From positions 37,537-101,536 of the forward strand of contig CAWAET010000020.1 in assembly GCA_963781065.1 (NCBI GenBank): a DNA stretch of 64,000 bases, in the 5' to 3' direction. The first letter of the stretch is position 1. Every line of letters starts with the position of its first letter. The DNA is from Thermoanaerobaculia bacterium. GTDB taxonomy: Bacteria > Acidobacteriota > Thermoanaerobaculia > Multivoradales > JAHEKO01. Positions 1 through 64,000 of the stretch are shown here, piece after piece. The notes beneath the pieces were generated by a model. It made no database searches and was not told where the DNA came from. It worked only from the letters and a program-made list of their open reading frames with translations. Both the position numbers and the translations under genes were made by a program.

Positions 1-498
1 GACGAGGTGGTGCGGGTGCCCTTGATCCTGGTGCCGCCGCCGGCGAGCCCCCGCGCCGAGCTCGCCCCGGCCCGGCTGCGCGGCCAGGTGGCCTTGGTCG
101 ACGTGCGGCCCACCCTGCTGTCGCTCGCCGGCCTGCCGGCGCCGCGGGACTGCCTGGGCGTCGATCTGCTGCCCTGCCTCCCCGGTGGTGAGGGCGCTTG
201 CGCCGAGAGGCCGGCGACGCTGTTCAAGGTCGGCCTGCGCCACGCCGGCTACAAACTGCTGCGCGTTCCGGACGGCTCGCTGCTGTACGACCTCGAGCGG
301 GACCCGGCCGAGACCGTCGACCTGGCCGGCCGCCCCGAGACCTGGGAGGTGCAGCGCAAGATGCAGCGGCTGCTGACGCGGCGGATCGCCGAGCAGCAGG
401 CGCTGCGGCAGCGCGTCGTCGCCGGCGACGAGATCGCCGCGCCGGCGCCGGATGCCGAGGCGGAGGAGCGCCTGCGGGCGCTGGGCTACCTGGACTGA
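1..498 (+). CDS. sulfatase-family protein, C-terminal fragment (5' end lies outside the window)
   Basis: The frame of ORF 7..498 is open from base 1. The C-terminal region is sulfatase-like (VRPTLLSLAGLP ... LYDLERDPAETVDLAG). The TGA at 496-498 overlaps the polB ATG by 1 nt. Confidence 0.55.
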   Translation, partial: DEVVRVPLILVPPPASPRAELAPARLRGQVALVDVRPTLLSLAGLPAPRDCLGVDLLPCLPGGEGACAERPATLFKVGLRHAGYKLLRVPDGSLLYDLERDPAETVDLAGRPETWEVQRKMQRLLTRRIAEQQALRQRVVAGDEIAAPAPDAEAEERLRALGYLD

Positions 499-2852
499 TG
501 GCGGGCCCGGTGGGTGGGGAGTGGGCTCGCGGCTTCATCCTGCAGCCCACCTACCGCATCGAGTCCGGCCGGCCGGTGGTCCACCTGTGGGGCCGTCTCG
601 AGGGCGGCGAGACCTTTCTCGTCCGCGATCGGCGGCTGACGCCCCACTTCTTCGTCCGTGCCGCCGACCGCGAGCCGGCAGCGCGGCTCGGCGCGGCGCT
701 GCTGGCCGGCGGCGGGCGCCGGACGCTCGCCGGCGAGCCGGTGCTGCGGGTCGAGGTGCCGACGCCGCCGGAGACGCCGCCGCTGCGCAACCGGCTCGAA
801 GTCGCCGGCGTGGTGACCTTTCAGGCCGACGTGCGCTTCGCCATGCTCTTCCTGATCGAGCGCGGCATCCGCGGCTCGCTCCGGGTGCGCGGCGAGTGGC
901 GCCGCGGCCGCCGGGTCGACCGGGTCTACGAGGACCCCGAGATCGAGCCCGCCGACTGGCTGCCCGAGCTGTCGGTGCTGTCGTTCGACATCGAGACCGA
1001 CATGAACGCTCGGACCGTCCACTCGGTGGCGCTTTTCGGCTGCGGTGCCGCCGAGGTGCTGTTGGCGGTCGAGCCGCGAGACGGTCTTCCCCAGACGGCC
1101 GTTGCCGCCGGCTCGGAGGCGGAGATGCTGCGGCTGTTCGCCCGCCGCGTGCGCGAGCTGGATCCCGACGTGCTGACCGGCTGGAACGCGGCCGACTTCG
1201 ACTTCCCGGTGCTGCTGCGGGCTGCCGAGCGGCTGGGCGTCTCGTTGGACCTGGGCCGCGGCCCCGGCGCCACCCAGCGGCGCGCCGGCCGCGGCCGGTT
1301 CCGGGCGACCCAGGTGCTGGTGCCCGGCAGGCTGGTCCTGGACGGCCCGGGCCTGGTGCGAGGCGCCTTCTTGCGCATGGAGCGCTACAGCCTCGACTAC
1401 GTTTCCCGACAGGTGCTGGGTGAGGGCAAGACGATCGGCGGTAGCGAGCACGGCGGCGACGATCGGGGCGAGCAGATCCAGCGCCTCTTCGCCGAGGACC
1501 TGCCACGCTTCGTCGACTACAACCTGACCGACGCCCGGCTCGTGGTCGAGATCCTGGGCAAGCTGCAGCTGGTGGAGCTGGCGGTGGCGCGCAGCCGGCT
1601 CACCGGGCTGCCGCCGGACCGGGTCGCCTCGTCGGTGGCGGCCTTCGACTTTCTCTACCTCACCGAGCTCAACCGGCTGGGGCTGGTGGCGCCGACCGTG
1701 CGCCCCGTCGCCGAGGACGTCCCGGCGATGGGCGGCGGGCACGTCTTCGAGCCCGAGCCCGGCCTCTACCGCAACGTCGTGGTGCTGGACGTCAAGAGCC
1801 TGTACCCCAGCCTGATTCGCTCGTTCCATATCGACCCGCTGGGCTACGTGCCCGCGCCCGAGCCGGGCGACGACGTGGTGGTGGCGCCCAACGGCGCCGC
1901 CTTTCGCCGCCAGGAGGGCATCCTGCCGCGGCTCCTGGGCGAGCTCTTCCCGCGCCGTGAAGCGGCCAAAGCAGCCGGCGACACGGTGGCGAGCTACGCC
2001 ATCAAGATCCTCATGAACTCGTTCTTCGGCGTGCTCGGCACGCCGGTCTGCCGGTTCTTCAACCCCGAGATCGCCAACGCCATCACCTCCTTCGGCCGCG
2101 AGCTGCTGCTGTGGTCGCGGGCGCGGATCGAGGAGGGCGGCCGGCGGGTGCTCTACGGCGACACCGACAGCCTGTTCATCGAGACCGGCGTCGTGGATCC
2201 GGCGGCAGCCGTTGCCCTGGGCGACGACCTGGTCGAGCAGCTCAACCAGGAGCTGGCGGCCCACCTGCAGGAGCGCTGGCAGGTCGCCAGCCAGCTCGAG
2301 GTCGAGCGAGAACGGCTCTACCTGAGACTGTTCCTGCCGCCGGTCCGCCACGGCGCCGGGGGTGCGCGAAAGCGCTACGCCGGGCTGGTGGAGGAGGACG
2401 GCGAGCGCCGGGTGGTGTTCACCGGTCTCGAGGCGGTGCGCCGCGACTGGACCCGGCTGGCGCGGCGGGCGCAGCGCGAGCTCTACGAGCGGCTGTTCCT
2501 CGATCGGCCGGTGGAGCGGTATCTGAAGGAGCTGGTGGAACGGCTGCGCGGTGGCGAGTTCGACGACGAGCTGGTCTACCGCAAGGCGATGCGCAAGCCG
2601 CCCGAGGCCTACACCGCCACCAGCCCGCCGCACGTCGTGGCGGCGCGCAAGATGAGCCGCCGGCCCGGCTGGCTGGTCTCCTACGTCATCACCACCGCCG
2701 GGCCCGAGCCGGCGGCCGAGCAGGCCCACCCGCTCGACCACGAGCACTATGTGGACCGCCAGATCCGGCCGGTGGCCGAGCCCGTCCTCGACCTGCTGGG
2801 GCTCAAGTTCGAGAAGGTGATCGGCGACGACCGGCAGCTGGAGCTTTTTTAG
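498..2852 (+). CDS. polB: family B DNA polymerase (DNA polymerase II type)
   Basis: The ATG at 498 is in frame within ORF 198..2852. Motifs seen: Exo I LSFDIETD, Pol motif A VLDVKSLYPSLI, motif B KILMNSFFGVLG, motif C YGDTDS. The product is about 784 aa, close to the size of E. coli Pol II. Confidence 0.9.
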   Translation: MAGPVGGEWARGFILQPTYRIESGRPVVHLWGRLEGGETFLVRDRRLTPHFFVRAADREPAARLGAALLAGGGRRTLAGEPVLRVEVPTPPETPPLRNRLEVAGVVTFQADVRFAMLFLIERGIRGSLRVRGEWRRGRRVDRVYEDPEIEPADWLPELSVLSFDIETDMNARTVHSVALFGCGAAEVLLAVEPRDGLPQTAVAAGSEAEMLRLFARRVRELDPDVLTGWNAADFDFPVLLRAAERLGVSLDLGRGPGATQRRAGRGRFRATQVLVPGRLVLDGPGLVRGAFLRMERYSLDYVSRQVLGEGKTIGGSEHGGDDRGEQIQRLFAEDLPRFVDYNLTDARLVVEILGKLQLVELAVARSRLTGLPPDRVASSVAAFDFLYLTELNRLGLVAPTVRPVAEDVPAMGGGHVFEPEPGLYRNVVVLDVKSLYPSLIRSFHIDPLGYVPAPEPGDDVVVAPNGAAFRRQEGILPRLLGELFPRREAAKAAGDTVASYAIKILMNSFFGVLGTPVCRFFNPEIANAITSFGRELLLWSRARIEEGGRRVLYGDTDSLFIETGVVDPAAAVALGDDLVEQLNQELAAHLQERWQVASQLEVERERLYLRLFLPPVRHGAGGARKRYAGLVEEDGERRVVFTGLEAVRRDWTRLARRAQRELYERLFLDRPVERYLKELVERLRGGEFDDELVYRKAMRKPPEAYTATSPPHVVAARKMSRRPGWLVSYVITTAGPEPAAEQAHPLDHEHYVDRQIRPVAEPVLDLLGLKFEKVIGDDRQLELF

Positions 2853-3014
2853 GACCGTTGGTCGCAGGAAGGGGCACGTATCCCTGTGCGCTGCATCCAC
2901 GCTGGCGGCGTTGCACTCCCTGCGGCATAGCTACGGCTATGCCTCAGTCGTGCGCCTTGCCAGCGCGGCGCCGCGCTTCGGGCTACGCACCCCTTCCCGC
3001 GACCAACGGTCCTA
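2850..3014. repeat. 165-bp long imperfect palindrome between convergent polB and the methyltransferase gene
   Basis: The 31-nt terminal arms at 2850-2880 and 2984-3014 are reverse complements (28/31 match). There is a central hairpin catagc-tacg-gctatg at 2926-2941. The arm tips are the two stop codons: TAG at 2850-2852 and CTA at 3012-3014. Confidence 0.7.
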
Positions 3015-3935
3015 CGCTGGCATCGGAAGGCAGCTTAGTAGGGTCCGCGCGGCGTCCACCGACAGGCTGTTGCCGACCAGGCGCCAGGCGGTGGCGAGCG
3101 GCAGGTCTGGGGGCAGCCGATAGCTGTCGGGGAAGCCCAGCAGGCGGAGGATCTCGGTGGGGGAGAAGCGGCGGGGCCCGCGCGGGGTCGCCAGGTAGGA
3201 GCCGCTGCGCACCGGCGAGCGGCCGTAGGCGGCGGTGAAGCAGGCGGTGACGGCGGCGGGGTCGTCGGGATCGACGAGGTCGATGGCGTGCCGGTAGCGA
3301 CCGAGCAGCGCGGCCGGCGGCCACAGCTCGGGGGCGGGGTCGGGATCGAGGAAGGCGGCGAGTGGCCGCGGCTTCGGCAGGGTGGCCTCGACGGCGCGCA
3401 CGGGCTGCCAGGGCGGCCGCGCGGCGACCAGATAGAAGCGGCGGCGCCGGTTGGGCACGCCGAGCTCGCTGGGGCAGAGCTCGCGCTCGCACACGCTGTA
3501 TCCCAGCCGGTCGAGCGCCTCGCGCAGCCTTCCGTGGGTGCGCGAGCCGTCGAAGCCGGGCACGTTCTCGAGCGCCAGGGCCGGCGGCGGCGCCCGGTCG
3601 AGCAGGCCGATCAGGTGCAGCAGGGCGGCGGAGCGCGGGTCGTCGTCGTCGCGCCCGAGGCCGCGGCGGGTGAAGGGCTGGCAGGGCGGCGACAGCCACC
3701 ACAGATCGGCGCCCCAGCGCTCGAGGTCGGCGACGCCGAGCGAGTCGAGGGTGCGGGCGACCGTCGGGTGCGGGAAGTTGTGCCGGTAGACCGCCAGCGC
3801 CTGCCGGTTGATGTCGACCGCGGCGACGACGCTCGCCGCCCTCGTAGGCCGGGTAGCGCGATGCGCGGCCCGGCCGGCCAGGGCCGCGGCGCAGCCGCCG
3901 ATGCCGCAGAACAGCTCCAGCACCCGGATCGCCAT
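3012..3935 (-). CDS. C5 cytosine methyltransferase, Dnmt2-like (probable tRNA cytosine-5 methyltransferase)
   Basis: Starts at the internal ATG 3935 (MAIRVLELFCGIGGCAAAL, motif I). Motif IV is WWLSPPCQPFTRRG, motif VI is ENVPGF. The Dnmt2-type CFT motif (ACFTAAYGR) and C-terminal LVGNSLSV are present. Confidence 0.8.
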   Translation of the reverse strand: MAIRVLELFCGIGGCAAALAGRAAHRATRPTRAASVVAAVDINRQALAVYRHNFPHPTVARTLDSLGVADLERWGADLWWLSPPCQPFTRRGLGRDDDDPRSAALLHLIGLLDRAPPPALALENVPGFDGSRTHGRLREALDRLGYSVCERELCPSELGVPNRRRRFYLVAARPPWQPVRAVEATLPKPRPLAAFLDPDPAPELWPPAALLGRYRHAIDLVDPDDPAAVTACFTAAYGRSPVRSGSYLATPRGPRRFSPTEILRLLGFPDSYRLPPDLPLATAWRLVGNSLSVDAARTLLSCLPMPA

Positions 3936-3990
3936 GGCGACCAGCAGTCTAGCCGTCGCTGGGCGCGAGGCGCCCCGGCCCGGCTCCGCG

Positions 3991-7191
<3,201 letters not shown>

Positions 7192-7195
<4 letters not shown>

Positions 7196-8385
7196 AGCCG
7201 CTCCTCACGCTGCCGCTCGGTCTCGAGCGGCGGGTCCTCCCGCACCGTGCGCACGCTCATGCCGTCGACCACCGTGTCCAGGGTGGAGACGCAGACCAGC
7301 TCGCCCGGCTCGAGGCCGCTGCCGACCACCACCTGGTCGCCGGCGGTGCGCACCACCTCGACCGGGCGGTAGCGCAGCCGGCCGTCCGCGACGACCAGCA
7401 CCCGGTCGCCGGTGCGCAGCGCCGAGCGTGGCAGCACCGCCACGTTCTCCACCAGGCGGCCGCGGATCTGCGCCTCGACGAACAGCCCCATCGGCAGGAC
7501 CTCGCCGCCGCCGCCCGAGCGGCCGAAGGGGTCGGCCACCTCGACATAGAGCCCCAGCATCCGGGTGCGGGGGTCGAAGCCGCCGTCGGCGCGAACGACC
7601 CGGCCGCGCCAGCCCTCGCCCTTGCCGCCCGGCTCGGCGCGCAGCAGCACCTCCGGCCCGCTGTCGCCCAGGTCGCCGCGCGCCAGGTCGAGGTCGAGAA
7701 AGGCGAGCTCCTCGCGCTGCACCGGCAGGCGGACCTCGGCCGCGTCGGTGGAGTAGACCTGGGCCAGCGGGGTGCCGCGACTGACCGACTGGCCGACGTC
7801 CGCGAGCCGCGCCCGCAGCCGCCCGTCGTAGGGAGCCTTGACCCGGGTGCGCGACAGATCGAGCCGCGCCTGCTCGAGGGCGGCTTCGGCGGCGGCCAGC
7901 GCCGCCCGTGCCTGGGCCAGCTGCGGCTCGCGCCGGGTGAGCGGGCTGGCGTCGCCCTCGCCCAGCTCGGCCCACTCGCGGCGGGCCAGCTCCGCCTCGG
8001 CCTGCTCGCGGTCGAGGCCGACTTGCGCCTGGGCCACCGCGGCGGCGGCCCGCGCCTCGGCCAGACGGTAGTCGGTGTCTTCGATCCACAGCAGGGTCTC
8101 GCCGCGACGCATGAAGGCGCCCTCGGCGAACTGGCGCGACACGCGCTCGATCCGGCCGCCGACCTGGGCCGCCAGCGTCGCCTCGCTACGCGGCTCGACG
8201 GTGCCCTGGGCGCTGACGTCGAGGGTCAGCTGGCGCAGCTCGACCTCGACCACCCGGACCAGCGGCGCCGGCACCTCGGCCGGCTGGCGCTCCACCTCGG
8301 GGCGGGTCTTGATGATGATGGCGGCGACGGCGACGCCGGCCGCCAGGACCAGGATGGGCAGAAACAGCTTGGCTCGTCTCTTCAT
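7192..8385 (-). CDS. efflux RND periplasmic adaptor (membrane fusion protein, HlyD family)
   Basis: 397-aa ORF with an N-terminal membrane anchor (KLFLPILVLAAGVAVAAIII) and a coiled-coil Ala-rich hairpin. Its ATG overlaps the outer-membrane-factor stop (ATGA). It sits between the outer-membrane factor and the RND pump. Confidence 0.85.
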
Positions 8386-9863
8386 GGCATGGACTCGGCG
8401 GAGAGGTTGGCGACGGGTGACTCCGGGGCGGCAGAACGGTCGAAGCCGCCGCCCAGCGCCAGGTGGAGGTCGACGCGCGTGTCGAGCAGCGCGCGGCGGA
8501 CGGAGAGCTGCTGGCTGGCCGCTTCGAGCGCCTGGACCTGGGCGGCAAGCACGGCCAGGTAGTCGCCGACGCCGCGGCGGTAGCGATCCTGGGCGAGGCG
8601 CTCGGCGGCGGCGGCCTCGGCGGCGGCGGTCTCCAGCGCGTCGGCCTGGCGGCGCAGCAGCCGTTCGCCGGTCAGTGCGGTCTCGACCTCGGAGAAGGCC
8701 CGCAGAACGGTCTGGGCGTAGAGCTCCGAGGCCTCACGGTGGCGCGCTTCGTTGAGCTCGACCCCGGCCCGCAGGCGGCCGCCCTGGAAGATCGGCTGCA
8801 GCAGGCCGGCGGCGAGGCTCCAGACCGAGAAGTCGCTGTCGAGCAGGCTGCCGAGCTCGTCGCTCAGGCCGCCGGAGCTGCCGGTCAGCCGCAGCGACGG
8901 GTAGATCGCCGCGCGCGCCTGGCCGACCCGGAAGCCGGCGGCGGCCAGCCGGCGGTCGGCGGCCGCGAGGTCCGGCCGGCGGCCGACCAGCTCGGCGGGA
9001 AGGCCGGCCGGGATCGGCGGCGGCAGCGGCGGCAGCGCCGCCGGCGCCGTCGTCGCGGCGGCCGGGTAGCGCGACAGCAGCAGCTCGAGGCGGCGGGCGG
9101 CGGCCAGCCGGCGGCCCTCGCGCAGGGCCAGCTGGGCCTCGGCCGCGGCCTCGGACGACCGCGCCAGCCGCAGGTCGAGCGGCCCGCGCAGGCCGGCCCG
9201 GTAGCGGCGCTCGATCTGCTCGCGAGTGCGCTTGCGGCTTGCCAGGGTGGTCTTTGCCAGGTCGTTCTGGAGCCCGGCCTCGACCAGTCCGAACCAGGCC
9301 TTGGCGGTCTGGCCGGCGAGCGACAGGCGCGCCGCCGCCAGCTCCGCCTCGGCGGCGGCGAGCCCGGCCGCGGCCGCCGCCTCGCCGGCGCGCAACCGTC
9401 CCCACAGATCGGCCTCCCAGGAGACGCTGAGCCCGGCCGTGTAGCTGGTGGTCGTGGTGCTGAGGACCGAGCCGGCGGCGCCCGGGATCGGCAGGCCGAT
9501 GAAGTTGCGCTTGGAACGGCTGGCGTCGAGGGCGGCGGCGACCTGGGGCGCCAGGTCGGCGCCGGCGATGCGCGCCTGCGCCGCGGCCGCCTCGACCCGG
9601 GCGGCGGCGGCCGCCAGGTCCCGGTTGGCCTCGAGGGCGACGCCGACGAGGCGGACCAGCTCGGGGTCCTGGAAGCTGCGCCACCAGTCCGGCGCGGCCG
9701 GGCCGGTGGCGGGCGCGCTCTCGGCGGTCCAGCTCTCGGCGGTCCAGCTTTCGGGGGCTGGCGGCAGCTCGGGCGCCGGCGGCGGCGCCACCGCGCAGCC
9801 GGCCAGCAGGAGGCCGGCCGCCAGCCCGGCCGCCAGCGCGGCCCGTCCCCCGGCGGCCCTCAA
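8382..9863 (-). CDS. efflux outer-membrane factor lipoprotein (NodT/TolC family)
   Basis: Lipobox LLLAGC near the N-terminus. Two Ala/Leu-rich TolC-like repeats. The proposed TTG start at 9863 overlaps the TetR stop (TTGA). The ORF stays open to 9971, so the start is uncertain. Confidence 0.75.
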   Translation of the reverse strand: MRAAGGRAALAAGLAAGLLLAGCAVAPPPAPELPPAPESWTAESWTAESAPATGPAAPDWWRSFQDPELVRLVGVALEANRDLAAAAARVEAAAAQARIAGADLAPQVAAALDASRSKRNFIGLPIPGAAGSVLSTTTTSYTAGLSVSWEADLWGRLRAGEAAAAAGLAAAEAELAAARLSLAGQTAKAWFGLVEAGLQNDLAKTTLASRKRTREQIERRYRAGLRGPLDLRLARSSEAAAEAQLALREGRRLAAARRLELLLSRYPAAATTAPAALPPLPPPIPAGLPAELVGRRPDLAAADRRLAAAGFRVGQARAAIYPSLRLTGSSGGLSDELGSLLDSDFSVWSLAAGLLQPIFQGGRLRAGVELNEARHREASELYAQTVLRAFSEVETALTGERLLRRQADALETAAAEAAAAERLAQDRYRRGVGDYLAVLAAQVQALEAASQQLSVRRALLDTRVDLHLALGGGFDRSAAPESPVANLSAESMP

Positions 9864-10528
9864 CCGGCCCCTCCGATGGCCGCCGGCGCGGAGCTCATGC
9901 CGCCGGCGACGAAGGCGACCAGGCGGGCGACCACCGACTCCGGGTCGCGCGGGGCCGGCGCCCCGGCCCACCGCTGGACCAGGAAACCGAGGCCCGCCGT
10001 AAACGACAGACTGCCGATCATGAAGTGGAATCTCCAGAGGATCTCCTCGCGGGCGAGATCGGGCAGCGCCCCTTCGAGGGCGGCGGTGAACCGCTCGATC
10101 ACCTCCTGGAAGTGCTCGAGCACCAGCTCGCGGCTGCCGGGGCCGGGCTCGAGGACGGCCCGGGCGAGCAGCTGGGCGAAGGCGCGGCCGCCGGGCTCGC
10201 GGCCGATCATGCGCAGCGCCGGCCCGACGAACGCCTCGACGATCTCCTCGACCGCGCCCTCGTGCCCGGTTCCGGCGAGGGCCTCGAGCCGCGCCACGCG
10301 CTCGCGGTTCAACGGCTCGAGCCGGCGCCCGAAGACCGCCCGCACCAGCCCCTCCTTGGAGCCGAAGTGGTAATGCACCGCCGCCAGGTTGGCGCCGGCG
10401 GCGTGGGTGATCGCCCGCATCGAGGCGCCGGCGATGCCGCGCTCGGCGAACAGCCGCTCGGCGGCGTCGAGCAGGGCGGTCCTGGTGTCGGCGACCCGGG
10501 TGCCGGCGGTCGGGGAGATGGCAGGCAT
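9860..10528 (-). CDS. TetR/AcrR-family transcriptional regulator
   Basis: The HTH region is TRTALLDAAERLFAERGIAGASMRAITHAAGANLAAVHYHFGSKEGL. It is the first gene of the efflux operon. I prefer the ATG at 10528 over the TTG at 10555 because a perfect palindrome sits over 10552-10567. Confidence 0.85.
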   Translation of the reverse strand: MPAISPTAGTRVADTRTALLDAAERLFAERGIAGASMRAITHAAGANLAAVHYHFGSKEGLVRAVFGRRLEPLNRERVARLEALAGTGHEGAVEEIVEAFVGPALRMIGREPGGRAFAQLLARAVLEPGPGSRELVLEHFQEVIERFTAALEGALPDLAREEILWRFHFMIGSLSFTAGLGFLVQRWAGAPAPRDPESVVARLVAFVAGGMSSAPAAIGGAG

Positions 10529-10551
10529 GGAGGCGGTCGTCCGAGATTCAA

Positions 10552-10567
10552 TCAAACGACCGTTTGA
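10552..10567. promoter_or_regulatory. candidate TetR operator (perfect palindrome TCAAACG-AC-CGTTTGA)
   Basis: A 7-bp perfect inverted repeat with a 2-bp spacer, 24-39 nt upstream of the tetR ATG. It is AT-rich relative to its surroundings. Confidence 0.4.
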
Positions 10568-10612
10568 AACTACCGGAGAGGCCGACGCCGAGTCAAGCCC
10601 TGAAGCTGCCCC

Positions 10613-11278
10613 TCACTGCCAGGGCTCTGCCGGCACCGTGGCCAGCTTCATCCCGGGCTTGAAGATCGCGGTGTACAGGCGGGCGCGGATCGGCAGCCGG
10701 CCGGTCTCGAGCAGCGACTTGAGAGCGCTCAGGGCGAGCGGGTGAGCGCGGCGGAAGCGGCGGTAGGTAGCCGTACGGCCGACGAAGCCGTCGTGGACGA
10801 CGAGCACCCGCGTGCCGCCGGCGACCGGTTCGAGCTCGACGCGGATCCGGCTGGGCGGGTCGTCGAGATCCGCCGCGGCGAAGCTCTGGGTAAACCTCAG
10901 CGGTGGCTCGAGCTCCAGGATCTCGCCGCCGGCAAGCAGCCGCGCCCGATCGTCGGTGACGAATCGCCAGCGCCCTCCCGGCCGTAGCTCGGCCTGCAGC
11001 ACGGCATCGAAGTAGTGCGGCTGGGGGGTCTCGGTGCGGGTGAAGGCCTGCCAGACCGCCGCCGGCGGCGCGCCCACGTCGAAGGCGCAGCGCAGCTCCG
11101 GAGCCTCGACAGCGCCGCTGTCGGCGCAGCGCACCGTGGAGCCGCCGAACAGGAAAAACGTCCCGAGGATGCCGAGCGCGGCCAGCAGCGCCACCGCCAG
11201 GCCCAAGCGACGCGGCAAGCCCAAGCGCCGCGGCGGGCGCGCGCGGCGCGCGGCGGGCGATGAATGACCCGAGCCCAT
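10613..11278 (-). CDS. SRPBCC/AHSA1-like domain protein with an N-terminal membrane anchor
   Basis: Internal ATG at 11278 (MGSGHSSPAARRARPPRR...LAVALLAALGILGTFFLF). The C-terminal domain pattern is APPAAVWQAFT...RWRFV...GEILELEPPLRFTQSF...TRVLVVHDGF. Confidence 0.65.
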   Translation of the reverse strand: MGSGHSSPAARRARPPRRLGLPRRLGLAVALLAALGILGTFFLFGGSTVRCADSGAVEAPELRCAFDVGAPPAAVWQAFTRTETPQPHYFDAVLQAELRPGGRWRFVTDDRARLLAGGEILELEPPLRFTQSFAAADLDDPPSRIRVELEPVAGGTRVLVVHDGFVGRTATYRRFRRAHPLALSALKSLLETGRLPIRARLYTAIFKPGMKLATVPAEPWQ

Positions 11279-11307
11279 CGGCAGCCGCGGGGGTCGGGCG
11301 GTCCGCC

Positions 11308-12024
11308 TCAGCCGCCCATCAGCTGCCGCCAGTCGTTCAGCGAGCGGATTCTGAGGTAGGCGTTCTGGCGCAGCTCGTCGCCGATCGTGGAAGTCTCGCT
11401 GGGGCCGTAGTTGTGCCCCGGGTAGAGCACCGTCTCGGGTGGCAGCTTGGCGAGCACCTGGGTCAGGCTGGAGTACATCGCCTCGGGGTCGCCGCCCGGC
11501 AGGTCGACGCGGCCGCAGCCCTGGACGAAGAGGGTGTCGCCGGCCACCAGCCGGTCGCCGACCAGGAAGCACTGGCTGCCCGGGGTATGCCCCGGCGTGT
11601 GGAGAAAGCGGATCGCCACCTCGCCGAGGTCGAGCCGGTCGCCACCCTCCATCCGCTTCAGGTCGCTCTCGGCGACCCCGGTCACCTGCTTGAGCCCGTC
11701 GGCCTCGTGCTTGTTGACGTACAGCGGCACGGCGTGGCTCTCGAGCAGCCGGGCGACGCCCTCGATCGACAGGCCGAACAGGTCGCCGCCGACGTGGTCC
11801 GGGTGGTAGTGGGTGATCAGGGCGCCGGCGATCTGATAGCCGTCCTCGTCGGCGACCGCGAGCAGGCTGGCCACGTCCCAGGCCGGGTCCACCACCAGCG
11901 CCCGGCGGCTGGCCGGGTCGCCGACGAGGTACATGAAGTTGGCCATCTGGCCGGCCACCGGGTTCTGGGTGGCGACCTGGCGGCCGGCGAGGAGCTGGCG
12001 GAAGTAGGGCGTTTCACTCATCAC
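11308..12024 (-). CDS. MBL-fold metallo-hydrolase (glyoxalase II-like)
   Basis: Motifs THYHPDHVGG, HTPGHTPGS, GDTLF and YPGHNY. An ATG at 12021 is one codon inside the GTG at 12024. The gene overlaps the glpD 3' end. Confidence 0.85.
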   Translation of the reverse strand: MMSETPYFRQLLAGRQVATQNPVAGQMANFMYLVGDPASRRALVVDPAWDVASLLAVADEDGYQIAGALITHYHPDHVGGDLFGLSIEGVARLLESHAVPLYVNKHEADGLKQVTGVAESDLKRMEGGDRLDLGEVAIRFLHTPGHTPGSQCFLVGDRLVAGDTLFVQGCGRVDLPGGDPEAMYSSLTQVLAKLPPETVLYPGHNYGPSETSTIGDELRQNAYLRIRSLNDWRQLMGG

Positions 12025-13672
12025 TGGAGGATAGCCGAGCCGGCGGCGGGTCCGGTAGCGCGCCGGCGGGCGACCAGGCCTCGACCGCGTCGAGGCAGGC
12101 GGCGGCCTGCCGCTCCCAGCGCCGGCCGTCCCAGCCGAGCTCCTCGCGGCAGACCGGCTCGAAGCGCGGCAGCAGGCCGGCGACCTCGTCGGGCCGCCAG
12201 AGGCCCAGCCGGACGCGCCGCAGCAGCAGGTCCTCGAGGCGGACGACGGCGGTGAGGCCGAGATGGGTCCGCAGCTCGGCGATCGACAGATCGTCGGTGC
12301 CCTCGATGGGCCGCAGCTCGCTCGCCGAGCGGGCCAGCCGCGGCGCCGTCCAGGCCAGCCCGCGCAGCCGGCGAGCCATCGCCGTCGCGGTCACCGCCGG
12401 CACCTCGGCGACGGTCTCGAGCCGCCGGGCGAGATCGGGCGGCGCCAGGCCGACCAGGGGAGTGCCGGCGGTCAGGCACGGCGCCGTTCGCCGGGCGGTC
12501 TCCTCCGGCAGGTAGTGGAGAGCCTCGTCGACCACCTCCTCGGCGGTCGGCCGCCAGGTGGTCAGCTTGCCGCCGGCCACCGACAGCAGGCCGTTCTCCT
12601 CCCACACCGCCTCCTCGCGGGAGGCCTCGGAGGGGTTGTCGGTGTGGCTGTCCAGGATCGGGCGCAGGCCGGCGAAGGCGCCCACGACGTCCGCCGCGAC
12701 GATGCCGTTGTCGGGAAAGTGGAAGGCCAGGGTGCGCAGCAGGTAGTCGATCTCGCCTCGGGTCGGCCGGGGATCGGTGAGCGAGCCGTCGTGGTAGATG
12801 TCGGTGGTGCCCGCCAGCACCCCCTCGGGATGGGGGATCACGAAGACCGGCCGGCCGTCGTCGGGCGCCGGCAGCGTCACCGCCGCCGTCACCGGCAGCC
12901 GGCCGGTCGGCAGCACGATGTGGGTGCCGCGTGAGGGGCGCACCATCGCGCCGCTGAAGCCGAAGCGCTTGCGCAGCCGGTCGACCCAGTGGCCGGTGGC
13001 GTTGACCACCAGTCCGGCTTCGACGGTGGCGGTCTTCTGGCTCTCGAGGTCGCGCAGCACGACGCCGTTGACGCGGCCGCCGAAGTCGGTGGTCGCCTCG
13101 AGCACGTCGGTGCGAGTCAACACCAGGCCGCCGTAGGCGAAGCCGGTGGCGGCCACCGCCAGGGTCAGCTGCGCGTCGTCGGCCATGGCGTCGGTGTAGG
13201 CCAGGGCGCGATCCAGGTCGTCGTCGCGCAGCCCCGGGGTCAGCCGACCGAGCTCGTCGCCGCTGAGGTGCGAGTGCTTCTCCGGCCGGTCGGTCAGCCG
13301 GTCGTACATCCACAGCCCCAGGTCGACCGTCCAGCCCGGCGTCCGGTCGCCCCGGTTCGCCGGATAGACGAAGCGGATCGGCCGCACCAGGTGGGGATTC
13401 AGCGACAGCATCCGGTCGCGCTCGCGGCAGGCCATCCGGGTGACCCGGAACTGCATCTGCTTGAGATAGCGCAGCCCGCCGTGGATCAGCTTGGACGACC
13501 GCGACGAGGTGCCGCTGGCGATGTCCTGGCGTTCCACCAGCAGCGCCCGCAGGCCGCGCTGCGCCGCGTCCATGAGCACGCCGCAGCCGGTGATGCCGCC
13601 GCCGACGATCACCAGGTCGAAGGGTTGCCCGAGCGCGCTCAGCGCCTGCTCTCGCCACTGTCGATGGAACAT
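12014..13672 (-). CDS. glpD: FAD-dependent glycerol-3-phosphate dehydrogenase
   Basis: The ATG is at 13670-13672. N-terminal FAD-binding fold DLVIVGGGITGCGVLMDAAQRG, followed by SGTSSRSSKLIHGGLRYL. Confidence 0.8.
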   Translation of the reverse strand: MFHRQWREQALSALGQPFDLVIVGGGITGCGVLMDAAQRGLRALLVERQDIASGTSSRSSKLIHGGLRYLKQMQFRVTRMACRERDRMLSLNPHLVRPIRFVYPANRGDRTPGWTVDLGLWMYDRLTDRPEKHSHLSGDELGRLTPGLRDDDLDRALAYTDAMADDAQLTLAVAATGFAYGGLVLTRTDVLEATTDFGGRVNGVVLRDLESQKTATVEAGLVVNATGHWVDRLRKRFGFSGAMVRPSRGTHIVLPTGRLPVTAAVTLPAPDDGRPVFVIPHPEGVLAGTTDIYHDGSLTDPRPTRGEIDYLLRTLAFHFPDNGIVAADVVGAFAGLRPILDSHTDNPSEASREEAVWEENGLLSVAGGKLTTWRPTAEEVVDEALHYLPEETARRTAPCLTAGTPLVGLAPPDLARRLETVAEVPAVTATAMARRLRGLAWTAPRLARSASELRPIEGTDDLSIAELRTHLGLTAVVRLEDLLLRRVRLGLWRPDEVAGLLPRFEPVCREELGWDGRRWERQAAACLDAVEAWSPAGALPDPPPARLSSSDE

Positions 13673-13787
13673 CCGCTCGCCTCCGATCGCTCGGCCGTTT
13701 GACGCCGCGGGACGGCTCTACCGCGGGCTCCCAGGATATCGCGAGCGGATGCCGGGGCGCTGTGGTAAGAAGAGCGCCGTGGGCAGG

Positions 13788-14150
13788 ATGAGCGCTAGCG
13801 ACGACGGGCCCGAGGTCTTCCGCGCCATCGCCGACCCGACCCGCCGGCGCCTGCTCGAGGCGTTGCGCGGCGGGCCGCTGTCGGTGAACCGGCTGGCCGA
13901 GGCCTTCCCGGTGAGCCGGCCGGCGATCTCGAAGCACCTGCGCTGTCTGCGCGAGGCCGGCCTGGTGAGCGAGGAGCGCCGGGGCCGCCGCCGCATCTAC
14001 CGGCTGCAGGCGCTGGCGCTGGCCGAGGTGCGCGGCTGGGTCGAGGGGTTCGCGCCTCCGGCCGAGCCGGCGCCGGCGCGCCGCGCCGGCCGGGGCCAGG
14101 CGCGGGCCGCCGGCCCGCCGGCCGAGCCGGGCAACTGGCGCGTCTGGTGA
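13788..14150 (+). CDS. ArsR/SmtB-family transcriptional regulator
   Basis: Internal ATG at 13788. Winged HTH: FRAIADPTRRRLLEALRGGPLSVNRLAEAFPVSRPAISKHLRCLREAGLV. An alternative ATG lies at 13749. Confidence 0.8.
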   Translation: MSASDDGPEVFRAIADPTRRRLLEALRGGPLSVNRLAEAFPVSRPAISKHLRCLREAGLVSEERRGRRRIYRLQALALAEVRGWVEGFAPPAEPAPARRAGRGQARAAGPPAEPGNWRVW

Positions 14151-14154
14151 CCGA

Positions 14155-15294
14155 CTACTTTTCCACGCTCTCGCGCACGATCTTCCAGCCGTCGGCCTCG
14201 CGCTCGAGCTCGAGCACCTTGCGCACCACGTCGCGGTAGCTGTCGGACTCGTAGGCCTGGACGAAACGCACCCGGCTCGAGTCGGCGCCGAGCTCCTCGA
14301 GCTCGACCAGGGCCAGGGCCACCTCGATCCGTTGGGGGGCCAGGACGCGGCCGCGGCGCCGGCGCTCCCAGCCGGCGCGATCGAGCCCGCCGTCGGGGGT
14401 GAAGCGGGCCGAATAGGCGTCGAGATAGTCGTCGACCCGCTGCTCGCTCCAGGCGCGGGCCCATTCGTCGACCAGCCGCAGCTGGGCCGGCCGGGTGGCG
14501 GGTGCGGCGTCGCGGCCGTTGGCGGCGGACTCGTTGGCCCCGGGCCCGTTGGCGCCGGGGGCGGCCTCGGCCTGCCGGGTGGCGATCGGCGCCGGGGCGG
14601 TTGCCGTCGCGTCCGCCGGCGGCCCCGCCCCGGACGGGGGCCACCAGAAGGCGGCAGCCAGGGCCGCGGCCAGGACCAGCGCCAGCAGGCCGGCCGGCAG
14701 CCGCCCGCCCAGGCGCCGCTTCACCGCCGACTCCGCCCGCCCGCCAGGCGGCGTCGTCGTCTGGCGGCCGGCCGCAGCCGCCGTGGGAGCGGTCGTCGCG
14801 GTCGCGCCGCCGGCGGCCGCGGTCGGCGCCGGCGGGCCGGCGGTGGGCCTGCCGGCTGTTGCCGGCGCCCGCTTGGCGACGCTCGTCTCGCCGGCCGCTG
14901 CCGCCACCGCGGGCGGCGGCTCGGTGTCATGCGTCGGGTCGCCCGAGGTGCCGCGCGCGGACGCCAGCTCGACGACGTGGCGACGGCACTCGTTGTCGAG
15001 CTCGACGAATCGCGTCCCCATGCCGGCCGGCTTCTCGGCGGTCTCGTCGCGGCGGCGCACCCAGGCGACCTGCGCCTTGCCGGTGATCGAGGGGCGGCCG
15101 CCGCCCGGCCGGAGCTCGAACTCGAACACCGAGCCCACCGGGTGGGGTCGGCGGGTGCGGATGAACATGCCGCCGGACGAGACGTTCGTCGCCAGCTCTT
15201 CGGTGAACTCCTCGAAGTGCTTGAAGCGCAGGGCGACGGGCCGGTCGAGGGCAGCCCGCTTCTGCTCGCCCGGTCGCGATTCCCGCCGGTCCAT
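14155..15294 (-). CDS. PilZ-domain protein with a transmembrane helix and a C-terminal NTF2-like domain
   Basis: The N-terminal PilZ pattern is RPVALRFKHFEEF...SSGGMFIRT. It is followed by a long Ala/Pro/Thr linker and a TM helix (LPAGLLALVLAAALAAAFWW). The C-terminal region is DEWARAWSEQRVDDYLDAYSARF...WKIVRE. Confidence 0.65.
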   Translation of the reverse strand: MDRRESRPGEQKRAALDRPVALRFKHFEEFTEELATNVSSGGMFIRTRRPHPVGSVFEFELRPGGGRPSITGKAQVAWVRRRDETAEKPAGMGTRFVELDNECRRHVVELASARGTSGDPTHDTEPPPAVAAAAGETSVAKRAPATAGRPTAGPPAPTAAAGGATATTAPTAAAAGRQTTTPPGGRAESAVKRRLGGRLPAGLLALVLAAALAAAFWWPPSGAGPPADATATAPAPIATRQAEAAPGANGPGANESAANGRDAAPATRPAQLRLVDEWARAWSEQRVDDYLDAYSARFTPDGGLDRAGWERRRRGRVLAPQRIEVALALVELEELGADSSRVRFVQAYESDSYRDVVRKVLELEREADGWKIVRESVEK

Positions 15295-15330
15295 GACGAG
15301 CGCGAGTCTACAACCGGCGCCGGTGGTCGG

Positions 15331-15373
15331 GGGCGGAAAGAAGGACCCCCCGCGAGCCGAAACCCGCGGGGGG
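15331..15373 (-). terminator. putative intrinsic terminator after paralogue P1
   Basis: On the minus strand: a 9-bp G/C stem (15346-15354 pairs with 15365-15373) followed by TCCTTCTTTCC. Confidence 0.4.
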
Positions 15374-15396
15374 TGAGGGCAGAGGAGGAGGGCGGG

Positions 15397-16023
15397 TTAG
15401 TTGTCCGCCGGCTGACGCCGGCGGCGGTCGAGGGAAACGTCGATGCACTCGTCGTCGTTCATGACCAGACAGAGGCGGATCGAGCCCTCGTTGTCGCAGA
15501 CCATGTTGAACTCGCCGAGGTCACCGGAGGTGGAGCGTGAGACCACCTGGTCGTCGGAGATGAGAAAGGCCGGCACGTTCGACACCGGGCCGAACTTGCG
15601 GTCCAGGATCTCGCCGCCGAGTTGCAGCATCTCGGTGCCCGCCTCGTACTCCAGCCGCAGGTCGAGCGCGTAGTTCTGCGCGTAGTAGACCAGGTGGCGG
15701 CTGTTGAGCTCGAGGGCACGGGTACCGGCCGGAGCGGGCTCCAGAAAACTGTCAAAGGCGAGCTGGAGGGCTAGGGATACCAGTTTTGGAGCCCGCTCCG
15801 GAAGGTGTATGGCAGACAGCGCCTTCACCGAGCGCATGGCGTGCTCGGGAAGCGGCTGCTGAAGATCGGTGCGGGCCAGGGTAACCACCCGCTCGAGCGC
15901 CTTCAGGGTGCGGCCGCAACGGGCGCACCCGGAGGCGAGGTGTTCGTCCATGTCGCCGCGCAATTCGTCCTGGATCAGGTTTCTCGCGTAGTCGGTCCAG
16001 TCTGCGATGTCGAAGTGGTTCAT
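15397..16023 (-). CDS. zinc-finger (HLASGCxRC) anti-sigma-like protein, paralogue P1
   Basis: 208 aa with an ATG start. The N-terminal motif is DEHLASGCARCGRTL. The C-terminal ~95-aa domain is shared with P2 and P3 (SRHLVYYAQNYALDLRL...GPVSNVPAFLISDDQVV...GEFNM...ECIDVSL). No TM segment. Confidence 0.65.
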   Translation of the reverse strand: MNHFDIADWTDYARNLIQDELRGDMDEHLASGCARCGRTLKALERVVTLARTDLQQPLPEHAMRSVKALSAIHLPERAPKLVSLALQLAFDSFLEPAPAGTRALELNSRHLVYYAQNYALDLRLEYEAGTEMLQLGGEILDRKFGPVSNVPAFLISDDQVVSRSTSGDLGEFNMVCDNEGSIRLCLVMNDDECIDVSLDRRRRQPADN

Positions 16024-16118
16024 GATCAGCCCTCTCGTTGCCTTTGCTCGGGTTCCTGGATGTCGCAGATCGTCGATTCCTTCGGTTCTGTCTTTATTAG
16101 TGTGTGGCGCGCGGCGTT

Positions 16119-16129
16119 TTGATATACCC
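16119..16129 (-). promoter_or_regulatory. conserved motif GGGTATATCAA upstream of P1
   Basis: AT-rich 11-mer 96 nt upstream of the P1 ATG. Near-identical copies lie upstream of P2 and P3. A CTGACG hexamer lies 16 nt upstream of the TATATC core. Confidence 0.3.
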
Positions 16130-16144
16130 GAGTCGCGGAGACCG

Positions 16145-16510
16145 TCAGCTCTCGGCGCTCGCCCGGGCGCCGGGGCCCATGGCGATGGGAAGGTCTATGC
16201 AGCGCTCGGCGTCGAGCAGCAGGCAAAGGCGCAGATCGACGCTACCGCCGGTCTCGAGTCGAAACTCTCCCCGCGGCCCCGTACGGTCGTAGCCGGTGAT
16301 CTGGTCGCCGGCCAGCAGGAAGGCCGGCACCTCGGCCACCGGGCCGTTGCCGCGGCTGAGCAGCTCTCCCCGCAGGACGTCGGGCTCGTGCTCCTGGGGC
16401 AGCAGCTGCAGGTCGACCGCGTACTCGCGGGACATATAGACCAGGTGGCGGTCGCTGTCGCGGCCGCCGCGGTGACCGCGGGGAAGATCGATCCGGGGCA
16501 TGCGGTTCAT
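16145..16510 (-). CDS. paralogue P2: C-terminal-domain-only member of the P1/P3 family
   Basis: 121 aa. It aligns to the C-terminal domains of P1 and P3 (DRHLVYMSREYAVDLQL...GPVAEVPAFLLAGDQIT...GEFRL...RCIDLPI). It lacks the zinc-finger N-terminus. Confidence 0.55.
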   Translation of the reverse strand: MNRMPRIDLPRGHRGGRDSDRHLVYMSREYAVDLQLLPQEHEPDVLRGELLSRGNGPVAEVPAFLLAGDQITGYDRTGPRGEFRLETGGSVDLRLCLLLDAERCIDLPIAMGPGARASAES

Positions 16511-16528
16511 CGTCGGGGCCTCGTCTTC

Positions 16529-16539
16529 TTGATATGACC
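16529..16539 (-). promoter_or_regulatory. conserved motif GGTCATATCAA upstream of P2
   Basis: Lies 19 nt upstream of the P2 ATG, abutting the HD-GYP stop codon. It is the third copy of the GG-NN-ATATCAA motif. Confidence 0.3.
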
Positions 16540-17235
16540 TCAGGCGGCCGGTTCGCGAATCTGCGCGATGTCGTCGACGTGCCGGGCGGCGAGCTCCAGA
16601 AAGTGGGCCAGAACCTCGGGGTCGAACTGGTGGCCGCCCTCCGGGCTGAGCTTCTCGAGCACGAGCTCGAGCGGCATGCCCTTGCGGTAGGGCCGGTCGG
16701 ACAGCATGGCGTCGAAGGTGTCGACCATGGCGACGATCCGCGCGCCCAGCGGGATCTCCTCGCCGCGCAGCCCGCTGGGATAGCCGCGGCCGTCCCAGCG
16801 CTCGTGGTGGTGCAGGACGAGCAGGCTGATGCGCTCGAAGCCGGGGATGTTGCGCAGGATCGCCCAGCCGTACTCCGAGTGCTTCTTGACGACCGTGTAC
16901 TCCTCGTCGGTCAGCCGGCCGGGCTTCAGCAGGATCTCGTTGGGCACGCCGATCTTGCCCACGTCGTGCAGCACCGAGGCCGTCTCCACGGCCTGCAGCT
17001 CCTTCTCCGGCAGGCCCATGCGCTCGGCCACCCGCACCGCCCAGGCGGCCAGGCGGGTCGCGTGCAGGCCGGTATCGAGCTCCTTGAGGTCGAGCAGCAT
17101 GCTCAGGGCGCAGATGATGCCCTTCTCGACGTGACGTTGGCGCTCCTCGAGGCGTTTGAGCTCGAGCGCCGGCCCCCTGGCCTCGGCCAGGTCGCGGGCA
17201 AAGAGAAACTCACCTGTCTGGTTGAAGTTCATCAT
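16540..17235 (-). CDS. stand-alone HD-GYP domain protein (c-di-GMP phosphodiesterase family)
   Basis: Internal ATG at 17235 (MMNFNQ). Motifs HDVGKIGVP, HHHERWDGRGYPSGL and DTFDAMLSDRPYRKG. No receiver or sensor domain. Confidence 0.85.
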   Translation of the reverse strand: MMNFNQTGEFLFARDLAEARGPALELKRLEERQRHVEKGIICALSMLLDLKELDTGLHATRLAAWAVRVAERMGLPEKELQAVETASVLHDVGKIGVPNEILLKPGRLTDEEYTVVKKHSEYGWAILRNIPGFERISLLVLHHHERWDGRGYPSGLRGEEIPLGARIVAMVDTFDAMLSDRPYRKGMPLELVLEKLSPEGGHQFDPEVLAHFLELAARHVDDIAQIREPAA

Positions 17236-17278
17236 CGTCTGCGGGTCGCGGGTGGCAATGTTCCGGCGCCGGCGCGGC

Positions 17279-17449
17279 TCAGGCCGCGCGGTCCTCGAGG
17301 ATGGCGGTGGTCGACTGGGCCACGGTGGCGGCGGCGTCGATAGACCGCTGGCAGTCGGCCCGCGACAGCCGCGAGACGCCGAGAGTGGCACCCAGCAGCG
17401 CCAGCGCGGTGAGCAGGATCGCCAGCAGGTTGCCTTGAGTCGTCTTCAT
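17279..17449 (-). CDS. unannotated 56-aa ORF with an N-terminal signal/TM segment
   Basis: Hand-translated as MKTTQGNLLAILLTALALLGATLGVSRLSRADCQRSIDAAATVAQSTTAILEDRAA. It begins 13 nt after the P3 stop and ends 43 nt before the HD-GYP start. It is below the 60-aa cutoff of the track. Confidence 0.4.
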   Translation of the reverse strand: MKTTQGNLLAILLTALALLGATLGVSRLSRADCQRSIDAAATVAQSTTAILEDRAA

Positions 17450-17462
17450 GGCCATTCCCCGT

Positions 17463-18164
17463 TCATTGGTCGGTGTCGGTGCGCCGGGTGAGGATCGCCA
17501 GCGGCCCGTCGGGCAGATCGGTGAGGTCGTCGCGCTCGAGCAGTACCGGTCGGGGCTCGCCCGGCTGGCGCCGGTCGAGCTCGACGTCGATCAGCTCGTC
17601 GTCGTTGACCACCAGCTGCAGGTGCATCGGGCCGAGCGGGCGGCACTCCATGTGGAACTCGCCGAGGCGGCCGGTGGTGGAGTGCGACACGACCCGGTCG
17701 CCGGAAACCAGATACGCCGGCACGTCGGACAGCGGGCCCCAGTCGCGGTTGAGCAGCTGGCCCACCACCACGACGTCGCGCACCGACCGCTCGAAGTCCA
17801 TCCGCAGGTCGAGGGCGAAGTTCTGCGAGTAGAAGACCAGGTGGCGGCTCGAGGCGTGCATGCTGCGAGCCCCGGCCAGGCCCGGACTGAGCAGGCTGTC
17901 GAACGAGAGGCGCATGTCGACCCGGCGCGTGGAGTGTCGGGGGCGGGCGAAGCCAGCGAGCGCCTTGACGGTTCGCAGCGCGCCGTCGGGTGGCAGCTGG
18001 GCGGCGTCGGAGTTGCCGACGCTGCGCACCCGGGCCAGAGCGCCGAACAGGGCGTTACAGCGCTGGCAGCCGGAGGCCAGGTGGCCGGTGACCCGCTGCC
18101 TGGTCTCTTCGTCGCCCTGGCCGAGCAGGTGGTCGGTCAGCTGATCGATGGTGGCGTGGCTCAA
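17463..18164 (-). CDS. zinc-finger (HLASGCxRC) anti-sigma-like protein, paralogue P3
   Basis: 233 aa with a TTG start at 18164. The N-terminal motif is GHLASGCQRCNALF. The shared C-terminal domain is SRHLVFYSQNFALDLRM...GPLSDVPAYLVSGDRVV...GEFHM...ELIDVEL. No TM segment. Confidence 0.65.
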   Translation of the reverse strand: MSHATIDQLTDHLLGQGDEETRQRVTGHLASGCQRCNALFGALARVRSVGNSDAAQLPPDGALRTVKALAGFARPRHSTRRVDMRLSFDSLLSPGLAGARSMHASSRHLVFYSQNFALDLRMDFERSVRDVVVVGQLLNRDWGPLSDVPAYLVSGDRVVSHSTTGRLGEFHMECRPLGPMHLQLVVNDDELIDVELDRRQPGEPRPVLLERDDLTDLPDGPLAILTRRTDTDQ

Positions 18165-18233
18165 AGGGTCGCTCCTGTCGGACGGCTTCGCGAAGATTGT
18201 CCGTCACCTGAATAGTGTCGGTGGGGGGGCTGG

Positions 18234-18244
18234 TTGATATACCC
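18234..18244 (-). promoter_or_regulatory. conserved motif GGGTATATCAA upstream of P3
   Basis: Lies 70 nt upstream of the P3 start, immediately after the CHAT-gene terminator T-run. Confidence 0.3.
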
Positions 18245-18250
18245 CGGGGC

Positions 18251-18282
18251 GAAGAAAAAGAGGCGGCCCGCCCCAAGCGGGC
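18251..18282 (-). terminator. putative intrinsic terminator after the TPR-CHAT gene
   Basis: On the minus strand: stem GCCCGC/GCGGGC (18266-18282, starting in the TAG stop) followed by CGCCTCTTTTTCTTC. Confidence 0.5.
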
Positions 18283-21194
18283 TACCCGGGGGCGCCGATG
18301 AGGCAGTAGGAGGCCCAGAAGAACGGGTGGGCATGGCGGCGACGCTGCGCCAGCTGGGCCTCGCGCAGGGCCACCACCGCCGGTCGATCGGCAAGCAGCG
18401 CGTAGAACTCGCCCAGAAACTGCCGGTGGGGCTCCGCCGCGTTGTGCCACAGGTCGATGACCAGCGAGCGGGCGCCGGCATAGAGCAGCCCGCGCGTCAG
18501 GCCCAGCAGGGCGTCGGCGTCGATGAGCGTGTCGAGGCCGGTGCTGCAGCCGGTGAGCATCACCAGGTCGGTCTCCAGCTCGAGGTTGTAGATGTCGAAC
18601 AGGGTCAGCCGCTCGCCGCCGAGCTCGAGCGCCGAGAACATCGGGTTGTCACGCCGGTAGTGAGCCCGCGTCGCCAGATGCAGCAGCCGCCGGCCGTGGG
18701 CCTCGCGCTCCAGCGCCGGCGCATCGAGGGCGCCGTCGAGCAGCAGACGGCTGCCGGGCAGCGCCGCGGCTACCGCGCGCGCCTCCCGCTCGGCCTCGGT
18801 CGGAACGCCGTCCTCGCCGGCCGGCACGCCGACCACCAGTGCCGGGCCGCCGCCGGCGGGCGGCTTGAGACGGCAGAGGTGGGCGACGCTGGCGCTGGGC
18901 GCGAGGGTCATCCGAAAGCGGTCGATCATGAAGTCGGTGCCGTCGAACAGGGCCTGGAAGGGCAGATGGTGGAGGAACCCATGGGGCACCACCAGCAGCT
19001 CGTCGTAGCGCAGCAGCCGCGGCCAGATCGGCGAGATCAGCTCGTCGAACAGCGCCGCCAGATGGTCCCGCGTGTCGCTGTCGACCGAGCCGCGGTGCAG
19101 GTCCGCGAACTCCGGCCCGAGCTGGAATCGCGACAGCTGGAACTGCAGCATGCGGTGCTGCTCGCGCGCCCGCGAGGCCATGGTCAGGGGCAGCATCTCG
19201 ACCGAGTCGGCGGCGATCACCGCCGCGTAGACGGCGCCGCGGGCGAAGAAGTACTCGACGATCGCCGTGTCGCCGGGCAGCGCCGCCTGGATCTCCTCGA
19301 GTGAGACCACGGTGGCCGACTGCAGCGAAGCCAGCTCGCGGTCGGTCGTCGCCAGCTCGTCGAGGGTGCGCGCCAGCTGCCGCTCCTTGCCGCGGCTGCG
19401 GCGGCGCATCTCGTCCAGGTGGCCGAGCGACTCCTCGCCGCGCGTCATCTGCCGCAGATCGATCTGACGGTAGTACCAGTTGAGCTCCTCGCGCAGCGTC
19501 CGGATGCTCTCCACCAGATTGCTGCGGGTGGCGGTCTTGGGCGGCAGCACGTGGGCCCTGAAGGCCATCAGGTCGGCCAGGCTGCGGGCCTTGGATTTCT
19601 CCATCGCCGCAAAGACCTCGGGGTGGTCTTCATCGCTCGGGACGTTCTGCAGGGCCAGCGCCACCAGCGCCTCGTAGACCCGCAGCTTGCTGGAGAAGAA
19701 GCCGAACTTGAGGTCGTCGGTCTGCAGGTGGCTGCGCAGGTGCTCGGCCTGCTCGCGGGCGTCACGGTAGGCGGCCAGCGCCTCCCGCCGCCGCTGGCCG
19801 GTCTCGAAGACCATGCCCAGCTGTAGCAGGGTCTCGAAGTGGAGCGACGAAGAGGGGTGCCGCTCGAGGTGCGCCAGCGCCGAGCGGCAGAGCCGTTCGG
19901 CCTCCTCGAGCTGGTCCTCGTCGAGGGCGATGCGCGCCATCAGCAGCTCGCAGGCGGCGGTCTTCGCCGGCAGGCCGAGGCGCTCGAAGCTCGCCGCCGA
20001 GCGCCGGGTGAGCGACGACGCCTCGTAGCTGCGGCCCTCGCGGTAGAGCAGCACCGCTTCGTAGAGGTCGATCTGTGCCGGCCAGACCTCGTTGGCCTCC
20101 TCGGCGAACAGGGCGCGGGCCTGGGCCAGGGCCTCGAGCGCCTTGAAGATGCGGCCCTGGCGGCTGATCGCCACGCCCAGGTTGGCCACCGCGCGGGCCG
20201 CCTCGTAGCGCACTCCGAGCCGATCGAAGGCCTTCCACGCCCAGTTGGCCAGCTCGGCCGCCTCTTCCACCATGTTGAGCTCGAGGAAGATCTCCGACAG
20301 GTCGAGGTCGCACAGCGCCTGGTGGCGCTCGTCGCCGGCCTCTTCGAACCGTTTCCGGCAGTCCCGGTAGAGGCGGATCGCGCGCGCGTAGTCGGCGGTG
20401 TGGTAGTGGAGATAGGCGATGTTGTAGTCGTTCTCGAGCCCCAGCCGGCCGAGGCCCTGCTCGTCGATCAGCCGTTTGGCTTCCAGGTAGCAGTCGAGCG
20501 CCTGCCGGGTGTGCGACAGGCTGATGTGGCAGGCGGCCATGTTGCGCAGGCAGATGGCGGCGTCGTGATCGCGGCCCGCGGCCCGGAACTCGACCAGGGC
20601 GCTTTCGTAGCGGTTCATCGCCTCCTGCCAGAGGTCCTGGCGGTGCAGCACGGTGCCGAAGTTGACCTCGAGCCGCGCCAGCCGCAGCCGGTCCCCCAGG
20701 CTCTCGAAGATCTGTCGTGCCGACTCGTGCCAGCGGTGGGCGCGCTCGTAGCCGCCGACGTCGATCAGGTTGTGCAGGGCGCTCGACAGCGTGATCGCCT
20801 CCTGCAGCCGGTCGCCGATCTGCCGGAAACGGCCGCGAGCGCTCTCGTAGGTCGTCTGGGCGTCGCCGTAGTCTCCCTTCTCGTGCCGCGTGTTGGCGGC
20901 GGCGCGCTCGGCGAGGCCGAGCGCGCGCTCGTCGCCGAGCCGCCCGGCCAGCCAGAGCGCCGCCTCGGCCAGCTCGGCGGCCCGCTCGAGGTCGTTGTCG
21001 AGCGCACTGCCGGCCAGCTTGCACAAGCGCGACACCGTCTCCGGCCGGCCCAGTCCGGCGTGGCGGTCCAGGTAGGGCGGCCGGTCGTCCGCCGGCAGCC
21101 GGCTGAACTCCTCGACGAGCCGGTCGGAGACGTCCGGGCCGGCGCTCAGGCCAGACCCTGCTTCTCGAGGCTTTTCTGGAGGCGTTTGAGACAC
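18282..21194 (-). CDS. TPR-repeat + CHAT-domain (caspase-like protease) protein
   Basis: The long N-terminal region has repeated TPR-like helices. The C-terminal CHAT region is VVPHGFLHHLPFQAL ... LLHLATRAHYRRDNPMFSALELGGERLTLFDIYNLELETDLVMLTGCSTG ... HPFFWASYCLIG. There is no ATG near the 5' end. A GTG at 21194 is proposed (overlapping the sigma gene by 49 nt), so the start is uncertain. Confidence 0.75.
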   Translation of the reverse strand: MSQTPPEKPREAGSGLSAGPDVSDRLVEEFSRLPADDRPPYLDRHAGLGRPETVSRLCKLAGSALDNDLERAAELAEAALWLAGRLGDERALGLAERAAANTRHEKGDYGDAQTTYESARGRFRQIGDRLQEAITLSSALHNLIDVGGYERAHRWHESARQIFESLGDRLRLARLEVNFGTVLHRQDLWQEAMNRYESALVEFRAAGRDHDAAICLRNMAACHISLSHTRQALDCYLEAKRLIDEQGLGRLGLENDYNIAYLHYHTADYARAIRLYRDCRKRFEEAGDERHQALCDLDLSEIFLELNMVEEAAELANWAWKAFDRLGVRYEAARAVANLGVAISRQGRIFKALEALAQARALFAEEANEVWPAQIDLYEAVLLYREGRSYEASSLTRRSAASFERLGLPAKTAACELLMARIALDEDQLEEAERLCRSALAHLERHPSSSLHFETLLQLGMVFETGQRRREALAAYRDAREQAEHLRSHLQTDDLKFGFFSSKLRVYEALVALALQNVPSDEDHPEVFAAMEKSKARSLADLMAFRAHVLPPKTATRSNLVESIRTLREELNWYYRQIDLRQMTRGEESLGHLDEMRRRSRGKERQLARTLDELATTDRELASLQSATVVSLEEIQAALPGDTAIVEYFFARGAVYAAVIAADSVEMLPLTMASRAREQHRMLQFQLSRFQLGPEFADLHRGSVDSDTRDHLAALFDELISPIWPRLLRYDELLVVPHGFLHHLPFQALFDGTDFMIDRFRMTLAPSASVAHLCRLKPPAGGGPALVVGVPAGEDGVPTEAEREARAVAAALPGSRLLLDGALDAPALEREAHGRRLLHLATRAHYRRDNPMFSALELGGERLTLFDIYNLELETDLVMLTGCSTGLDTLIDADALLGLTRGLLYAGARSLVIDLWHNAAEPHRQFLGEFYALLADRPAVVALREAQLAQRRRHAHPFFWASYCLIGAPG

Positions 21195-21760
21195 CGGCCC
21201 CTGATGAACCCGATCGACCCGATGGCCAGCCCGAGTTGCTGCGCCACCTCCCGATAGCGTAGCGGAGGTTGACTGTAGAAGAGCAGCTGGATCAGCTCCC
21301 GGCAGCGCTCGGGCAGGGTGAAGATCGCTTCGCGGACCATCTGGTCGCGCTCCATCTCGTCGAGCGAGACGGGCTCGACGGCGAGCCGGTCGTCGGATTC
21401 GAGGTTGGCGATCCCCGATCGGCGGATCGCCTCCCGCTGGTGCTGCTGGCGCCAGTGATAGCACTTGTGGCGCGTCACCGAGATCAGCCACGAGCGCACC
21501 GAGCCCTGCTTGCGCAGGCTGTCGAGCTGCTTGTAGACGTCGACCCATACCGTCTGGAACAGGTCGGCGGCTTCGTCGGGCGGCGCGCCGTACTTGATCG
21601 CGATCGAATAGACCAGGCTCTTGTACTTCTCGACCAGGATGCTCCAGGCGCGCTCGTCGCCGCTCAGGCAGGCACCCACCAGCCGCTGGTCGGACCAGCC
21701 GAGTTGCGGGCCGCCGGCCGACTGGCCGGGGTCGCCGAGGTCCGAAGGGGCGGCGCTCAC
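21146..21760 (-). CDS. ECF-type RNA polymerase sigma factor (sigma-70 family)
   Basis: Region 2 is AWSILVEKYKSLVYSIAIKY...DLFQTVWVDVYKQL. Region 4 is LPERCRELIQLLFYSQPPLRYREVAQQLGLAIGSIGFIRGRCLKRL. There is no in-frame ATG. The GTG at 21760 overlaps the solute-binding-protein stop (GTGA). Confidence 0.8.
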   Translation of the reverse strand: MSAAPSDLGDPGQSAGGPQLGWSDQRLVGACLSGDERAWSILVEKYKSLVYSIAIKYGAPPDEAADLFQTVWVDVYKQLDSLRKQGSVRSWLISVTRHKCYHWRQQHQREAIRRSGIANLESDDRLAVEPVSLDEMERDQMVREAIFTLPERCRELIQLLFYSQPPLRYREVAQQLGLAIGSIGFIRGRCLKRLQKSLEKQGLA

Positions 21761-23514
21761 GTCACCGGCTCCTGCCAGAAGAGCTCGTCCGCGTTCCACA
21801 GCGTGTAGGGCGCCATGACGGCGGGGCGGAAGTTGCCCAGCGTCCGTTTGGCGCCCGCCAGCACGTGCGGGCTGACCAGGAAGACGAGCGGCGCGTTCTC
21901 GGCCATGATGACCTGGACCCGGTCGAACAGGCGCTTGCGCTCGGCCCGGTCCATGACCGTGATCTGGCGGCGCATCAGGTCGTCGATCTCCGCCTCCCAG
22001 GCGGTGGCCGGCTCGGGCTCGCCCAGCCGCCAGAAATGCAGGCTGCCGCTCGACAGCAGAGTGGCGATCTGCGGATTGGGATCGGGGTCGCCGCCGCCCA
22101 GCTCCATCAGGCACACGTCGTAGTCCTTGCTGACGAGCAGCCGTTGGACGACAGCCCGGTGCTCCAGCGTCACCACCGAGACCTCGATGCCCAGCTGGCG
22201 CAGGTCCTCCTGGATCAGCGTCGCCGCCTGCACCCGCTGGCTGTTGCTGACGCTGGTGATGATCGAGAACTCCACCGGCTCGCCCGCCGGGTCGACCAGC
22301 CCCTCGTCGCGCCAGGCGAATCCGGCCTCCGCCAGCAGCCGGCGCGAGCGCTCGAGCGACCGCTCGGGCCGCGGCACGCGATCGTTGAACCAGTACTCGT
22401 AGCCCGGGCTGACGTTCGACCACAGCGGCGTGGCCCGATTGCGGTAGGCCAGGCGCGCGATCGCCTGCCGATCCACCGCCGCCGAGACGGCCTGGCGGAA
22501 CGGCTGCTGGCGGAACCAGCCCAGGCGGCGCTCGAGCCCGGCCGGCCCGTCGCCCGCGGCCGGGTTCTGGTTGAAGACCAGAAAGACGTAGTTGAGCCCG
22601 GCGCCCAGGTCCCGCACCTCGTACGGCGCCCGCTCGCCGCCGCGCTCGAGCTCGTTGAAGTTGCTCGGGCTGATGTTCTCGATGAGGTCGGTCTCGCCGG
22701 CCTTGAAGCGGATCACCTGGGCGTCCTCGCTGGCGACGAACAGCATCACCAGCTCGTCGAGATAGGGCAGCCGGCCGCCGCGCTCGTCGAGCTTCCAGTA
22801 GTGCGGGTTGCGTTCCAGCACCAGCCGTTCGCCCGACCGGTACTCGCGCAGGCGGAAGGCGCCGAGGCCGGAGATCTCGGCCGGCGCGGTCGCCGGCCCC
22901 CAGGTCTCCGCCAGCCGGCCCTGCTCGTAGGCCTCGGCCAGCAGGTGCCGCGGCAGGATCGCCAGGCCGTCGAAGATGCGCAGGCCGACCGCGACGGTCT
23001 CGGCGAACCGGAACTCCACCGTGTGCGAGTCGATCTTGCGCGGCTCGATCGGTTCGCCGCCGACCAGCAGCAGGTCGCGGCCGGGGTAGCCCACTTTCTC
23101 GTCGAGGTAGACGCGGAAGCTGAAGAGGACGTCGTCGGCGTCGAACGGCGCGCCGTCCGAGAACTTGACGTCGCGGCGCAGGTCCAGCCGGTAGGTCAGG
23201 CCGTCCTCGGAGATCTCCCACGAGCGGGCCAGCGCCGGCTCGACCTGCTGGGTCGAGCGGTTGATGTGCAGCAGATCGGCCATCAAGCGATGCACGACCA
23301 GCTGTGAAGGCGCGTCGACCGCGGTGATCGGGTTGAGGGTCTGCGGCTCGCCTCGCAGCGCCGTCACCAGCCGGCCGCCCGGGCGGGGCGTGGCGTCGAG
23401 CTCGACCGCGGGACCCGCCGCCGGGCGCTCGGAGCAGGCCGCGAGGAGGACCGTCGCCAGCACCCATGCCGGCGGGCGGAGCTTTGTTGGGTTTATATGC
23501 GAGCCCATTCTCAT
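21757..23514 (-). CDS. ABC-transporter family-5 solute-binding lipoprotein (peptide/nickel type), orphan
   Basis: Lipobox VLLAAC. The protein is DppA/OppA-like throughout (RLVTALRGEPQTLNP..., ...GAFRLREYRSGERLVLERNPHYW...). An ATG at 23514 or a TTG at 23523 could be the start. No permease or ATPase genes are adjacent. Confidence 0.8.
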   Translation of the reverse strand: MRMGSHINPTKLRPPAWVLATVLLAACSERPAAGPAVELDATPRPGGRLVTALRGEPQTLNPITAVDAPSQLVVHRLMADLLHINRSTQQVEPALARSWEISEDGLTYRLDLRRDVKFSDGAPFDADDVLFSFRVYLDEKVGYPGRDLLLVGGEPIEPRKIDSHTVEFRFAETVAVGLRIFDGLAILPRHLLAEAYEQGRLAETWGPATAPAEISGLGAFRLREYRSGERLVLERNPHYWKLDERGGRLPYLDELVMLFVASEDAQVIRFKAGETDLIENISPSNFNELERGGERAPYEVRDLGAGLNYVFLVFNQNPAAGDGPAGLERRLGWFRQQPFRQAVSAAVDRQAIARLAYRNRATPLWSNVSPGYEYWFNDRVPRPERSLERSRRLLAEAGFAWRDEGLVDPAGEPVEFSIITSVSNSQRVQAATLIQEDLRQLGIEVSVVTLEHRAVVQRLLVSKDYDVCLMELGGGDPDPNPQIATLLSSGSLHFWRLGEPEPATAWEAEIDDLMRRQITVMDRAERKRLFDRVQVIMAENAPLVFLVSPHVLAGAKRTLGNFRPAVMAPYTLWNADELFWQEPVT

Positions 23515-23598
23515 CTTTGACAATCCCAGGGATGAGCCGAGCGAGTCTACTCAACGCCGGGCGCCAAGGGAAATCGGCGAAAGCGGTAGAGTCGGCCG

Positions 23599-24915
23599 AT
23601 GGGACTGGCCGAGGACCTCAACCGCGACCTGGGCGACGAGGCGCCGGCGCTGGCGGCGGCACTGTCCGGGCTCGGCATCGCGGCGGCGTTCCCGCGCGAC
23701 ATTCCGCATCAGTCGGCCGAGGCGCGCGGCAAGCGGATCAACGCGACGATCGGCCAGGTCACCGACGGCGCCGGGGCGCCGCTGGCGCCGGCGTCGCTGC
23801 GCGCTGTCTTCGGCGGCCTGGCGCCGGCGGAGGCCGACCGGGCCATCCTCTACTCGCCGGTCGAGGGCCTCGCCGAGCTGCGCCGGCTGTGGCGCGAGCG
23901 GCTCGCGGTCGCCGCCACCACCCCGTTCACCCTGCCGCAGGTCACCGTCGGGCTGACCCACGGCCTGTCGCTGGTGGCCGATCTGTTCGCCGGCCCGGAC
24001 CGGCCGGTGGCGGTGGCGACGCCCTTCTGGGGCAACTACCGCCAGACCTTCGCCCTGCGGCGCGGCGCGCGGCTGCTGACCGGGCCGGCCTACCGCGACG
24101 GCCGCTTCAACCCCCACGCCATCGCCGAAGCGCTGGCCGGCGAGGAGCCCGGCCGGCCGGCGGTGGCGATCCTCAACTTCCCCTCCAACCCGGGCGGCTA
24201 CAGCCCGACCGCCGACGAGCGGCGGCAGCTGGTGGCGACCCTGCTGGAGGAGGCGGACCGCCGGCCGCTGGTGGTCATCCTCGACGATGCCTACGCCGGG
24301 CTGGTCTACGAGGAGGGCCTGCCTGCCGGCTCGCTGTTCTGGGAGCTGGCGGGACGGCACCCGAGCCTGGCGCCGATCAAGGTCGACGGCGCCACCAAGG
24401 AGATCAGCTTCTTTGGCGGCCGGGTGGGCTTTCTCACCTTCGCCCTGCCGCCCGAGGGGCGGGCGGCGGCGGCGCTGGAGAGCAAGCTCAAGTGCCTGCT
24501 GCGGGCGACGGTGGGCTCGCCGCCCGCGGTCTCCCAGGTGGCGCTGATCCGGGCGCTGGGCGAGGCGGCGACCGCGGGCCAGCTGGGCGATATCCGGCAG
24601 CGGCTGGCGGCGCGTTACCGGGTCCTGGCCGCCGCCCTGGCCGGAGTCGACCGCGAGCTGCTGGCGCCGCTGCCGTTCAACTCCGGCTGCTTCGCCCTGG
24701 TCGAGCTCAACGCGGCCCTGGGCCTCGAGGCCGAGGCGGTGCGGCGCGAGCTGCTGGACCGCCACGACACCGGCCTGATCGCCATCGCCCCGCGCTACCT
24801 GCGGATCGCCTTCTGCTCGGTTCGCCGGGCGGCCCTGCCGGTGCTGGTCGAGCGGCTGGAGACGGCCGTTCGCGACCTCGCCGGCCGGCCCGCGGCGGCT
24901 ACACCAGACCCTTGA
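23599..24915 (+). CDS. class I/II pyridoxal-phosphate aminotransferase
   Basis: 438 aa with an ATG start. Motifs NFPSNPGGY and the Lys region [21 protein letters not shown]. Confidence 0.75.
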
Positions 24916-25684
24916 AGTAGCCGCCGTCGACGACGATCGCCTGGCCGGTGATGTAGGAGGCTTCGGGCGAGGCGAGGAAGGCGACGGTGTCGCCGATCTC
25001 GCGCGGCTCCGCCAGCCGGCGCATGGCGGCGCCCGAGCCCTGCTCGGCCATGATCTCGGTGGCGTTCTTGCCGGTGCGCTCGGCCATGGCGACGGCCAGC
25101 TCCTCCAGCCGCTCGGTGCGGGTGTAGCCCGGCAGGACCGAGTTGACGGTGATGCCCTCGGTGGCGACCTCCTGCGACAGGGTCTTGAGATAGCCCAGTA
25201 CCGCCGGCCGCAGGGCGTTCGACAGCGCCAGACCGGGGATCGGCTGCCGCGCCGAGACCGAGTTGATCGCCACGATCCGGCCCCAGCCGCGCCGCCGCAT
25301 CCCCGGCAGGACGAGCTGGCAGAGCCGCGGCACGAACAGCAGGGCCAGGGGGATCGCCTCCTGCCAGTCGACCTCGTCGAGCTCCATCGCCGGCTTGGCC
25401 CGCGGGCCGCCGCCGTTGGCGACCAGGATGTCGATCGGCCCGAGCTGTTCCTCGACGCTCGACACCAGGTCCTCGAGCTCCTCCAGGCGGCGGACGTCGG
25501 CGGCGACGGCGATCACCTCGGCGCCGGTCTCGGCGAGGCGGCGCTCCGCCGCCGCCAGCTTGTCGCCGCCGCGGCTGCTGACGGCCAGCTTGGCGCCGCG
25601 CAGGGCCAGCGCCGTGGCCGCCGCCAGGCCGAGGCCCGAGCTCGAGCCGGTGACCAGGGCCACCCGGCCGGCGAGATCGTTCAT
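24899..25684 (-). CDS. SDR-family oxidoreductase (3-oxoacyl-ACP reductase-like)
   Basis: Internal ATG at 25684 overlaps the upstream stop (ATGA). Cofactor motif [10 protein letters not shown]; also [10 protein letters not shown] and [11 protein letters not shown]. Confidence 0.85.
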
Positions 25685-26556
25685 TCGCCCTCCTCCCGGT
25701 CGTCGTAGTCGTAGACCCCGCGGCCGGTCTTGCGGCCCAGCCGGCCGGCCTGGACGTACTGCACCAGCAGCTGGCTCGGCCGGTAGAGGTCGCCGAGGGT
25801 CGCGTGCAGGTGGCGCAGCACGCCGAGGCGGACGTCGAGGCCCACCAGATCGACCATCTCGAACGGGCCCATCGGGTGGTTGAGGCCCAGCTTGAGGGCC
25901 TTGTCGATGTCGGCCGCGGTGGCGACGCCGCTCTCCAGCATGCGGAACGCCTCGTTGCCGATCAGGGCGTTGATCCGCGAGGTGACGAAGCCGGGCGACT
26001 CGTTGACCACCACGCACTGCTTGCCCATCCGCTCGCCTACCGCGGTCAGCCGCGCCACCGTTTCATCAGAGGTCTCGAGCCCGCGCACCAGCTCGATCAG
26101 CCGCATGACGTGCACCGGATTGAAGAAGTGCATACCGGCGAAGCGCCGCGGCCGGCCGCTGATCGCCGCCATCTCGGTGATCGACAGCCCCGAGGTGTTG
26201 CTCGCCACGAGCGCCTCGGCGGGCGCCGCCGCTTCGACCTGGCGCAGGGTCTCGACCTTGATCGCCATCGACTCGGGCACCGCCTCGATGACCAGGTCGG
26301 CGTCCGCGACCGCCGCTGCCAGATCGGTGCCGGTGGCGAGCGACCGCTGGGCGCGCTCGGCGGCGACGGCCGCCACCTTGCCCAGCTCGACCCCCTTGGC
26401 CAGGTTGCGCTCGATCGACTCCCGGGCGCGCTCGAGGGCCCCGGCGTCTACGTCGTAGAGGTGGGTCGCGAAGCCGCCCAGCGCCGCGACGTGGGCGATG
26501 CCTCGCCCCATGGTGCCGGCGCCGAGGACGGCGACGACCTCGATCGGGTGACTCAT
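25681..26556 (-). CDS. 3-hydroxyacyl-CoA / 3-hydroxybutyryl-CoA dehydrogenase
   Basis: Internal ATG at 26556 ([21 protein letters not shown]). Also [24 protein letters not shown] and GFVTSR. Confidence 0.9.
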
Positions 26557-26624
26557 GACGACCGCCTTGCTGGCATCTCGATCTCGCTCCTGGGGTTCAG
26601 CGGGCAATGGTAGCGCGCCGCCGC

Positions 26625-27698
26625 TCAGCCGGTCCCCGCCGGCGGCCGGCTCGCGGCCCCGGCATCGCCCACGGTCAGCACGATCTTGCCGAACTGCTCG
26701 CGGCGGCTGAGCGCCTCCTGCGCCGCGCCGGCCTGCTCGAGCGGCAGCGTCCGGTCGACCACCGGGCGCAGCTCGCCGCTCTCGAAATACGCCGCCAGCC
26801 GGCGCAGGTCGCCCTGGCTGCCCATGGTCGAGCCGAGGATCGACTGGCTCTTGAAGAAGAGCGCCCGCAGGTTGATCCGCGCCGCGGGGGCCGCGGTGGC
26901 GCCGCAGAGCACGATCCGCCCGGCCCAGGCCAGCAGTCGCAGGCTGCGCTCGAAGTGCTCGCCGCCGACGTGGTCGAAGATCACCTCGACCCCCTTGCGG
27001 CCGACGATCTTGCGGGTCTCGGCGACGAAGTCGGTGTCGCGGTAGTTGATCGTGTGGGTGGCGCCCAGCTCGCGCGCCCGTTCGAGCTTGGCGTCGGCGC
27101 CGGCGGTGGCGATGATCCGCCGGGCGCCGAGCAGCCGGGCGATCTGGATGCCGGCGCTGGAGACGCCGGAGCCGGCGGCGTGGATCAGCGTGTCCTCGTG
27201 CGGCCGCAGCCGCGCCCGGCGGGCGAGCATCTGCCAGGCGGTGAGGAAGACCAGCGGCGTCGCCGCCGCCTCGACATAGGAGAGTCCGGCCGGCAGGGGC
27301 AGGATGTTGCGCGCCGGCACGGCGACGAGCTCGGCGTAGCCGCCGTCGCGATGCTCGCCCAGGATGCCGTAGGCGGGGCAGAGCATGTCGCGCCCCGAGA
27401 CACAGCTCTCGCAGCGGCCGCAGGAGACCCCCGGGGCCACCAGGGCCGGCACGCCCGGCTCGATGCCGGTCACCGCCTCGCCCACCGCCGCCACGTCGCC
27501 GGCCACCTCGCTGCCGGGGATCAGAGGCAGCGGGAAGCTGTGCCCCTCGACGCCGTCGCGCACCCAAAGGTCGAGGCGGTTGAGGGCGCAGGCGCGCACC
27601 CGAACCAGCACCTCGTCGGCGCGCGGCTCGGGGTCCGGCAGCTCCCGCCACTCGAGCGCCTCGGGGCCGCCGTGGCGGCGGATCTGGAAGGCACGCAC
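26625..27698 (-). CDS. zinc-type alcohol dehydrogenase / quinone oxidoreductase family protein
   Basis: Pattern (V)RAFQIRRHGGPEALEW...VLVRVRACALNRLD...GSEVAGDVAAVG...CGRCESC. A GTG at 27698 or a GTG at 27731 could be the start. Confidence 0.8.
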   Translation of the reverse strand: MRAFQIRRHGGPEALEWRELPDPEPRADEVLVRVRACALNRLDLWVRDGVEGHSFPLPLIPGSEVAGDVAAVGEAVTGIEPGVPALVAPGVSCGRCESCVSGRDMLCPAYGILGEHRDGGYAELVAVPARNILPLPAGLSYVEAAATPLVFLTAWQMLARRARLRPHEDTLIHAAGSGVSSAGIQIARLLGARRIIATAGADAKLERARELGATHTINYRDTDFVAETRKIVGRKGVEVIFDHVGGEHFERSLRLLAWAGRIVLCGATAAPAARINLRALFFKSQSILGSTMGSQGDLRRLAAYFESGELRPVVDRTLPLEQAGAAQEALSRREQFGKIVLTVGDAGAASRPPAGTG

Positions 27699-27785
27699 GG
27701 CGCGGATTCTACCTTTGCCCAGGGCCGGCACCGGGCCGCGAGCCCGCCCGGGGCTCGCGCTGGCCCGTCGGCGGTAGACTGAGGC

Positions 27786-28622
27786 GTGCGCCGCTCCCCG
27801 TCCGCCAGGCCAGCTTGCCGCCCCCTGCCGTGGCTCGCCCTGACGCTGTTCGTCGGGGCCGCCATGGCGGGCGCCGCCGAGGCGCCCTACCTGCTTGCCA
27901 TCGAAGGCCCGCCGGTTAGCGTGCGCTACTCACCGGGGTCGCTCGACCGGGCCGACCAGGTGCAGCGGCGCCTCGTCAGGCTGGTCGCCGAGACCGGTCA
28001 CCGCAACCTGCGCCAGCCGGTGCTGCTGGTGGAGCTGTTGCGGGCCGAGGAATGGCGCGGGAGCGGCCTGGCCGAGCCCTACGGGATGCCGGCGATCGGC
28101 GGCGGGGGCACTCTGGCCCTGCCGGCCTGGGGCGATCCCGAGACCGTCGCCCTGTGGCGCGGGCTGCTCGACGGCTGGCTGCCGTCGGCGCCCGGCACGC
28201 CGCTAAGGGGCAGCAGCGAGGAGGCGGCCAGCCTCGCCGGCGCCGACCTCGTCGGCGAGGTCGAGGCCGGCCGCATCGTGCTCTCCCGGTTGGGCCTGAC
28301 CGGCGGCGAGCCCTGGGTCGACGACCTGTTGGCCTGCGCCCTGGCGGTCACCGCCCTGCAGCGCAACGAGCCGGGGCGCTGGGCCGAGGTGCGGCAGATC
28401 CACGCCGCGCTGGCCGCGCGGCCCGAGGCGGCAAGGGACGAGCGGTTCCGCCGGCTGCGCTTCGTCGCCGCGGCCGATCGGCTGGGCAGGGAGACCGGCA
28501 AATTGCCCTTCCGGCCGCTGCTCAAGATGGCGACCAAGAAGAAGGTCCCGCTGACCGCCGCGAGGCTGCTCGAGCGTTACCCGTGGCTGGCGGAGTGGGC
28601 GGCCGGCAATCCGGCGGATTGA
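27786..28622 (+). CDS. hypothetical secreted protein
   Basis: 278-aa ORF with a signal-like N-terminus (LPWLALTLFVGAAMAGAAEA). I recognise no family. Confidence 0.45.
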   Translation: MRRSPSARPACRPLPWLALTLFVGAAMAGAAEAPYLLAIEGPPVSVRYSPGSLDRADQVQRRLVRLVAETGHRNLRQPVLLVELLRAEEWRGSGLAEPYGMPAIGGGGTLALPAWGDPETVALWRGLLDGWLPSAPGTPLRGSSEEAASLAGADLVGEVEAGRIVLSRLGLTGGEPWVDDLLACALAVTALQRNEPGRWAEVRQIHAALAARPEAARDERFRRLRFVAAADRLGRETGKLPFRPLLKMATKKKVPLTAARLLERYPWLAEWAAGNPAD

Positions 28623-28655
28623 CGTCTGGCGTATAGTAGAGGGCTTGCGCGCCTC

Positions 28656-29024
28656 ATGGCCCGCCGCGGAACGACGATGAAAGCCCGACGCACACTCAGT
28701 CTGCTGGCCGCGCTGGCCCTGCTGGCGCCCCTGGCCGCCGTCGCCGTCCCGGTGTGCTCTCCCGGCCCGCACTGCCCGATGGCTGCTGCGATGGCCGGCG
28801 ACCCGCCCTGTCACGGCACGGCGATCCAGGCGGACAGCTGCTGCCGGACGGCCGCGGCCGCCACCGCGGTCGAGATCGTGCCGGTGGCCTCCGCTCCGGC
28901 TCTGGCCGCCGACCCCGGCACGCCGGTGCCGCGGATCGAGTCGGCCGCCGGCGTGCCGCCCCTGGCGGCCGATGCCGCCGCGCCGCGGCCGCTATACCGC
29001 CTGTTCCGGGCCCTGCTGATCTGA
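28656..29024 (+). CDS. small secreted Cys/His/Met-rich protein (possible metal-binding accessory protein)
   Basis: Signal peptide LSLLAALALLAPLAAVA, then PVCSPGPHCPMAAAMAGDPPCHGTAIQADSCC. It sits directly upstream of the metal efflux genes. An alternative ATG lies at 28677. Confidence 0.45.
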   Translation: MARRGTTMKARRTLSLLAALALLAPLAAVAVPVCSPGPHCPMAAAMAGDPPCHGTAIQADSCCRTAAAATAVEIVPVASAPALAADPGTPVPRIESAAGVPPLAADAAAPRPLYRLFRALLI

Positions 29025-29100
29025 GCTCCTTCCGCGGCTGAAGTGCGCCCGGTCGCCGCCGGCGACGCGGGCGTGGCTTGTAACCAGGGAGGAGACTCAG

Positions 29101-30453
29101 ATGAGACGGAAGAACTGCCGCCTGCTGGCGGCGACGGTGCTGTCGGCCAGCCTCTGGCCGGCACTGACGGTCGCTCAGGCGATCGACGAGCGGATCGGGG
29201 AGAGTGGCCCCGCCGCGCGGCTGACCCGGTCCCTCGAGGATCCGGCCCTGCGAAGCGTGGTGACCGAGATCCTGGAGCGCAATGCCGAGCTCGCCGGGGC
29301 CGCCGCGCGGGCTCGCGCCGCGGCCCTGCGGGCGCCCCAGGTGCGCGCGCTGCCCGATCCGATGGTCGGCCTGACCGCCTTTCTCGCGCCACCGGAGACG
29401 CGCGTCGGGCCCCAGCGGCTGATGTTGGTGGCCTCGCAGCGCCTGCCCGGGTTCGGCAAGCTGGCCCTGGCCGAGCAGGCGGCGGTGCTGGAGGCGGCGG
29501 CGCTCGCCGCCGAGGTCGAGGCGCGGCGTCTCGAGTTGGTCACCGAGGGCCGGCGCCTGTGGTTCGAGCTGGCCTTCCAGGAGCGCCAGCGGGAGATCAC
29601 CGCCGAGTTTCGCCGGCATCTCGACCAGCACGAAGAGATCGCCCGCACGCGTTACGCGACGGGGATCGGGTCGGGCCAGGGAGTGGTCAAGCTGCAGGCC
29701 GAGATCACCCGCGTCGACAGCCGGCTGCTGGACATCGGCGAACGGCAGGCCGCGCTGGCGGCCCGCCTCGGCGGGCTGCGCGACCGGCCGGGGGAAGGGC
29801 TCGCGGCCGCCGTGGGGCTTCCCGGCCTGCGCTCGCTCGACCTCGACCGCGGCGCCCTGGAGAGGCTGGCCGTCGAGCGCCGGCCGGAGCTGGCCGCCGC
29901 CGCGGCGAGGCTGGCCGGCGCCGAGGTCCTGCAGCGGCTGGCCGAGAAACAGTTCAAACCGGACTTCACCCTCGGTCTCACCTACACGATGGTCGAGCGA
30001 CGCCGCGACGAGCCGGGCCGGCTGCAGCCGCCGCCAGGCAACGGCAACGATGTCTTCGGCCTCCAGGGCGGCGTGACGCTGCCGCTGCGCCGCGGCAAGC
30101 TGCGGGCCGGCCTCGAGCAGGCGAGCGCGCTGCGGTTGGCGGCGGAGGAGAGCCGGCGCGCCGCGCAGACGCGGATCGCCGCCGACCTCGACGAGCTGGC
30201 GGGCCGCATCCCGCTGGCCTGGCGGCAGCTGCGGCTGCTCGAGGACGTCCTGATCGTCCAGGCCGAGGAGGCACTGGACTCGGCCCGCGCCGGCTATGTG
30301 ACCGGCACCCTGAACGCCCTCGACCTGCTGGACGCCGAGCACGTGCTGTTCGACGCCCACACCGCGGTGGCCCGCGCCGCCGCCGACTTCGCGATCTACC
30401 TGGCTCGGCTGGAAGGCGTGGTGGCCGAGCCGCTGGAGGTGCCGCAATCATGA
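29101..30453 (+). CDS. heavy-metal efflux outer-membrane factor (TolC/CusC/CzcC family)
   Basis: 450 aa with an ATG start and a signal peptide. It shows the two-repeat TolC-like architecture. Its stop overlaps the adaptor ATG (ATGA). Confidence 0.85.
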   Translation: MRRKNCRLLAATVLSASLWPALTVAQAIDERIGESGPAARLTRSLEDPALRSVVTEILERNAELAGAAARARAAALRAPQVRALPDPMVGLTAFLAPPETRVGPQRLMLVASQRLPGFGKLALAEQAAVLEAAALAAEVEARRLELVTEGRRLWFELAFQERQREITAEFRRHLDQHEEIARTRYATGIGSGQGVVKLQAEITRVDSRLLDIGERQAALAARLGGLRDRPGEGLAAAVGLPGLRSLDLDRGALERLAVERRPELAAAAARLAGAEVLQRLAEKQFKPDFTLGLTYTMVERRRDEPGRLQPPPGNGNDVFGLQGGVTLPLRRGKLRAGLEQASALRLAAEESRRAAQTRIAADLDELAGRIPLAWRQLRLLEDVLIVQAEEALDSARAGYVTGTLNALDLLDAEHVLFDAHTAVARAAADFAIYLARLEGVVAEPLEVPQS

Positions 30454-31955
30454 CCAACGCAAATGACACGGGCGCACGCCGCTGGCTCGGGCGGCTCGGA
30501 TGGGCGGGCGGCGGGCTGCTGCTCGCGGCGCTGCTGACCCTCGACCCGTGGGACCTGCATCCGGTCGACGACTGGCTGCGCGGCGCGCCCGAGCAAGCAG
30601 TCGCGGCCGCCGGAGGCGGCGAGGCGCGGCAGCTGTGGACCTGCCCGATGCATCCCCACGTCCTGGCCGAGGGCCCTGGCGACTGCCCGATCTGCGGCAT
30701 GGATCTGGTGCCGGCGGGGGATGGCGAGGCCGGGGCTCCGGCCGCGGCGGGCGGCAAGCGCGAGATCCTCTACTACCGCAATCCGATGGACCCGACGGTC
30801 ACCTCGCCGGTGCCGGCCAGGGACTCGATGGGCATGGACTATGTGCCGGTCTACGCCGACGAGGCCGGGCGCGCGGCGGGCGCCGGGACGACGGTGGAGA
30901 TCGATCCCACGGTGGTCCAGAACATGAACGTGCGAACCGCCGCCGCCGAGCGCCGCGATCTGCGCCACGACATCCGCACCGTCGGCTATCTGGAGTACGA
31001 CCAGGAGCGGATGGTCACGGTGACCACGAAGTACAGCGGCTGGATCGAGACGGTGTACGTCAACTACGTCGGTGAGCCGGTGCGCCGGGGCCAGCCGCTG
31101 TTCGAGATCTACTCTCCCGAGCTCGTCCAGACCCAGCAGGAGCTGCTGTCGGCCATCGACTACGCGCGCGCCTTCGCCAGCGCCGCCGACGCTCGCCGGC
31201 GGGCCGAGGCGCTGGTCGACGCCGCCCGCACCCGGCTGCGCTACTGGGACATCTCGTCCGACCAGATCGCGCGGCTGGAGGAGACGGGCGAGATCTTCCG
31301 CACCCTCGACGTCGTGGCGCCGGCCGGCGGGCTGGTCATGAAGCGGCTTGCGGGGCTCGAAGGCATGGCCGTCAAGCCCGGCATGGAGGTGTACCACATC
31401 GCCGATCTGTCGTCGCTCTGGCTGTCGGTGGAGCTGTTCGAGGACCAGGTCGCCTGGATCGGCGAGGGCACCGCGGCCGACGTGACCTTCAACTACTTCC
31501 CGGGCGAGACCTTCCGCGGCACCGTGCGGTTCATCGAGCCGGAGTTCTCCGAGAAGACCCGCACCCTGCCGGTGAAGCTGGAGATGCCGAACCCGCGCGG
31601 CCGGCTGCGCCCGGGATGTTCGCCACCGTGATGTTCCAACCGGTGGCGGCGCGCCAGGCGCTGACCGTGCCGTCGCTGGCGGTGCTGCGCACCGGCCAGC
31701 GCAACGTCGTCGTGGTGGATCTCGGTGAGGGCCGCTTCGCTCCGCGCGAGGTGGTCCTGGGCTACGAGGGCGCCGGCTTCGTCGAGGTGATCGACGGGCT
31801 CGCCGCGGGCGAGACGCGTCGTCACCTCGGCGCAGTTCCTGATCGACTCCGAGGCCAGCCTGCAGGAGGCGATCCAGAAGATGCTGACCCAGCGCCAGGC
31901 CGAGCAAGCCGCCGCCGGCGGCCCGGCTGGGGCTGGCGACGGCAGCGGGCCTTAG
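30450..31955 (+). pseudogene. heavy-metal efflux RND adaptor (CusB/CzcB family) with an N-terminal CPMHP...CPICGM metal-binding domain; two frameshifts
   Basis: The frame switches at about 31613-31616 (LRPG|MFATVMFQ, consistent with one G missing from a G run). It switches back at about 31814 (AAGE|[23 protein letters not shown], one extra base). The reconstructed stop is TAG at 31953-31955. Confidence 0.8.
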
Positions 31956-31967
31956 AGGGAGACGCCG

Positions 31968-34900
31968 ATGCTCAACAAGATCATCGAGTGGTCCCTGCGC
32001 AACCAGCTGCTGGTGACCGTGGCGTCTGCGTGCTGGCGATCCTGGCCGGCGTCTGGGCGATGCAGCGAGACCCGCATCGACGCCATCCCCGACCTCTCCG
32101 ACGTCCAGGTGATCGTCTTCACCGAGTACCCCGGCCAGGCGCCGCAGGTGGTCGAGGACCAGGTCACCTACCCGCTCACCACCAAGATGCTGGCGGTGCC
32201 CTACGCCAAGGTCGTGCGCGGCTACTCGTTCTTCGGCTTCTCCTTCGTCTACGTCATCTTCGAGGACGGCACCGATCTCTACTGGGCGCGCTCCCGGGTG
32301 CTCGAGTACCTGCTCCGGGCTCGCCGGCCAGCTGCCCGCGCGGCGTCACGCCGCAGCTCGGCCCCGACGCCACCGGCGTCGGCTGGGTCTTCATGTACGT
32401 GCTCAACTCCGACCGAGCACTCCCTGGCCGAGCTGCGCAGCTTCCAGGACTGGTACCTGCGTACGGGCTGACCGTCGGTCGAGGGCGTCTCCGAGGTGGC
32501 CTCGGTCGGCGGCTTCGTCCGCCAGTACCAGGTCGAGGTCGACCCGGTGCAGCCTGCGCGCCTACGGCATCCCGCTCGCGCAAGGTGCAGACGCGCGATC
32601 CAGCGCTCGCAACATCGACGTCGGCGGCCGGCTGGTCGAGATGGCCGAGCGCGAGTTCATGGTGCGCGGCCGCGGCTACATCAAGGAGGTCCGGGACCTC
32701 GAGAACGTCGCGCTCGGCGTCGGCGCCGGGCGGCGCGCCGATCCTGCTCAAGGACGTCGCCGACGTCACCATCGGGCCCGAGATCCGCCGCGGCCTGGCC
32801 GACTGGAACGGCGAGGGCGAGATCGTCGGCGGCATCGTCGTCGTGCGCTCCGGCGCCGACACGCCTGTCGACCATCGCCGCGGGTCAAGGAGCGGCTGGC
32901 GGAGCTCGAGGCGGGCCTGCCCGAGGGCGTCGAGATCTCGGTCGCCTACGACCGCTCCGGCCTGATCGAGCGCTCGATCGAGACGCTGACCCACACCCTG
33001 ATCGAGGAGTCGATCGTCGTCGCCCTGGTCTGCCTGGTCTTCCTCTTCCACTTCCGCTCCGCCTTCGTCGCCATCGTCTCGATCCCGGTCTCGATCCTGC
33101 TCGCCTTCATCATCATGCGGCTGCAGGGGCTCAGCGCCAACATCATGTCGCTGGGCGGCATCGCCATCTCGATCGGCGTGCTGGTCGACGCGGCGGTCAT
33201 CATGGTCGAGAACGCCCACAAGCACTACGAGGAGTGGCGGGGCAAGCGGTCGCACTTCGAGATCATCCTGCGCTCGGCGCAGGAGGTCGGGCCGACCCTG
33301 TTCTTCACCCTGCTGGTCATCACCGTCTCGTTCCTGCCGGTCTTCACCCTGCGAGGCGCAGGAGGGGCGGCTGTTCCGCCCGCTGGCCTTCACCAAGACC
33401 TACGCCATGGCCGCTGTCGGCGCATCCTGGCGGTCACGGTCGTCCCGGTGCTGATGTTCTGGTTCGTCCGCGGGCGGATCCTCAGCGAGAAGCGCCACCC
33501 GGTCTCGCGCCTGCTGCGCTTTCTCTACACGCCGGTGCTCAACGTCGCGCTGCGCTGCCGCTGGGCGGTCATCGTCGTCATGGCGCTGGTCCTGCTGCGT
33601 CGACCCTGCGTGCCCCTGCAGCGGCTCGGCTCGGAGTTCATGCCGCCGCTGTGGGAGGGCGACCTGCTCTACATGCCGACGACCTTCCCCGGCATCTCGA
33701 TCACCAAGGCGAGGGAGCTGCTGCAGCAGACCGACAAGATCATCCGCACCTTCCCCGAGGTGGAGTCGGTGTTCGGCAAGGTCGGCCGGGCCGAGACCGC
33801 CACCGACCCGGCGCCGCTGTCGATGATCGAGACGACCATCAGTGCTCAAGGACCCGCAGCGAGTGGCGGCCCGGGCATGACCACGCGACGAAGCTGATCG
33901 CCGAGCTGGACCGGGCGATCCAGTTCCCGGGGCTGACCAACGCCTGGACGATGCCGATCAAGACCCGCATCGACATGCTCTCGACCGGGATCAAGACGCC
34001 GGTCGGGATCAAGATCGGCGGGCCCGACCTGCGCGAGCTGGAGCGGCTCGGCGCAGGAGGTCGAGGCGGTGGTCAAGCCGCTGCCGGGCACCCTGTCGGC
34101 CTACGCCGAGCGGGTCATGGGCGGCAGCTATCTCGACTTCGACATCGACCGCGAGGCGGCGGCGCGCTTCGGCCTGACCGTCGGCGACATCCAGGACGTG
34201 ATCCAGTCGGCGATCGGCGGCATGAACGTCTCCTGGACCGTCGAGGGGCTCGAGCGCTACCCGATCAACGTGCGCTATCCGCGCGAGCTGCGCGACAACC
34301 CGGCGGCGCTGCGCGAGATCCTGGTGGCGACGCCGGTCGGGGCGCAGGTGCCGCTCGGCCAGCTGGCCGACATCGAGCTGCGCCAGGGCCCGCCGGGCAT
34401 CAAGTCCGAGAACGCCCGGCCCAACGCCTGGATCTACGTCGACCTGCGCGGCATCGACGTCGGCTCCTGGGTCGAGCGGGCACAGCGCGAGGTCGCGAGC
34501 CAGGTCGAGCTGCCGCCGGGCTACACGATCTTCTGGTCGGGGCAGTACGAGTACATGCAGCGGGCGCAGGCGCGGCTGCTGCTGATCGTGCCGCTGACCC
34601 TGGCGCTCATCTTCCTGATCCTCTACTTCCACACCAAGTCGATCGTCAAGACCGCCATCGTGCTGTCGGCGATCCCCTTCTCGCTGGTGGGCTCGGTCTG
34701 GCTGCTCGACCTGCTCGACTACAACTGGTCGATCGCGGTCTGGGTCGGCGTGATCGCCCTGGCCGGGCTGGCCGCCGAGACCGGCATGGTGATGCTGCTC
34801 TATCTCGACATCGCCTACGAGCGGTGGAAGAGCGAGGGCCGGATGGCCAGCTACGCCGATCTGGCGGCGGCGATCGATCACGGCGCGGTACAGCGGATCC

Positions 34901-35136
34901 GGCCCAAGATGATGACCGTGGCGACCGTGCTCTTCTCGCTGGTGCCGATCCTCTGGGCCACCGGCACCGGCGCCGACGTCATGCGGCGGATCGCCGCGCC
35001 GATGGTCGGCGGTATCGTCACCTCGTTCCTGGCCGAGCTGATCGTCTTCCCGGCGATCTATTTCGTCTGGCGGTCGGTCGGGATGAAGAAAGGGCCGCTG
35101 TTCGCCGCCGCCGAGACATCTGATAGCGAGGTATGA
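31968..35136 (+). pseudogene. heavy-metal efflux RND pump (CusA/CzcA family), heavily frameshifted
   Basis: Conserved HME-RND sequence is scattered over all three forward frames. Examples: [98 protein letters not shown]..., SIVVALVCLVFLFHFRSAFVAIVSIP..., through to ...GGIVTSFLAELIVFPAIYFVW. I count more than a dozen frame switches by hand. Confidence 0.85.
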
Positions 35137-37764
35137 GCATGGCAGAGAACGACTCCCAGACAGCCGCGGCGCCGCTGCCGCCGACCGGCCGGGTGGTCCG
35201 CCTGGACCCGGTCTGCGGCATGGTCGTCGGCACGGACTCGCCGCACCGGCTGGAGCACGGCGGCGCCACCTACCTGTTCTGCAGCGCCGGGTGCGTCGAC
35301 CGCTTCCGCGCCGCGCCGGAGAGCTACCTGGAGCCGGCGCCGGCCGCCGACCACCTCGACCCGGTCTGCGGCATGTCCGTCGCCGGCGACTCGCCGCACC
35401 GGCTGGACCATGCCGGCACCACCTACCGCTTCTGCTGCGCCGGTTGCTTGGAGAAGTTCCGCGCCGACCCGCAGCGATACCTCGAGGGTCGCGTGGAGGA
35501 GCCGCAGGATGCCGGCGCGGAGTACACCTGCCCGATGCACCCCGAGGTGAGCCAGATCGGCCCCGGCAGCTGCCCGGACTGCGGCATGGCGCTCGAGCCG
35601 ACGGCGCCGATCGCGGTCAAGCGGCGGTGGACCTGCCCGATGCACCCCGAGGTGGTCCGCGACGAGCCGGGGGACTGCCCGATCTGCGGCATGGCCCTCG
35701 AGCCGGCCACCGCGAGCGCCGAGCAGCGAGAACCCCGAGCTGATCGACATGACCCGGCGCTTCCGGGTCAGCGTCGCCCTCGGCCTGCCGCTGGTCGTCG
35801 TCGCCATGGCGACGATGCTCGGCGTCGGGCTCTTCGACCGGCTGCTCTCGCCACGCGGCCTCCACTGGCTCGAGCTGGCGCTGGCCACGCCGGTGGTGCT
35901 GTGGTGCGGCTGGCCGTTCTTCGAGCGCGCCTGGCGGTCGCTGGTCAGCCGCCGCCTCAACATGTTCACCCTGATCGGGCTCGGCGTCGGGGTGGCCTAC
36001 GGCTACAGCCTGGTGGCCACCGTGGCTCCGGGCCTCTTCCCGGCCTCGTTCCGCGGCCCGGGCGGCGCCGTGCCGGTCTACTTCGAGGCGGCGGCGGTGA
36101 TCACCGCCCTGGTCCTGCTGGGCCAGGTGCTCGAGCTGCGCGCCCGCGACCGCACCGGCGCCGCGATCCGCGCCCTGCTCGACCTGGCGCCGCCGACCGC
36201 GCGGCGGCTGGGCGAGGACGGCGGCGAGGAGGACGTGCCGCTCGAGAAGGTGCGCGCCGGCGACCGCCTGCGCGTCCGCCCCGGCGAGAAGGTGCCGGTC
36301 GACGGCGTGGTGCTCGAGGGCGCGAGCGCGGTCGACGAGTCGATGGTCACCGGCGAGCCGATGCCGGTCGAGAAGGGGGCCGGCGACGGCGTGATCGGCG
36401 CCACCGTCAACGGCACCGGCTCCTTCGTCATGCGCGCCGAGAAGGTCGGCTCGGAGACGCTGCTGGCGCAGATCGTCCAGATGGTGGCCGAGGCGCAGCG
36501 CAGCCGGGCGCCGATCCAGAAGCTGGCCGACGTCGTCGCCGGCTGGTTCGTGCCGGTGGTGATGGCCAGCGCGGCGCTCACCTTCGTCGTCTGGGCGCTG
36601 GTCGGCCCGGCGCCGGCCATGGCCTACGCCCTGATCAACGCCGTGGCGGTGCTGATCATCGCCTGCCCCTGCGCCCTCGGGCTGGCGACGCCGATGTCGA
36701 TCATGGTGGCCACCGGCCGGGGCGCCGCGGCCGGCGTGCTGTTCAAGAACGCCGAGGCGATCGAGCTGCTGCGCGAGGTCGACACCCTGGTGCTGGACAA
36801 GACCGGCACCCTGACCGAGGGCGCGCCCGCGGCTGGTCACGGTCGAGACCACCGGCGGCGGCGGCGGGGCCTCTCCGCCGCGCAGCCCGGGCGAGGCCGA
36901 CCTCCTCCGGCTGGCCGCCGCCCTCGAGCGGGCCAGCGAGCACCCGCTGGCCGAGGCGATCGTCGCCGGCGCCGCCGACCGGGGCCTGGAGCTGCCCGCC
37001 GCGAGCGACTTCTCCTCGCGCACCGGCAAGGGTGTCCGCGGGCGGGTCGAGGGCCGCGAGGTGGTGCTGGGCAACCGGGCGCTGCTCGCCGAGCTGGGGC
37101 TCGAGGCCGGGGAGCTGGGGCGGCGGGCCGAGGCGCTCCAGGCCGCCGGGCAGACGGTCGTCTTCGTCGCCGTCGACGGCGCCCTGGCGGGCCTGCTGGG
37201 GGTGGCCGACCCGATCAAGGAGAGCACCCCGGCGGCGATCGCGGCGCTCCACGCCGAGGGCCTGCGGCTGGTCATGCTCACCGGCGACAGCCGCGCCACC
37301 GCCGAGGCGGTGGCGGCGCGAGCTGGGCATCGACGAGGTGGTGGCCGAGGTCCTGCCCGACCAGAAGGCCGCGGCGGTCACGAAGCTCCAGGCCGAGGGC
37401 CGCAAGGTGGCGATGGCCGGCGACGGCGTCAACGACGCCCCGGCCCTGGCCACCGCCGAGGTCGGCATCGCCATGGGCACCGGCACCGACGTGGCCATGG
37501 AGAGCGCCGGCGTCACCCTGGTCAAGGGCGACCTGCGGCGGCATCGTCCGCGCCCGCCGCTTGAGCCGCGCGACCATGCGCAACATCCGCCAGAACCTCT
37601 TCTTCGCCTTCGTCTACAACGCCCTCGGGGTGCCGGTGGCGGCCGGCGTGCTCTACCCGGTCTTCGGCATCCTGCTGAGCCCGATCCTCGCGGCGGCGGC
37701 GATGAGCTTCAGCTCGGTGTCGGTGATCAGCAACGCGCTGCGGCTGAGAAGTGCGCGGCTCTGA
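35133..37764 (+). pseudogene. copA: P1B-type heavy-metal (Cu+/Ag+) translocating ATPase, four frameshifts
   Basis: Motifs CPC ([13 protein letters not shown]), DKTGTLT, MLTGD and [10 protein letters not shown]. The frame changes near 35725-35728, 36821-36824, 37313-37321 and 37535-37538. Each change is consistent with a single extra base. The ATG overlaps the cusA-like stop (ATGA). Confidence 0.85.
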
Positions 37765-37879
37765 GCCGCTTGCCCGAGTGCGGGACGAACCGCGGCGGCT
37801 TCACCACGGCAGGGTTGGCGAAGTACCGCCGAACCGGCAACCCGTGAGGAGTTGATGGGTTGTCCGCCCGCCGCCCGAC

Positions 37880-39526
37880 TCAGGGCGCCAGCGGCCGGGC
37901 CCCGGGAAACTCACCATTGGTCACCAACAACACCGACCTCCTGGCCAACCGGGTCGAGTCGACCACCCGCAGCCGCCCGCGCAGCTCCTCGGGCAGCGCC
38001 TCGAGCCCGTCGCCGTTGACCACCGCGAACACCCCCTCCGGCCGCTCGAGGTGGTGCCGCAGCACCTCCGGGTCGCCGGTCTCGACGGTGTACACCCCGT
38101 CGGAGTAGAAGGCGAACGGCTCCGGCAGGTTGCCCAGGTCGTAGGCCACGACCGGCAGCCCGGCGGCGCGCGAGTCGGCGGTGACCTCGGCGATGCGCAC
38201 CGCGAACGGCCGCGCCGACTTGCGCCCCTCGAAGCGCGGATAGACCACCGCCGCCACCAGCAGGTAGGCCACGGCCAGCCCGGCGGCGGGCGCCAGGGCG
38301 GCGGGCAGGATGCGGCGCTTGACGGCGAACCAGAGGGTGGCGGCGCCGGCCGCGAGCAGGATGCCGCCGAAGGCCCAGAGCATCCAGGGCAGGAGCTCTT
38401 CGGCCCGCTTGGCCGCCAAGGGCGCGGCCAGGCCGATCAGCATCAGCAGACCGCCCAGAATGCCCTGCGCCACGGTCACCCAGCGCCGGCTCGGCGCCGG
38501 CGTCAGGTCGAGCGCCGGCTCGCGCCAGCCCGCCACCTTGCCCACCAGGGCGGCCGCCATGAGGGCGAAGGCGGGCACCGCCGGCAGGGCGTAGAGCTCG
38601 CGCTTCTCGGTCGAGATGGAGAAGAAGGTGACCACGAAGAGCGCCGCGATGAGCAGGAAGCGGTCGGCGGGCAGCTGCCGCCGCCGCCAGGCCAGCAACA
38701 GCGCCCCGGGCAGGAGCGCCGTCCACGGCATCAGCACCGGCGGCAGCACCTGGAGGAAATACCAGGGGGGCTGTTTGTGGTGCATGCCGTGGAGCCCGCG
38801 GTCGACGAAGTGCTCGCGCAGGGCGCCCCAGACCGAGTAGCCGCTGTCGTCGCCGAAGGTGGCGAAGAGGATCCAGGCCGCGAGCACCGCGGCGAAGACC
38901 AGCGGCCCCGAGAGCGGCGCGAAGCGGCGCCAGCTGCCCAGGTCACGGTCGGCGATCAGCACGCACAACGCGATCCCCAGCGGCAGCAGAAAGCCCACCG
39001 GACCCTTGTCGAGGACCGCCAGGGCGGCGGCGAGCCAGAACAGGAGCCCCGCCCGGCGGCCGTCGGCCTCGCCCGAGCGGAAGGCGACGAAGGCCGACAG
39101 GGCGACCCAGATGAGGAAGCAGAGCACCGAGTCGGTCTGGCTCCAGCGGGCCTTCTCCCAGAACAGGGTGGTGGTGGCGAGGGCGGCGCCGGCCAGAGCC
39201 GCGGTGCGCGGCCCGAAGAAACGACCGCCGAACCGCATGGTGAGCGCCACCGTGCCCAGCCCGGCGAGCGCCGAGGGCAGCCGCGCGGTCCAGGAGTTGA
39301 CCTCGCCGAGCGGCAGCGAGACGAGCGCGATCAGCCAGAAGAAAAGCGGCGGCTTGTCGGTCGTGACGACGCCGTTGACATGCGGCACCGCCCAGCGGCC
39401 GTCGACCACCATCTCGCGGGCGCCCTCGGCGAAGTAGGGCTCGTCCGGCGCCCACAAGTCGTGCCCGCCCAGCCAGCCGAGGAAGAGGACCGCCGCCGCC
39501 GCCAGCGCCCAGCGCCGCGCCGTCAC
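37880..39526 (-). CDS. GT39/ArnT-like membrane glycosyltransferase
   Basis: Polytopic membrane protein. N-terminal motif HDLWAPDEPYFAEGAREMVVDGRWAVPHVNGVVTTDKPPLFFW. The GTG start at 39526 overlaps the asnB stop (GTGA). Confidence 0.75.
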   Translation of the reverse strand: MTARRWALAAAAVLFLGWLGGHDLWAPDEPYFAEGAREMVVDGRWAVPHVNGVVTTDKPPLFFWLIALVSLPLGEVNSWTARLPSALAGLGTVALTMRFGGRFFGPRTAALAGAALATTTLFWEKARWSQTDSVLCFLIWVALSAFVAFRSGEADGRRAGLLFWLAAALAVLDKGPVGFLLPLGIALCVLIADRDLGSWRRFAPLSGPLVFAAVLAAWILFATFGDDSGYSVWGALREHFVDRGLHGMHHKQPPWYFLQVLPPVLMPWTALLPGALLLAWRRRQLPADRFLLIAALFVVTFFSISTEKRELYALPAVPAFALMAAALVGKVAGWREPALDLTPAPSRRWVTVAQGILGGLLMLIGLAAPLAAKRAEELLPWMLWAFGGILLAAGAATLWFAVKRRILPAALAPAAGLAVAYLLVAAVVYPRFEGRKSARPFAVRIAEVTADSRAAGLPVVAYDLGNLPEPFAFYSDGVYTVETGDPEVLRHHLERPEGVFAVVNGDGLEALPEELRGRLRVVDSTRLARRSVLLVTNGEFPGARPLAP

Positions 39527-41547
39527 GCGTCGGCCTCGGGTGTGGCGGCGGCGCCGCTGACCGCGGGCTCGGCGATCGCGGGCGCGGGCTCGTCGGCGCC
39601 CCTCCCGACGTCCTCGAGCGGCACGGCGGCGGCCTCGCCGAAGACCCGGTCGCACCAGAGATCGAGCGCCAGCAGGGTGAAGAGCGGCTTGCGGAAGTCG
39701 GCCCTGCGCGCCAGGTGGTCGTCGAGCAGCCGCTCGACCCCGGCCGGCGACAGCAGCCCGCGCGCCTCGACCCGCTCGCGGCTGAAGCGGCGGCGCAGCT
39801 CGTCGCCCAGCCCGTGCAGCAGCCAGCGCGAGAAGGGGATGTTGAAGCCGCGCTTGCGCCGCGACAGCACCGCCGCCGGCAACCGCCCCTTGACCGCCCG
39901 GCGCAGGATCGCCTTGGTCTTGAGGCCCTTGAGCTTCTGGCGCGAGGGCAGCCCGGCGACGAACTCCGCCAGATCGTGATCCAGAAACGGCGCCCGCGCC
40001 TCGAGCGAGGCCAGCATGGTGGCCCGGTCGACCTTGGTCAGCAGGTCGTCCTGGAGATACATCGTGAAGTCCATGTAGAGCAGCCGCGACAGGTCGTCGG
40101 GGAAGCTGCGGCCTTCGAGCCGGGCGCGGGCGCTGGCGAAGGGGTCGTCACGGCCGAGCCGCTCGAGCACCCGCGGCGCCAGCACGCCGGCCTGGGCCGG
40201 CGGGGCGAGGCTGCCGAACCAGCTGTGGTGGCGCTCCACCAGGCCCATCTCGGCGGCGGCGGCGAACCGCGCGACCAGGTAGTCGAGGCCGACGTTGCCC
40301 ATGCTCACCGGCAGCACCGAGCGCAGGGCGCGCACCGCGCCGCGCGCCAGCCCCCGCGGCAGCCGCTGGTAGCCGGCGGCGAGGCGGTGGCCGAGGTAGG
40401 TGGGGTAGCCGGCGAACAGCTCGTCGGCGCCCTCGCCGGAGAGCACCACCTTGACCTCCTGGCGGGCGAAGCGGGCGAGCAGGTGCGAGGGGATGGTCGA
40501 GGCGTCGCCCAGCGGCTCGTCGAAGCCGCGGCCGACTCGCTCGAGGCCGTCCGCCAGGTCGGCCTCGGACAGGATCAGCTCGTGGAAGTCGGCCTGGAAG
40601 TGGCGGGCGGTGTCGCGGGCGAAGCGCGACTCGTCGAAGCCGGCGTCCTCGTGCCCGAGCGAGAAGGCCGGCACGCCGGGGCCCTGCTGCTCGGCCATGT
40701 AGGCCAGGACGGTGGAGGAGTCGATGCCGCCCGAGAGGAAGACGCCCACCGGCACGTCGGCGCGGCGCCGGCGCTCGACCGCCAGGGCCATGCGCTCGTC
40801 GAGCTCGCCGGCCAGCGAGGCCGTCGAGCGCGTGGCCAGCTCGGCGTTGCCGTAGTAGTCGGCCAGGTCCCAGTAGGGCCGCACCGTGACTTCGCCGTCG
40901 CGGGCGAGCAGATAGTGGCCGGCCGGCAGCTTGCGCACCCCGGCGAAGGGCGTCAGCGGCGCCGGGAAGTAGTCGTGCAGCAGGTAGCGCCGGAGCGCCA
41001 CCGGGTCGAGGAGCCGCGGCACCCGGGGGTGGGCCAAGAGCGCCCGCAGCTCGGAGGCGAAGACCAGCTCGTCGCCCCCGTGCTCGGCGGCCCCGTGCCA
41101 GTAGAAGAGCGGCTTCTCCCCGGCCCGGTCGCGGGCCAGCAGCAGCCGCCGGTCGCGGCCGTCCCAGACCGCGAAGGCGAACATGCCGTTGAGCCGCTCG
41201 AGCATCTCGACCCCGTGCTCCTCCCACAGGTGGGGCAGGACCTCGGTGTCGACACCGGTGCGGAAGGTGTGGCCGCGATCCTCGAGCGCGGCGCGCAGCG
41301 GCTCGCTGTTGTAGATCTCGGCGTTGGCGACCGACCAGACGGTGCGGTCCTCGTTGGGGAACGGCGGGCAATCGGAGTCCAGGTCGATGATCGCCAGCCG
41401 CTGGAAGCCGAAGGCGCAGGGGCCGTCGGCGACGGCGTCGCTGCCGTCCGGGCCGCGGTGGGCCAGGGTCGCGGCCATCCGCCGTGCGAGCGCCTCACGC
41501 TCGTCGCTGGCGATCGCTCCGCCGACGATGCCAACGATTCCGCACAC
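39523..41547 (-). CDS. asnB: asparagine synthase (glutamine-hydrolysing)
   Basis: N-terminal nucleophile MCGIVGIVGG and PP-loop VGVFLSGGIDSS. 674 aa. Confidence 0.9.
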   Translation of the reverse strand: MCGIVGIVGGAIASDEREALARRMAATLAHRGPDGSDAVADGPCAFGFQRLAIIDLDSDCPPFPNEDRTVWSVANAEIYNSEPLRAALEDRGHTFRTGVDTEVLPHLWEEHGVEMLERLNGMFAFAVWDGRDRRLLLARDRAGEKPLFYWHGAAEHGGDELVFASELRALLAHPRVPRLLDPVALRRYLLHDYFPAPLTPFAGVRKLPAGHYLLARDGEVTVRPYWDLADYYGNAELATRSTASLAGELDERMALAVERRRRADVPVGVFLSGGIDSSTVLAYMAEQQGPGVPAFSLGHEDAGFDESRFARDTARHFQADFHELILSEADLADGLERVGRGFDEPLGDASTIPSHLLARFARQEVKVVLSGEGADELFAGYPTYLGHRLAAGYQRLPRGLARGAVRALRSVLPVSMGNVGLDYLVARFAAAAEMGLVERHHSWFGSLAPPAQAGVLAPRVLERLGRDDPFASARARLEGRSFPDDLSRLLYMDFTMYLQDDLLTKVDRATMLASLEARAPFLDHDLAEFVAGLPSRQKLKGLKTKAILRRAVKGRLPAAVLSRRKRGFNIPFSRWLLHGLGDELRRRFSRERVEARGLLSPAGVERLLDDHLARRADFRKPLFTLLALDLWCDRVFGEAAAVPLEDVGRGADEPAPAIAEPAVSGAAATPEADA

Positions 41548-41701
41548 GGTCGAGTAGAAAACCGTATCAGAGCCGGCCGGCTTTTCCGAGCCGGCGGCGG
41601 GGCGATGCCGTCACGGCATTGGACACCTGATTGCGCCCCGGGTTGCTGGTAGAGTTTCGGAAGTTCGGCCACGGTCGGCGACCCGGTGCCGGAGCGCACC
41701 G

Positions 41702-43798
41702 ATGGCCCAGACCAAGCGAATCCTGGTAGTCGAGAGCGACCCCGAGGCGGCGGCGCTGATCCGCCGCGGCCTCGAGCCGGAAGAGAGCTTCGCGCTCACG
41801 CTGACCGGCTCGCTGGCCCAGGCGCGAGCGGTCATCGATCGCCGGGCGCCCGACGTGGTGATCGCCTCGCTCAAGCTGCCGGACGGCCGCGGCACCGACC
41901 TCATCCCCGGCTTCGAGCTGGTGGCGATGTACCCGGTGGTGGTGATGGCCGCGAGCGGCGACGAGACCACCGCGGTGGAGGCGATGAAGGCCGGCGCGCT
42001 GGACTACGTCGTCAAGTCCGAGGCGACGCTGCTGGGCATGCCGCAGGTGGTGCGCCGGGCGCTCAGGGAGTGGAGCCATCTGGTCGAGCGCCGCCGGGCC
42101 GAGATCGCCTTCCAGGTCAGCGAGATGCGGTTCCGCTCGCTGTATGACGACAACCCGTCGATGTTCTTCACCGTCGAGCGCGACGGCACCATGTCGTCGG
42201 TCAACCGCTATGGCGCCGAGATGCTGGGCTATACGGTGGACGAGCTGATCGGGCGCCGCTTCGACGAGCTCTACCCCGAGAACCAGCGCCCGGCTCTCGA
42301 GGGCCACATCGAGGGCTGCTTCGAGGAGCAGGAGACGCTGCACCGCTGGGAGGCGCGCAAGGCCCACCAGGACGGCTCCACGCTCTGGGTGCGCACCACG
42401 GCGCGCATCGTGATCGGCGCCGACGGCGAGCCTTCGCTGCTGATCGTCTGCGAGGACCTCACCGAGACCCGCACGCTGTCCGAGATCCTCAACTACGAGT
42501 CGAGCCACGACTCGCTGACCGGGCTGCTCAACCGGCGCGAGTTCGAGCGCCGTCTGGCCGAGGCGCTGCGCGGCGCCGCCGAGACCGAGTCGGAGCACGT
42601 CCTCTGCTATGTCGACCTCAACCAGTTCCAGCTGATCAACGAGACCTGGGGCCACGCGGCCGGCGACGACCTGCTGCGCCGGCTGGCGCGGCTGTTCCAG
42701 CAGCAGCTGCGGCCGCGCGACCTGCTGGCGCGGCTGGGCGGCGACGAGTTCGGCGTGCTGATGGAGTTCTGCTCGCTGAACGAGGCGCAGGTGGTGGCCG
42801 CCTCGATCCAGCAGGCGATCGAGGCCTTCCGCTTCGACTGGGAGGAGCAGCGGCTGACGGTCGCCGCCGGCATCGCCCTGGTGCCGATCGGCGCCGGCCA
42901 GACCATCGGCCAGGTGATGCAGGCCGCCGACACCGCCTGCTACGCCGCCAAGACGGCGGGGCGGAACCGGATCCACGTCTACAACCCCGAGGACGTCGAG
43001 ATCGCCCGCCGCCAGGGCGAGATGCGCTGGGTCTCGCGCATCCTCATGGCGCTGCAGGAGGACCGCTTCGCCCTCTACCGGCAGCGGATCAGCCCAATCG
43101 TCGACGGCGGCCGGCAGCACCACTTCGAGATCCTGCTGCGCATGCTCGACGCCGACGACCGGGTCATCGCCCCGGGGTCGTTCCTGCCCGCCGCCGAGCG
43201 CCACCGGCTGATCGAGCGGCTCGACCGCTGGGTGATCGCCAACACGCTCGAGTGGCTGGCCGAGCAGCGGGCCGAGCTGCCCGACCTCTTCCTGTGCGCC
43301 ATCAATCTCTCCGGCCACAGCCTGGGCAACGAGCGCACGCTGCGCTTTCTCCAGGACCAGATCGCGCGCTACGACATCCCGCCCGAGAAGCTCTGCTTCG
43401 AGGTCACCGAGACGGTGGCGGCGCAGGACCCCGACAAGGCGACCCGCTTCATCGGCGCCCTGCGCGAGCGCGGCTGCCACTTCGCCCTCGACGACTTCGG
43501 CACCGGCGTCTCCTCGTTCGGCTATCTGCGCACCCTGCCGGTCGACTTCGTCAAGATCGACGGCATCTTCGTCAAGGGCATCCTCGACGACGCCGCCGAC
43601 GACGTGCTGGTGGCGTCGATCAACCGGGTCGCCCACGCGCTGGGCAAGCGGACCATCGCCGAGTACGTGGAGAACGAGCGGATCCTCGAGCGCATGGCGG
43701 AGATCGGCGTCGACTTCGTGCAGGGCTACGGCGTCGGCCGGCCGGAGCCGATCGGCGAGATGGGCGGCCCCCGGGCGCTGCGGGCGCTCGGCAGCTAG
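41702..43798 (+). CDS. response-regulator receiver + PAS + GGDEF + EAL protein (c-di-GMP turnover)
   Basis: REC domain (ILVVESDPEAA...DVVIASLKLPDG). PAS domain (FRSLYDDNPSMFFTVERDG). An intact GGDEF motif (RLGGDEFGVL). EAL domain (HHFEILLRM ... DDFGTGVSSF ... KIDG). Confidence 0.9.
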   Translation: MAQTKRILVVESDPEAAALIRRGLEPEESFALTLTGSLAQARAVIDRRAPDVVIASLKLPDGRGTDLIPGFELVAMYPVVVMAASGDETTAVEAMKAGALDYVVKSEATLLGMPQVVRRALREWSHLVERRRAEIAFQVSEMRFRSLYDDNPSMFFTVERDGTMSSVNRYGAEMLGYTVDELIGRRFDELYPENQRPALEGHIEGCFEEQETLHRWEARKAHQDGSTLWVRTTARIVIGADGEPSLLIVCEDLTETRTLSEILNYESSHDSLTGLLNRREFERRLAEALRGAAETESEHVLCYVDLNQFQLINETWGHAAGDDLLRRLARLFQQQLRPRDLLARLGGDEFGVLMEFCSLNEAQVVAASIQQAIEAFRFDWEEQRLTVAAGIALVPIGAGQTIGQVMQAADTACYAAKTAGRNRIHVYNPEDVEIARRQGEMRWVSRILMALQEDRFALYRQRISPIVDGGRQHHFEILLRMLDADDRVIAPGSFLPAAERHRLIERLDRWVIANTLEWLAEQRAELPDLFLCAINLSGHSLGNERTLRFLQDQIARYDIPPEKLCFEVTETVAAQDPDKATRFIGALRERGCHFALDDFGTGVSSFGYLRTLPVDFVKIDGIFVKGILDDAADDVLVASINRVAHALGKRTIAEYVENERILERMAEIGVDFVQGYGVGRPEPIGEMGGPRALRALGS

Positions 43799-43886
43799 TG
43801 TCGGTCGCCGCCGGCTTCTTGCCGCCACCGGCGAGCCGCGTTAAGGTCGAGGTTCAGCCTACAGCAGCGCGCCGGAGGATGCCGCC

Positions 43887-44603
43887 ATGCTCGACCATCC
43901 GCGTCCCAAGTTCACCTTTCTCGGCCACGCCACGGTGCGGTGCGACCTGCCGGGCGGCAAGGTGATGCTGATCGACCCCTGGGTCGGCCAGAACCCCTCC
44001 TGCCCGGACGAGCTCAAGCAGCTCGACCGGCTGGACGCCATGCTGATCACCCACGCCCACTTCGACCACATCGCCGATGCGGTGGAGCTGGCCCAGCGGT
44101 ACCAGCCGGAGGTCGTCGTCGGCTGTTTCGAGGTCTGCCACTGGCTCACCGGCAAGGGCGTTCGCAACACCTCGGCGATGAACCTCGGCGGCTGCCAGGA
44201 CGTTCTGGGGCACAGCGTCAGCATGGTGCGGGCGGACCACTCCTGCGGCATCAGCGACGGCGACCACATCCTCTACGGCGGCGTCGCGGCCGGCTATGTC
44301 GTGCGGCTCCAGGGCGGCTACACCTTCTACCACGCCGGCGACACGGCGCTGTTCTCGGACATGCAGCTGATCGCCGAGCTCTACCGCCCGGAGCTGGCCT
44401 TCCTGCCCATCGGCGATCTGTTCACCATGGGCCCGGACCAGGCGGCGCGGGCCTGCCGCTACCTCGGCGTGCGGCATGTCGTGCCGATCCACTGGGGAAC
44501 CTTCCCGGTCCTCAGCGGCACGCCGGCGGCGCTCGAAGCCCGCCTCGACTCCCTCGGCATCACCTGCCGGATGCTCGCCCTGCAGCCGGGCGAGTCGTAC
44601 TAG
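43887..44603 (+). CDS. MBL-fold metal-dependent hydrolase (UPF0173-like)
   Basis: 238 aa. Motifs FLGHATVRCDL, LITHAHFDHI and HWGTFPVL. Confidence 0.75.
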   Translation: MLDHPRPKFTFLGHATVRCDLPGGKVMLIDPWVGQNPSCPDELKQLDRLDAMLITHAHFDHIADAVELAQRYQPEVVVGCFEVCHWLTGKGVRNTSAMNLGGCQDVLGHSVSMVRADHSCGISDGDHILYGGVAAGYVVRLQGGYTFYHAGDTALFSDMQLIAELYRPELAFLPIGDLFTMGPDQAARACRYLGVRHVVPIHWGTFPVLSGTPAALEARLDSLGITCRMLALQPGESY

Positions 44604-44644
44604 CCTGCGTTATTCACCCAGGCGCGAAGCTCGGGCTGGCCGCC

Positions 44645-45457
44645 TCAGAAGCGGACGGCGGCGCCGGCGCCGACAAAGAAGTCGACGCTTTCCGAGTCGA
44701 GCCCGGCGCCGGCGCGAAAGTCGAGCTGGCTGTCTTCCGACAGCGCCCAGGTGAGCCCGGCGTTGAAGATCTGGTCGTCGCCGCGCCCCTGCTGGCGGCT
44801 GAGCGCGTAGACCTCGACGAAGCCGCCCAGTCCGTCACGCAGCGCGCGGCCCAGCACCAGGCTGGCGGAGAGCTCGCCAAAGCGGTCGTTGCGCGCGCCC
44901 TTCCGGGCGTAGCCCACGTTGCTGCCGAGCGAGGTCCGGTCGCTCAGCGCCCAGGCCAGCGCCAGGGTCGCCGCGGGCTGTGGCTCGGAGTCGCCGAACT
45001 CGTCGGAGCCGGTGGGCAGGGTGGTGGCGAAGAGCATCGCGACCTGCGGCAGCCGCGAGCCCGGCGGCAGGGGATCGCTGAGGCGGATCTTGCAGCCCAC
45101 CGACATGTCCTGAAGGCCCGAGACGGCGCCCCCGGGGCCGTCCACCCGGACCCAGGAGTTGAGGCCCAGCCGCAGCTCGACGATCTCGGTCCAGCCGATC
45201 CGCACCAGCAGCTCGCCGATTGCCCGCTCGTCGAGCTCGCCGCTCTCGGTGTAGGTGGCTCCGGTCTCGATTACCGTCATGCCGCGGGTGACGGTGTCGG
45301 TGCCGGCGGTGAAGGTAGGGCGATCGGGGACCAGCGGGTCGTCCTCGGCCGCCGCCGCTGCCGCCAGCAGGGCGAGCAGCACCGTGGCAGCCGCCGCCGC
45401 TCGGCGCGCCAACAGGCGGCTTGCGGCGGAGCGGGCTGGTATCGCGATGCGGCTCAT
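44645..45457 (-). CDS. outer-membrane beta-barrel protein (MetA/phenol-degradation-like transporter family)
   Basis: Internal ATG at 45457. Signal peptide LLALLAAAAAAED. Alternating beta-strand pattern. C-terminal GAGAAVRF ending in Phe. Confidence 0.55.
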   Translation of the reverse strand: MSRIAIPARSAASRLLARRAAAAATVLLALLAAAAAAEDDPLVPDRPTFTAGTDTVTRGMTVIETGATYTESGELDERAIGELLVRIGWTEIVELRLGLNSWVRVDGPGGAVSGLQDMSVGCKIRLSDPLPPGSRLPQVAMLFATTLPTGSDEFGDSEPQPAATLALAWALSDRTSLGSNVGYARKGARNDRFGELSASLVLGRALRDGLGGFVEVYALSRQQGRGDDQIFNAGLTWALSEDSQLDFRAGAGLDSESVDFFVGAGAAVRF

Positions 45458-45615
45458 CTCGTCCTTCGCCGGCGCGGGCGGTCGCGGCCGCGCCGCTCGC
45501 ATGGACGAGGGTACAACGGTAACCCTCGCGACGCCAGCCTTTGGTTGTTGCGGGTCCGTGGAGCTCGTCGCCTGTGGCAACATGGCGAGGCCATCGAGGC
45601 GACGCCGTGACGAGG

Positions 45616-46278
45616 ATGACCACCAGCACCGTCGAGGACTACCTGAAGCGGATCCTGCTCGAGGAGGAGGGCGGCGACGGGCCGCCGGTCTCGCCCGGGC
45701 GGATCGCCGCCGCCTTGGAGGTGGCGCCGGGCACGGTGACCGCCATGCTCAAGACCCTGGCGGCGAGCAAGCTCATCACCTACGAGCCCTACAGCGGCGC
45801 CGGGCTGACCGCCGCCGGCCGCGAGCTGGCGCTGCACGTCCTCCGGCGGCACCGGCTGATCGAGCTCTTTCTGGTGCAGGTGATGGGCATCGACTGGAGC
45901 GAGGTGCACGACGAGGCCGAGCGGCTGGAGCACGCGGTCTCCGATCTGCTCATCACCCGCATCGACGAGATGCTCGGCCATCCCGAGGTCGACCCGCACG
46001 GCGACCCGATCCCGACGCCCGGCGGCGAGGTGCGGCAGCCGCAGCTGCCCAGCTTGCTTGGCTGCGCCACCGGCGAGGCGCTGCGCGTCGCCCGGGTGCT
46101 CGACCAGGACCCGGCTTTTCTCCAGCTGGTCGAGCGTGAGGGCCTCAAGCCGGGGCGCGAGATCGAGGTGCTCTCGCGCGACCGCGCGGCCGACACGGTG
46201 ATGATCCGCCGCGGCGACGGCGGCCTGCTCAGCCTGGGATTTCGGGCCGCTTCGAAGATCGAGGTCGAGGGGCGCTAG
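45616..46278 (+). CDS. DtxR/MntR-family metal-dependent repressor with a C-terminal FeoA/SH3-like domain
   Basis: Internal ATG at 45616. Pattern MTTSTVEDYLKRILLEEE ... GTVTAMLKTL ... LRRHRLIELFLV ... WSEVHDEAERLEH ... HPEVDPHGDPIP. Confidence 0.85.
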   Translation: MTTSTVEDYLKRILLEEEGGDGPPVSPGRIAAALEVAPGTVTAMLKTLAASKLITYEPYSGAGLTAAGRELALHVLRRHRLIELFLVQVMGIDWSEVHDEAERLEHAVSDLLITRIDEMLGHPEVDPHGDPIPTPGGEVRQPQLPSLLGCATGEALRVARVLDQDPAFLQLVEREGLKPGREIEVLSRDRAADTVMIRRGDGGLLSLGFRAASKIEVEGR

Positions 46279-46284
46279 CCGGGG

Positions 46285-47238
46285 CTACAGCCACCGCGCC
46301 CGGAGCAACAGCCCGAGCCGGGCGCCGACCCCGAGCTCCGGCGGCTGTTCGACGACGGACGGCCCGGCCCGCTCGACCCGGTCGAGCAGCGCCCGCCCGG
46401 CGAGGACGAGAAACCGGGCCGCTGGCCGCCAGGCCCGCGGCAGCTCGGTGAATCTCCGTGAGGCCAGCTGGCGGCGGGCAAGCTCGCACTCCCGCCGCAC
46501 CGCCGCGGCCACCGTCCGGCGGTCGGTGTCGCCCGCCGTGGCCCAGTCGTCCGGCAGCTGGCGTCGCGGCAACCGGGCGTCGTGGCGACGCAGCCCCTCT
46601 CCCAGATCGAGCAGGGAGAAGAGGCGCAACAGCCCGGACGCCAACTCGGAAGCCGCCGTCCCGGTCGCCGCCGGCTCGGTGGCGCCGAGCAGCGCCGCGG
46701 CCAGCGCCGCCGCCAGCCTCTCGAGCTCCGCCGCGCGGGCCTGCTCGGTGGCCGGTCGGCGCACCGCGACCCGGTGCCGCGCGGCGTCGGCCAGCCCGTC
46801 GAGCGCTTCGCGGTCCCACGGCCGGAGCCGCTCCTCGAGCTCGAGGCGCAGGAAGATCGGCTGCCCGGCAGCGGTCCCGGACAGCGCCTCCTCGAGCTGG
46901 AACTGCCAGCGGTTGATCTGCGACAGCCGCTCGCCCTCGAGGCCGGTCTGGCGGGCGAAATCGAACAGCACCAGGGCGTAGGCGGCCAGCGCCTGGGCGC
47001 GGCGGCGCTCGGCCGCCGGCAGCAGGATCATCGCCGGGGCGAGGTCGCGCAAGGCGTTGCGGCAGACCTCGCCGCAGAGCCGCTCCGCCGCCTCCGGGTC
47101 CTCCTCGGCCTGCGGCAGGCGCAGCTCGTCGAGCAGCCGGCTGTGCCGGCTGGCGGCCATGGCATCGGCCCGCCACTCCCCCGCCGTCGGGTGCTCGTCC
47201 CGCACCCGCTCGACCGGTGTGCCGCCAGGACGCTTCAT
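46285..47238 (-). CDS. squalene/phytoene-synthase-fold protein with degenerate Asp-rich motifs
   Basis: 317 aa with an ATG start. All-helical, and SQS_PSY-like in length and pattern. The expected DDxxD positions read LFDFARQ and LLDLGEGLRRHDARLP. Confidence 0.45.
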   Translation of the reverse strand: MKRPGGTPVERVRDEHPTAGEWRADAMAASRHSRLLDELRLPQAEEDPEAAERLCGEVCRNALRDLAPAMILLPAAERRRAQALAAYALVLFDFARQTGLEGERLSQINRWQFQLEEALSGTAAGQPIFLRLELEERLRPWDREALDGLADAARHRVAVRRPATEQARAAELERLAAALAAALLGATEPAATGTAASELASGLLRLFSLLDLGEGLRRHDARLPRRQLPDDWATAGDTDRRTVAAAVRRECELARRQLASRRFTELPRAWRPAARFLVLAGRALLDRVERAGPSVVEQPPELGVGARLGLLLRARWL

Positions 47239-47336
47239 CTCCCGAGCCTACCGGTTGCCGCTGCCTCCTGTAGCGGTCGACTTCTGGGTCGACCGTGTAC
47301 CAACCTGGCAAAGACGGTCGAGACGGAGCCCGACCC

Positions 47337-48560
47337 CTACAGCAGCCTCAGCAGCTCGCGCTGCGGCTCGCCGCCGGTGATCTCGGCGCGCTCGGCGGTG
47401 AGTGCGACGTTGATCTCGGAGCGCACGCCGAAGTCGCCCTCGAGGTAGATCCCGGGCTCGATCGAGAAGCCGGTCATCGCCACCAGCGGCCGGGTGTCGT
47501 GGGTCTCCAGGTTGTCCATGTTGGCGCCCTGGCCGTGGTCCTGGATGCCGATCGAGTGGCCGGTGCGGTGGAAGAAGCGGTCGCCGTAGCCGGCGGCCTC
47601 GATGACCCCGCGGCAGGCGTCGTCGACCTCGAAGCCGCGCACCGTCTCGCCGGGGTAGCGGGCCGCGATCAGCTCCCAGGCGGCGTCGCGGGCGCCGCTG
47701 ACGAGGCCGAAGATCTCCTGCTGACGGTCGGTCGGCGCCGCGGCGCAGACTCCGCACCAGGTGATGTCGCCGTAGATCGAGCCGGCGGCCTTCTCCTTGG
47801 CCCACAGGTCGATGAGCAGGAAGTCGCCCGGCCGGATCGGGCTCGAGCCCTCGGCGGTCGGCTGGTAGTGGGGGTCGGCGCTGTGCTCGTTGACGCCGAC
47901 GATCGGCGGCGACTCGGTCCACAAGCCCTCCTCCTCGAACCGGCCGAGGATGAACCGCTGCACCGCGTGCTCGACGATCTCGTCGCCGCCGCGCAGCCGG
48001 TCGGCCACCAGGTCGAACGCCTGGCGGACGATGGCGTGCAGCTGAGCGCAGGCGCGGCGGTGGGTCGCCAGCTGCTCGGCCGACCAGACGGCGGCGAACC
48101 GCTGCACCAGCTCCGCCGAGGAGGCGAGCTCGACCCCGGTGGCGCGCAGCAGCTCGGCGGTCCCGGCGTCGAGCCGCGAGACCGACGGCAGGCCGTTGTC
48201 GGGGCTGTACTGGGCCGCCAGCCGGGCGCGGCCGGCGACCAGGTCGGCGAGGCCGGCGCGGTGCTGCTGCCAGGTCAGGTAGTGCGAGTTGGCGCCCGGC
48301 AGGTGGTCGAGCATCGCCGGCTCCAGCCGGTGGGTGAGCTTGCGCGGCTCGCCCGCGGCCGGGACCAGGTAGTAGCAGCGGCGGGTGACCAGCGCCTCTT
48401 CGGAGAAGCCCAGCAGCTCCAGGCTGACCGGGTCGTTGCGCTGGAAGACGGCGAACAGCCAGCCGTCGAGGCCGGCTTCGGTGAGGGCCTGCTGGATCTC
48501 GGGGATGCGGTCGGCGAGCACGGGGCCTCCTTGCGGTGGGTGGGGAGAGCAATCTACCAA
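47337..48560 (-). CDS. M24-family metallopeptidase (Xaa-Pro aminopeptidase-like)
   Basis: Motifs DITWCG, HRTGHSIG, GFSIEPGIY and RSEINV. A TTG at 48560 or a GTG at 48521 could be the start. Confidence 0.8.
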   Translation of the reverse strand: MVDCSPHPPQGGPVLADRIPEIQQALTEAGLDGWLFAVFQRNDPVSLELLGFSEEALVTRRCYYLVPAAGEPRKLTHRLEPAMLDHLPGANSHYLTWQQHRAGLADLVAGRARLAAQYSPDNGLPSVSRLDAGTAELLRATGVELASSAELVQRFAAVWSAEQLATHRRACAQLHAIVRQAFDLVADRLRGGDEIVEHAVQRFILGRFEEEGLWTESPPIVGVNEHSADPHYQPTAEGSSPIRPGDFLLIDLWAKEKAAGSIYGDITWCGVCAAAPTDRQQEIFGLVSGARDAAWELIAARYPGETVRGFEVDDACRGVIEAAGYGDRFFHRTGHSIGIQDHGQGANMDNLETHDTRPLVAMTGFSIEPGIYLEGDFGVRSEINVALTAERAEITGGEPQRELLRLL

Positions 48561-48697
48561 AGCGGCCGGCGGCGCGGTTGGCGCGGCCGCCGCCGGCAGA
48601 TGAATCGTGTAGCATCTATATCTTCACGAGCAGGGTCCGGCTTGTGAACTGTTGCATTCGATTGTTGTGAGGGTTTCTCTAGACTGAATCCGCGACG

Positions 48698-49744
48698 ATG
48701 GCGAGCCTCCGGAAGATCAAGCGCCGCATGGTCCGGCGTGCCGTGGTCGAGAACCTCGACCTGATCCACGGCCCCCGAGCTACCCGCCGCAGCCGGCGCC
48801 TGAGCCGGCTGGTCACCGTCGCCCGGCTGGTCTTCCTGGTCGGCCTGCCGGCCGGTCTGGTCGCCACCTCGATGGTGCTCGCCGAGGCGGCCCAGGGATG
48901 GCTCGAGACCTCGCGCGCGGCGGTGCTGCGCCAGGGGCCGTCGCCCGGGCTGGCGCCCTCGCCGTGGCGGGTCGAGCCCGTGGTCAGCGCGCCGTTCGCC
49001 CTCGACCACAGCTTTCCCAAGCCGCTGCCGATCGACCGCAAGATCCTGCCGCTGTTGGTCCGCCGGGTGGTGATCGACCCGGGCCACGGCGGTGGCTCGA
49101 GCGGCACCGAGGGGCCCCTGAACCTGGTCGAGAAGGACGTCACGCTGGACATCGCCAAGCGGCTGCGCCGGCTGCTCGAGGAGGCCTCCTACGAGGTGGT
49201 GATGACCCGCGAGGAGGACGTCAGCGTCGCCCTGACCGACCGCGCCGATCACGCCAACCGCGAGAGCGGCGACATCTTCGTCTCGATTCACGTCAACTGG
49301 TTCGAGAACCGGCGGTCGCGGGGTGTCGAGACCTACTATCTGGGCCCCACCGATGATCCCTACCTGAGCGATCTGGCGGCGAGCGAGAACCGCGACTCGG
49401 GCATCCCGCTGGCCGAGTTCCGCGACATCCTCGAGCGCGTCTACGCCGATGTCCGGCAGGACGAGTCGCGGCGGCTGGCCAGCGCCGTGCAGCATTCGCT
49501 GCACCGCTCGCTGAGCTCGCTCAACCCGGCGATCCGCGACCGCGGCATCAAGACGGCACCCTTCGGCGTCCTGGTGCGGACCGAGATGCCGGCGATCCTG
49601 GCCGAGGTCTCCTGCCTCTCCAACGAGGCCGAGGCCCGGCGGCTGGTGCAGCCCGCCTACCGCGAGTACATCGCCGAGGCGATCTTCGACGGCCTGCGCC
49701 ACTACGCTCGCGGACTCAACGCGAGCGACGACCAAAGGAGCTGA
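48698..49744 (+). CDS. N-acetylmuramoyl-L-alanine amidase (Amidase_3, AmiC-like), membrane-anchored
   Basis: TM anchor LVTVARLVFLVGLPAGLVATSMVL. Catalytic region VVIDPGHGGGSSG ... EKDVTLDIAKRL ... DIFVSIHVNW ... GVETYY. Confidence 0.85.
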   Translation: MASLRKIKRRMVRRAVVENLDLIHGPRATRRSRRLSRLVTVARLVFLVGLPAGLVATSMVLAEAAQGWLETSRAAVLRQGPSPGLAPSPWRVEPVVSAPFALDHSFPKPLPIDRKILPLLVRRVVIDPGHGGGSSGTEGPLNLVEKDVTLDIAKRLRRLLEEASYEVVMTREEDVSVALTDRADHANRESGDIFVSIHVNWFENRRSRGVETYYLGPTDDPYLSDLAASENRDSGIPLAEFRDILERVYADVRQDESRRLASAVQHSLHRSLSSLNPAIRDRGIKTAPFGVLVRTEMPAILAEVSCLSNEAEARRLVQPAYREYIAEAIFDGLRHYARGLNASDDQRS

Positions 49745-49745
49745 C

Positions 49746-50774
49746 ATGAGCGAATCCGGAGACGGCGGCAACGCCATCTTGAACGTCGGAGTGGATCTGG
49801 GGACCTCCCGCAGCTCGGTCTCCGGCTCGAACGGCGAGCGGCACGTCATCCGCAGTTATGTCGGCTGGCCGCTCGACATGGTGGCGCGCAAGGTGCTCAA
49901 GCGTGACGTGCTGATCGGCGAAGAGGCGCTCGAGAACCGGATCATGCTGGACCTGCATCGGCCGCTCGAGCGCGGGCTGATCAAGGAGGGCTCGGAGAAG
50001 GACGCCGAGGCGGTGCGCGAGCTGCTGCGCCACCTGATCTCGCTCGCCAACCCCGACGGCGCCCGGGTGCGGGCGGTGGTGGGCGTGCCCGCCGAGGCGC
50101 TGCGGACCAACCGCCAGCAGCTCCGCGCCGCGATGAGCGGCCTGGTCGACCAGCTGATGATCATCTCCGAGCCCTTTGCCGTCGCCTACGGCCTCGAGGC
50201 GTTGCTGCACGCGCTGGTGATCGACATCGGCGCCGGCACCACCGACTTCTGCGTCATGAACGGCCGCTACCCGACCGAGGACGACCAGCGCACCCTGACC
50301 CAGGCGGGCGACTCGGTCGACGAGCAACTCGAGCTGCTGATCGCGGCGCGCTACCCCGAGGCCAACTTCTCGGGCCACATGATCCGCGAGTGGAAGGAGG
50401 AGCACAGCTTCGTCGGCAGCCCGAAGGGGCCGGTGGTGGTCGAGGCGCCGGTCAAGGGGGTGCCGACCGAGCTCGACATCACCGACGAGATGCGGCAGGC
50501 GTGCGAGAGCCTGCTGCCGCCAGTGACCGAGACCCTGCTCGACCTGGTCTCCCGCGTCCAGCCCGAGTACCAGGCGAAGGTGCGCCAGAACGTCATCCTG
50601 TCGGGCGGCAGCGGCCTGATCCGGGGGCTGGGGGCGGCGCTGCAGAAGGCCCTGGGGGAGATCGGCGGCGGGCAGGTGCGGGTGGTCAAGGACCCGATCT
50701 ACGTCGGCTCGGACGGCGGCCTGGCGCTGGCGACGGATGCGCCGGCCTCGGACTGGGAGAAGCTGTCGGCCTGA
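49746..50774 (+). CDS. MamK-like actin-family (MreB/ParM superfamily) filament protein
   Basis: Phosphate-1 GVDLGTSRS, VVGVPA, ISEPFAVAYG, phosphate-2 VIDIGAGTTDF and SGGSGLIRGL. As I recall MamK, collinear similarity runs along the whole length. The gene starts 1 nt after the amidase stop codon. Confidence 0.8.
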   Translation: MSESGDGGNAILNVGVDLGTSRSSVSGSNGERHVIRSYVGWPLDMVARKVLKRDVLIGEEALENRIMLDLHRPLERGLIKEGSEKDAEAVRELLRHLISLANPDGARVRAVVGVPAEALRTNRQQLRAAMSGLVDQLMIISEPFAVAYGLEALLHALVIDIGAGTTDFCVMNGRYPTEDDQRTLTQAGDSVDEQLELLIAARYPEANFSGHMIREWKEEHSFVGSPKGPVVVEAPVKGVPTELDITDEMRQACESLLPPVTETLLDLVSRVQPEYQAKVRQNVILSGGSGLIRGLGAALQKALGEIGGGQVRVVKDPIYVGSDGGLALATDAPASDWEKLSA

Positions 50775-50800
50775 CCGGAGGCCGGGCTTGCGACTGTTGG

Positions 50801-53481
<2,681 letters not shown>

Positions 53482-53594
53482 GTCGCCGCTACCGGTAGAC
53501 CGCGCGCCGCGGTAGGAGCCCGTTTGCGGGATTCCGAGCCGGGCGGGCACTACGTGAGGAGGTCGCACCCGCCCGCATCGGGCAGAATGGCCTC

Positions 53595-55421
53595 GTGGAC
53601 AACCCCGCGATCGCCACCGCCCTCGACCAGGTCGCCGATCTGCTCGAGATCCAGGGCGCCAACCCGTTCCGGGTGCGGGCCTACCGCAACGCCGCCCGGA
53701 CGGTGACGATGCACGCGGTGCCGATGCGCCAGCTGCTCGAGGAGGGCGCGGACCTCACCGAGCTGCCGGGGATCGGCAAGGAGATGGCCGGCCACATCGC
53801 CGAGCTGGTCACGACCGGCGACCTGTCGGTGCTCGACGCGCTCGACGGCGAGGTGCCGCGCAGCCTGGTCGAGATCGTCGCGCTCTCAGGCGTCGGACCC
53901 AAGAAGGCGGCCCGTTTCTGGCAGGAGCTCGGGGTCGAGACCGTCGAGCAGCTGGCGGAGGCGGCGAAGGCCGGCCGGGTGGCGGCGCTCGACGGCTTTG
54001 GCGAGGCGAGCCAGGCGAAGATCCTGCGCGCCATCGAGCGGCGGCGCCCGGCCGGGACCGGACGGCTGCCGCTGGCCCACGCCGAGCGGCGGATCGCGCC
54101 GCTGCTCGACCATCTGGCCGCGGCGAAGCAGGTCCAGCGCCTCGAGGTCGCCGGCAGCTACCGCCGCCGGCTGGAGACGGTGGGCGACATCGATCTGCTG
54201 GCGGTCGCCCGCCAGGCCGAGCCCGTGATGGAGCGGTTCACCACCTTTCCCGGCGCTCAGCGGGTGGTCATGGCGGGCCCGACGCGGGGCCGCATCGCCC
54301 TCGCGGGGGGTTCCCCCGGCGGGATCCTCGAGGTCGACCTCCGGATCGTGCCGCGCAAGAGCCATGGCGCGGCGATGGTCTACTTCACCGGCTCGAAGGA
54401 GCACAACATCAAGCTGCGCCAGCGGGCGATCGAGCGCGGCCTGCGGCTGTCGGAGTACGGGCTCTTCCGCGAAGACGAGGGCAAGCGCCGAAAGCGCGCC
54501 GGTCACGAGGGGGAGGCCGCGGACGGCGGGCCGGCGGAAGGACCGGTCGCTGACCGCGACCCCTGGGCCGGCGAGCTGGTGGCCGGCCGCGAGGAGAAGC
54601 AGGTCTACCGGGCGCTCGGCCTGCCCTGGATCCCGCCCGAGCTGCGCGAGGACCGGGGCGAGATCGCCGCCGCCGAGGCCGGCGAGCTGCCCGAGCTGAT
54701 CGAGGCCGGCGACGTCCGCGGCGACCTGCAGATGCACTCCGACTGGTCGGACGGCAAGAACACCATCGCCGAGATGGTGGTCGAGTGCGTCCGGCGCGGC
54801 TACGACTACCTGGCGTTGACCGACCACAGCCCGGCCCTGGCGATGACCGGCGGCCTCGACGCGCGCAAGATCCGCCGCCAGTGGCGGGAGATCGCGACGG
54901 TCCAGGAGCACGTCCCGCTGCGCATCCTGCGCGCCCAGGAGGTCGACATCCTGGCCGACGGCGCCCTCGACCAGACGGAGGAGATCCTCGAGGAGCTCGA
55001 TTTGGTGGTGGCGGCGATCCACTCGCGGCTGCAGCTGTCCTCATCAGAGCAGACCAGGCGGATCCTGCGGGCGCTCGAGCACCCGGCGGTCAACGTCCTG
55101 GCCCACCCCACCGCGCGGCTGATCGGCAAGCGGCGGCCGATCTCGTTCGACCTCGACGAGGTGCTCCACTGCGCGCGCGAGAACCGGGTGGCGATGGAGC
55201 TCAACTGCCTGCCGCACCGTCTCGACCTCAAGGACTCGCACCTGATCCGGGCTCGGGAGCTGGGGGTCAAGGTGGTGATCTCGACCGACGCGCACTCGGT
55301 CGAGGATCTGGAGATGATGCGGTTCGGGGTGGACCAGGCGCGGCGGGCCTGGCTGGGGGCGGGCGACGTGTTGAATACGCTGGCCGTGGAGGAGTTGCTG
55401 GCTTGGTTCGCTCGGAGCTAG
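53595..55421 (+). CDS. polX: family X DNA polymerase with a C-terminal PHP domain
   Basis: GTG start. N-terminal pattern IATALDQVADLLEIQGANPFRVRAYRNAAR. HhH region LPGIGKEMAGHI. Palm region GSYRRRLETVGDIDLL. PHP region DLQMHSDWSDG...LALTDHS...ISTDAH. Confidence 0.9.
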   Translation: MDNPAIATALDQVADLLEIQGANPFRVRAYRNAARTVTMHAVPMRQLLEEGADLTELPGIGKEMAGHIAELVTTGDLSVLDALDGEVPRSLVEIVALSGVGPKKAARFWQELGVETVEQLAEAAKAGRVAALDGFGEASQAKILRAIERRRPAGTGRLPLAHAERRIAPLLDHLAAAKQVQRLEVAGSYRRRLETVGDIDLLAVARQAEPVMERFTTFPGAQRVVMAGPTRGRIALAGGSPGGILEVDLRIVPRKSHGAAMVYFTGSKEHNIKLRQRAIERGLRLSEYGLFREDEGKRRKRAGHEGEAADGGPAEGPVADRDPWAGELVAGREEKQVYRALGLPWIPPELREDRGEIAAAEAGELPELIEAGDVRGDLQMHSDWSDGKNTIAEMVVECVRRGYDYLALTDHSPALAMTGGLDARKIRRQWREIATVQEHVPLRILRAQEVDILADGALDQTEEILEELDLVVAAIHSRLQLSSSEQTRRILRALEHPAVNVLAHPTARLIGKRRPISFDLDEVLHCARENRVAMELNCLPHRLDLKDSHLIRARELGVKVVISTDAHSVEDLEMMRFGVDQARRAWLGAGDVLNTLAVEELLAWFARS

Positions 55422-55675
55422 GAAGACGGCGCGCGTGGGGGCCGCTCCAAGCCGCTGGGCTGATCCCTACGTGGCGATGGCTCGGCTCTTCTTGGCTGGG
55501 GCTCGGGGTCACGGCCGCAGCCTCGGAGGCTGATCCGCTGTGCCCGCACGCGGCGGCGCCTGCGCTTTAGTCGCCACTCCGGGACATCCCAGCGGCTTTC
55601 CGCTCCGTCCGTGCCGGCCCTGAGTTGCCGCTGGTTCCAGCCTCTGCCAGGCCTAATAGAATCGCCCTGCAAGCC

Positions 55676-56374
55676 ATGCCCGCCCCGATCCCCCAGGAAG
55701 GCGTCATCAAGTTCCGCGCCGAGCACCAGAGCGGGCGGCTCGAGGAGCGGCGCTATGGCGAGCTGGTGTGCAAGCTCATCGCCTGGCGCGAGATCCTCGG
55801 GCTGACCGGGCTGGTGGGGCAGGACCCGGCCCGCTACGAGGGCTACGGCTTTGGCAACGTCTCGGCGCGGGTGGGGCCGCCCGGGGCGGCTCGCGGCCGC
55901 CGCTCCTTCCTCATCACCGGCACCCAGACCGCCGGCGACCGCTGTTTCGGCCTCGACCGGTTCGCCCTGATCGAGCGCTACGACTACCACCGGAACCGGG
56001 TCGTGAGCCGCGGCGCGGTCGAGCCCTCGTCCGAGACCATGACCCACGCGGCGCTCTACGACACCAGCCCGGCGATCCGCTGCGTGCTGCACGCCCACAG
56101 CCCGGTGGTCTGGCGCCGGGCGCGCGAGCTGCGGATCCCCACCACCGACGCCAACATCCCCTACGGCACGCCCGAGATGGCGGTCGCCGTGCAGCGGCTG
56201 TGCGACGCGACCGCGCTGCCCGAGATCCGCATCCTCGCCATGGGCGGGCACGAGGACGGCATCGTGGTCTTCGGCCGCACCCCGGAAGAGGCCGGCGAGG
56301 TGCTGCTCAAGTGGCTGGCGCGGGCCTACGAGGCCCAGTGCGCCGCCGACGGGCTCGGTCTCTGCCGGTCCTAG
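55676..56374 (+). CDS. class II aldolase/adducin N-terminal domain protein
   Basis: Internal ATG at 55676. Pattern GFGNVSARV...FLITGTQT...SSETMTHAALY...VLHAHSP. Confidence 0.75.
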   Translation: MPAPIPQEGVIKFRAEHQSGRLEERRYGELVCKLIAWREILGLTGLVGQDPARYEGYGFGNVSARVGPPGAARGRRSFLITGTQTAGDRCFGLDRFALIERYDYHRNRVVSRGAVEPSSETMTHAALYDTSPAIRCVLHAHSPVVWRRARELRIPTTDANIPYGTPEMAVAVQRLCDATALPEIRILAMGGHEDGIVVFGRTPEEAGEVLLKWLARAYEAQCAADGLGLCRS

Positions 56375-56554
56375 CCCGACCTTCTCACCAGCTCTCGACT
56401 GCGCCGACGTAGTAGCAAGAATCTGCGAGACTTCCCTCGGTCGGTCATCCTCGACGTACTTCAAGTACGCCTGTGGTGCCCTCGGTCGGTAAGTCCCACA
56501 TCTTCAGGCACCTACGCCGGCTCGCTGCGAGAGCCGGTGAGAAGGTCGGGCTAG
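56371..56554. repeat. 184-bp long imperfect palindrome between convergent genes
   Basis: The 27-nt arms at 56371-56397 and 56528-56554 are reverse complements (26/27 match). The centre is the palindrome cgtactt-c-aagtacg at 56455-56469. The direct repeat ccctcggtcggt occurs twice inside. The stop codons of both flanking genes (TAG 56372-56374, CTA 56551-56553) lie in the arm tips. Confidence 0.7.
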
Positions 56555-56868
56555 TCCTGGGCCGTCTGGAAGAGCACTTTCAGCGCCACCACGACCACCG
56601 CGGCGCCGATGAAGGCGACGACGTTGTTCAGGATGGCCGAGAGGTAGCCGCCCACGTAGGGCAGCAGGCTCCAGGCTGTCGCCGCAACGATGAGGCCGAT
56701 GGCCGCCAGCAGGAACTTCTGTGACTCCCGATCGGTGATGTTGAGGAATCCGACGACCAGTCCCAGAAGAACCAGCAGCCAGGAGAACCACGTCTGGCCA
56801 AAGCCGATCCCTCCGACGATGGCGACGACGAGGCCCACCGTGAAAGCCCATTTGCCGAGTTGCGCCAT
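56551..56868 (-). CDS. small integral membrane protein (about 4 TM), unknown family
   Basis: 105 aa with an ATG start. Strongly hydrophobic (WAFTVGLVVAIVGGIGF..., WLLVLLGLVVGFL..., LLAAIGLIVAATAW..., VVAFIGAAVVVVAL). Confidence 0.55.
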   Translation of the reverse strand: MAQLGKWAFTVGLVVAIVGGIGFGQTWFSWLLVLLGLVVGFLNITDRESQKFLLAAIGLIVAATAWSLLPYVGGYLSAILNNVVAFIGAAVVVVALKVLFQTAQD

Positions 56869-56974
56869 TTGATCTCCCCTCAGAAAGCCTCGTTCAGGCG
56901 ATGTGTGCTCCGATACCTGGAGCGTAGCAGCCGATAGCGGTCGAGCTACGTCGCGACCGTCGGTGCCCGATCCA

Positions 56975-59900
56975 TCAGTTGGTCGACTCGGGCGCCACTT
57001 CCCGCGTCAGCCACTCCTCCCGGTAGCGCCGGTGAAAGGGCGTGTCCGGGTAGCTTTCGCCCTCGGCGAAGGGGTAGCCGGACATCGCCGCGAAGGGCAG
57101 CGGCTCGAGCCGGTGGCCCTCCCAGGTGTTGCGGTCGGCGTCCTTGTCCCAGCCGAAGCTCTCGAGAAAGACGGCGCGGCGCCAGCCGGCGGGCGGCGGC
57201 GGCAGCGCCGAGGCGTCGAACTCGAGCTCGAGCTCGTCGCCGGGCGCCAGGATCACCAGCCGGTCGTCCTGCTCGCCAAGCAGCTCCAGGGTGTCGCCGT
57301 AGCGGGTGTAGTTGCCGGGCAGGGGCAGCCAGGGCGACTCGCTGCGCACCACCGCGTAGTCGTAGTCGTGCGGCGCGTTGGGCGCCTTGCGCGCCAGCGC
57401 CGAGAAGCCGCGGAAGCCGAGCTCGGCCAGCCGCGGCTCGAGCCGGGCGACGATCCGCGGCTCGTCGTCGGCCGGCCGCAGGGTCCAGGCGATCCGGTCC
57501 CAGGAGAGCCACTGGTTGGAGACGATCCGCAGCCGGCTGGCTCCGGCGGGCAGCGGCGGCGTGTCCACCACCATCGTCTTGGTCTTGCCGGCGGGGAAGC
57601 CCATCGGATCCATCAGGATCCGCCAGCCCGCGGCGGTTTCGACCTCGAGCCGCGCCGCCACCGGCGGCAGGTCGGGCCGCTGGGCGATTGCCAGGTTGAG
57701 GCTGGCGTCGCTGGGGAAGATCCAGCCGTCGAGGTGCAGCCGGATCGGCCCACCCGGCGCGGCGCCCAGATCGAAGCTGAACTGCCAGGGCTCGGCGGCG
57801 ACGCCCTGATAGCGGCTCTTGCGCCAGCCGTCGGCGTAGACGTCGTCGCGCCGCGCCAGGCGCGCGGTGACGTCGTGCCCTGCCGCGTCGCGGGCGGCGA
57901 CGACCGGCCGCAGCTCACGGCTGGCCATCACCCGCTTGGGCACCACCTGCCCGGGAACGATCTTGAGGCTGCTCGCCACCTCGACCTCTTGCGGGTGGTC
58001 GACCACCCACAGCCGGGCGAGGTCGAAGAACGCCGCCTCCCACAGCTCCTCGGTCACCCGCAGCTTGTAGATCCCGTCCGCCGGCGCCGCCCCTTCGACC
58101 AGCACGATCTCGTGCGGGTCGGACGGCGCCCAGACCCCCGGCGCGAACGGCAGCCCGGCCGGCGCGCCCCACAGCAGATCGGTGACAAAGCGGAAGCGCT
58201 CGCCGTCCCAGGCGTAGAGGAACGGGCAGCTGCCTTTGAGCAGCTGCTCCTCGACGATCCACTGGTCCGCCTCGGGCGCCAGCCGGTTCTGCGGCACGCC
58301 GTTGGTCCAGACCACCCGCAGCAGATCGGCGCGCGGCAGCTTGCCGAGGCCGAAGTGGAGCACGTCGCCGTACGCCTCGCGGAACTGGTACGCCTCACCG
58401 GCCCGCACCTCGACCGTCGAGCCGAAGCCGAGCGCGTTGTTCTTGGAGTTGCCCTTGTCCAGCCCGCGTAGCCGCACCGACAGCCAGTGGTTCTCGTTGC
58501 CGCCCTGGTTGTGGAACAGCTGCAGGCCGTCGTCGCCGGTCGCCAGCAGGTCGAGGTCGCCGTCGGCGTCGAGATCGGCGGCGGCCAGCGCGGTGGCGCG
58601 CGGCGATCCGCTTTCGATCGTCACCGAGTCGAAGCCGCCGATGGCCCGCTGCCGCAGGATGGTCAGGCCCTCGGCCCAGCCCAGCGCCAAGTCCAGGCGG
58701 CCGTCGTTGTCGGCGTCGAAGGCGAGGACCGCGTCGAGCTGTGCCGAACCGAGCTTTTCGGTGCCGCGCCAGGCCGCGAACCGGCCGTTGCCGCGGTTGC
58801 CCCAGATGGTCAGGCCGGCGCCGGCGGCGACGATCTCGGGCAGGCCGTCGTTGTCCAGGTCGGCCGCCACGACCGCGTTGGCGCGGCCCGCTTCGAAGCC
58901 GCCCTGGCGCAGCGCGAACCGGCCTTGGCGCAAGTTGTCGAGCCAGGCCAGCCCGTCGGCGTGCGCCACCAGCAGGTCGAGGTCGCCGTCGCGGTCGAGG
59001 TCGCTCGAGACCAGGTCGTGGACCGCGGTCCACTCCACCGTCGGCAGGCTCCGCTCTCCTACCGGCTCGAGAGGGCCGGAGAGCGAGTTGCGGTAGAGCT
59101 CGGCGCCGCCGGCGGGCTTGCCGCCACGCCGGCCGCCGGCGACGGCCAGATCGAGGTCGCCCTCGATGTCGTAATCCAGCACCGCCACGCCGCCGGCGCC
59201 CGTCTCCTGGCGCGCGATGCCGAAATCGGCGCTGGCCGCTTCGAAGCCGCCATCACCCAGGCCGCGGAAGATCTCCAGCCGGTCGGCGCTCCAGCCCACC
59301 AGGTCGAGCCGGCCGTCGTTGTCCAGGTCGGCCGCCAGCAGCCGTTCGAGGCCCGGGGCCGGCAGGACCCGCTCCGCCGCGTCCGTCTCCGTGTCGCTCA
59401 GATGCGTGCGCAGCGAGGCCGCGGCGCCCCGCGTCAGCCAGGCGTAGTCGGTCTTGCCGTCGCCGTTGAAGTCGCCCACCGCGACCCCGGGGTGCGCCGG
59501 CCCCTCGGAGAGGCGCTCGCCGGCGAAGCTCAGCGCCAGCGGCCCGCCAAACGCGGCCAGGCCGCCCTCGTCGCGAAAGCGAAACAGCGGGTCGCCCTGG
59601 ATGCCCACGTCGAGCTCCATCTGGCTGCCGCGGAACATCGGCGTCACCTTGAGCACGTTCTCGAGCCGCAGCGCCGGCACCCGGGCGGCGGCGACGTCGC
59701 CCGCCTCGAGGGCGGCGACGATCTGGCCGAGCAGGTCCTGGGCCGCCTCGGGGGCCTGCCAGATCAGCTCCCGGACGCGCAGGAAGGCGGCGCTGGCCGC
59801 GGCGCGGTCGCCGCCGGCGATCGCCCGCTGGCCCAGCCCCAGCATCACCACCACGTTGTCGGGCCGCAGCCGGGCCAGCCGCCCGAGGGCGGCGGCGAGG

Positions 59901-60337
59901 TCCTCCTCGGACTGCAGGATGCCCGCTTGCCGGAAGAGGGCGTACTGCAGCCGCGGGTTGTCGGGGGCGGCGTTGGCGGTCCGGCGCATCAGCTCGAGCG
60001 CCTCCTCCGGCCGCCCGGACCACTGCGCCACCTCGGCCTGGATCGCCAACAGCTCCGGCCGACCCGGCGCCAGCTCGAGCGCCCGGTCGATCGCCGCCTG
60101 GGCGGGCTCGAACTTCTGCTGCCGGAGCAGCGCGATCGCCAGGTTGGCGTGCGGCATCGGGTCGCCGGGGACCAGCTCGACGAGCTCGGTGAAGGTCGCT
60201 TCGGCGGGCGCCGGCTGCTCGTTCTCGAGCTCGGCATAGCCGCGATTGCGCAGCTCGACCGCCTTTTCGGGCGGGCCGGCGGCCCAGGCACAGGAGGTGG
60301 CCGCGAGGCCGACGAGGATCGCGAGGTGTTGTCTCAT
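56975..60337 (-). CDS. secreted TPR + FG-GAP/VCBS-repeat + ASPIC/UnbV (CRTAC1-family) protein
   Basis: Internal ATG at 60337 with a signal peptide (MRQHLAILVGLAATSCAWA). N-terminal TPR helices. Repeated DxDxDGxxD FG-GAP motifs (DFNGDGKTD, DLDNDGRLD, DLDRDGDLD, DADNDGRLD, DLDADGDLD). UnbV-like pattern NHWLSVRLRG...GFGSTVEV. Confidence 0.8.
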   Translation of the reverse strand: MRQHLAILVGLAATSCAWAAGPPEKAVELRNRGYAELENEQPAPAEATFTELVELVPGDPMPHANLAIALLRQQKFEPAQAAIDRALELAPGRPELLAIQAEVAQWSGRPEEALELMRRTANAAPDNPRLQYALFRQAGILQSEEDLAAALGRLARLRPDNVVVMLGLGQRAIAGGDRAAASAAFLRVRELIWQAPEAAQDLLGQIVAALEAGDVAAARVPALRLENVLKVTPMFRGSQMELDVGIQGDPLFRFRDEGGLAAFGGPLALSFAGERLSEGPAHPGVAVGDFNGDGKTDYAWLTRGAAASLRTHLSDTETDAAERVLPAPGLERLLAADLDNDGRLDLVGWSADRLEIFRGLGDGGFEAASADFGIARQETGAGGVAVLDYDIEGDLDLAVAGGRRGGKPAGGAELYRNSLSGPLEPVGERSLPTVEWTAVHDLVSSDLDRDGDLDLLVAHADGLAWLDNLRQGRFALRQGGFEAGRANAVVAADLDNDGLPEIVAAGAGLTIWGNRGNGRFAAWRGTEKLGSAQLDAVLAFDADNDGRLDLALGWAEGLTILRQRAIGGFDSVTIESGSPRATALAAADLDADGDLDLLATGDDGLQLFHNQGGNENHWLSVRLRGLDKGNSKNNALGFGSTVEVRAGEAYQFREAYGDVLHFGLGKLPRADLLRVVWTNGVPQNRLAPEADQWIVEEQLLKGSCPFLYAWDGERFRFVTDLLWGAPAGLPFAPGVWAPSDPHEIVLVEGAAPADGIYKLRVTEELWEAAFFDLARLWVVDHPQEVEVASSLKIVPGQVVPKRVMASRELRPVVAARDAAGHDVTARLARRDDVYADGWRKSRYQGVAAEPWQFSFDLGAAPGGPIRLHLDGWIFPSDASLNLAIAQRPDLPPVAARLEVETAAGWRILMDPMGFPAGKTKTMVVDTPPLPAGASRLRIVSNQWLSWDRIAWTLRPADDEPRIVARLEPRLAELGFRGFSALARKAPNAPHDYDYAVVRSESPWLPLPGNYTRYGDTLELLGEQDDRLVILAPGDELELEFDASALPPPPAGWRRAVFLESFGWDKDADRNTWEGHRLEPLPFAAMSGYPFAEGESYPDTPFHRRYREEWLTREVAPESTN

Positions 60338-60415
60338 GGGCGTAAGTCTAGCGGTCAATGGGGACGGCTGGAAACCGGCGCCGCGGCCGGTGCCGCGTGC
60401 TACGCTGACGCCCGC

Positions 60416-60925
60416 ATGGACCCCCCGGAGCAGCACCGGGCCTACGGCCCCGACCGGCTCGGGTTCGCCGCCCTGACGGTCAGCGACAGCCGCACCGAGG
60501 CCGACGACGGCAGCGGCGACACGATCGAGCGGCTGGCCGTCGCCGCCGGCCACCGGCTGGTCGAGCGGCGCATCGTGCCCGACGACATCGTCGAGATCCG
60601 CGCCGCCGCCGGTGAGCTGCTGCGGCGCGACGACGTCGACGTGCTGGTGCTCTCGGGCGGCACCGGCTTCTCGCCCCGCGACCTGACCCTCGAGGCCGCC
60701 TCGCCGCTGCTCGAGCGGCGGATCGACGGCTTTGGCGAGCTGTTCCGCATGCTCTCCTTCGCCGAGATCGGCGCCGCCGCCATGCTCAGCCGCGCCACCG
60801 CCGGCACGATCGGCCGCCGCGCCGTTTTCGTCCTGCCGGGCTCGCCCGGGGCGGTGGCGCTGGCGATGGAACGGCTGATCCTGCCCGAGGCGGGCCACCT
60901 GCTGGGCCAGGCGCGGCGCGGCTGA
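60416..60925 (+). CDS. moaB: molybdenum cofactor biosynthesis protein B (MoaB/MogA family)
   Basis: Internal ATG at 60416. Pattern LTVSDSRT...DVLVLSGGTGFSPRD...PGSPGAV. Confidence 0.8.
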   Translation: MDPPEQHRAYGPDRLGFAALTVSDSRTEADDGSGDTIERLAVAAGHRLVERRIVPDDIVEIRAAAGELLRRDDVDVLVLSGGTGFSPRDLTLEAASPLLERRIDGFGELFRMLSFAEIGAAAMLSRATAGTIGRRAVFVLPGSPGAVALAMERLILPEAGHLLGQARRG

Positions 60926-61005
60926 GCGAACCGCGCCGGATCGCGGCGGCCGAGCGCCGCCGCGCGGGGCCGGAGACCCGGCCGGCGCGCGGGTAAGATC
61001 GCGCC

Positions 61006-63639
61006 ATGTCCAAGGCCGCCCAGCGCCTCTTCCTGATCGACGGCTACTCCAACATCTTCCGCGCCTTCTACGCCATCCGCGAGCTGTCGAACTCGAAGGG
61101 CGAGCCGACCAACGCGGTCTGGGGCTTCCTCAACATGCTGCGCAAGCTGCTGCGCGAGGAGGAGCCGGAGCTGGTCGGTATCGCCCTCGACGTCTCGGGC
61201 GACACCGTTCGCAAGGAGCAGTACGCCGACTACAAAGCCAACCGCAAGCCGATGCCCGAGGACCTCAAGCCGCAGATCGGCTGGATCCGCAAGCTGATCG
61301 AGGCCCACCGGATCCCCATCCTCGAGCTCGAGAGGTACGAGGCCGACGACGTCCTGGGCACGCTGTCGCGGGCCGCCGCGGCGGCCGGGCTGGAGGTGGT
61401 GATCGTCAGCGCCGACAAGGACCTGATGCAGCTGGTCGACGAGCGGGTGTCGCTGTTCCACACCGGCCGCGAGAAGCTCTACGGCCCCGCGGAGGTCGCG
61501 GAGGACTATGGCGTTGCGCCGGCGAAGATCGTCGACTACATGGCCCTGGTCGGCGACACCTCGGACAACGTGCCCGGCGTGCCGATGATCGGCGGCAAGA
61601 CCGCCGCCGGCCTGCTGGCCGAGTACGGCTCGCTCGACGAGCTGCTGGCGCGTGCCGAAGAGATCAAGGGCAAGCGCGGCGAGAGCCTGCGCGCCCATCG
61701 CGACGACGCGCTGCTGTCGCGCGATCTGGTGACCATCCACACCGACCTGCCGGTCGCTTTCGAGCCCGAGGCGCTGCGCCACGAGCCGCCGGATCCCGAC
61801 CGGCTGCGCGAGCTCTACCGCGAGCTCGAGTTCCACTCGCTGATCGACGAGCTCGAGGGCTCGTCCGGCGGCGGCGGCGAGCCGGTGGCGCCAGCGGTCG
61901 AGGCCGAGACGGCCCAGGAGTGGCGGCGGCGGCTGGCCGAGATGGGCGGGCGGCTCTTTCTGGCCGCGATCGGCGAGCCGGCCATCGGGCTGGCGGCCGG
62001 CGGCCCGGAAGGCGAAGTGGTCTTCGCCGACCTGCGGCGGGAGGGGCTGGCGGCCGCGGTGCGCGAGTCGCTGGCCGGGCTCGTCGCCGACGACGGCGAG
62101 CTGCTCGGGCACGATCTCAAGGAGGTCCTGCGCCTGTCGCCCGCCGGTCCCGAGGCCGTCGCGCCGCTGTTCGACACCATGCTGGTCTCCTATGTCCTGC
62201 GCCCCGCCCTGCGCGGCCACGGGCTGGCCGAGGTGGCGCTCGACCGGCTCGGTTTCACGGTGCTGGGCGCCAAGGAGGCCGGCTGGGAGAAGGGCGAGCC
62301 GCCGATGCCGGGAGCCGCGTCGCTGGCGGCCTACGCCGGCGAGCGGGTCGAGCTGGCCCGCCGCCTCGAGCCGCCGATGCGCGACGAGCTCGAGCGCGAC
62401 CCCGGCCTCGCCCGGGTCTACCGCGAGATCGAGGCGCCGCTGGTGCCGGTGCTGGTGGGCATGGAGGAGGCCGGGGTCCTGCTCGACGTCGGCTTCCTGG
62501 CCGAGATGTCCGAGCGGCTGGGCTCTGAGCTCGACGGGCTCGAGGGCTCGATCTACGAGATCGCCGGCCGCCCGTTCAACCTCAACTCGCCGCAGCAGCT
62601 CGGGGTGGTGCTGTTCGAAGAGCTGGGCTACCCGGTGATCAAGAAGACCCGCAAGACCAAGAGCTACTCGACCAGCGCCGAGATCCTGCAGGAGCTCGCC
62701 GTCCGCGGCTACCCGGTGGCCGAGCACCTGCTGCGCTACCGCGAGCTCTCCAAGCTCAAGTCGACCTATGTCGACGCCCTGCCCGAGCTGGTCGCCGCCG
62801 ACGGCCGGCTCCACACCCGGTTCCACCAGGCGGTGGCCGCCACCGGCCGGCTCTCCTCGGCCAGCCCCAACCTGCAGAACATCCCGATCCGCACCGAGGC
62901 CGGCCAGGAGGTGCGGCGGGCCTTCCGGGCGCCCGCGGGCAAGGTCCTGCTGGTCGCCGACTACAACCAGATCGAGCTGCGCATCCTGGCGCACATCGCC
63001 GGCGAGGCGCGGATGATCGAGGCCTTCGCCGCCGGCGAGGACATCCACCGCTCGACCGCCGCCGCCATGTTCGGCGCCGCGCCCGAGCTGGTCACCGCCG
63101 AGCAGCGCCGCGCCGCCAAGATGATCAACTTCGGCATCATCTACGGCATCAGCCCGTACGGGCTGGCCAACAACCTGGGCATCGGCCAGTCCGAGGCCAA
63201 GCAGTTCATCGAGGCCTACTTCGAGCGCTACCCCGGCGTCCAGCGCTACATGGACGACACCCTGGCCGCCGCCGCCGAGACCGGCAAGGTCGAGACCCTC
63301 TACGGCCGCGTCCGCTGGCTGCCCGAGCTCAAGGCGAAAAACTACGCGGTGCGCGAGAACGCCAAGCGAATGGCGATCAACGCCCGCATCCAGGGCACCG
63401 CGGCGGACCTGCTCAAGCTGGCGATGATCGCCGTCGACCGCCGGCTGCGCGCCGAGCACCCCGAGGCCGGCCTGCTGCTGACCGTGCACGACGAGCTGGT
63501 GCTCGAAGTGCCGGCGGCCGAGGCCGCGGCGGCAGGCGAGCTGGTGCGAGCCGAGATGACCGGCATCGCCGAGCTGGCCGTGCCGCTGGTCGCCGACGTC
63601 GGCAGCGGGCCCACCTGGTACGAGGCGAAGACCGGCTAG
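61006..63639 (+). CDS. polA: DNA polymerase I
   Basis: 877 aa. 5' nuclease N-terminus LFLIDGYSNIFRAFYA. Pol motifs: A = LLVADYNQIELRILAH, B = RRAAKMINFGIIYG, C = LTVHDELVLE. Confidence 0.95.
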   Translation: MSKAAQRLFLIDGYSNIFRAFYAIRELSNSKGEPTNAVWGFLNMLRKLLREEEPELVGIALDVSGDTVRKEQYADYKANRKPMPEDLKPQIGWIRKLIEAHRIPILELERYEADDVLGTLSRAAAAAGLEVVIVSADKDLMQLVDERVSLFHTGREKLYGPAEVAEDYGVAPAKIVDYMALVGDTSDNVPGVPMIGGKTAAGLLAEYGSLDELLARAEEIKGKRGESLRAHRDDALLSRDLVTIHTDLPVAFEPEALRHEPPDPDRLRELYRELEFHSLIDELEGSSGGGGEPVAPAVEAETAQEWRRRLAEMGGRLFLAAIGEPAIGLAAGGPEGEVVFADLRREGLAAAVRESLAGLVADDGELLGHDLKEVLRLSPAGPEAVAPLFDTMLVSYVLRPALRGHGLAEVALDRLGFTVLGAKEAGWEKGEPPMPGAASLAAYAGERVELARRLEPPMRDELERDPGLARVYREIEAPLVPVLVGMEEAGVLLDVGFLAEMSERLGSELDGLEGSIYEIAGRPFNLNSPQQLGVVLFEELGYPVIKKTRKTKSYSTSAEILQELAVRGYPVAEHLLRYRELSKLKSTYVDALPELVAADGRLHTRFHQAVAATGRLSSASPNLQNIPIRTEAGQEVRRAFRAPAGKVLLVADYNQIELRILAHIAGEARMIEAFAAGEDIHRSTAAAMFGAAPELVTAEQRRAAKMINFGIIYGISPYGLANNLGIGQSEAKQFIEAYFERYPGVQRYMDDTLAAAAETGKVETLYGRVRWLPELKAKNYAVRENAKRMAINARIQGTAADLLKLAMIAVDRRLRAEHPEAGLLLTVHDELVLEVPAAEAAAAGELVRAEMTGIAELAVPLVADVGSGPTWYEAKTG

Positions 63640-63881
63640 CCGTTCTCGTCGTAGCCGAGGATCTCGTCCTCGCTGCGGGAATCCAGCACCGGGAGCTTCG
63701 CGCAGTGGCGGGCGATCTCGTCGAGCTCGTCAACCAGCGGGCGCCGGGTGCGCTCGCGCCGCAAGCGCGCGAGCCGGTCCCGCAGCGCACGTTTCACGGC
63801 CGTGGTCTTGGTCTCGCCGGTGAGGTTGGCGACGGCTTCGGCAAGCCGTTCGGTCTCCGGGTTCCTGATGTTGAGGGCCAT
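63636..63881 (-). CDS. vapB: VapB-type (Rv0623/PSK-like) type II antitoxin, orphan
   Basis: 81 aa. Pattern MALNIRNPETERLAEAVANLTGETKTTAVKRAL..., C-terminal ILGYDENG. Its 3' end overlaps the polA stop by 4 nt, so no toxin gene follows. Confidence 0.7.
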   Translation of the reverse strand: MALNIRNPETERLAEAVANLTGETKTTAVKRALRDRLARLRRERTRRPLVDELDEIARHCAKLPVLDSRSEDEILGYDENG

Positions 63882-64000
63882 GGGTATGCTGCTGTGTAGA
63901 CTTTGATGCGCACCGTAGCATTCCCAGGAAGACGGAGATGCCTATCAGGGGTTGCCTCCACCCCGTGCGCCCGGCTCATGGGCAGCTGACATTCGCCAGC

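Follow-up and report, generated by a model that had tools for sequence, protein, structure and literature searches.

Sigma factors genetically linked to CHAT proteins have a characterised, defence-linked precedent in DdvA/DdvS (PMC11506125), and the type III-E sigma-CHAT system is defence-linked as well (PMC10028731). A catalytic His/Cys dyad has been documented for Csx29 (PMC9729208), and the neighbourhood of ECF54 contains genes for CHAT, subtilase and carboxypeptidase proteins (PMC8999054). We analysed a 64-kb stretch of DNA (the window), in which nine genes on the minus strand lie at 14155-23523 (Table 1). Their positions and domains, as given in the initial annotation, were confirmed by coordinates and domain searches, and hairpins were found 3' of the CHAT and P1 genes, where terminators had been proposed. 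The predicted overlap between the GTG start of the sigma gene and the stop codon of the gene for the solute-binding protein (SBP) was verified in the sequence, the tetranucleotide GTGA being common to both. The TIGR02937 match of the sigma factor exceeds the cut-off of this model, while its r4 match is just short of the Pfam gathering score. The window had been described as free of a cas context. In agreement with this, the 64 kb contained no CRISPR-like array and no Rfam match, and Pfam annotation of the sequence around the 13 related loci with gene tables showed no Cas proteins.

Table 1. Features of the locus in the window, in the order of transcription
Feature	Position	Strand	Basis or remark
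Family-5 SBP lipoprotein	21757..23523	-	Pfam SBP_bac_5 3e-80; lipobox LLAAC
ECF sigma factor	21146..21760	-	Sigma70_r2 5e-15; r4 1e-4; TIGR02937 3e-25
TPR-CHAT, 970 aa, GTG start	18282..21194	-	CHAT 2.8e-45; TPR_12 7e-22
Terminator-like hairpin after CHAT gene	18260..18282	-	Intrinsic-terminator-like
Bipartite promoter-/operator-like motif upstream of P3	18211..18243	-	GGTATATCAA-N15-ACACTATT
P3 (ZAS-like + beta-sandwich + disordered tail)	17463..18164	-	Alignments, AF2 model, PDB profiles
58-aa ORF, putative secreted mini-precursor	17279..17455	-	Signal peptide, variable linker, conserved C-terminal AQSTTAILEDRAA
Octapeptide QSTTAILE in 58-aa ORF	17294-17317	-	Motif search
Stand-alone HD-GYP c-di-GMP phosphodiesterase	16540..17232	-	HD_5 1e-41; motifs HD and HHHERWDGRGYP
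P2, decaying paralogue, C-terminal beta-sandwich domain only	16145..16510	-	Alignment
Bipartite motif, second copy, upstream of P1	16096..16128	-	GGTATATCAA-N15-ACACTAAT
P1, full-length ZAS-like + beta-sandwich	15397..16023	-	Alignment
Terminator-like hairpin after P1, 13-bp stem	15345..15374	-	Intrinsic-terminator-like
PilZ, then hydrophobic (TM-like) stretch, then Cds6_C NTF2-like	14155..15294	-	Pfam, TIGR02266, hydrophobicity

The association of sigma factor, TPR-CHAT and zinc-finger (P) protein proved to be conserved in all related loci with enough flanking sequence except L005. The triad was found together in L002, L015, L016, L018/19, L020-L027 and also in L001, which is frameshifted; P proteins as distant as 24-30% identity were included. 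In the short contigs L006, L011, L012, L014 and L017 CHAT adjoins P. L001 has no P2, and L005 is a deletion derivative with the order SBP, sigma, remnants and P1. Judging by these comparisons, the cassette is widespread in Acidobacteriota and the window carries a trimmed-down form of it. As shown by synteny, the ancestral unit 1 comprised two ABC ATPases, two Opp/Dpp-type permeases, the SBP, the ECF sigma factor and a cytoplasmic TPR-CHAT. Unit 2, under a promoter-like motif of its own, comprised a P protein, a secreted subtilase with a lineage-specific octapeptide in one to seven copies and, in many cases, an HD-GYP protein.

In all six long distant loci, genes for ABC_tran, two BPD_transp_1 proteins and SBP_bac_5 lie immediately 5' of the sigma gene. 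By NCBIfam the importer components are of the Opp/Dpp/Nik type, all matches being under the curated cut-offs, as were the NikA, DppA and OppA matches of the window SBP. Nickel and metallophores are also among the ligands of family-5 SBPs. Judged by its similarity to the L020 protein (phmmer 4e-198), the window SBP is the ortholog of the SBP in the full ABC importer of related cassettes. The term orphan chosen for it initially is thus appropriate within the window's lineage but not in the relatives, where the importer is encoded just upstream. Neither permeases and ATPases nor a subtilase are encoded in the 64 kb of the window; since the importer core is missing, a peptide could be taken up only through permeases from another part of the genome.

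A secreted Peptidase_S8 follows P in L002-L004, L015, L017, L018, L020-L025, L028 and L029, and an HD-GYP gene follows P and subtilase in L002-L004, L015, L020, L023, L024 and L028. The PilZ protein (PilZ 1.7e-9, Cds6_C 7.6e-12, TIGR02266 1.2e-20, with a hydrophobic peak) is encoded solely in the window-like loci L001, L003, L006-L008, L026 and L027; by this distribution its gene is a clade-specific addition confined to the Thermoanaerobaculia-like clade of the window. The coupling to c-di-GMP suggested earlier is frequent, but not universal, for HD-GYP, and limited to a single clade for PilZ. That the SBP, the 58-aa ORF and the subtilase and Opp-type importer of the relatives share one cassette had been missed in the initial annotation. 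Their common occurrence indicates an imported peptide as input.

The P family is large, with at least 4,170 clusters (50% identity) at E <= 1e-3, nearly all of which comprise proteins of ~200-240 aa aligned over their full length. Across 117 diverse members, residues H3, H28, C33 and C36 hardly vary; ten of these members reached Pfam zf-HC2 (best E 5e-7) and eight CarboxypepD_reg; the Pfam and NCBIfam matches of the window's own P proteins were under threshold. RsiW, RslA and the N-domain of DdvA were the best PDB profile matches (E 0.04-0.4). The AF2 model of P3 (pLDDT 77.5) showed four helices and a beta-sandwich, the N-domain forming a helical bundle, and no TM segment was found in the protein sequence of P3. 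P1 and P3 thus look like soluble ZAS-type anti-sigma factors, as had been proposed, although the resemblance is weak for the window proteins. In the window the P gene has been duplicated to give P3, a decaying P2 and P1. P2, rightly recognised at the outset as a truncated paralogue, possesses the C-terminal beta-sandwich domain alone; compared to L026, the promoter -10 box and ~54 N-terminal codons are deleted. In L018/19 P lies directly 3' of sigma, and in L005 the sigma-P1 pair has outlasted the deletion of CHAT through P2.

A regular expression for the bipartite motif gave 31 matches in 707 kb, 30 of them immediately 5' of P-family genes or of a gene for a cNMP-binding protein. The motif precedes each P gene, and both copies in the window are maintained. 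This points to a dedicated promoter- or operator-like element of unit 2. The usual ECF promoter boxes are AAC/CGT; as the motif is unlike them, a different regulator could be using it as its operator.

Our preferred reading, which we hold tentatively, is that the window contains a conserved signalling cassette of the Acidobacteriota in a reduced form specific to its lineage, and that this cassette senses imported peptide. The mechanistic steps are all deduced from gene order and domain identity. The ECF sigma factor would be kept inactive by P. A peptide originating from the secreted motif-bearing protein, or released by the proteolytic activity of that protein, would be imported via the SBP and importer and sensed by the TPR array of TPR-CHAT, which would then remove P, by cleavage in those relatives that have the His-Cys dyad. 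The freed sigma factor would drive unit 2, whereby additional P would act as negative feedback and additional signal as positive feedback, while HD-GYP would lower c-di-GMP. In the window P1 may be the main partner of sigma.

The candidate source of such a peptide in the window is the 58-aa ORF, which with its single QSTTAILE occupies the slot of the relatives' subtilase. The ORF starts 7 nt past the P3 stop, is preceded by a Shine-Dalgarno-like GGGGA and has a hydrophobic N-terminus (Kyte-Doolittle 2.3). Independent gene callers also predicted it in L001, L026 and L027, and its last 13 residues have been kept through synonymous changes in four loci. The octapeptide motif matched once in the six frames of the window, within this ORF, and in all frames of ~320 kb of loci its matches were confined to the subtilase gene or the mini-ORF. 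The subtilases of relatives contain one to seven copies (e.g., QSTTTILE), nearly always identical inside one locus and different between loci. Many subtilases possess a single copy, in many cases in the Asp-His loop, and one copy resides at a predicted propeptide junction. The octapeptide could therefore be an autoprocessing site or an autoinhibitory loop of the subtilase, and in L018/19 triad and subtilase are present while the motif is absent altogether. These data, together with the co-encoded protease and Opp-type importer, are consistent with a regulon for nutrient acquisition, in which sigma controls subtilase and importer for the scavenging of extracellular protein, the overall inflow of peptides is signalled by TPR-CHAT and P, and the 58-aa ORF survives as a remnant with some unrelated role. 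We regard this account as rather unlikely, because five loci without an adjacent subtilase have kept the motif, under selection, in a separate secreted mini-ORF, and because identical tandem units that differ between lineages go, in our judgement, beyond the needs of autoprocessing. Moreover, HD-GYP and PilZ as outputs suggest a switch of lifestyle rather than feeding.

The TPR-CHAT protein, for which neither a signal peptide nor a TM segment was predicted, is by these criteria cytoplasmic. Its dyad was mapped by profile alignment to Sb-Csx29 (7x8a_D), where the His of the family motif THG falls on H585 and the Cys on C627. The existence of an aligned dyad had been set beforehand as decisive for the initial proposal. 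The window has kept the Cys (C882, codon 18546-18548), but at the position of the catalytic His there is an Arg (R842, codon 18666-18668). The same Arg occurs in L001, L006, L026 and L027, i.e., in each of the four further relatives that lack a subtilase and include CHAT sequence, while THG or THA is retained in all 11 other distinct relatives covering this stretch (L002/L010 and L018/L019 each counted once). The five loci with Arg belong to one clade, so that the association of subtilase loss with the exchange of His for Arg is a single evolutionary event. In HLATRAHY, where the candidate His had been placed, it is the Arg that corresponds to the catalytic His of solved TPR-CHAT proteases, and the trailing His is variable.

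According to the literal model of the initial annotation, TPR-CHAT is an active caspase-like protease that is activated through its TPR array, cuts P1/P3 and frees sigma, in a Cas-free counterpart to Craspase/Csx30/RpoE. The conserved triad, the preserved Cys and overall CHAT fold signature, and the purifying selection on the CHAT gene (dN/dS = 0.21-0.24) are in line with it, and the window shares with L026 and L027 a non-canonical His two positions after the Arg. At this position, however, L001 has Cys and L006 has Val. The upstream His (LHLA) corresponds to a Thr of Csx29 and in our judgement sits too far along the strand to stand in, and L005 has retained sigma and P1 without CHAT and P3. 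With Arg at the H585 position in all five loci of the clade, cleavage of P1/P3 by CHAT is doubtful in the window genome and we consider this model improbable. Of the initial interpretation, the conserved triad, the anti-sigma-like nature of P1/P3 and the finding of no cas context stand, whereas an active CHAT protease at this locus is doubtful and the extent of the cassette had been recognised incompletely. The window TPR-CHAT is probably a pseudo-protease. Within the peptide-sensing cassette that we prefer, purifying selection leads us to expect a non-catalytic sensor or scaffold, which may sequester P3 instead of cutting it.

Selection also bears on the question of whether the window copy is a decaying relic which, having lost importer core, subtilase and catalytic His, no longer signals and is heading for the state of L005. 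The losses are indeed progressive: the promoter box of P2 is gone, along with some of its codons, L001 is devoid of P2, and L005 of the segment from CHAT to P2. Yet all window genes, CHAT included, gave dN/dS values of 0.05-0.48 at dS up to 0.6 (HD-GYP 0.05, P1 0.16-0.31, sigma 0.11-0.22 vs L026 and L027), no reading frame is broken in the window, L026 or L027, and the mini-ORF motif as well as both promoter motifs are maintained, which makes decay quite improbable. RsrA-type factors are established examples of redox sensing by ZAS domains. A stress or defence module, in which CHAT-sigma answers phage, envelope or oxidative stress via the zinc site of P and transporter and subtilase are mere regulon members, would fit this property and the defence link of both characterised sigma-CHAT systems, but is very improbable given that PADLOC yielded no significant match other than generic ones to TPR, HD and subtilase proteins, that the neighbours are housekeeping genes varying by locus (integrase and primase adjoin L025 only) and that the cassette contains no cas, CBASS or toxin-like effector gene.

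Among the known systems, DdvA/DdvS and the ECF54 neighbourhood are closer precedents for the window cassette than Craspase.

All nine genes that the initial annotation had assigned to the cassette proved to be real and were confirmed with coordinates and domain matches. They are encoded on the minus strand of a window sequence with 70-74% G+C. ECF sigma factors (sigma-70 group 4) comprise about 200 aa and possess regions sigma2 and sigma4 only. The window sigma factor (204 aa) fits this group and was matched by TIGR02937 (sigma70-ECF) at 88.6 bits, the cut-off being 42.9, while Sigma70_r4 was found at 1e-4, slightly under the Pfam gathering score. In the TPR-CHAT protein the Pfam CHAT match extended across 258 residues with the CHAT fold signature present, and neither a signal peptide nor a transmembrane (TM) segment was predicted. 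The translated HD-GYP gene contains LHDVGK and HHHERWDGRGYP, which together with its HD_5 match correspond to the signature of c-di-GMP phosphodiesterases, the predicted activity of this protein. In line with the initial annotation, no CRISPR-like array was found in the 64 kb. Likewise, no Rfam family and no permease, ATPase or subtilase gene was found in the window. The genes flanking the cassette on both sides are syntenic in three related loci (L001, L026 and L027) and seem to be unrelated to it.

Features of the cassette and its surroundings in the window
Feature	Position	Strand	Remarks
Family-5 solute-binding lipoprotein (SBP)	21757-23523	-	SBP_bac_5 3e-80; lipobox LLAAC
ECF sigma	21146-21760	-	GTG start overlaps SBP stop as GTGA; Sigma70_r2 5e-15
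TPR-CHAT, 970 aa	18282-21194	-	CHAT 2.8e-45; terminator-like hairpin downstream
P3, 233 aa	17463-18164	-	no Pfam match
58-aa ORF	17279-17455	-	begins 7 nt past P3 stop, preceded by GGGGA
Stand-alone HD-GYP	16540-17232	-	HD_5 1e-41; HHHERWDGRGYP
P2, 121 aa	16145-16510	-	C-terminal domain alone
P1, 208 aa	15397-16023	-	strong terminator-like hairpin downstream
PilZ / hydrophobic (TM-like) stretch / Cds6_C protein	14155-15294	-	PilZ 1.7e-9; Cds6_C 7.6e-12
Bipartite motif, first copy	18211-18243
Bipartite motif, second copy	16096-16128
CG(G)TTnnGTA(G/C)ACT element	23530-23560	-	5' of SBP
CG(G)TTnnGTA(G/C)ACT element	15300-15320	-	5' of pilZ
FAD-dependent glycerol-3-phosphate-dehydrogenase-like oxidoreductase	12014-13672		flanking
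Metallo-beta-lactamase-fold protein	11308-12024		flanking
ArsR/HTH_20 regulator	13491-14150		flanking
Aminotransferase	23599-24915	+	flanking

P1 and P3 share 45% identity, and P2 could be aligned solely to the C-terminal half of both. Word-indexed searches (37 matches for P3, 27 for P1) had suggested a tiny family, a view that was overturned by an exhaustive profile search. The latter yielded at least 4,170 clusters at 50% identity (E <= 1e-3), of which 530 were reached at E <= 1e-30; nearly all of the matches have 200-240 aa and run end to end. Zinc-binding anti-sigma (ZAS) domains are helical and carry the signature H-x3-C-x2-C, preceded by a further ligand that is either His or Cys. In an alignment of 117 diverse P members, H3, H28, C33 and C36 were near-invariant; the resulting pattern, H3...H28-x4-C33-x2-C36, exceeds the canonical spacing by one residue. 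Among 148 representatives, the distance between H and C was x4 in 116, the canonical x3 in 19 and x5 in five cases. The Pfam family zf-HC2 was reached by ten of the 117 members (best value 5e-7), P1 and P3 themselves not being among the matches, and CarboxypepD_reg by eight. The AlphaFold model (AF2) of P3 (pLDDT 77.5) consists of a four-helix N-domain followed by a beta-sandwich. When PDB sequences were searched with the family profile, the zinc anti-sigma N-domains of RsiW, RslA and DdvA were three of the top four matches, all of them weak (E 0.04-0.4). Foldseek run on the P3 model returned generic Ig-like or beta-sandwich folds only (E >= 8e-3, e.g., the FimC chaperone) and was functionally uninformative. 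A TM-like stretch was present in just two of the 148 representatives. We read the family as soluble proteins composed of a ZAS-like anti-sigma domain and a carboxypeptidase-regulatory-like sandwich, both domains being evident at the family level, and its members as putative anti-sigma factors.

For comparison, 29 related loci (L001 to L029) were fetched from genomes and metagenomes; the named sources are MAGs of Thermoanaerobaculia and Acidobacteriota of the Terriglobia type, e.g., 'Candidatus Acidoferrum'. A locus scan of genome contigs with a nine-sequence alignment found three short Thermoanaerobaculia contigs only. Wherever a contig was long enough, apart from the deletion locus L005 described below, sigma, TPR-CHAT and P occurred together, even at 24-30% P identity; the triad on which the initial annotation was built is thus conserved. 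All six long distant loci (L020-L025) contain ABC ATPases, two Opp/Dpp-type permeases and the SBP immediately upstream of sigma, and the window SBP is an ortholog of this importer component (4e-198). Downstream of P, a secreted Peptidase_S8 is encoded in L002-L004, L015 (two copies), L017, L018, L020-L025, L028 and L029, and in about half of the loci the subtilase is followed by HD-GYP. The genes pilZ, P1 and P2 are confined to a clade resembling the window (L001, L003, L006-L009, L026, L027). With such components the cassette might govern a general peptide-nutrient regulon, which we consider rather unlikely.

At the end of some distant cassettes, HD-GYP is replaced or supplemented by other genes of signalling proteins, e.g., a PAS-GAF histidine kinase (L018:9592-11445) or a response regulator together with the second subtilase copy (L015:12993-13832). 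In one subgroup, a gene for a cNMP-binding protein is located between CHAT and P (L021:7986-8672, L022:8074-8811, L025:7920-8693). Genes for a Prim-Pol/D5 primase, an AlpA-like protein and a phage-type integrase lie beside the L025 cassette (L025:14460-18630), which may thus border on an integrated element; around the other loci, unrelated housekeeping genes were seen. Searches of plasmids gave no match to P1, and to CHAT only matches in unrelated contexts of Streptomyces, Paraburkholderia and cyanobacteria. On the long-read-type metagenome contig of L001, the SBP and CHAT genes are broken over several frames (L001:4610-9900), probably by assembly frameshifts and not as pseudogenes, because both are intact in L026 and L027.

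In the subtilases of the cassettes, the stretch from the catalytic Asp (DTGVD) to the catalytic His (GHGT) is interrupted by an insertion that harbors one to seven copies of an octapeptide, often as perfect tandem repeats of 24 nt (e.g., L002:10266-10419). Tandem-repeat genes were found in L002, L003, L004, L014, L015, L017, L024, L028 and L029, and one further copy of the octapeptide resides at the predicted propeptide junction of the subtilases. The octapeptide differs among lineages but is almost always identical inside one gene. It reads QSTTTILE in L002 (six copies), QSSTAILE in L003, QSTASILE in L004, QSTASILD in L028, QSSTSILD in L014, QASVAVLD in L015, QSTVE(L/I)LD in L017 and QHTAAMLD in L024, while L020-L023 and L025 contain a single QSSVALVD, QSSAALVD or HST(I/V)AVLD. 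Outside subtilase genes and the short ORFs described below, the octapeptide regex gave no match in any frame of the related loci. In the six frames of the window it matched once, within the 58-aa ORF, whose C-terminus is ...VAQSTTAILEDRAA and which occupies the subtilase slot of the cassette. This ORF was predicted by independent gene callers in L001, L026 and L027, and L006 has the same feature. Its signal peptide and linker are divergent; the C-terminus (A/T)QST(T/S)AILE(D/G)R(A/S)A is near-invariant. Over the 12 codons of QST(T/S)AILEDRAA, the window and L027 differ by six synonymous changes and one conservative replacement. The support by gene callers and the preservation of the C-terminus through synonymous changes indicate that the 58-aa ORF genuinely encodes a small secreted protein. 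The conserved part of this protein is the motif that relatives embed in the subtilase.

The initial annotation had put forward the hypothesis that an active CHAT protease cleaves P1/P3-type anti-sigma factors in the window. A profile of the cassette CHAT domains could be aligned to structures of Scalindua Csx29 (E 1e-8), which placed the His of the family motif HIATHG on H585 and the Cys of SGC on C627, the catalytic dyad of Sb-Csx29 (PMC9729208). In the window protein the Cys is kept (LTGCSTG), whereas the position aligned with H585 is occupied by Arg (ATRA versus ATHG), so that only half of the aligned dyad, which the initial annotation itself had demanded for the supposed cleavage, was recovered. 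The site reads HLATRAHY in the window and in L026, HLATRAHF in L027, HLATRACY in L001 and HLATRAVY in L006; the 11 other distinct relatives covering this stretch have ATHG or ATHA. Arg thus occurs in exactly the five loci that lack a subtilase and carry the short precursor-like ORF. Since these five loci probably form one clade, the coincidence of His loss and subtilase loss counts as a single evolutionary event. Cleavage of P by CHAT is plausible in the His-bearing relatives. For the window itself, an active protease as literally proposed is improbable, the aligned catalytic His being absent. The dN/dS of CHAT was 0.21-0.24 at dS 0.24-0.57, comparable to that of the SBP (0.30-0.33), and P3 gave higher values (0.36-0.41). 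The CHAT gene is not decaying but under purifying selection, and we regard it as very unlikely that the cassette is a decaying relic.

Gene loss was observed in L005, a Thermoanaerobaculia MAG that shares synteny with the window on the side of the aminotransferase gene. By blastn, SBP and sigma are followed in this locus by a CHAT remnant (approximately its first 60 nt), the promoter of P3 together with two fragments of this gene, and finally P1. Scars of clean loss (L005:4091-4577) mark where CHAT, the short ORF, HD-GYP, P2 and most of P3 have gone. The retention of the sigma and P1 pair fits a role of P1 as the working partner of sigma. Linkage of sigma and a P gene is also apparent in L018 and L019, where the order is sigma, P, CHAT. 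Compared with L026, the window P2 has lost about 54 codons and the -10 half of a promoter-like motif.

This motif was revealed by a comparison of upstream regions. It is bipartite and AT-rich, precedes every P gene and reads GGTATATCAA-N15-ACACTAWT in the window-like clade and CCTATATTTTT-N~14-CCCTTATA in the distant loci. A loose regex gave 31 matches in 707 kb, all but one on the coding strand directly upstream of P3, P2, P1 or the cNMP gene, which has its own copy in L021 and L022. The motif constitutes a promoter- or operator-like element and accompanies the cassette. It is unlike the common AAC/CGT type of ECF promoters, and we infer that it is read by the sigma factor of the cassette. 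A standard sigma-70 promoter scan missed it and gave one weak match, upstream of HD-GYP. A second short element, CG(G)TTnnGTA(G/C)ACT, precedes both SBP and pilZ. It has been preserved in L026, L027, L005 and L001 and may be a promoter of the sigma-70 or ECF type common to the SBP/sigma operon and pilZ.

We tentatively prefer to read the cassette as a peptide-input module of sigma, P and CHAT that is reduced in the window, though we stop somewhat short of calling this reading probable. In such a module P would sequester sigma. A peptide tied to the secreted motif, or a product of the subtilase, would enter by means of the SBP and the importer and would be sensed by the TPR array of TPR-CHAT, which would then remove P and, with an intact dyad, would do so by cleaving it. 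Sigma would in turn activate the unit of P, subtilase (or the short ORF) and HD-GYP, resulting in feedback and a lower c-di-GMP level; in the window clade, the gene of a PilZ receptor adjoins the unit. TPR-CHAT of the window would need to act non-catalytically, e.g., by binding P3, and uptake would require permeases encoded elsewhere.

A stricter version of the same reading, in which the octapeptide is the dedicated autoinducer of a peptide-signalling pathway across the Acidobacteriota, is possible but rather doubtful. Octapeptide units such as QSTTTILE would be freed outside the cell from the tandem arrays of the subtilase or, in the window, from the free-standing 58-aa precursor, and be re-imported by the Opp-type transporter of the cassette. 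Sensing of the units by the cytoplasmic TPR-CHAT would cause removal of the soluble zinc anti-sigma factor (through cleavage if the dyad is present), and the freed ECF sigma would turn on its targets and reset c-di-GMP. A defence or stress module is the least probable explanation, as PADLOC finds no known defence system.

To our knowledge, Craspase and DdvA, both related to defence, are the only cases in which a link between ECF sigma factors and CHAT proteases has been elucidated, and we know of no explanation for the ECF54-type neighbourhood noted in surveys. The cassette is a kind of ECF control module that has so far only been predicted, in altered form. Its linkage to an importer, the octapeptide subtilase and its replacement by a mini-precursor, the conserved promoter-like motif and the selected pseudo-protease state appear to be undescribed in the literature searched. 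Within the Acidobacteriota the module is both large and ancient, and it is connected with an Opp-type importer as well as with a secreted protein that bears a diversifying octapeptide; in one clade its TPR-CHAT has been held under selection after loss of the catalytic His. The peptide-input reading provides a model, testable with synthetic peptides, of how peptide sensing could be passed on to c-di-GMP in abundant, poorly studied soil bacteria, and active and pseudo-protease forms constitute a natural pair for dissecting the role of the CHAT domain.

Among known systems, DdvA/DdvS of Myxococcus xanthus also combines an ECF sigma factor with a zinc-binding anti-sigma-type N-domain and a TPR-CHAT module. 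Its anti-sigma factor has the architecture ZAS - TM - periplasmic TPR-CHAT, and CHAT-mediated removal of this factor has been proposed (PMC11506125). The structure of the DdvA N-domain (8rlz) was a weak match of the P-family profile (E 0.39). In DdvA, both parts belong to one TM polypeptide with a periplasmic CHAT, whereas here they are encoded by separate genes and are soluble and cytoplasmic; neither the ZAS-like nor the TPR-CHAT protein of the window has a TM segment or signal peptide as DdvA-type architecture would demand. Moreover, the ZAS-like protein of the cassette possesses a beta-sandwich, its regulon is not a CBASS/CRISPR island, and the His-Cys dyad retained in DdvA lacks the His in the window CHAT. 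The cassette thus represents a counterpart of DdvA/DdvS that is split, soluble and cytoplasmic and has a different regulon.

Type III-E Craspase consists of gRAMP and Csx29 (TPR-CHAT) and is encoded with Csx30, Csx31 and RpoE (PMC10028731, PMC9729208). Here, too, a cytoplasmic TPR-CHAT protein with an alignable CHAT domain (E 1e-8) is linked to an ECF-type sigma factor and a sigma-inhibiting partner, the latter being putative in our case. The analogy drawn in the initial annotation is reasonable for the family, in which the triad is conserved, while the window departs from it in the dyad. Unlike Craspase, the cassette has no gRAMP, cas gene or CRISPR array, and its activator cannot be a target RNA. 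In place of Csx30, the partner is ZAS-like and has about 210-235 aa, and importer, subtilase and HD-GYP are added. Pfam annotation of the flanks of 13 related loci revealed no Cas domains, and the NCBIfam Csx29 model scored 25.8 bits on the window (cut-off 300).

For ECF54 of Actinobacteria, the passage in PMC8999054 that summarises Huang et al. 2015 and Casas-Pastor et al. 2021 states no recognised anti-sigma factor, neighbours with 'carboxypeptidase, subtilase and CHAT domains' and a proposed proteolytic control. The relatives studied here resemble this neighbourhood description in that they carry TPR-CHAT, Peptidase_S8 and a protein with a CarboxypepD_reg-like domain; the likeness concerns the neighbourhood only, the phylum is Acidobacteriota, and the sigma factor itself is at most a candidate for ECF54. 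The window differs by having no subtilase and by the ZAS-like N-domain of its 'carboxypeptidase' protein. This N-domain, the importer, the octapeptide and HD-GYP lie outside the ECF54 description in that passage of PMC8999054. We consider it most likely that the 'carboxypeptidase-domain' protein is the missing anti-sigma factor. If the ECF54 module is the same module, its 'carboxypeptidase' protein is an overlooked anti-sigma factor.

Peptide quorum sensing of the RRNPP type (Rap/Phr, NprR/NprX, PlcR/PapR) relies on a small secreted precursor with a C-terminal peptide, an Opp-type importer and a cytoplasmic TPR receptor. Corresponding parts exist in the cassette (an ORF resembling a precursor, the family-5 SBP or importer, and a protein with TPR repeats), and the 58-aa ORF of the window has the layout of a precursor with a signal peptide and a C-terminal motif. 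The likeness is one of logic: no homology to RRNPP proteins beyond generic TPR similarity was found, RapJ (E 5.6e-5) appearing amid a TPR-wide list of matches. In contrast to RRNPP systems, the candidate receptor is fused to CHAT and would act via an anti-sigma/sigma pair, the host belongs to the diderm Acidobacteriota, and most relatives hold the peptide units inside a subtilase. Should the autoinducer version be true, it would extend an RRNPP-like logic of quorum sensing, with the receptor being a protease, to diderm soil bacteria, and the window clade would be a natural variant in which this receptor has turned into a pseudo-protease.
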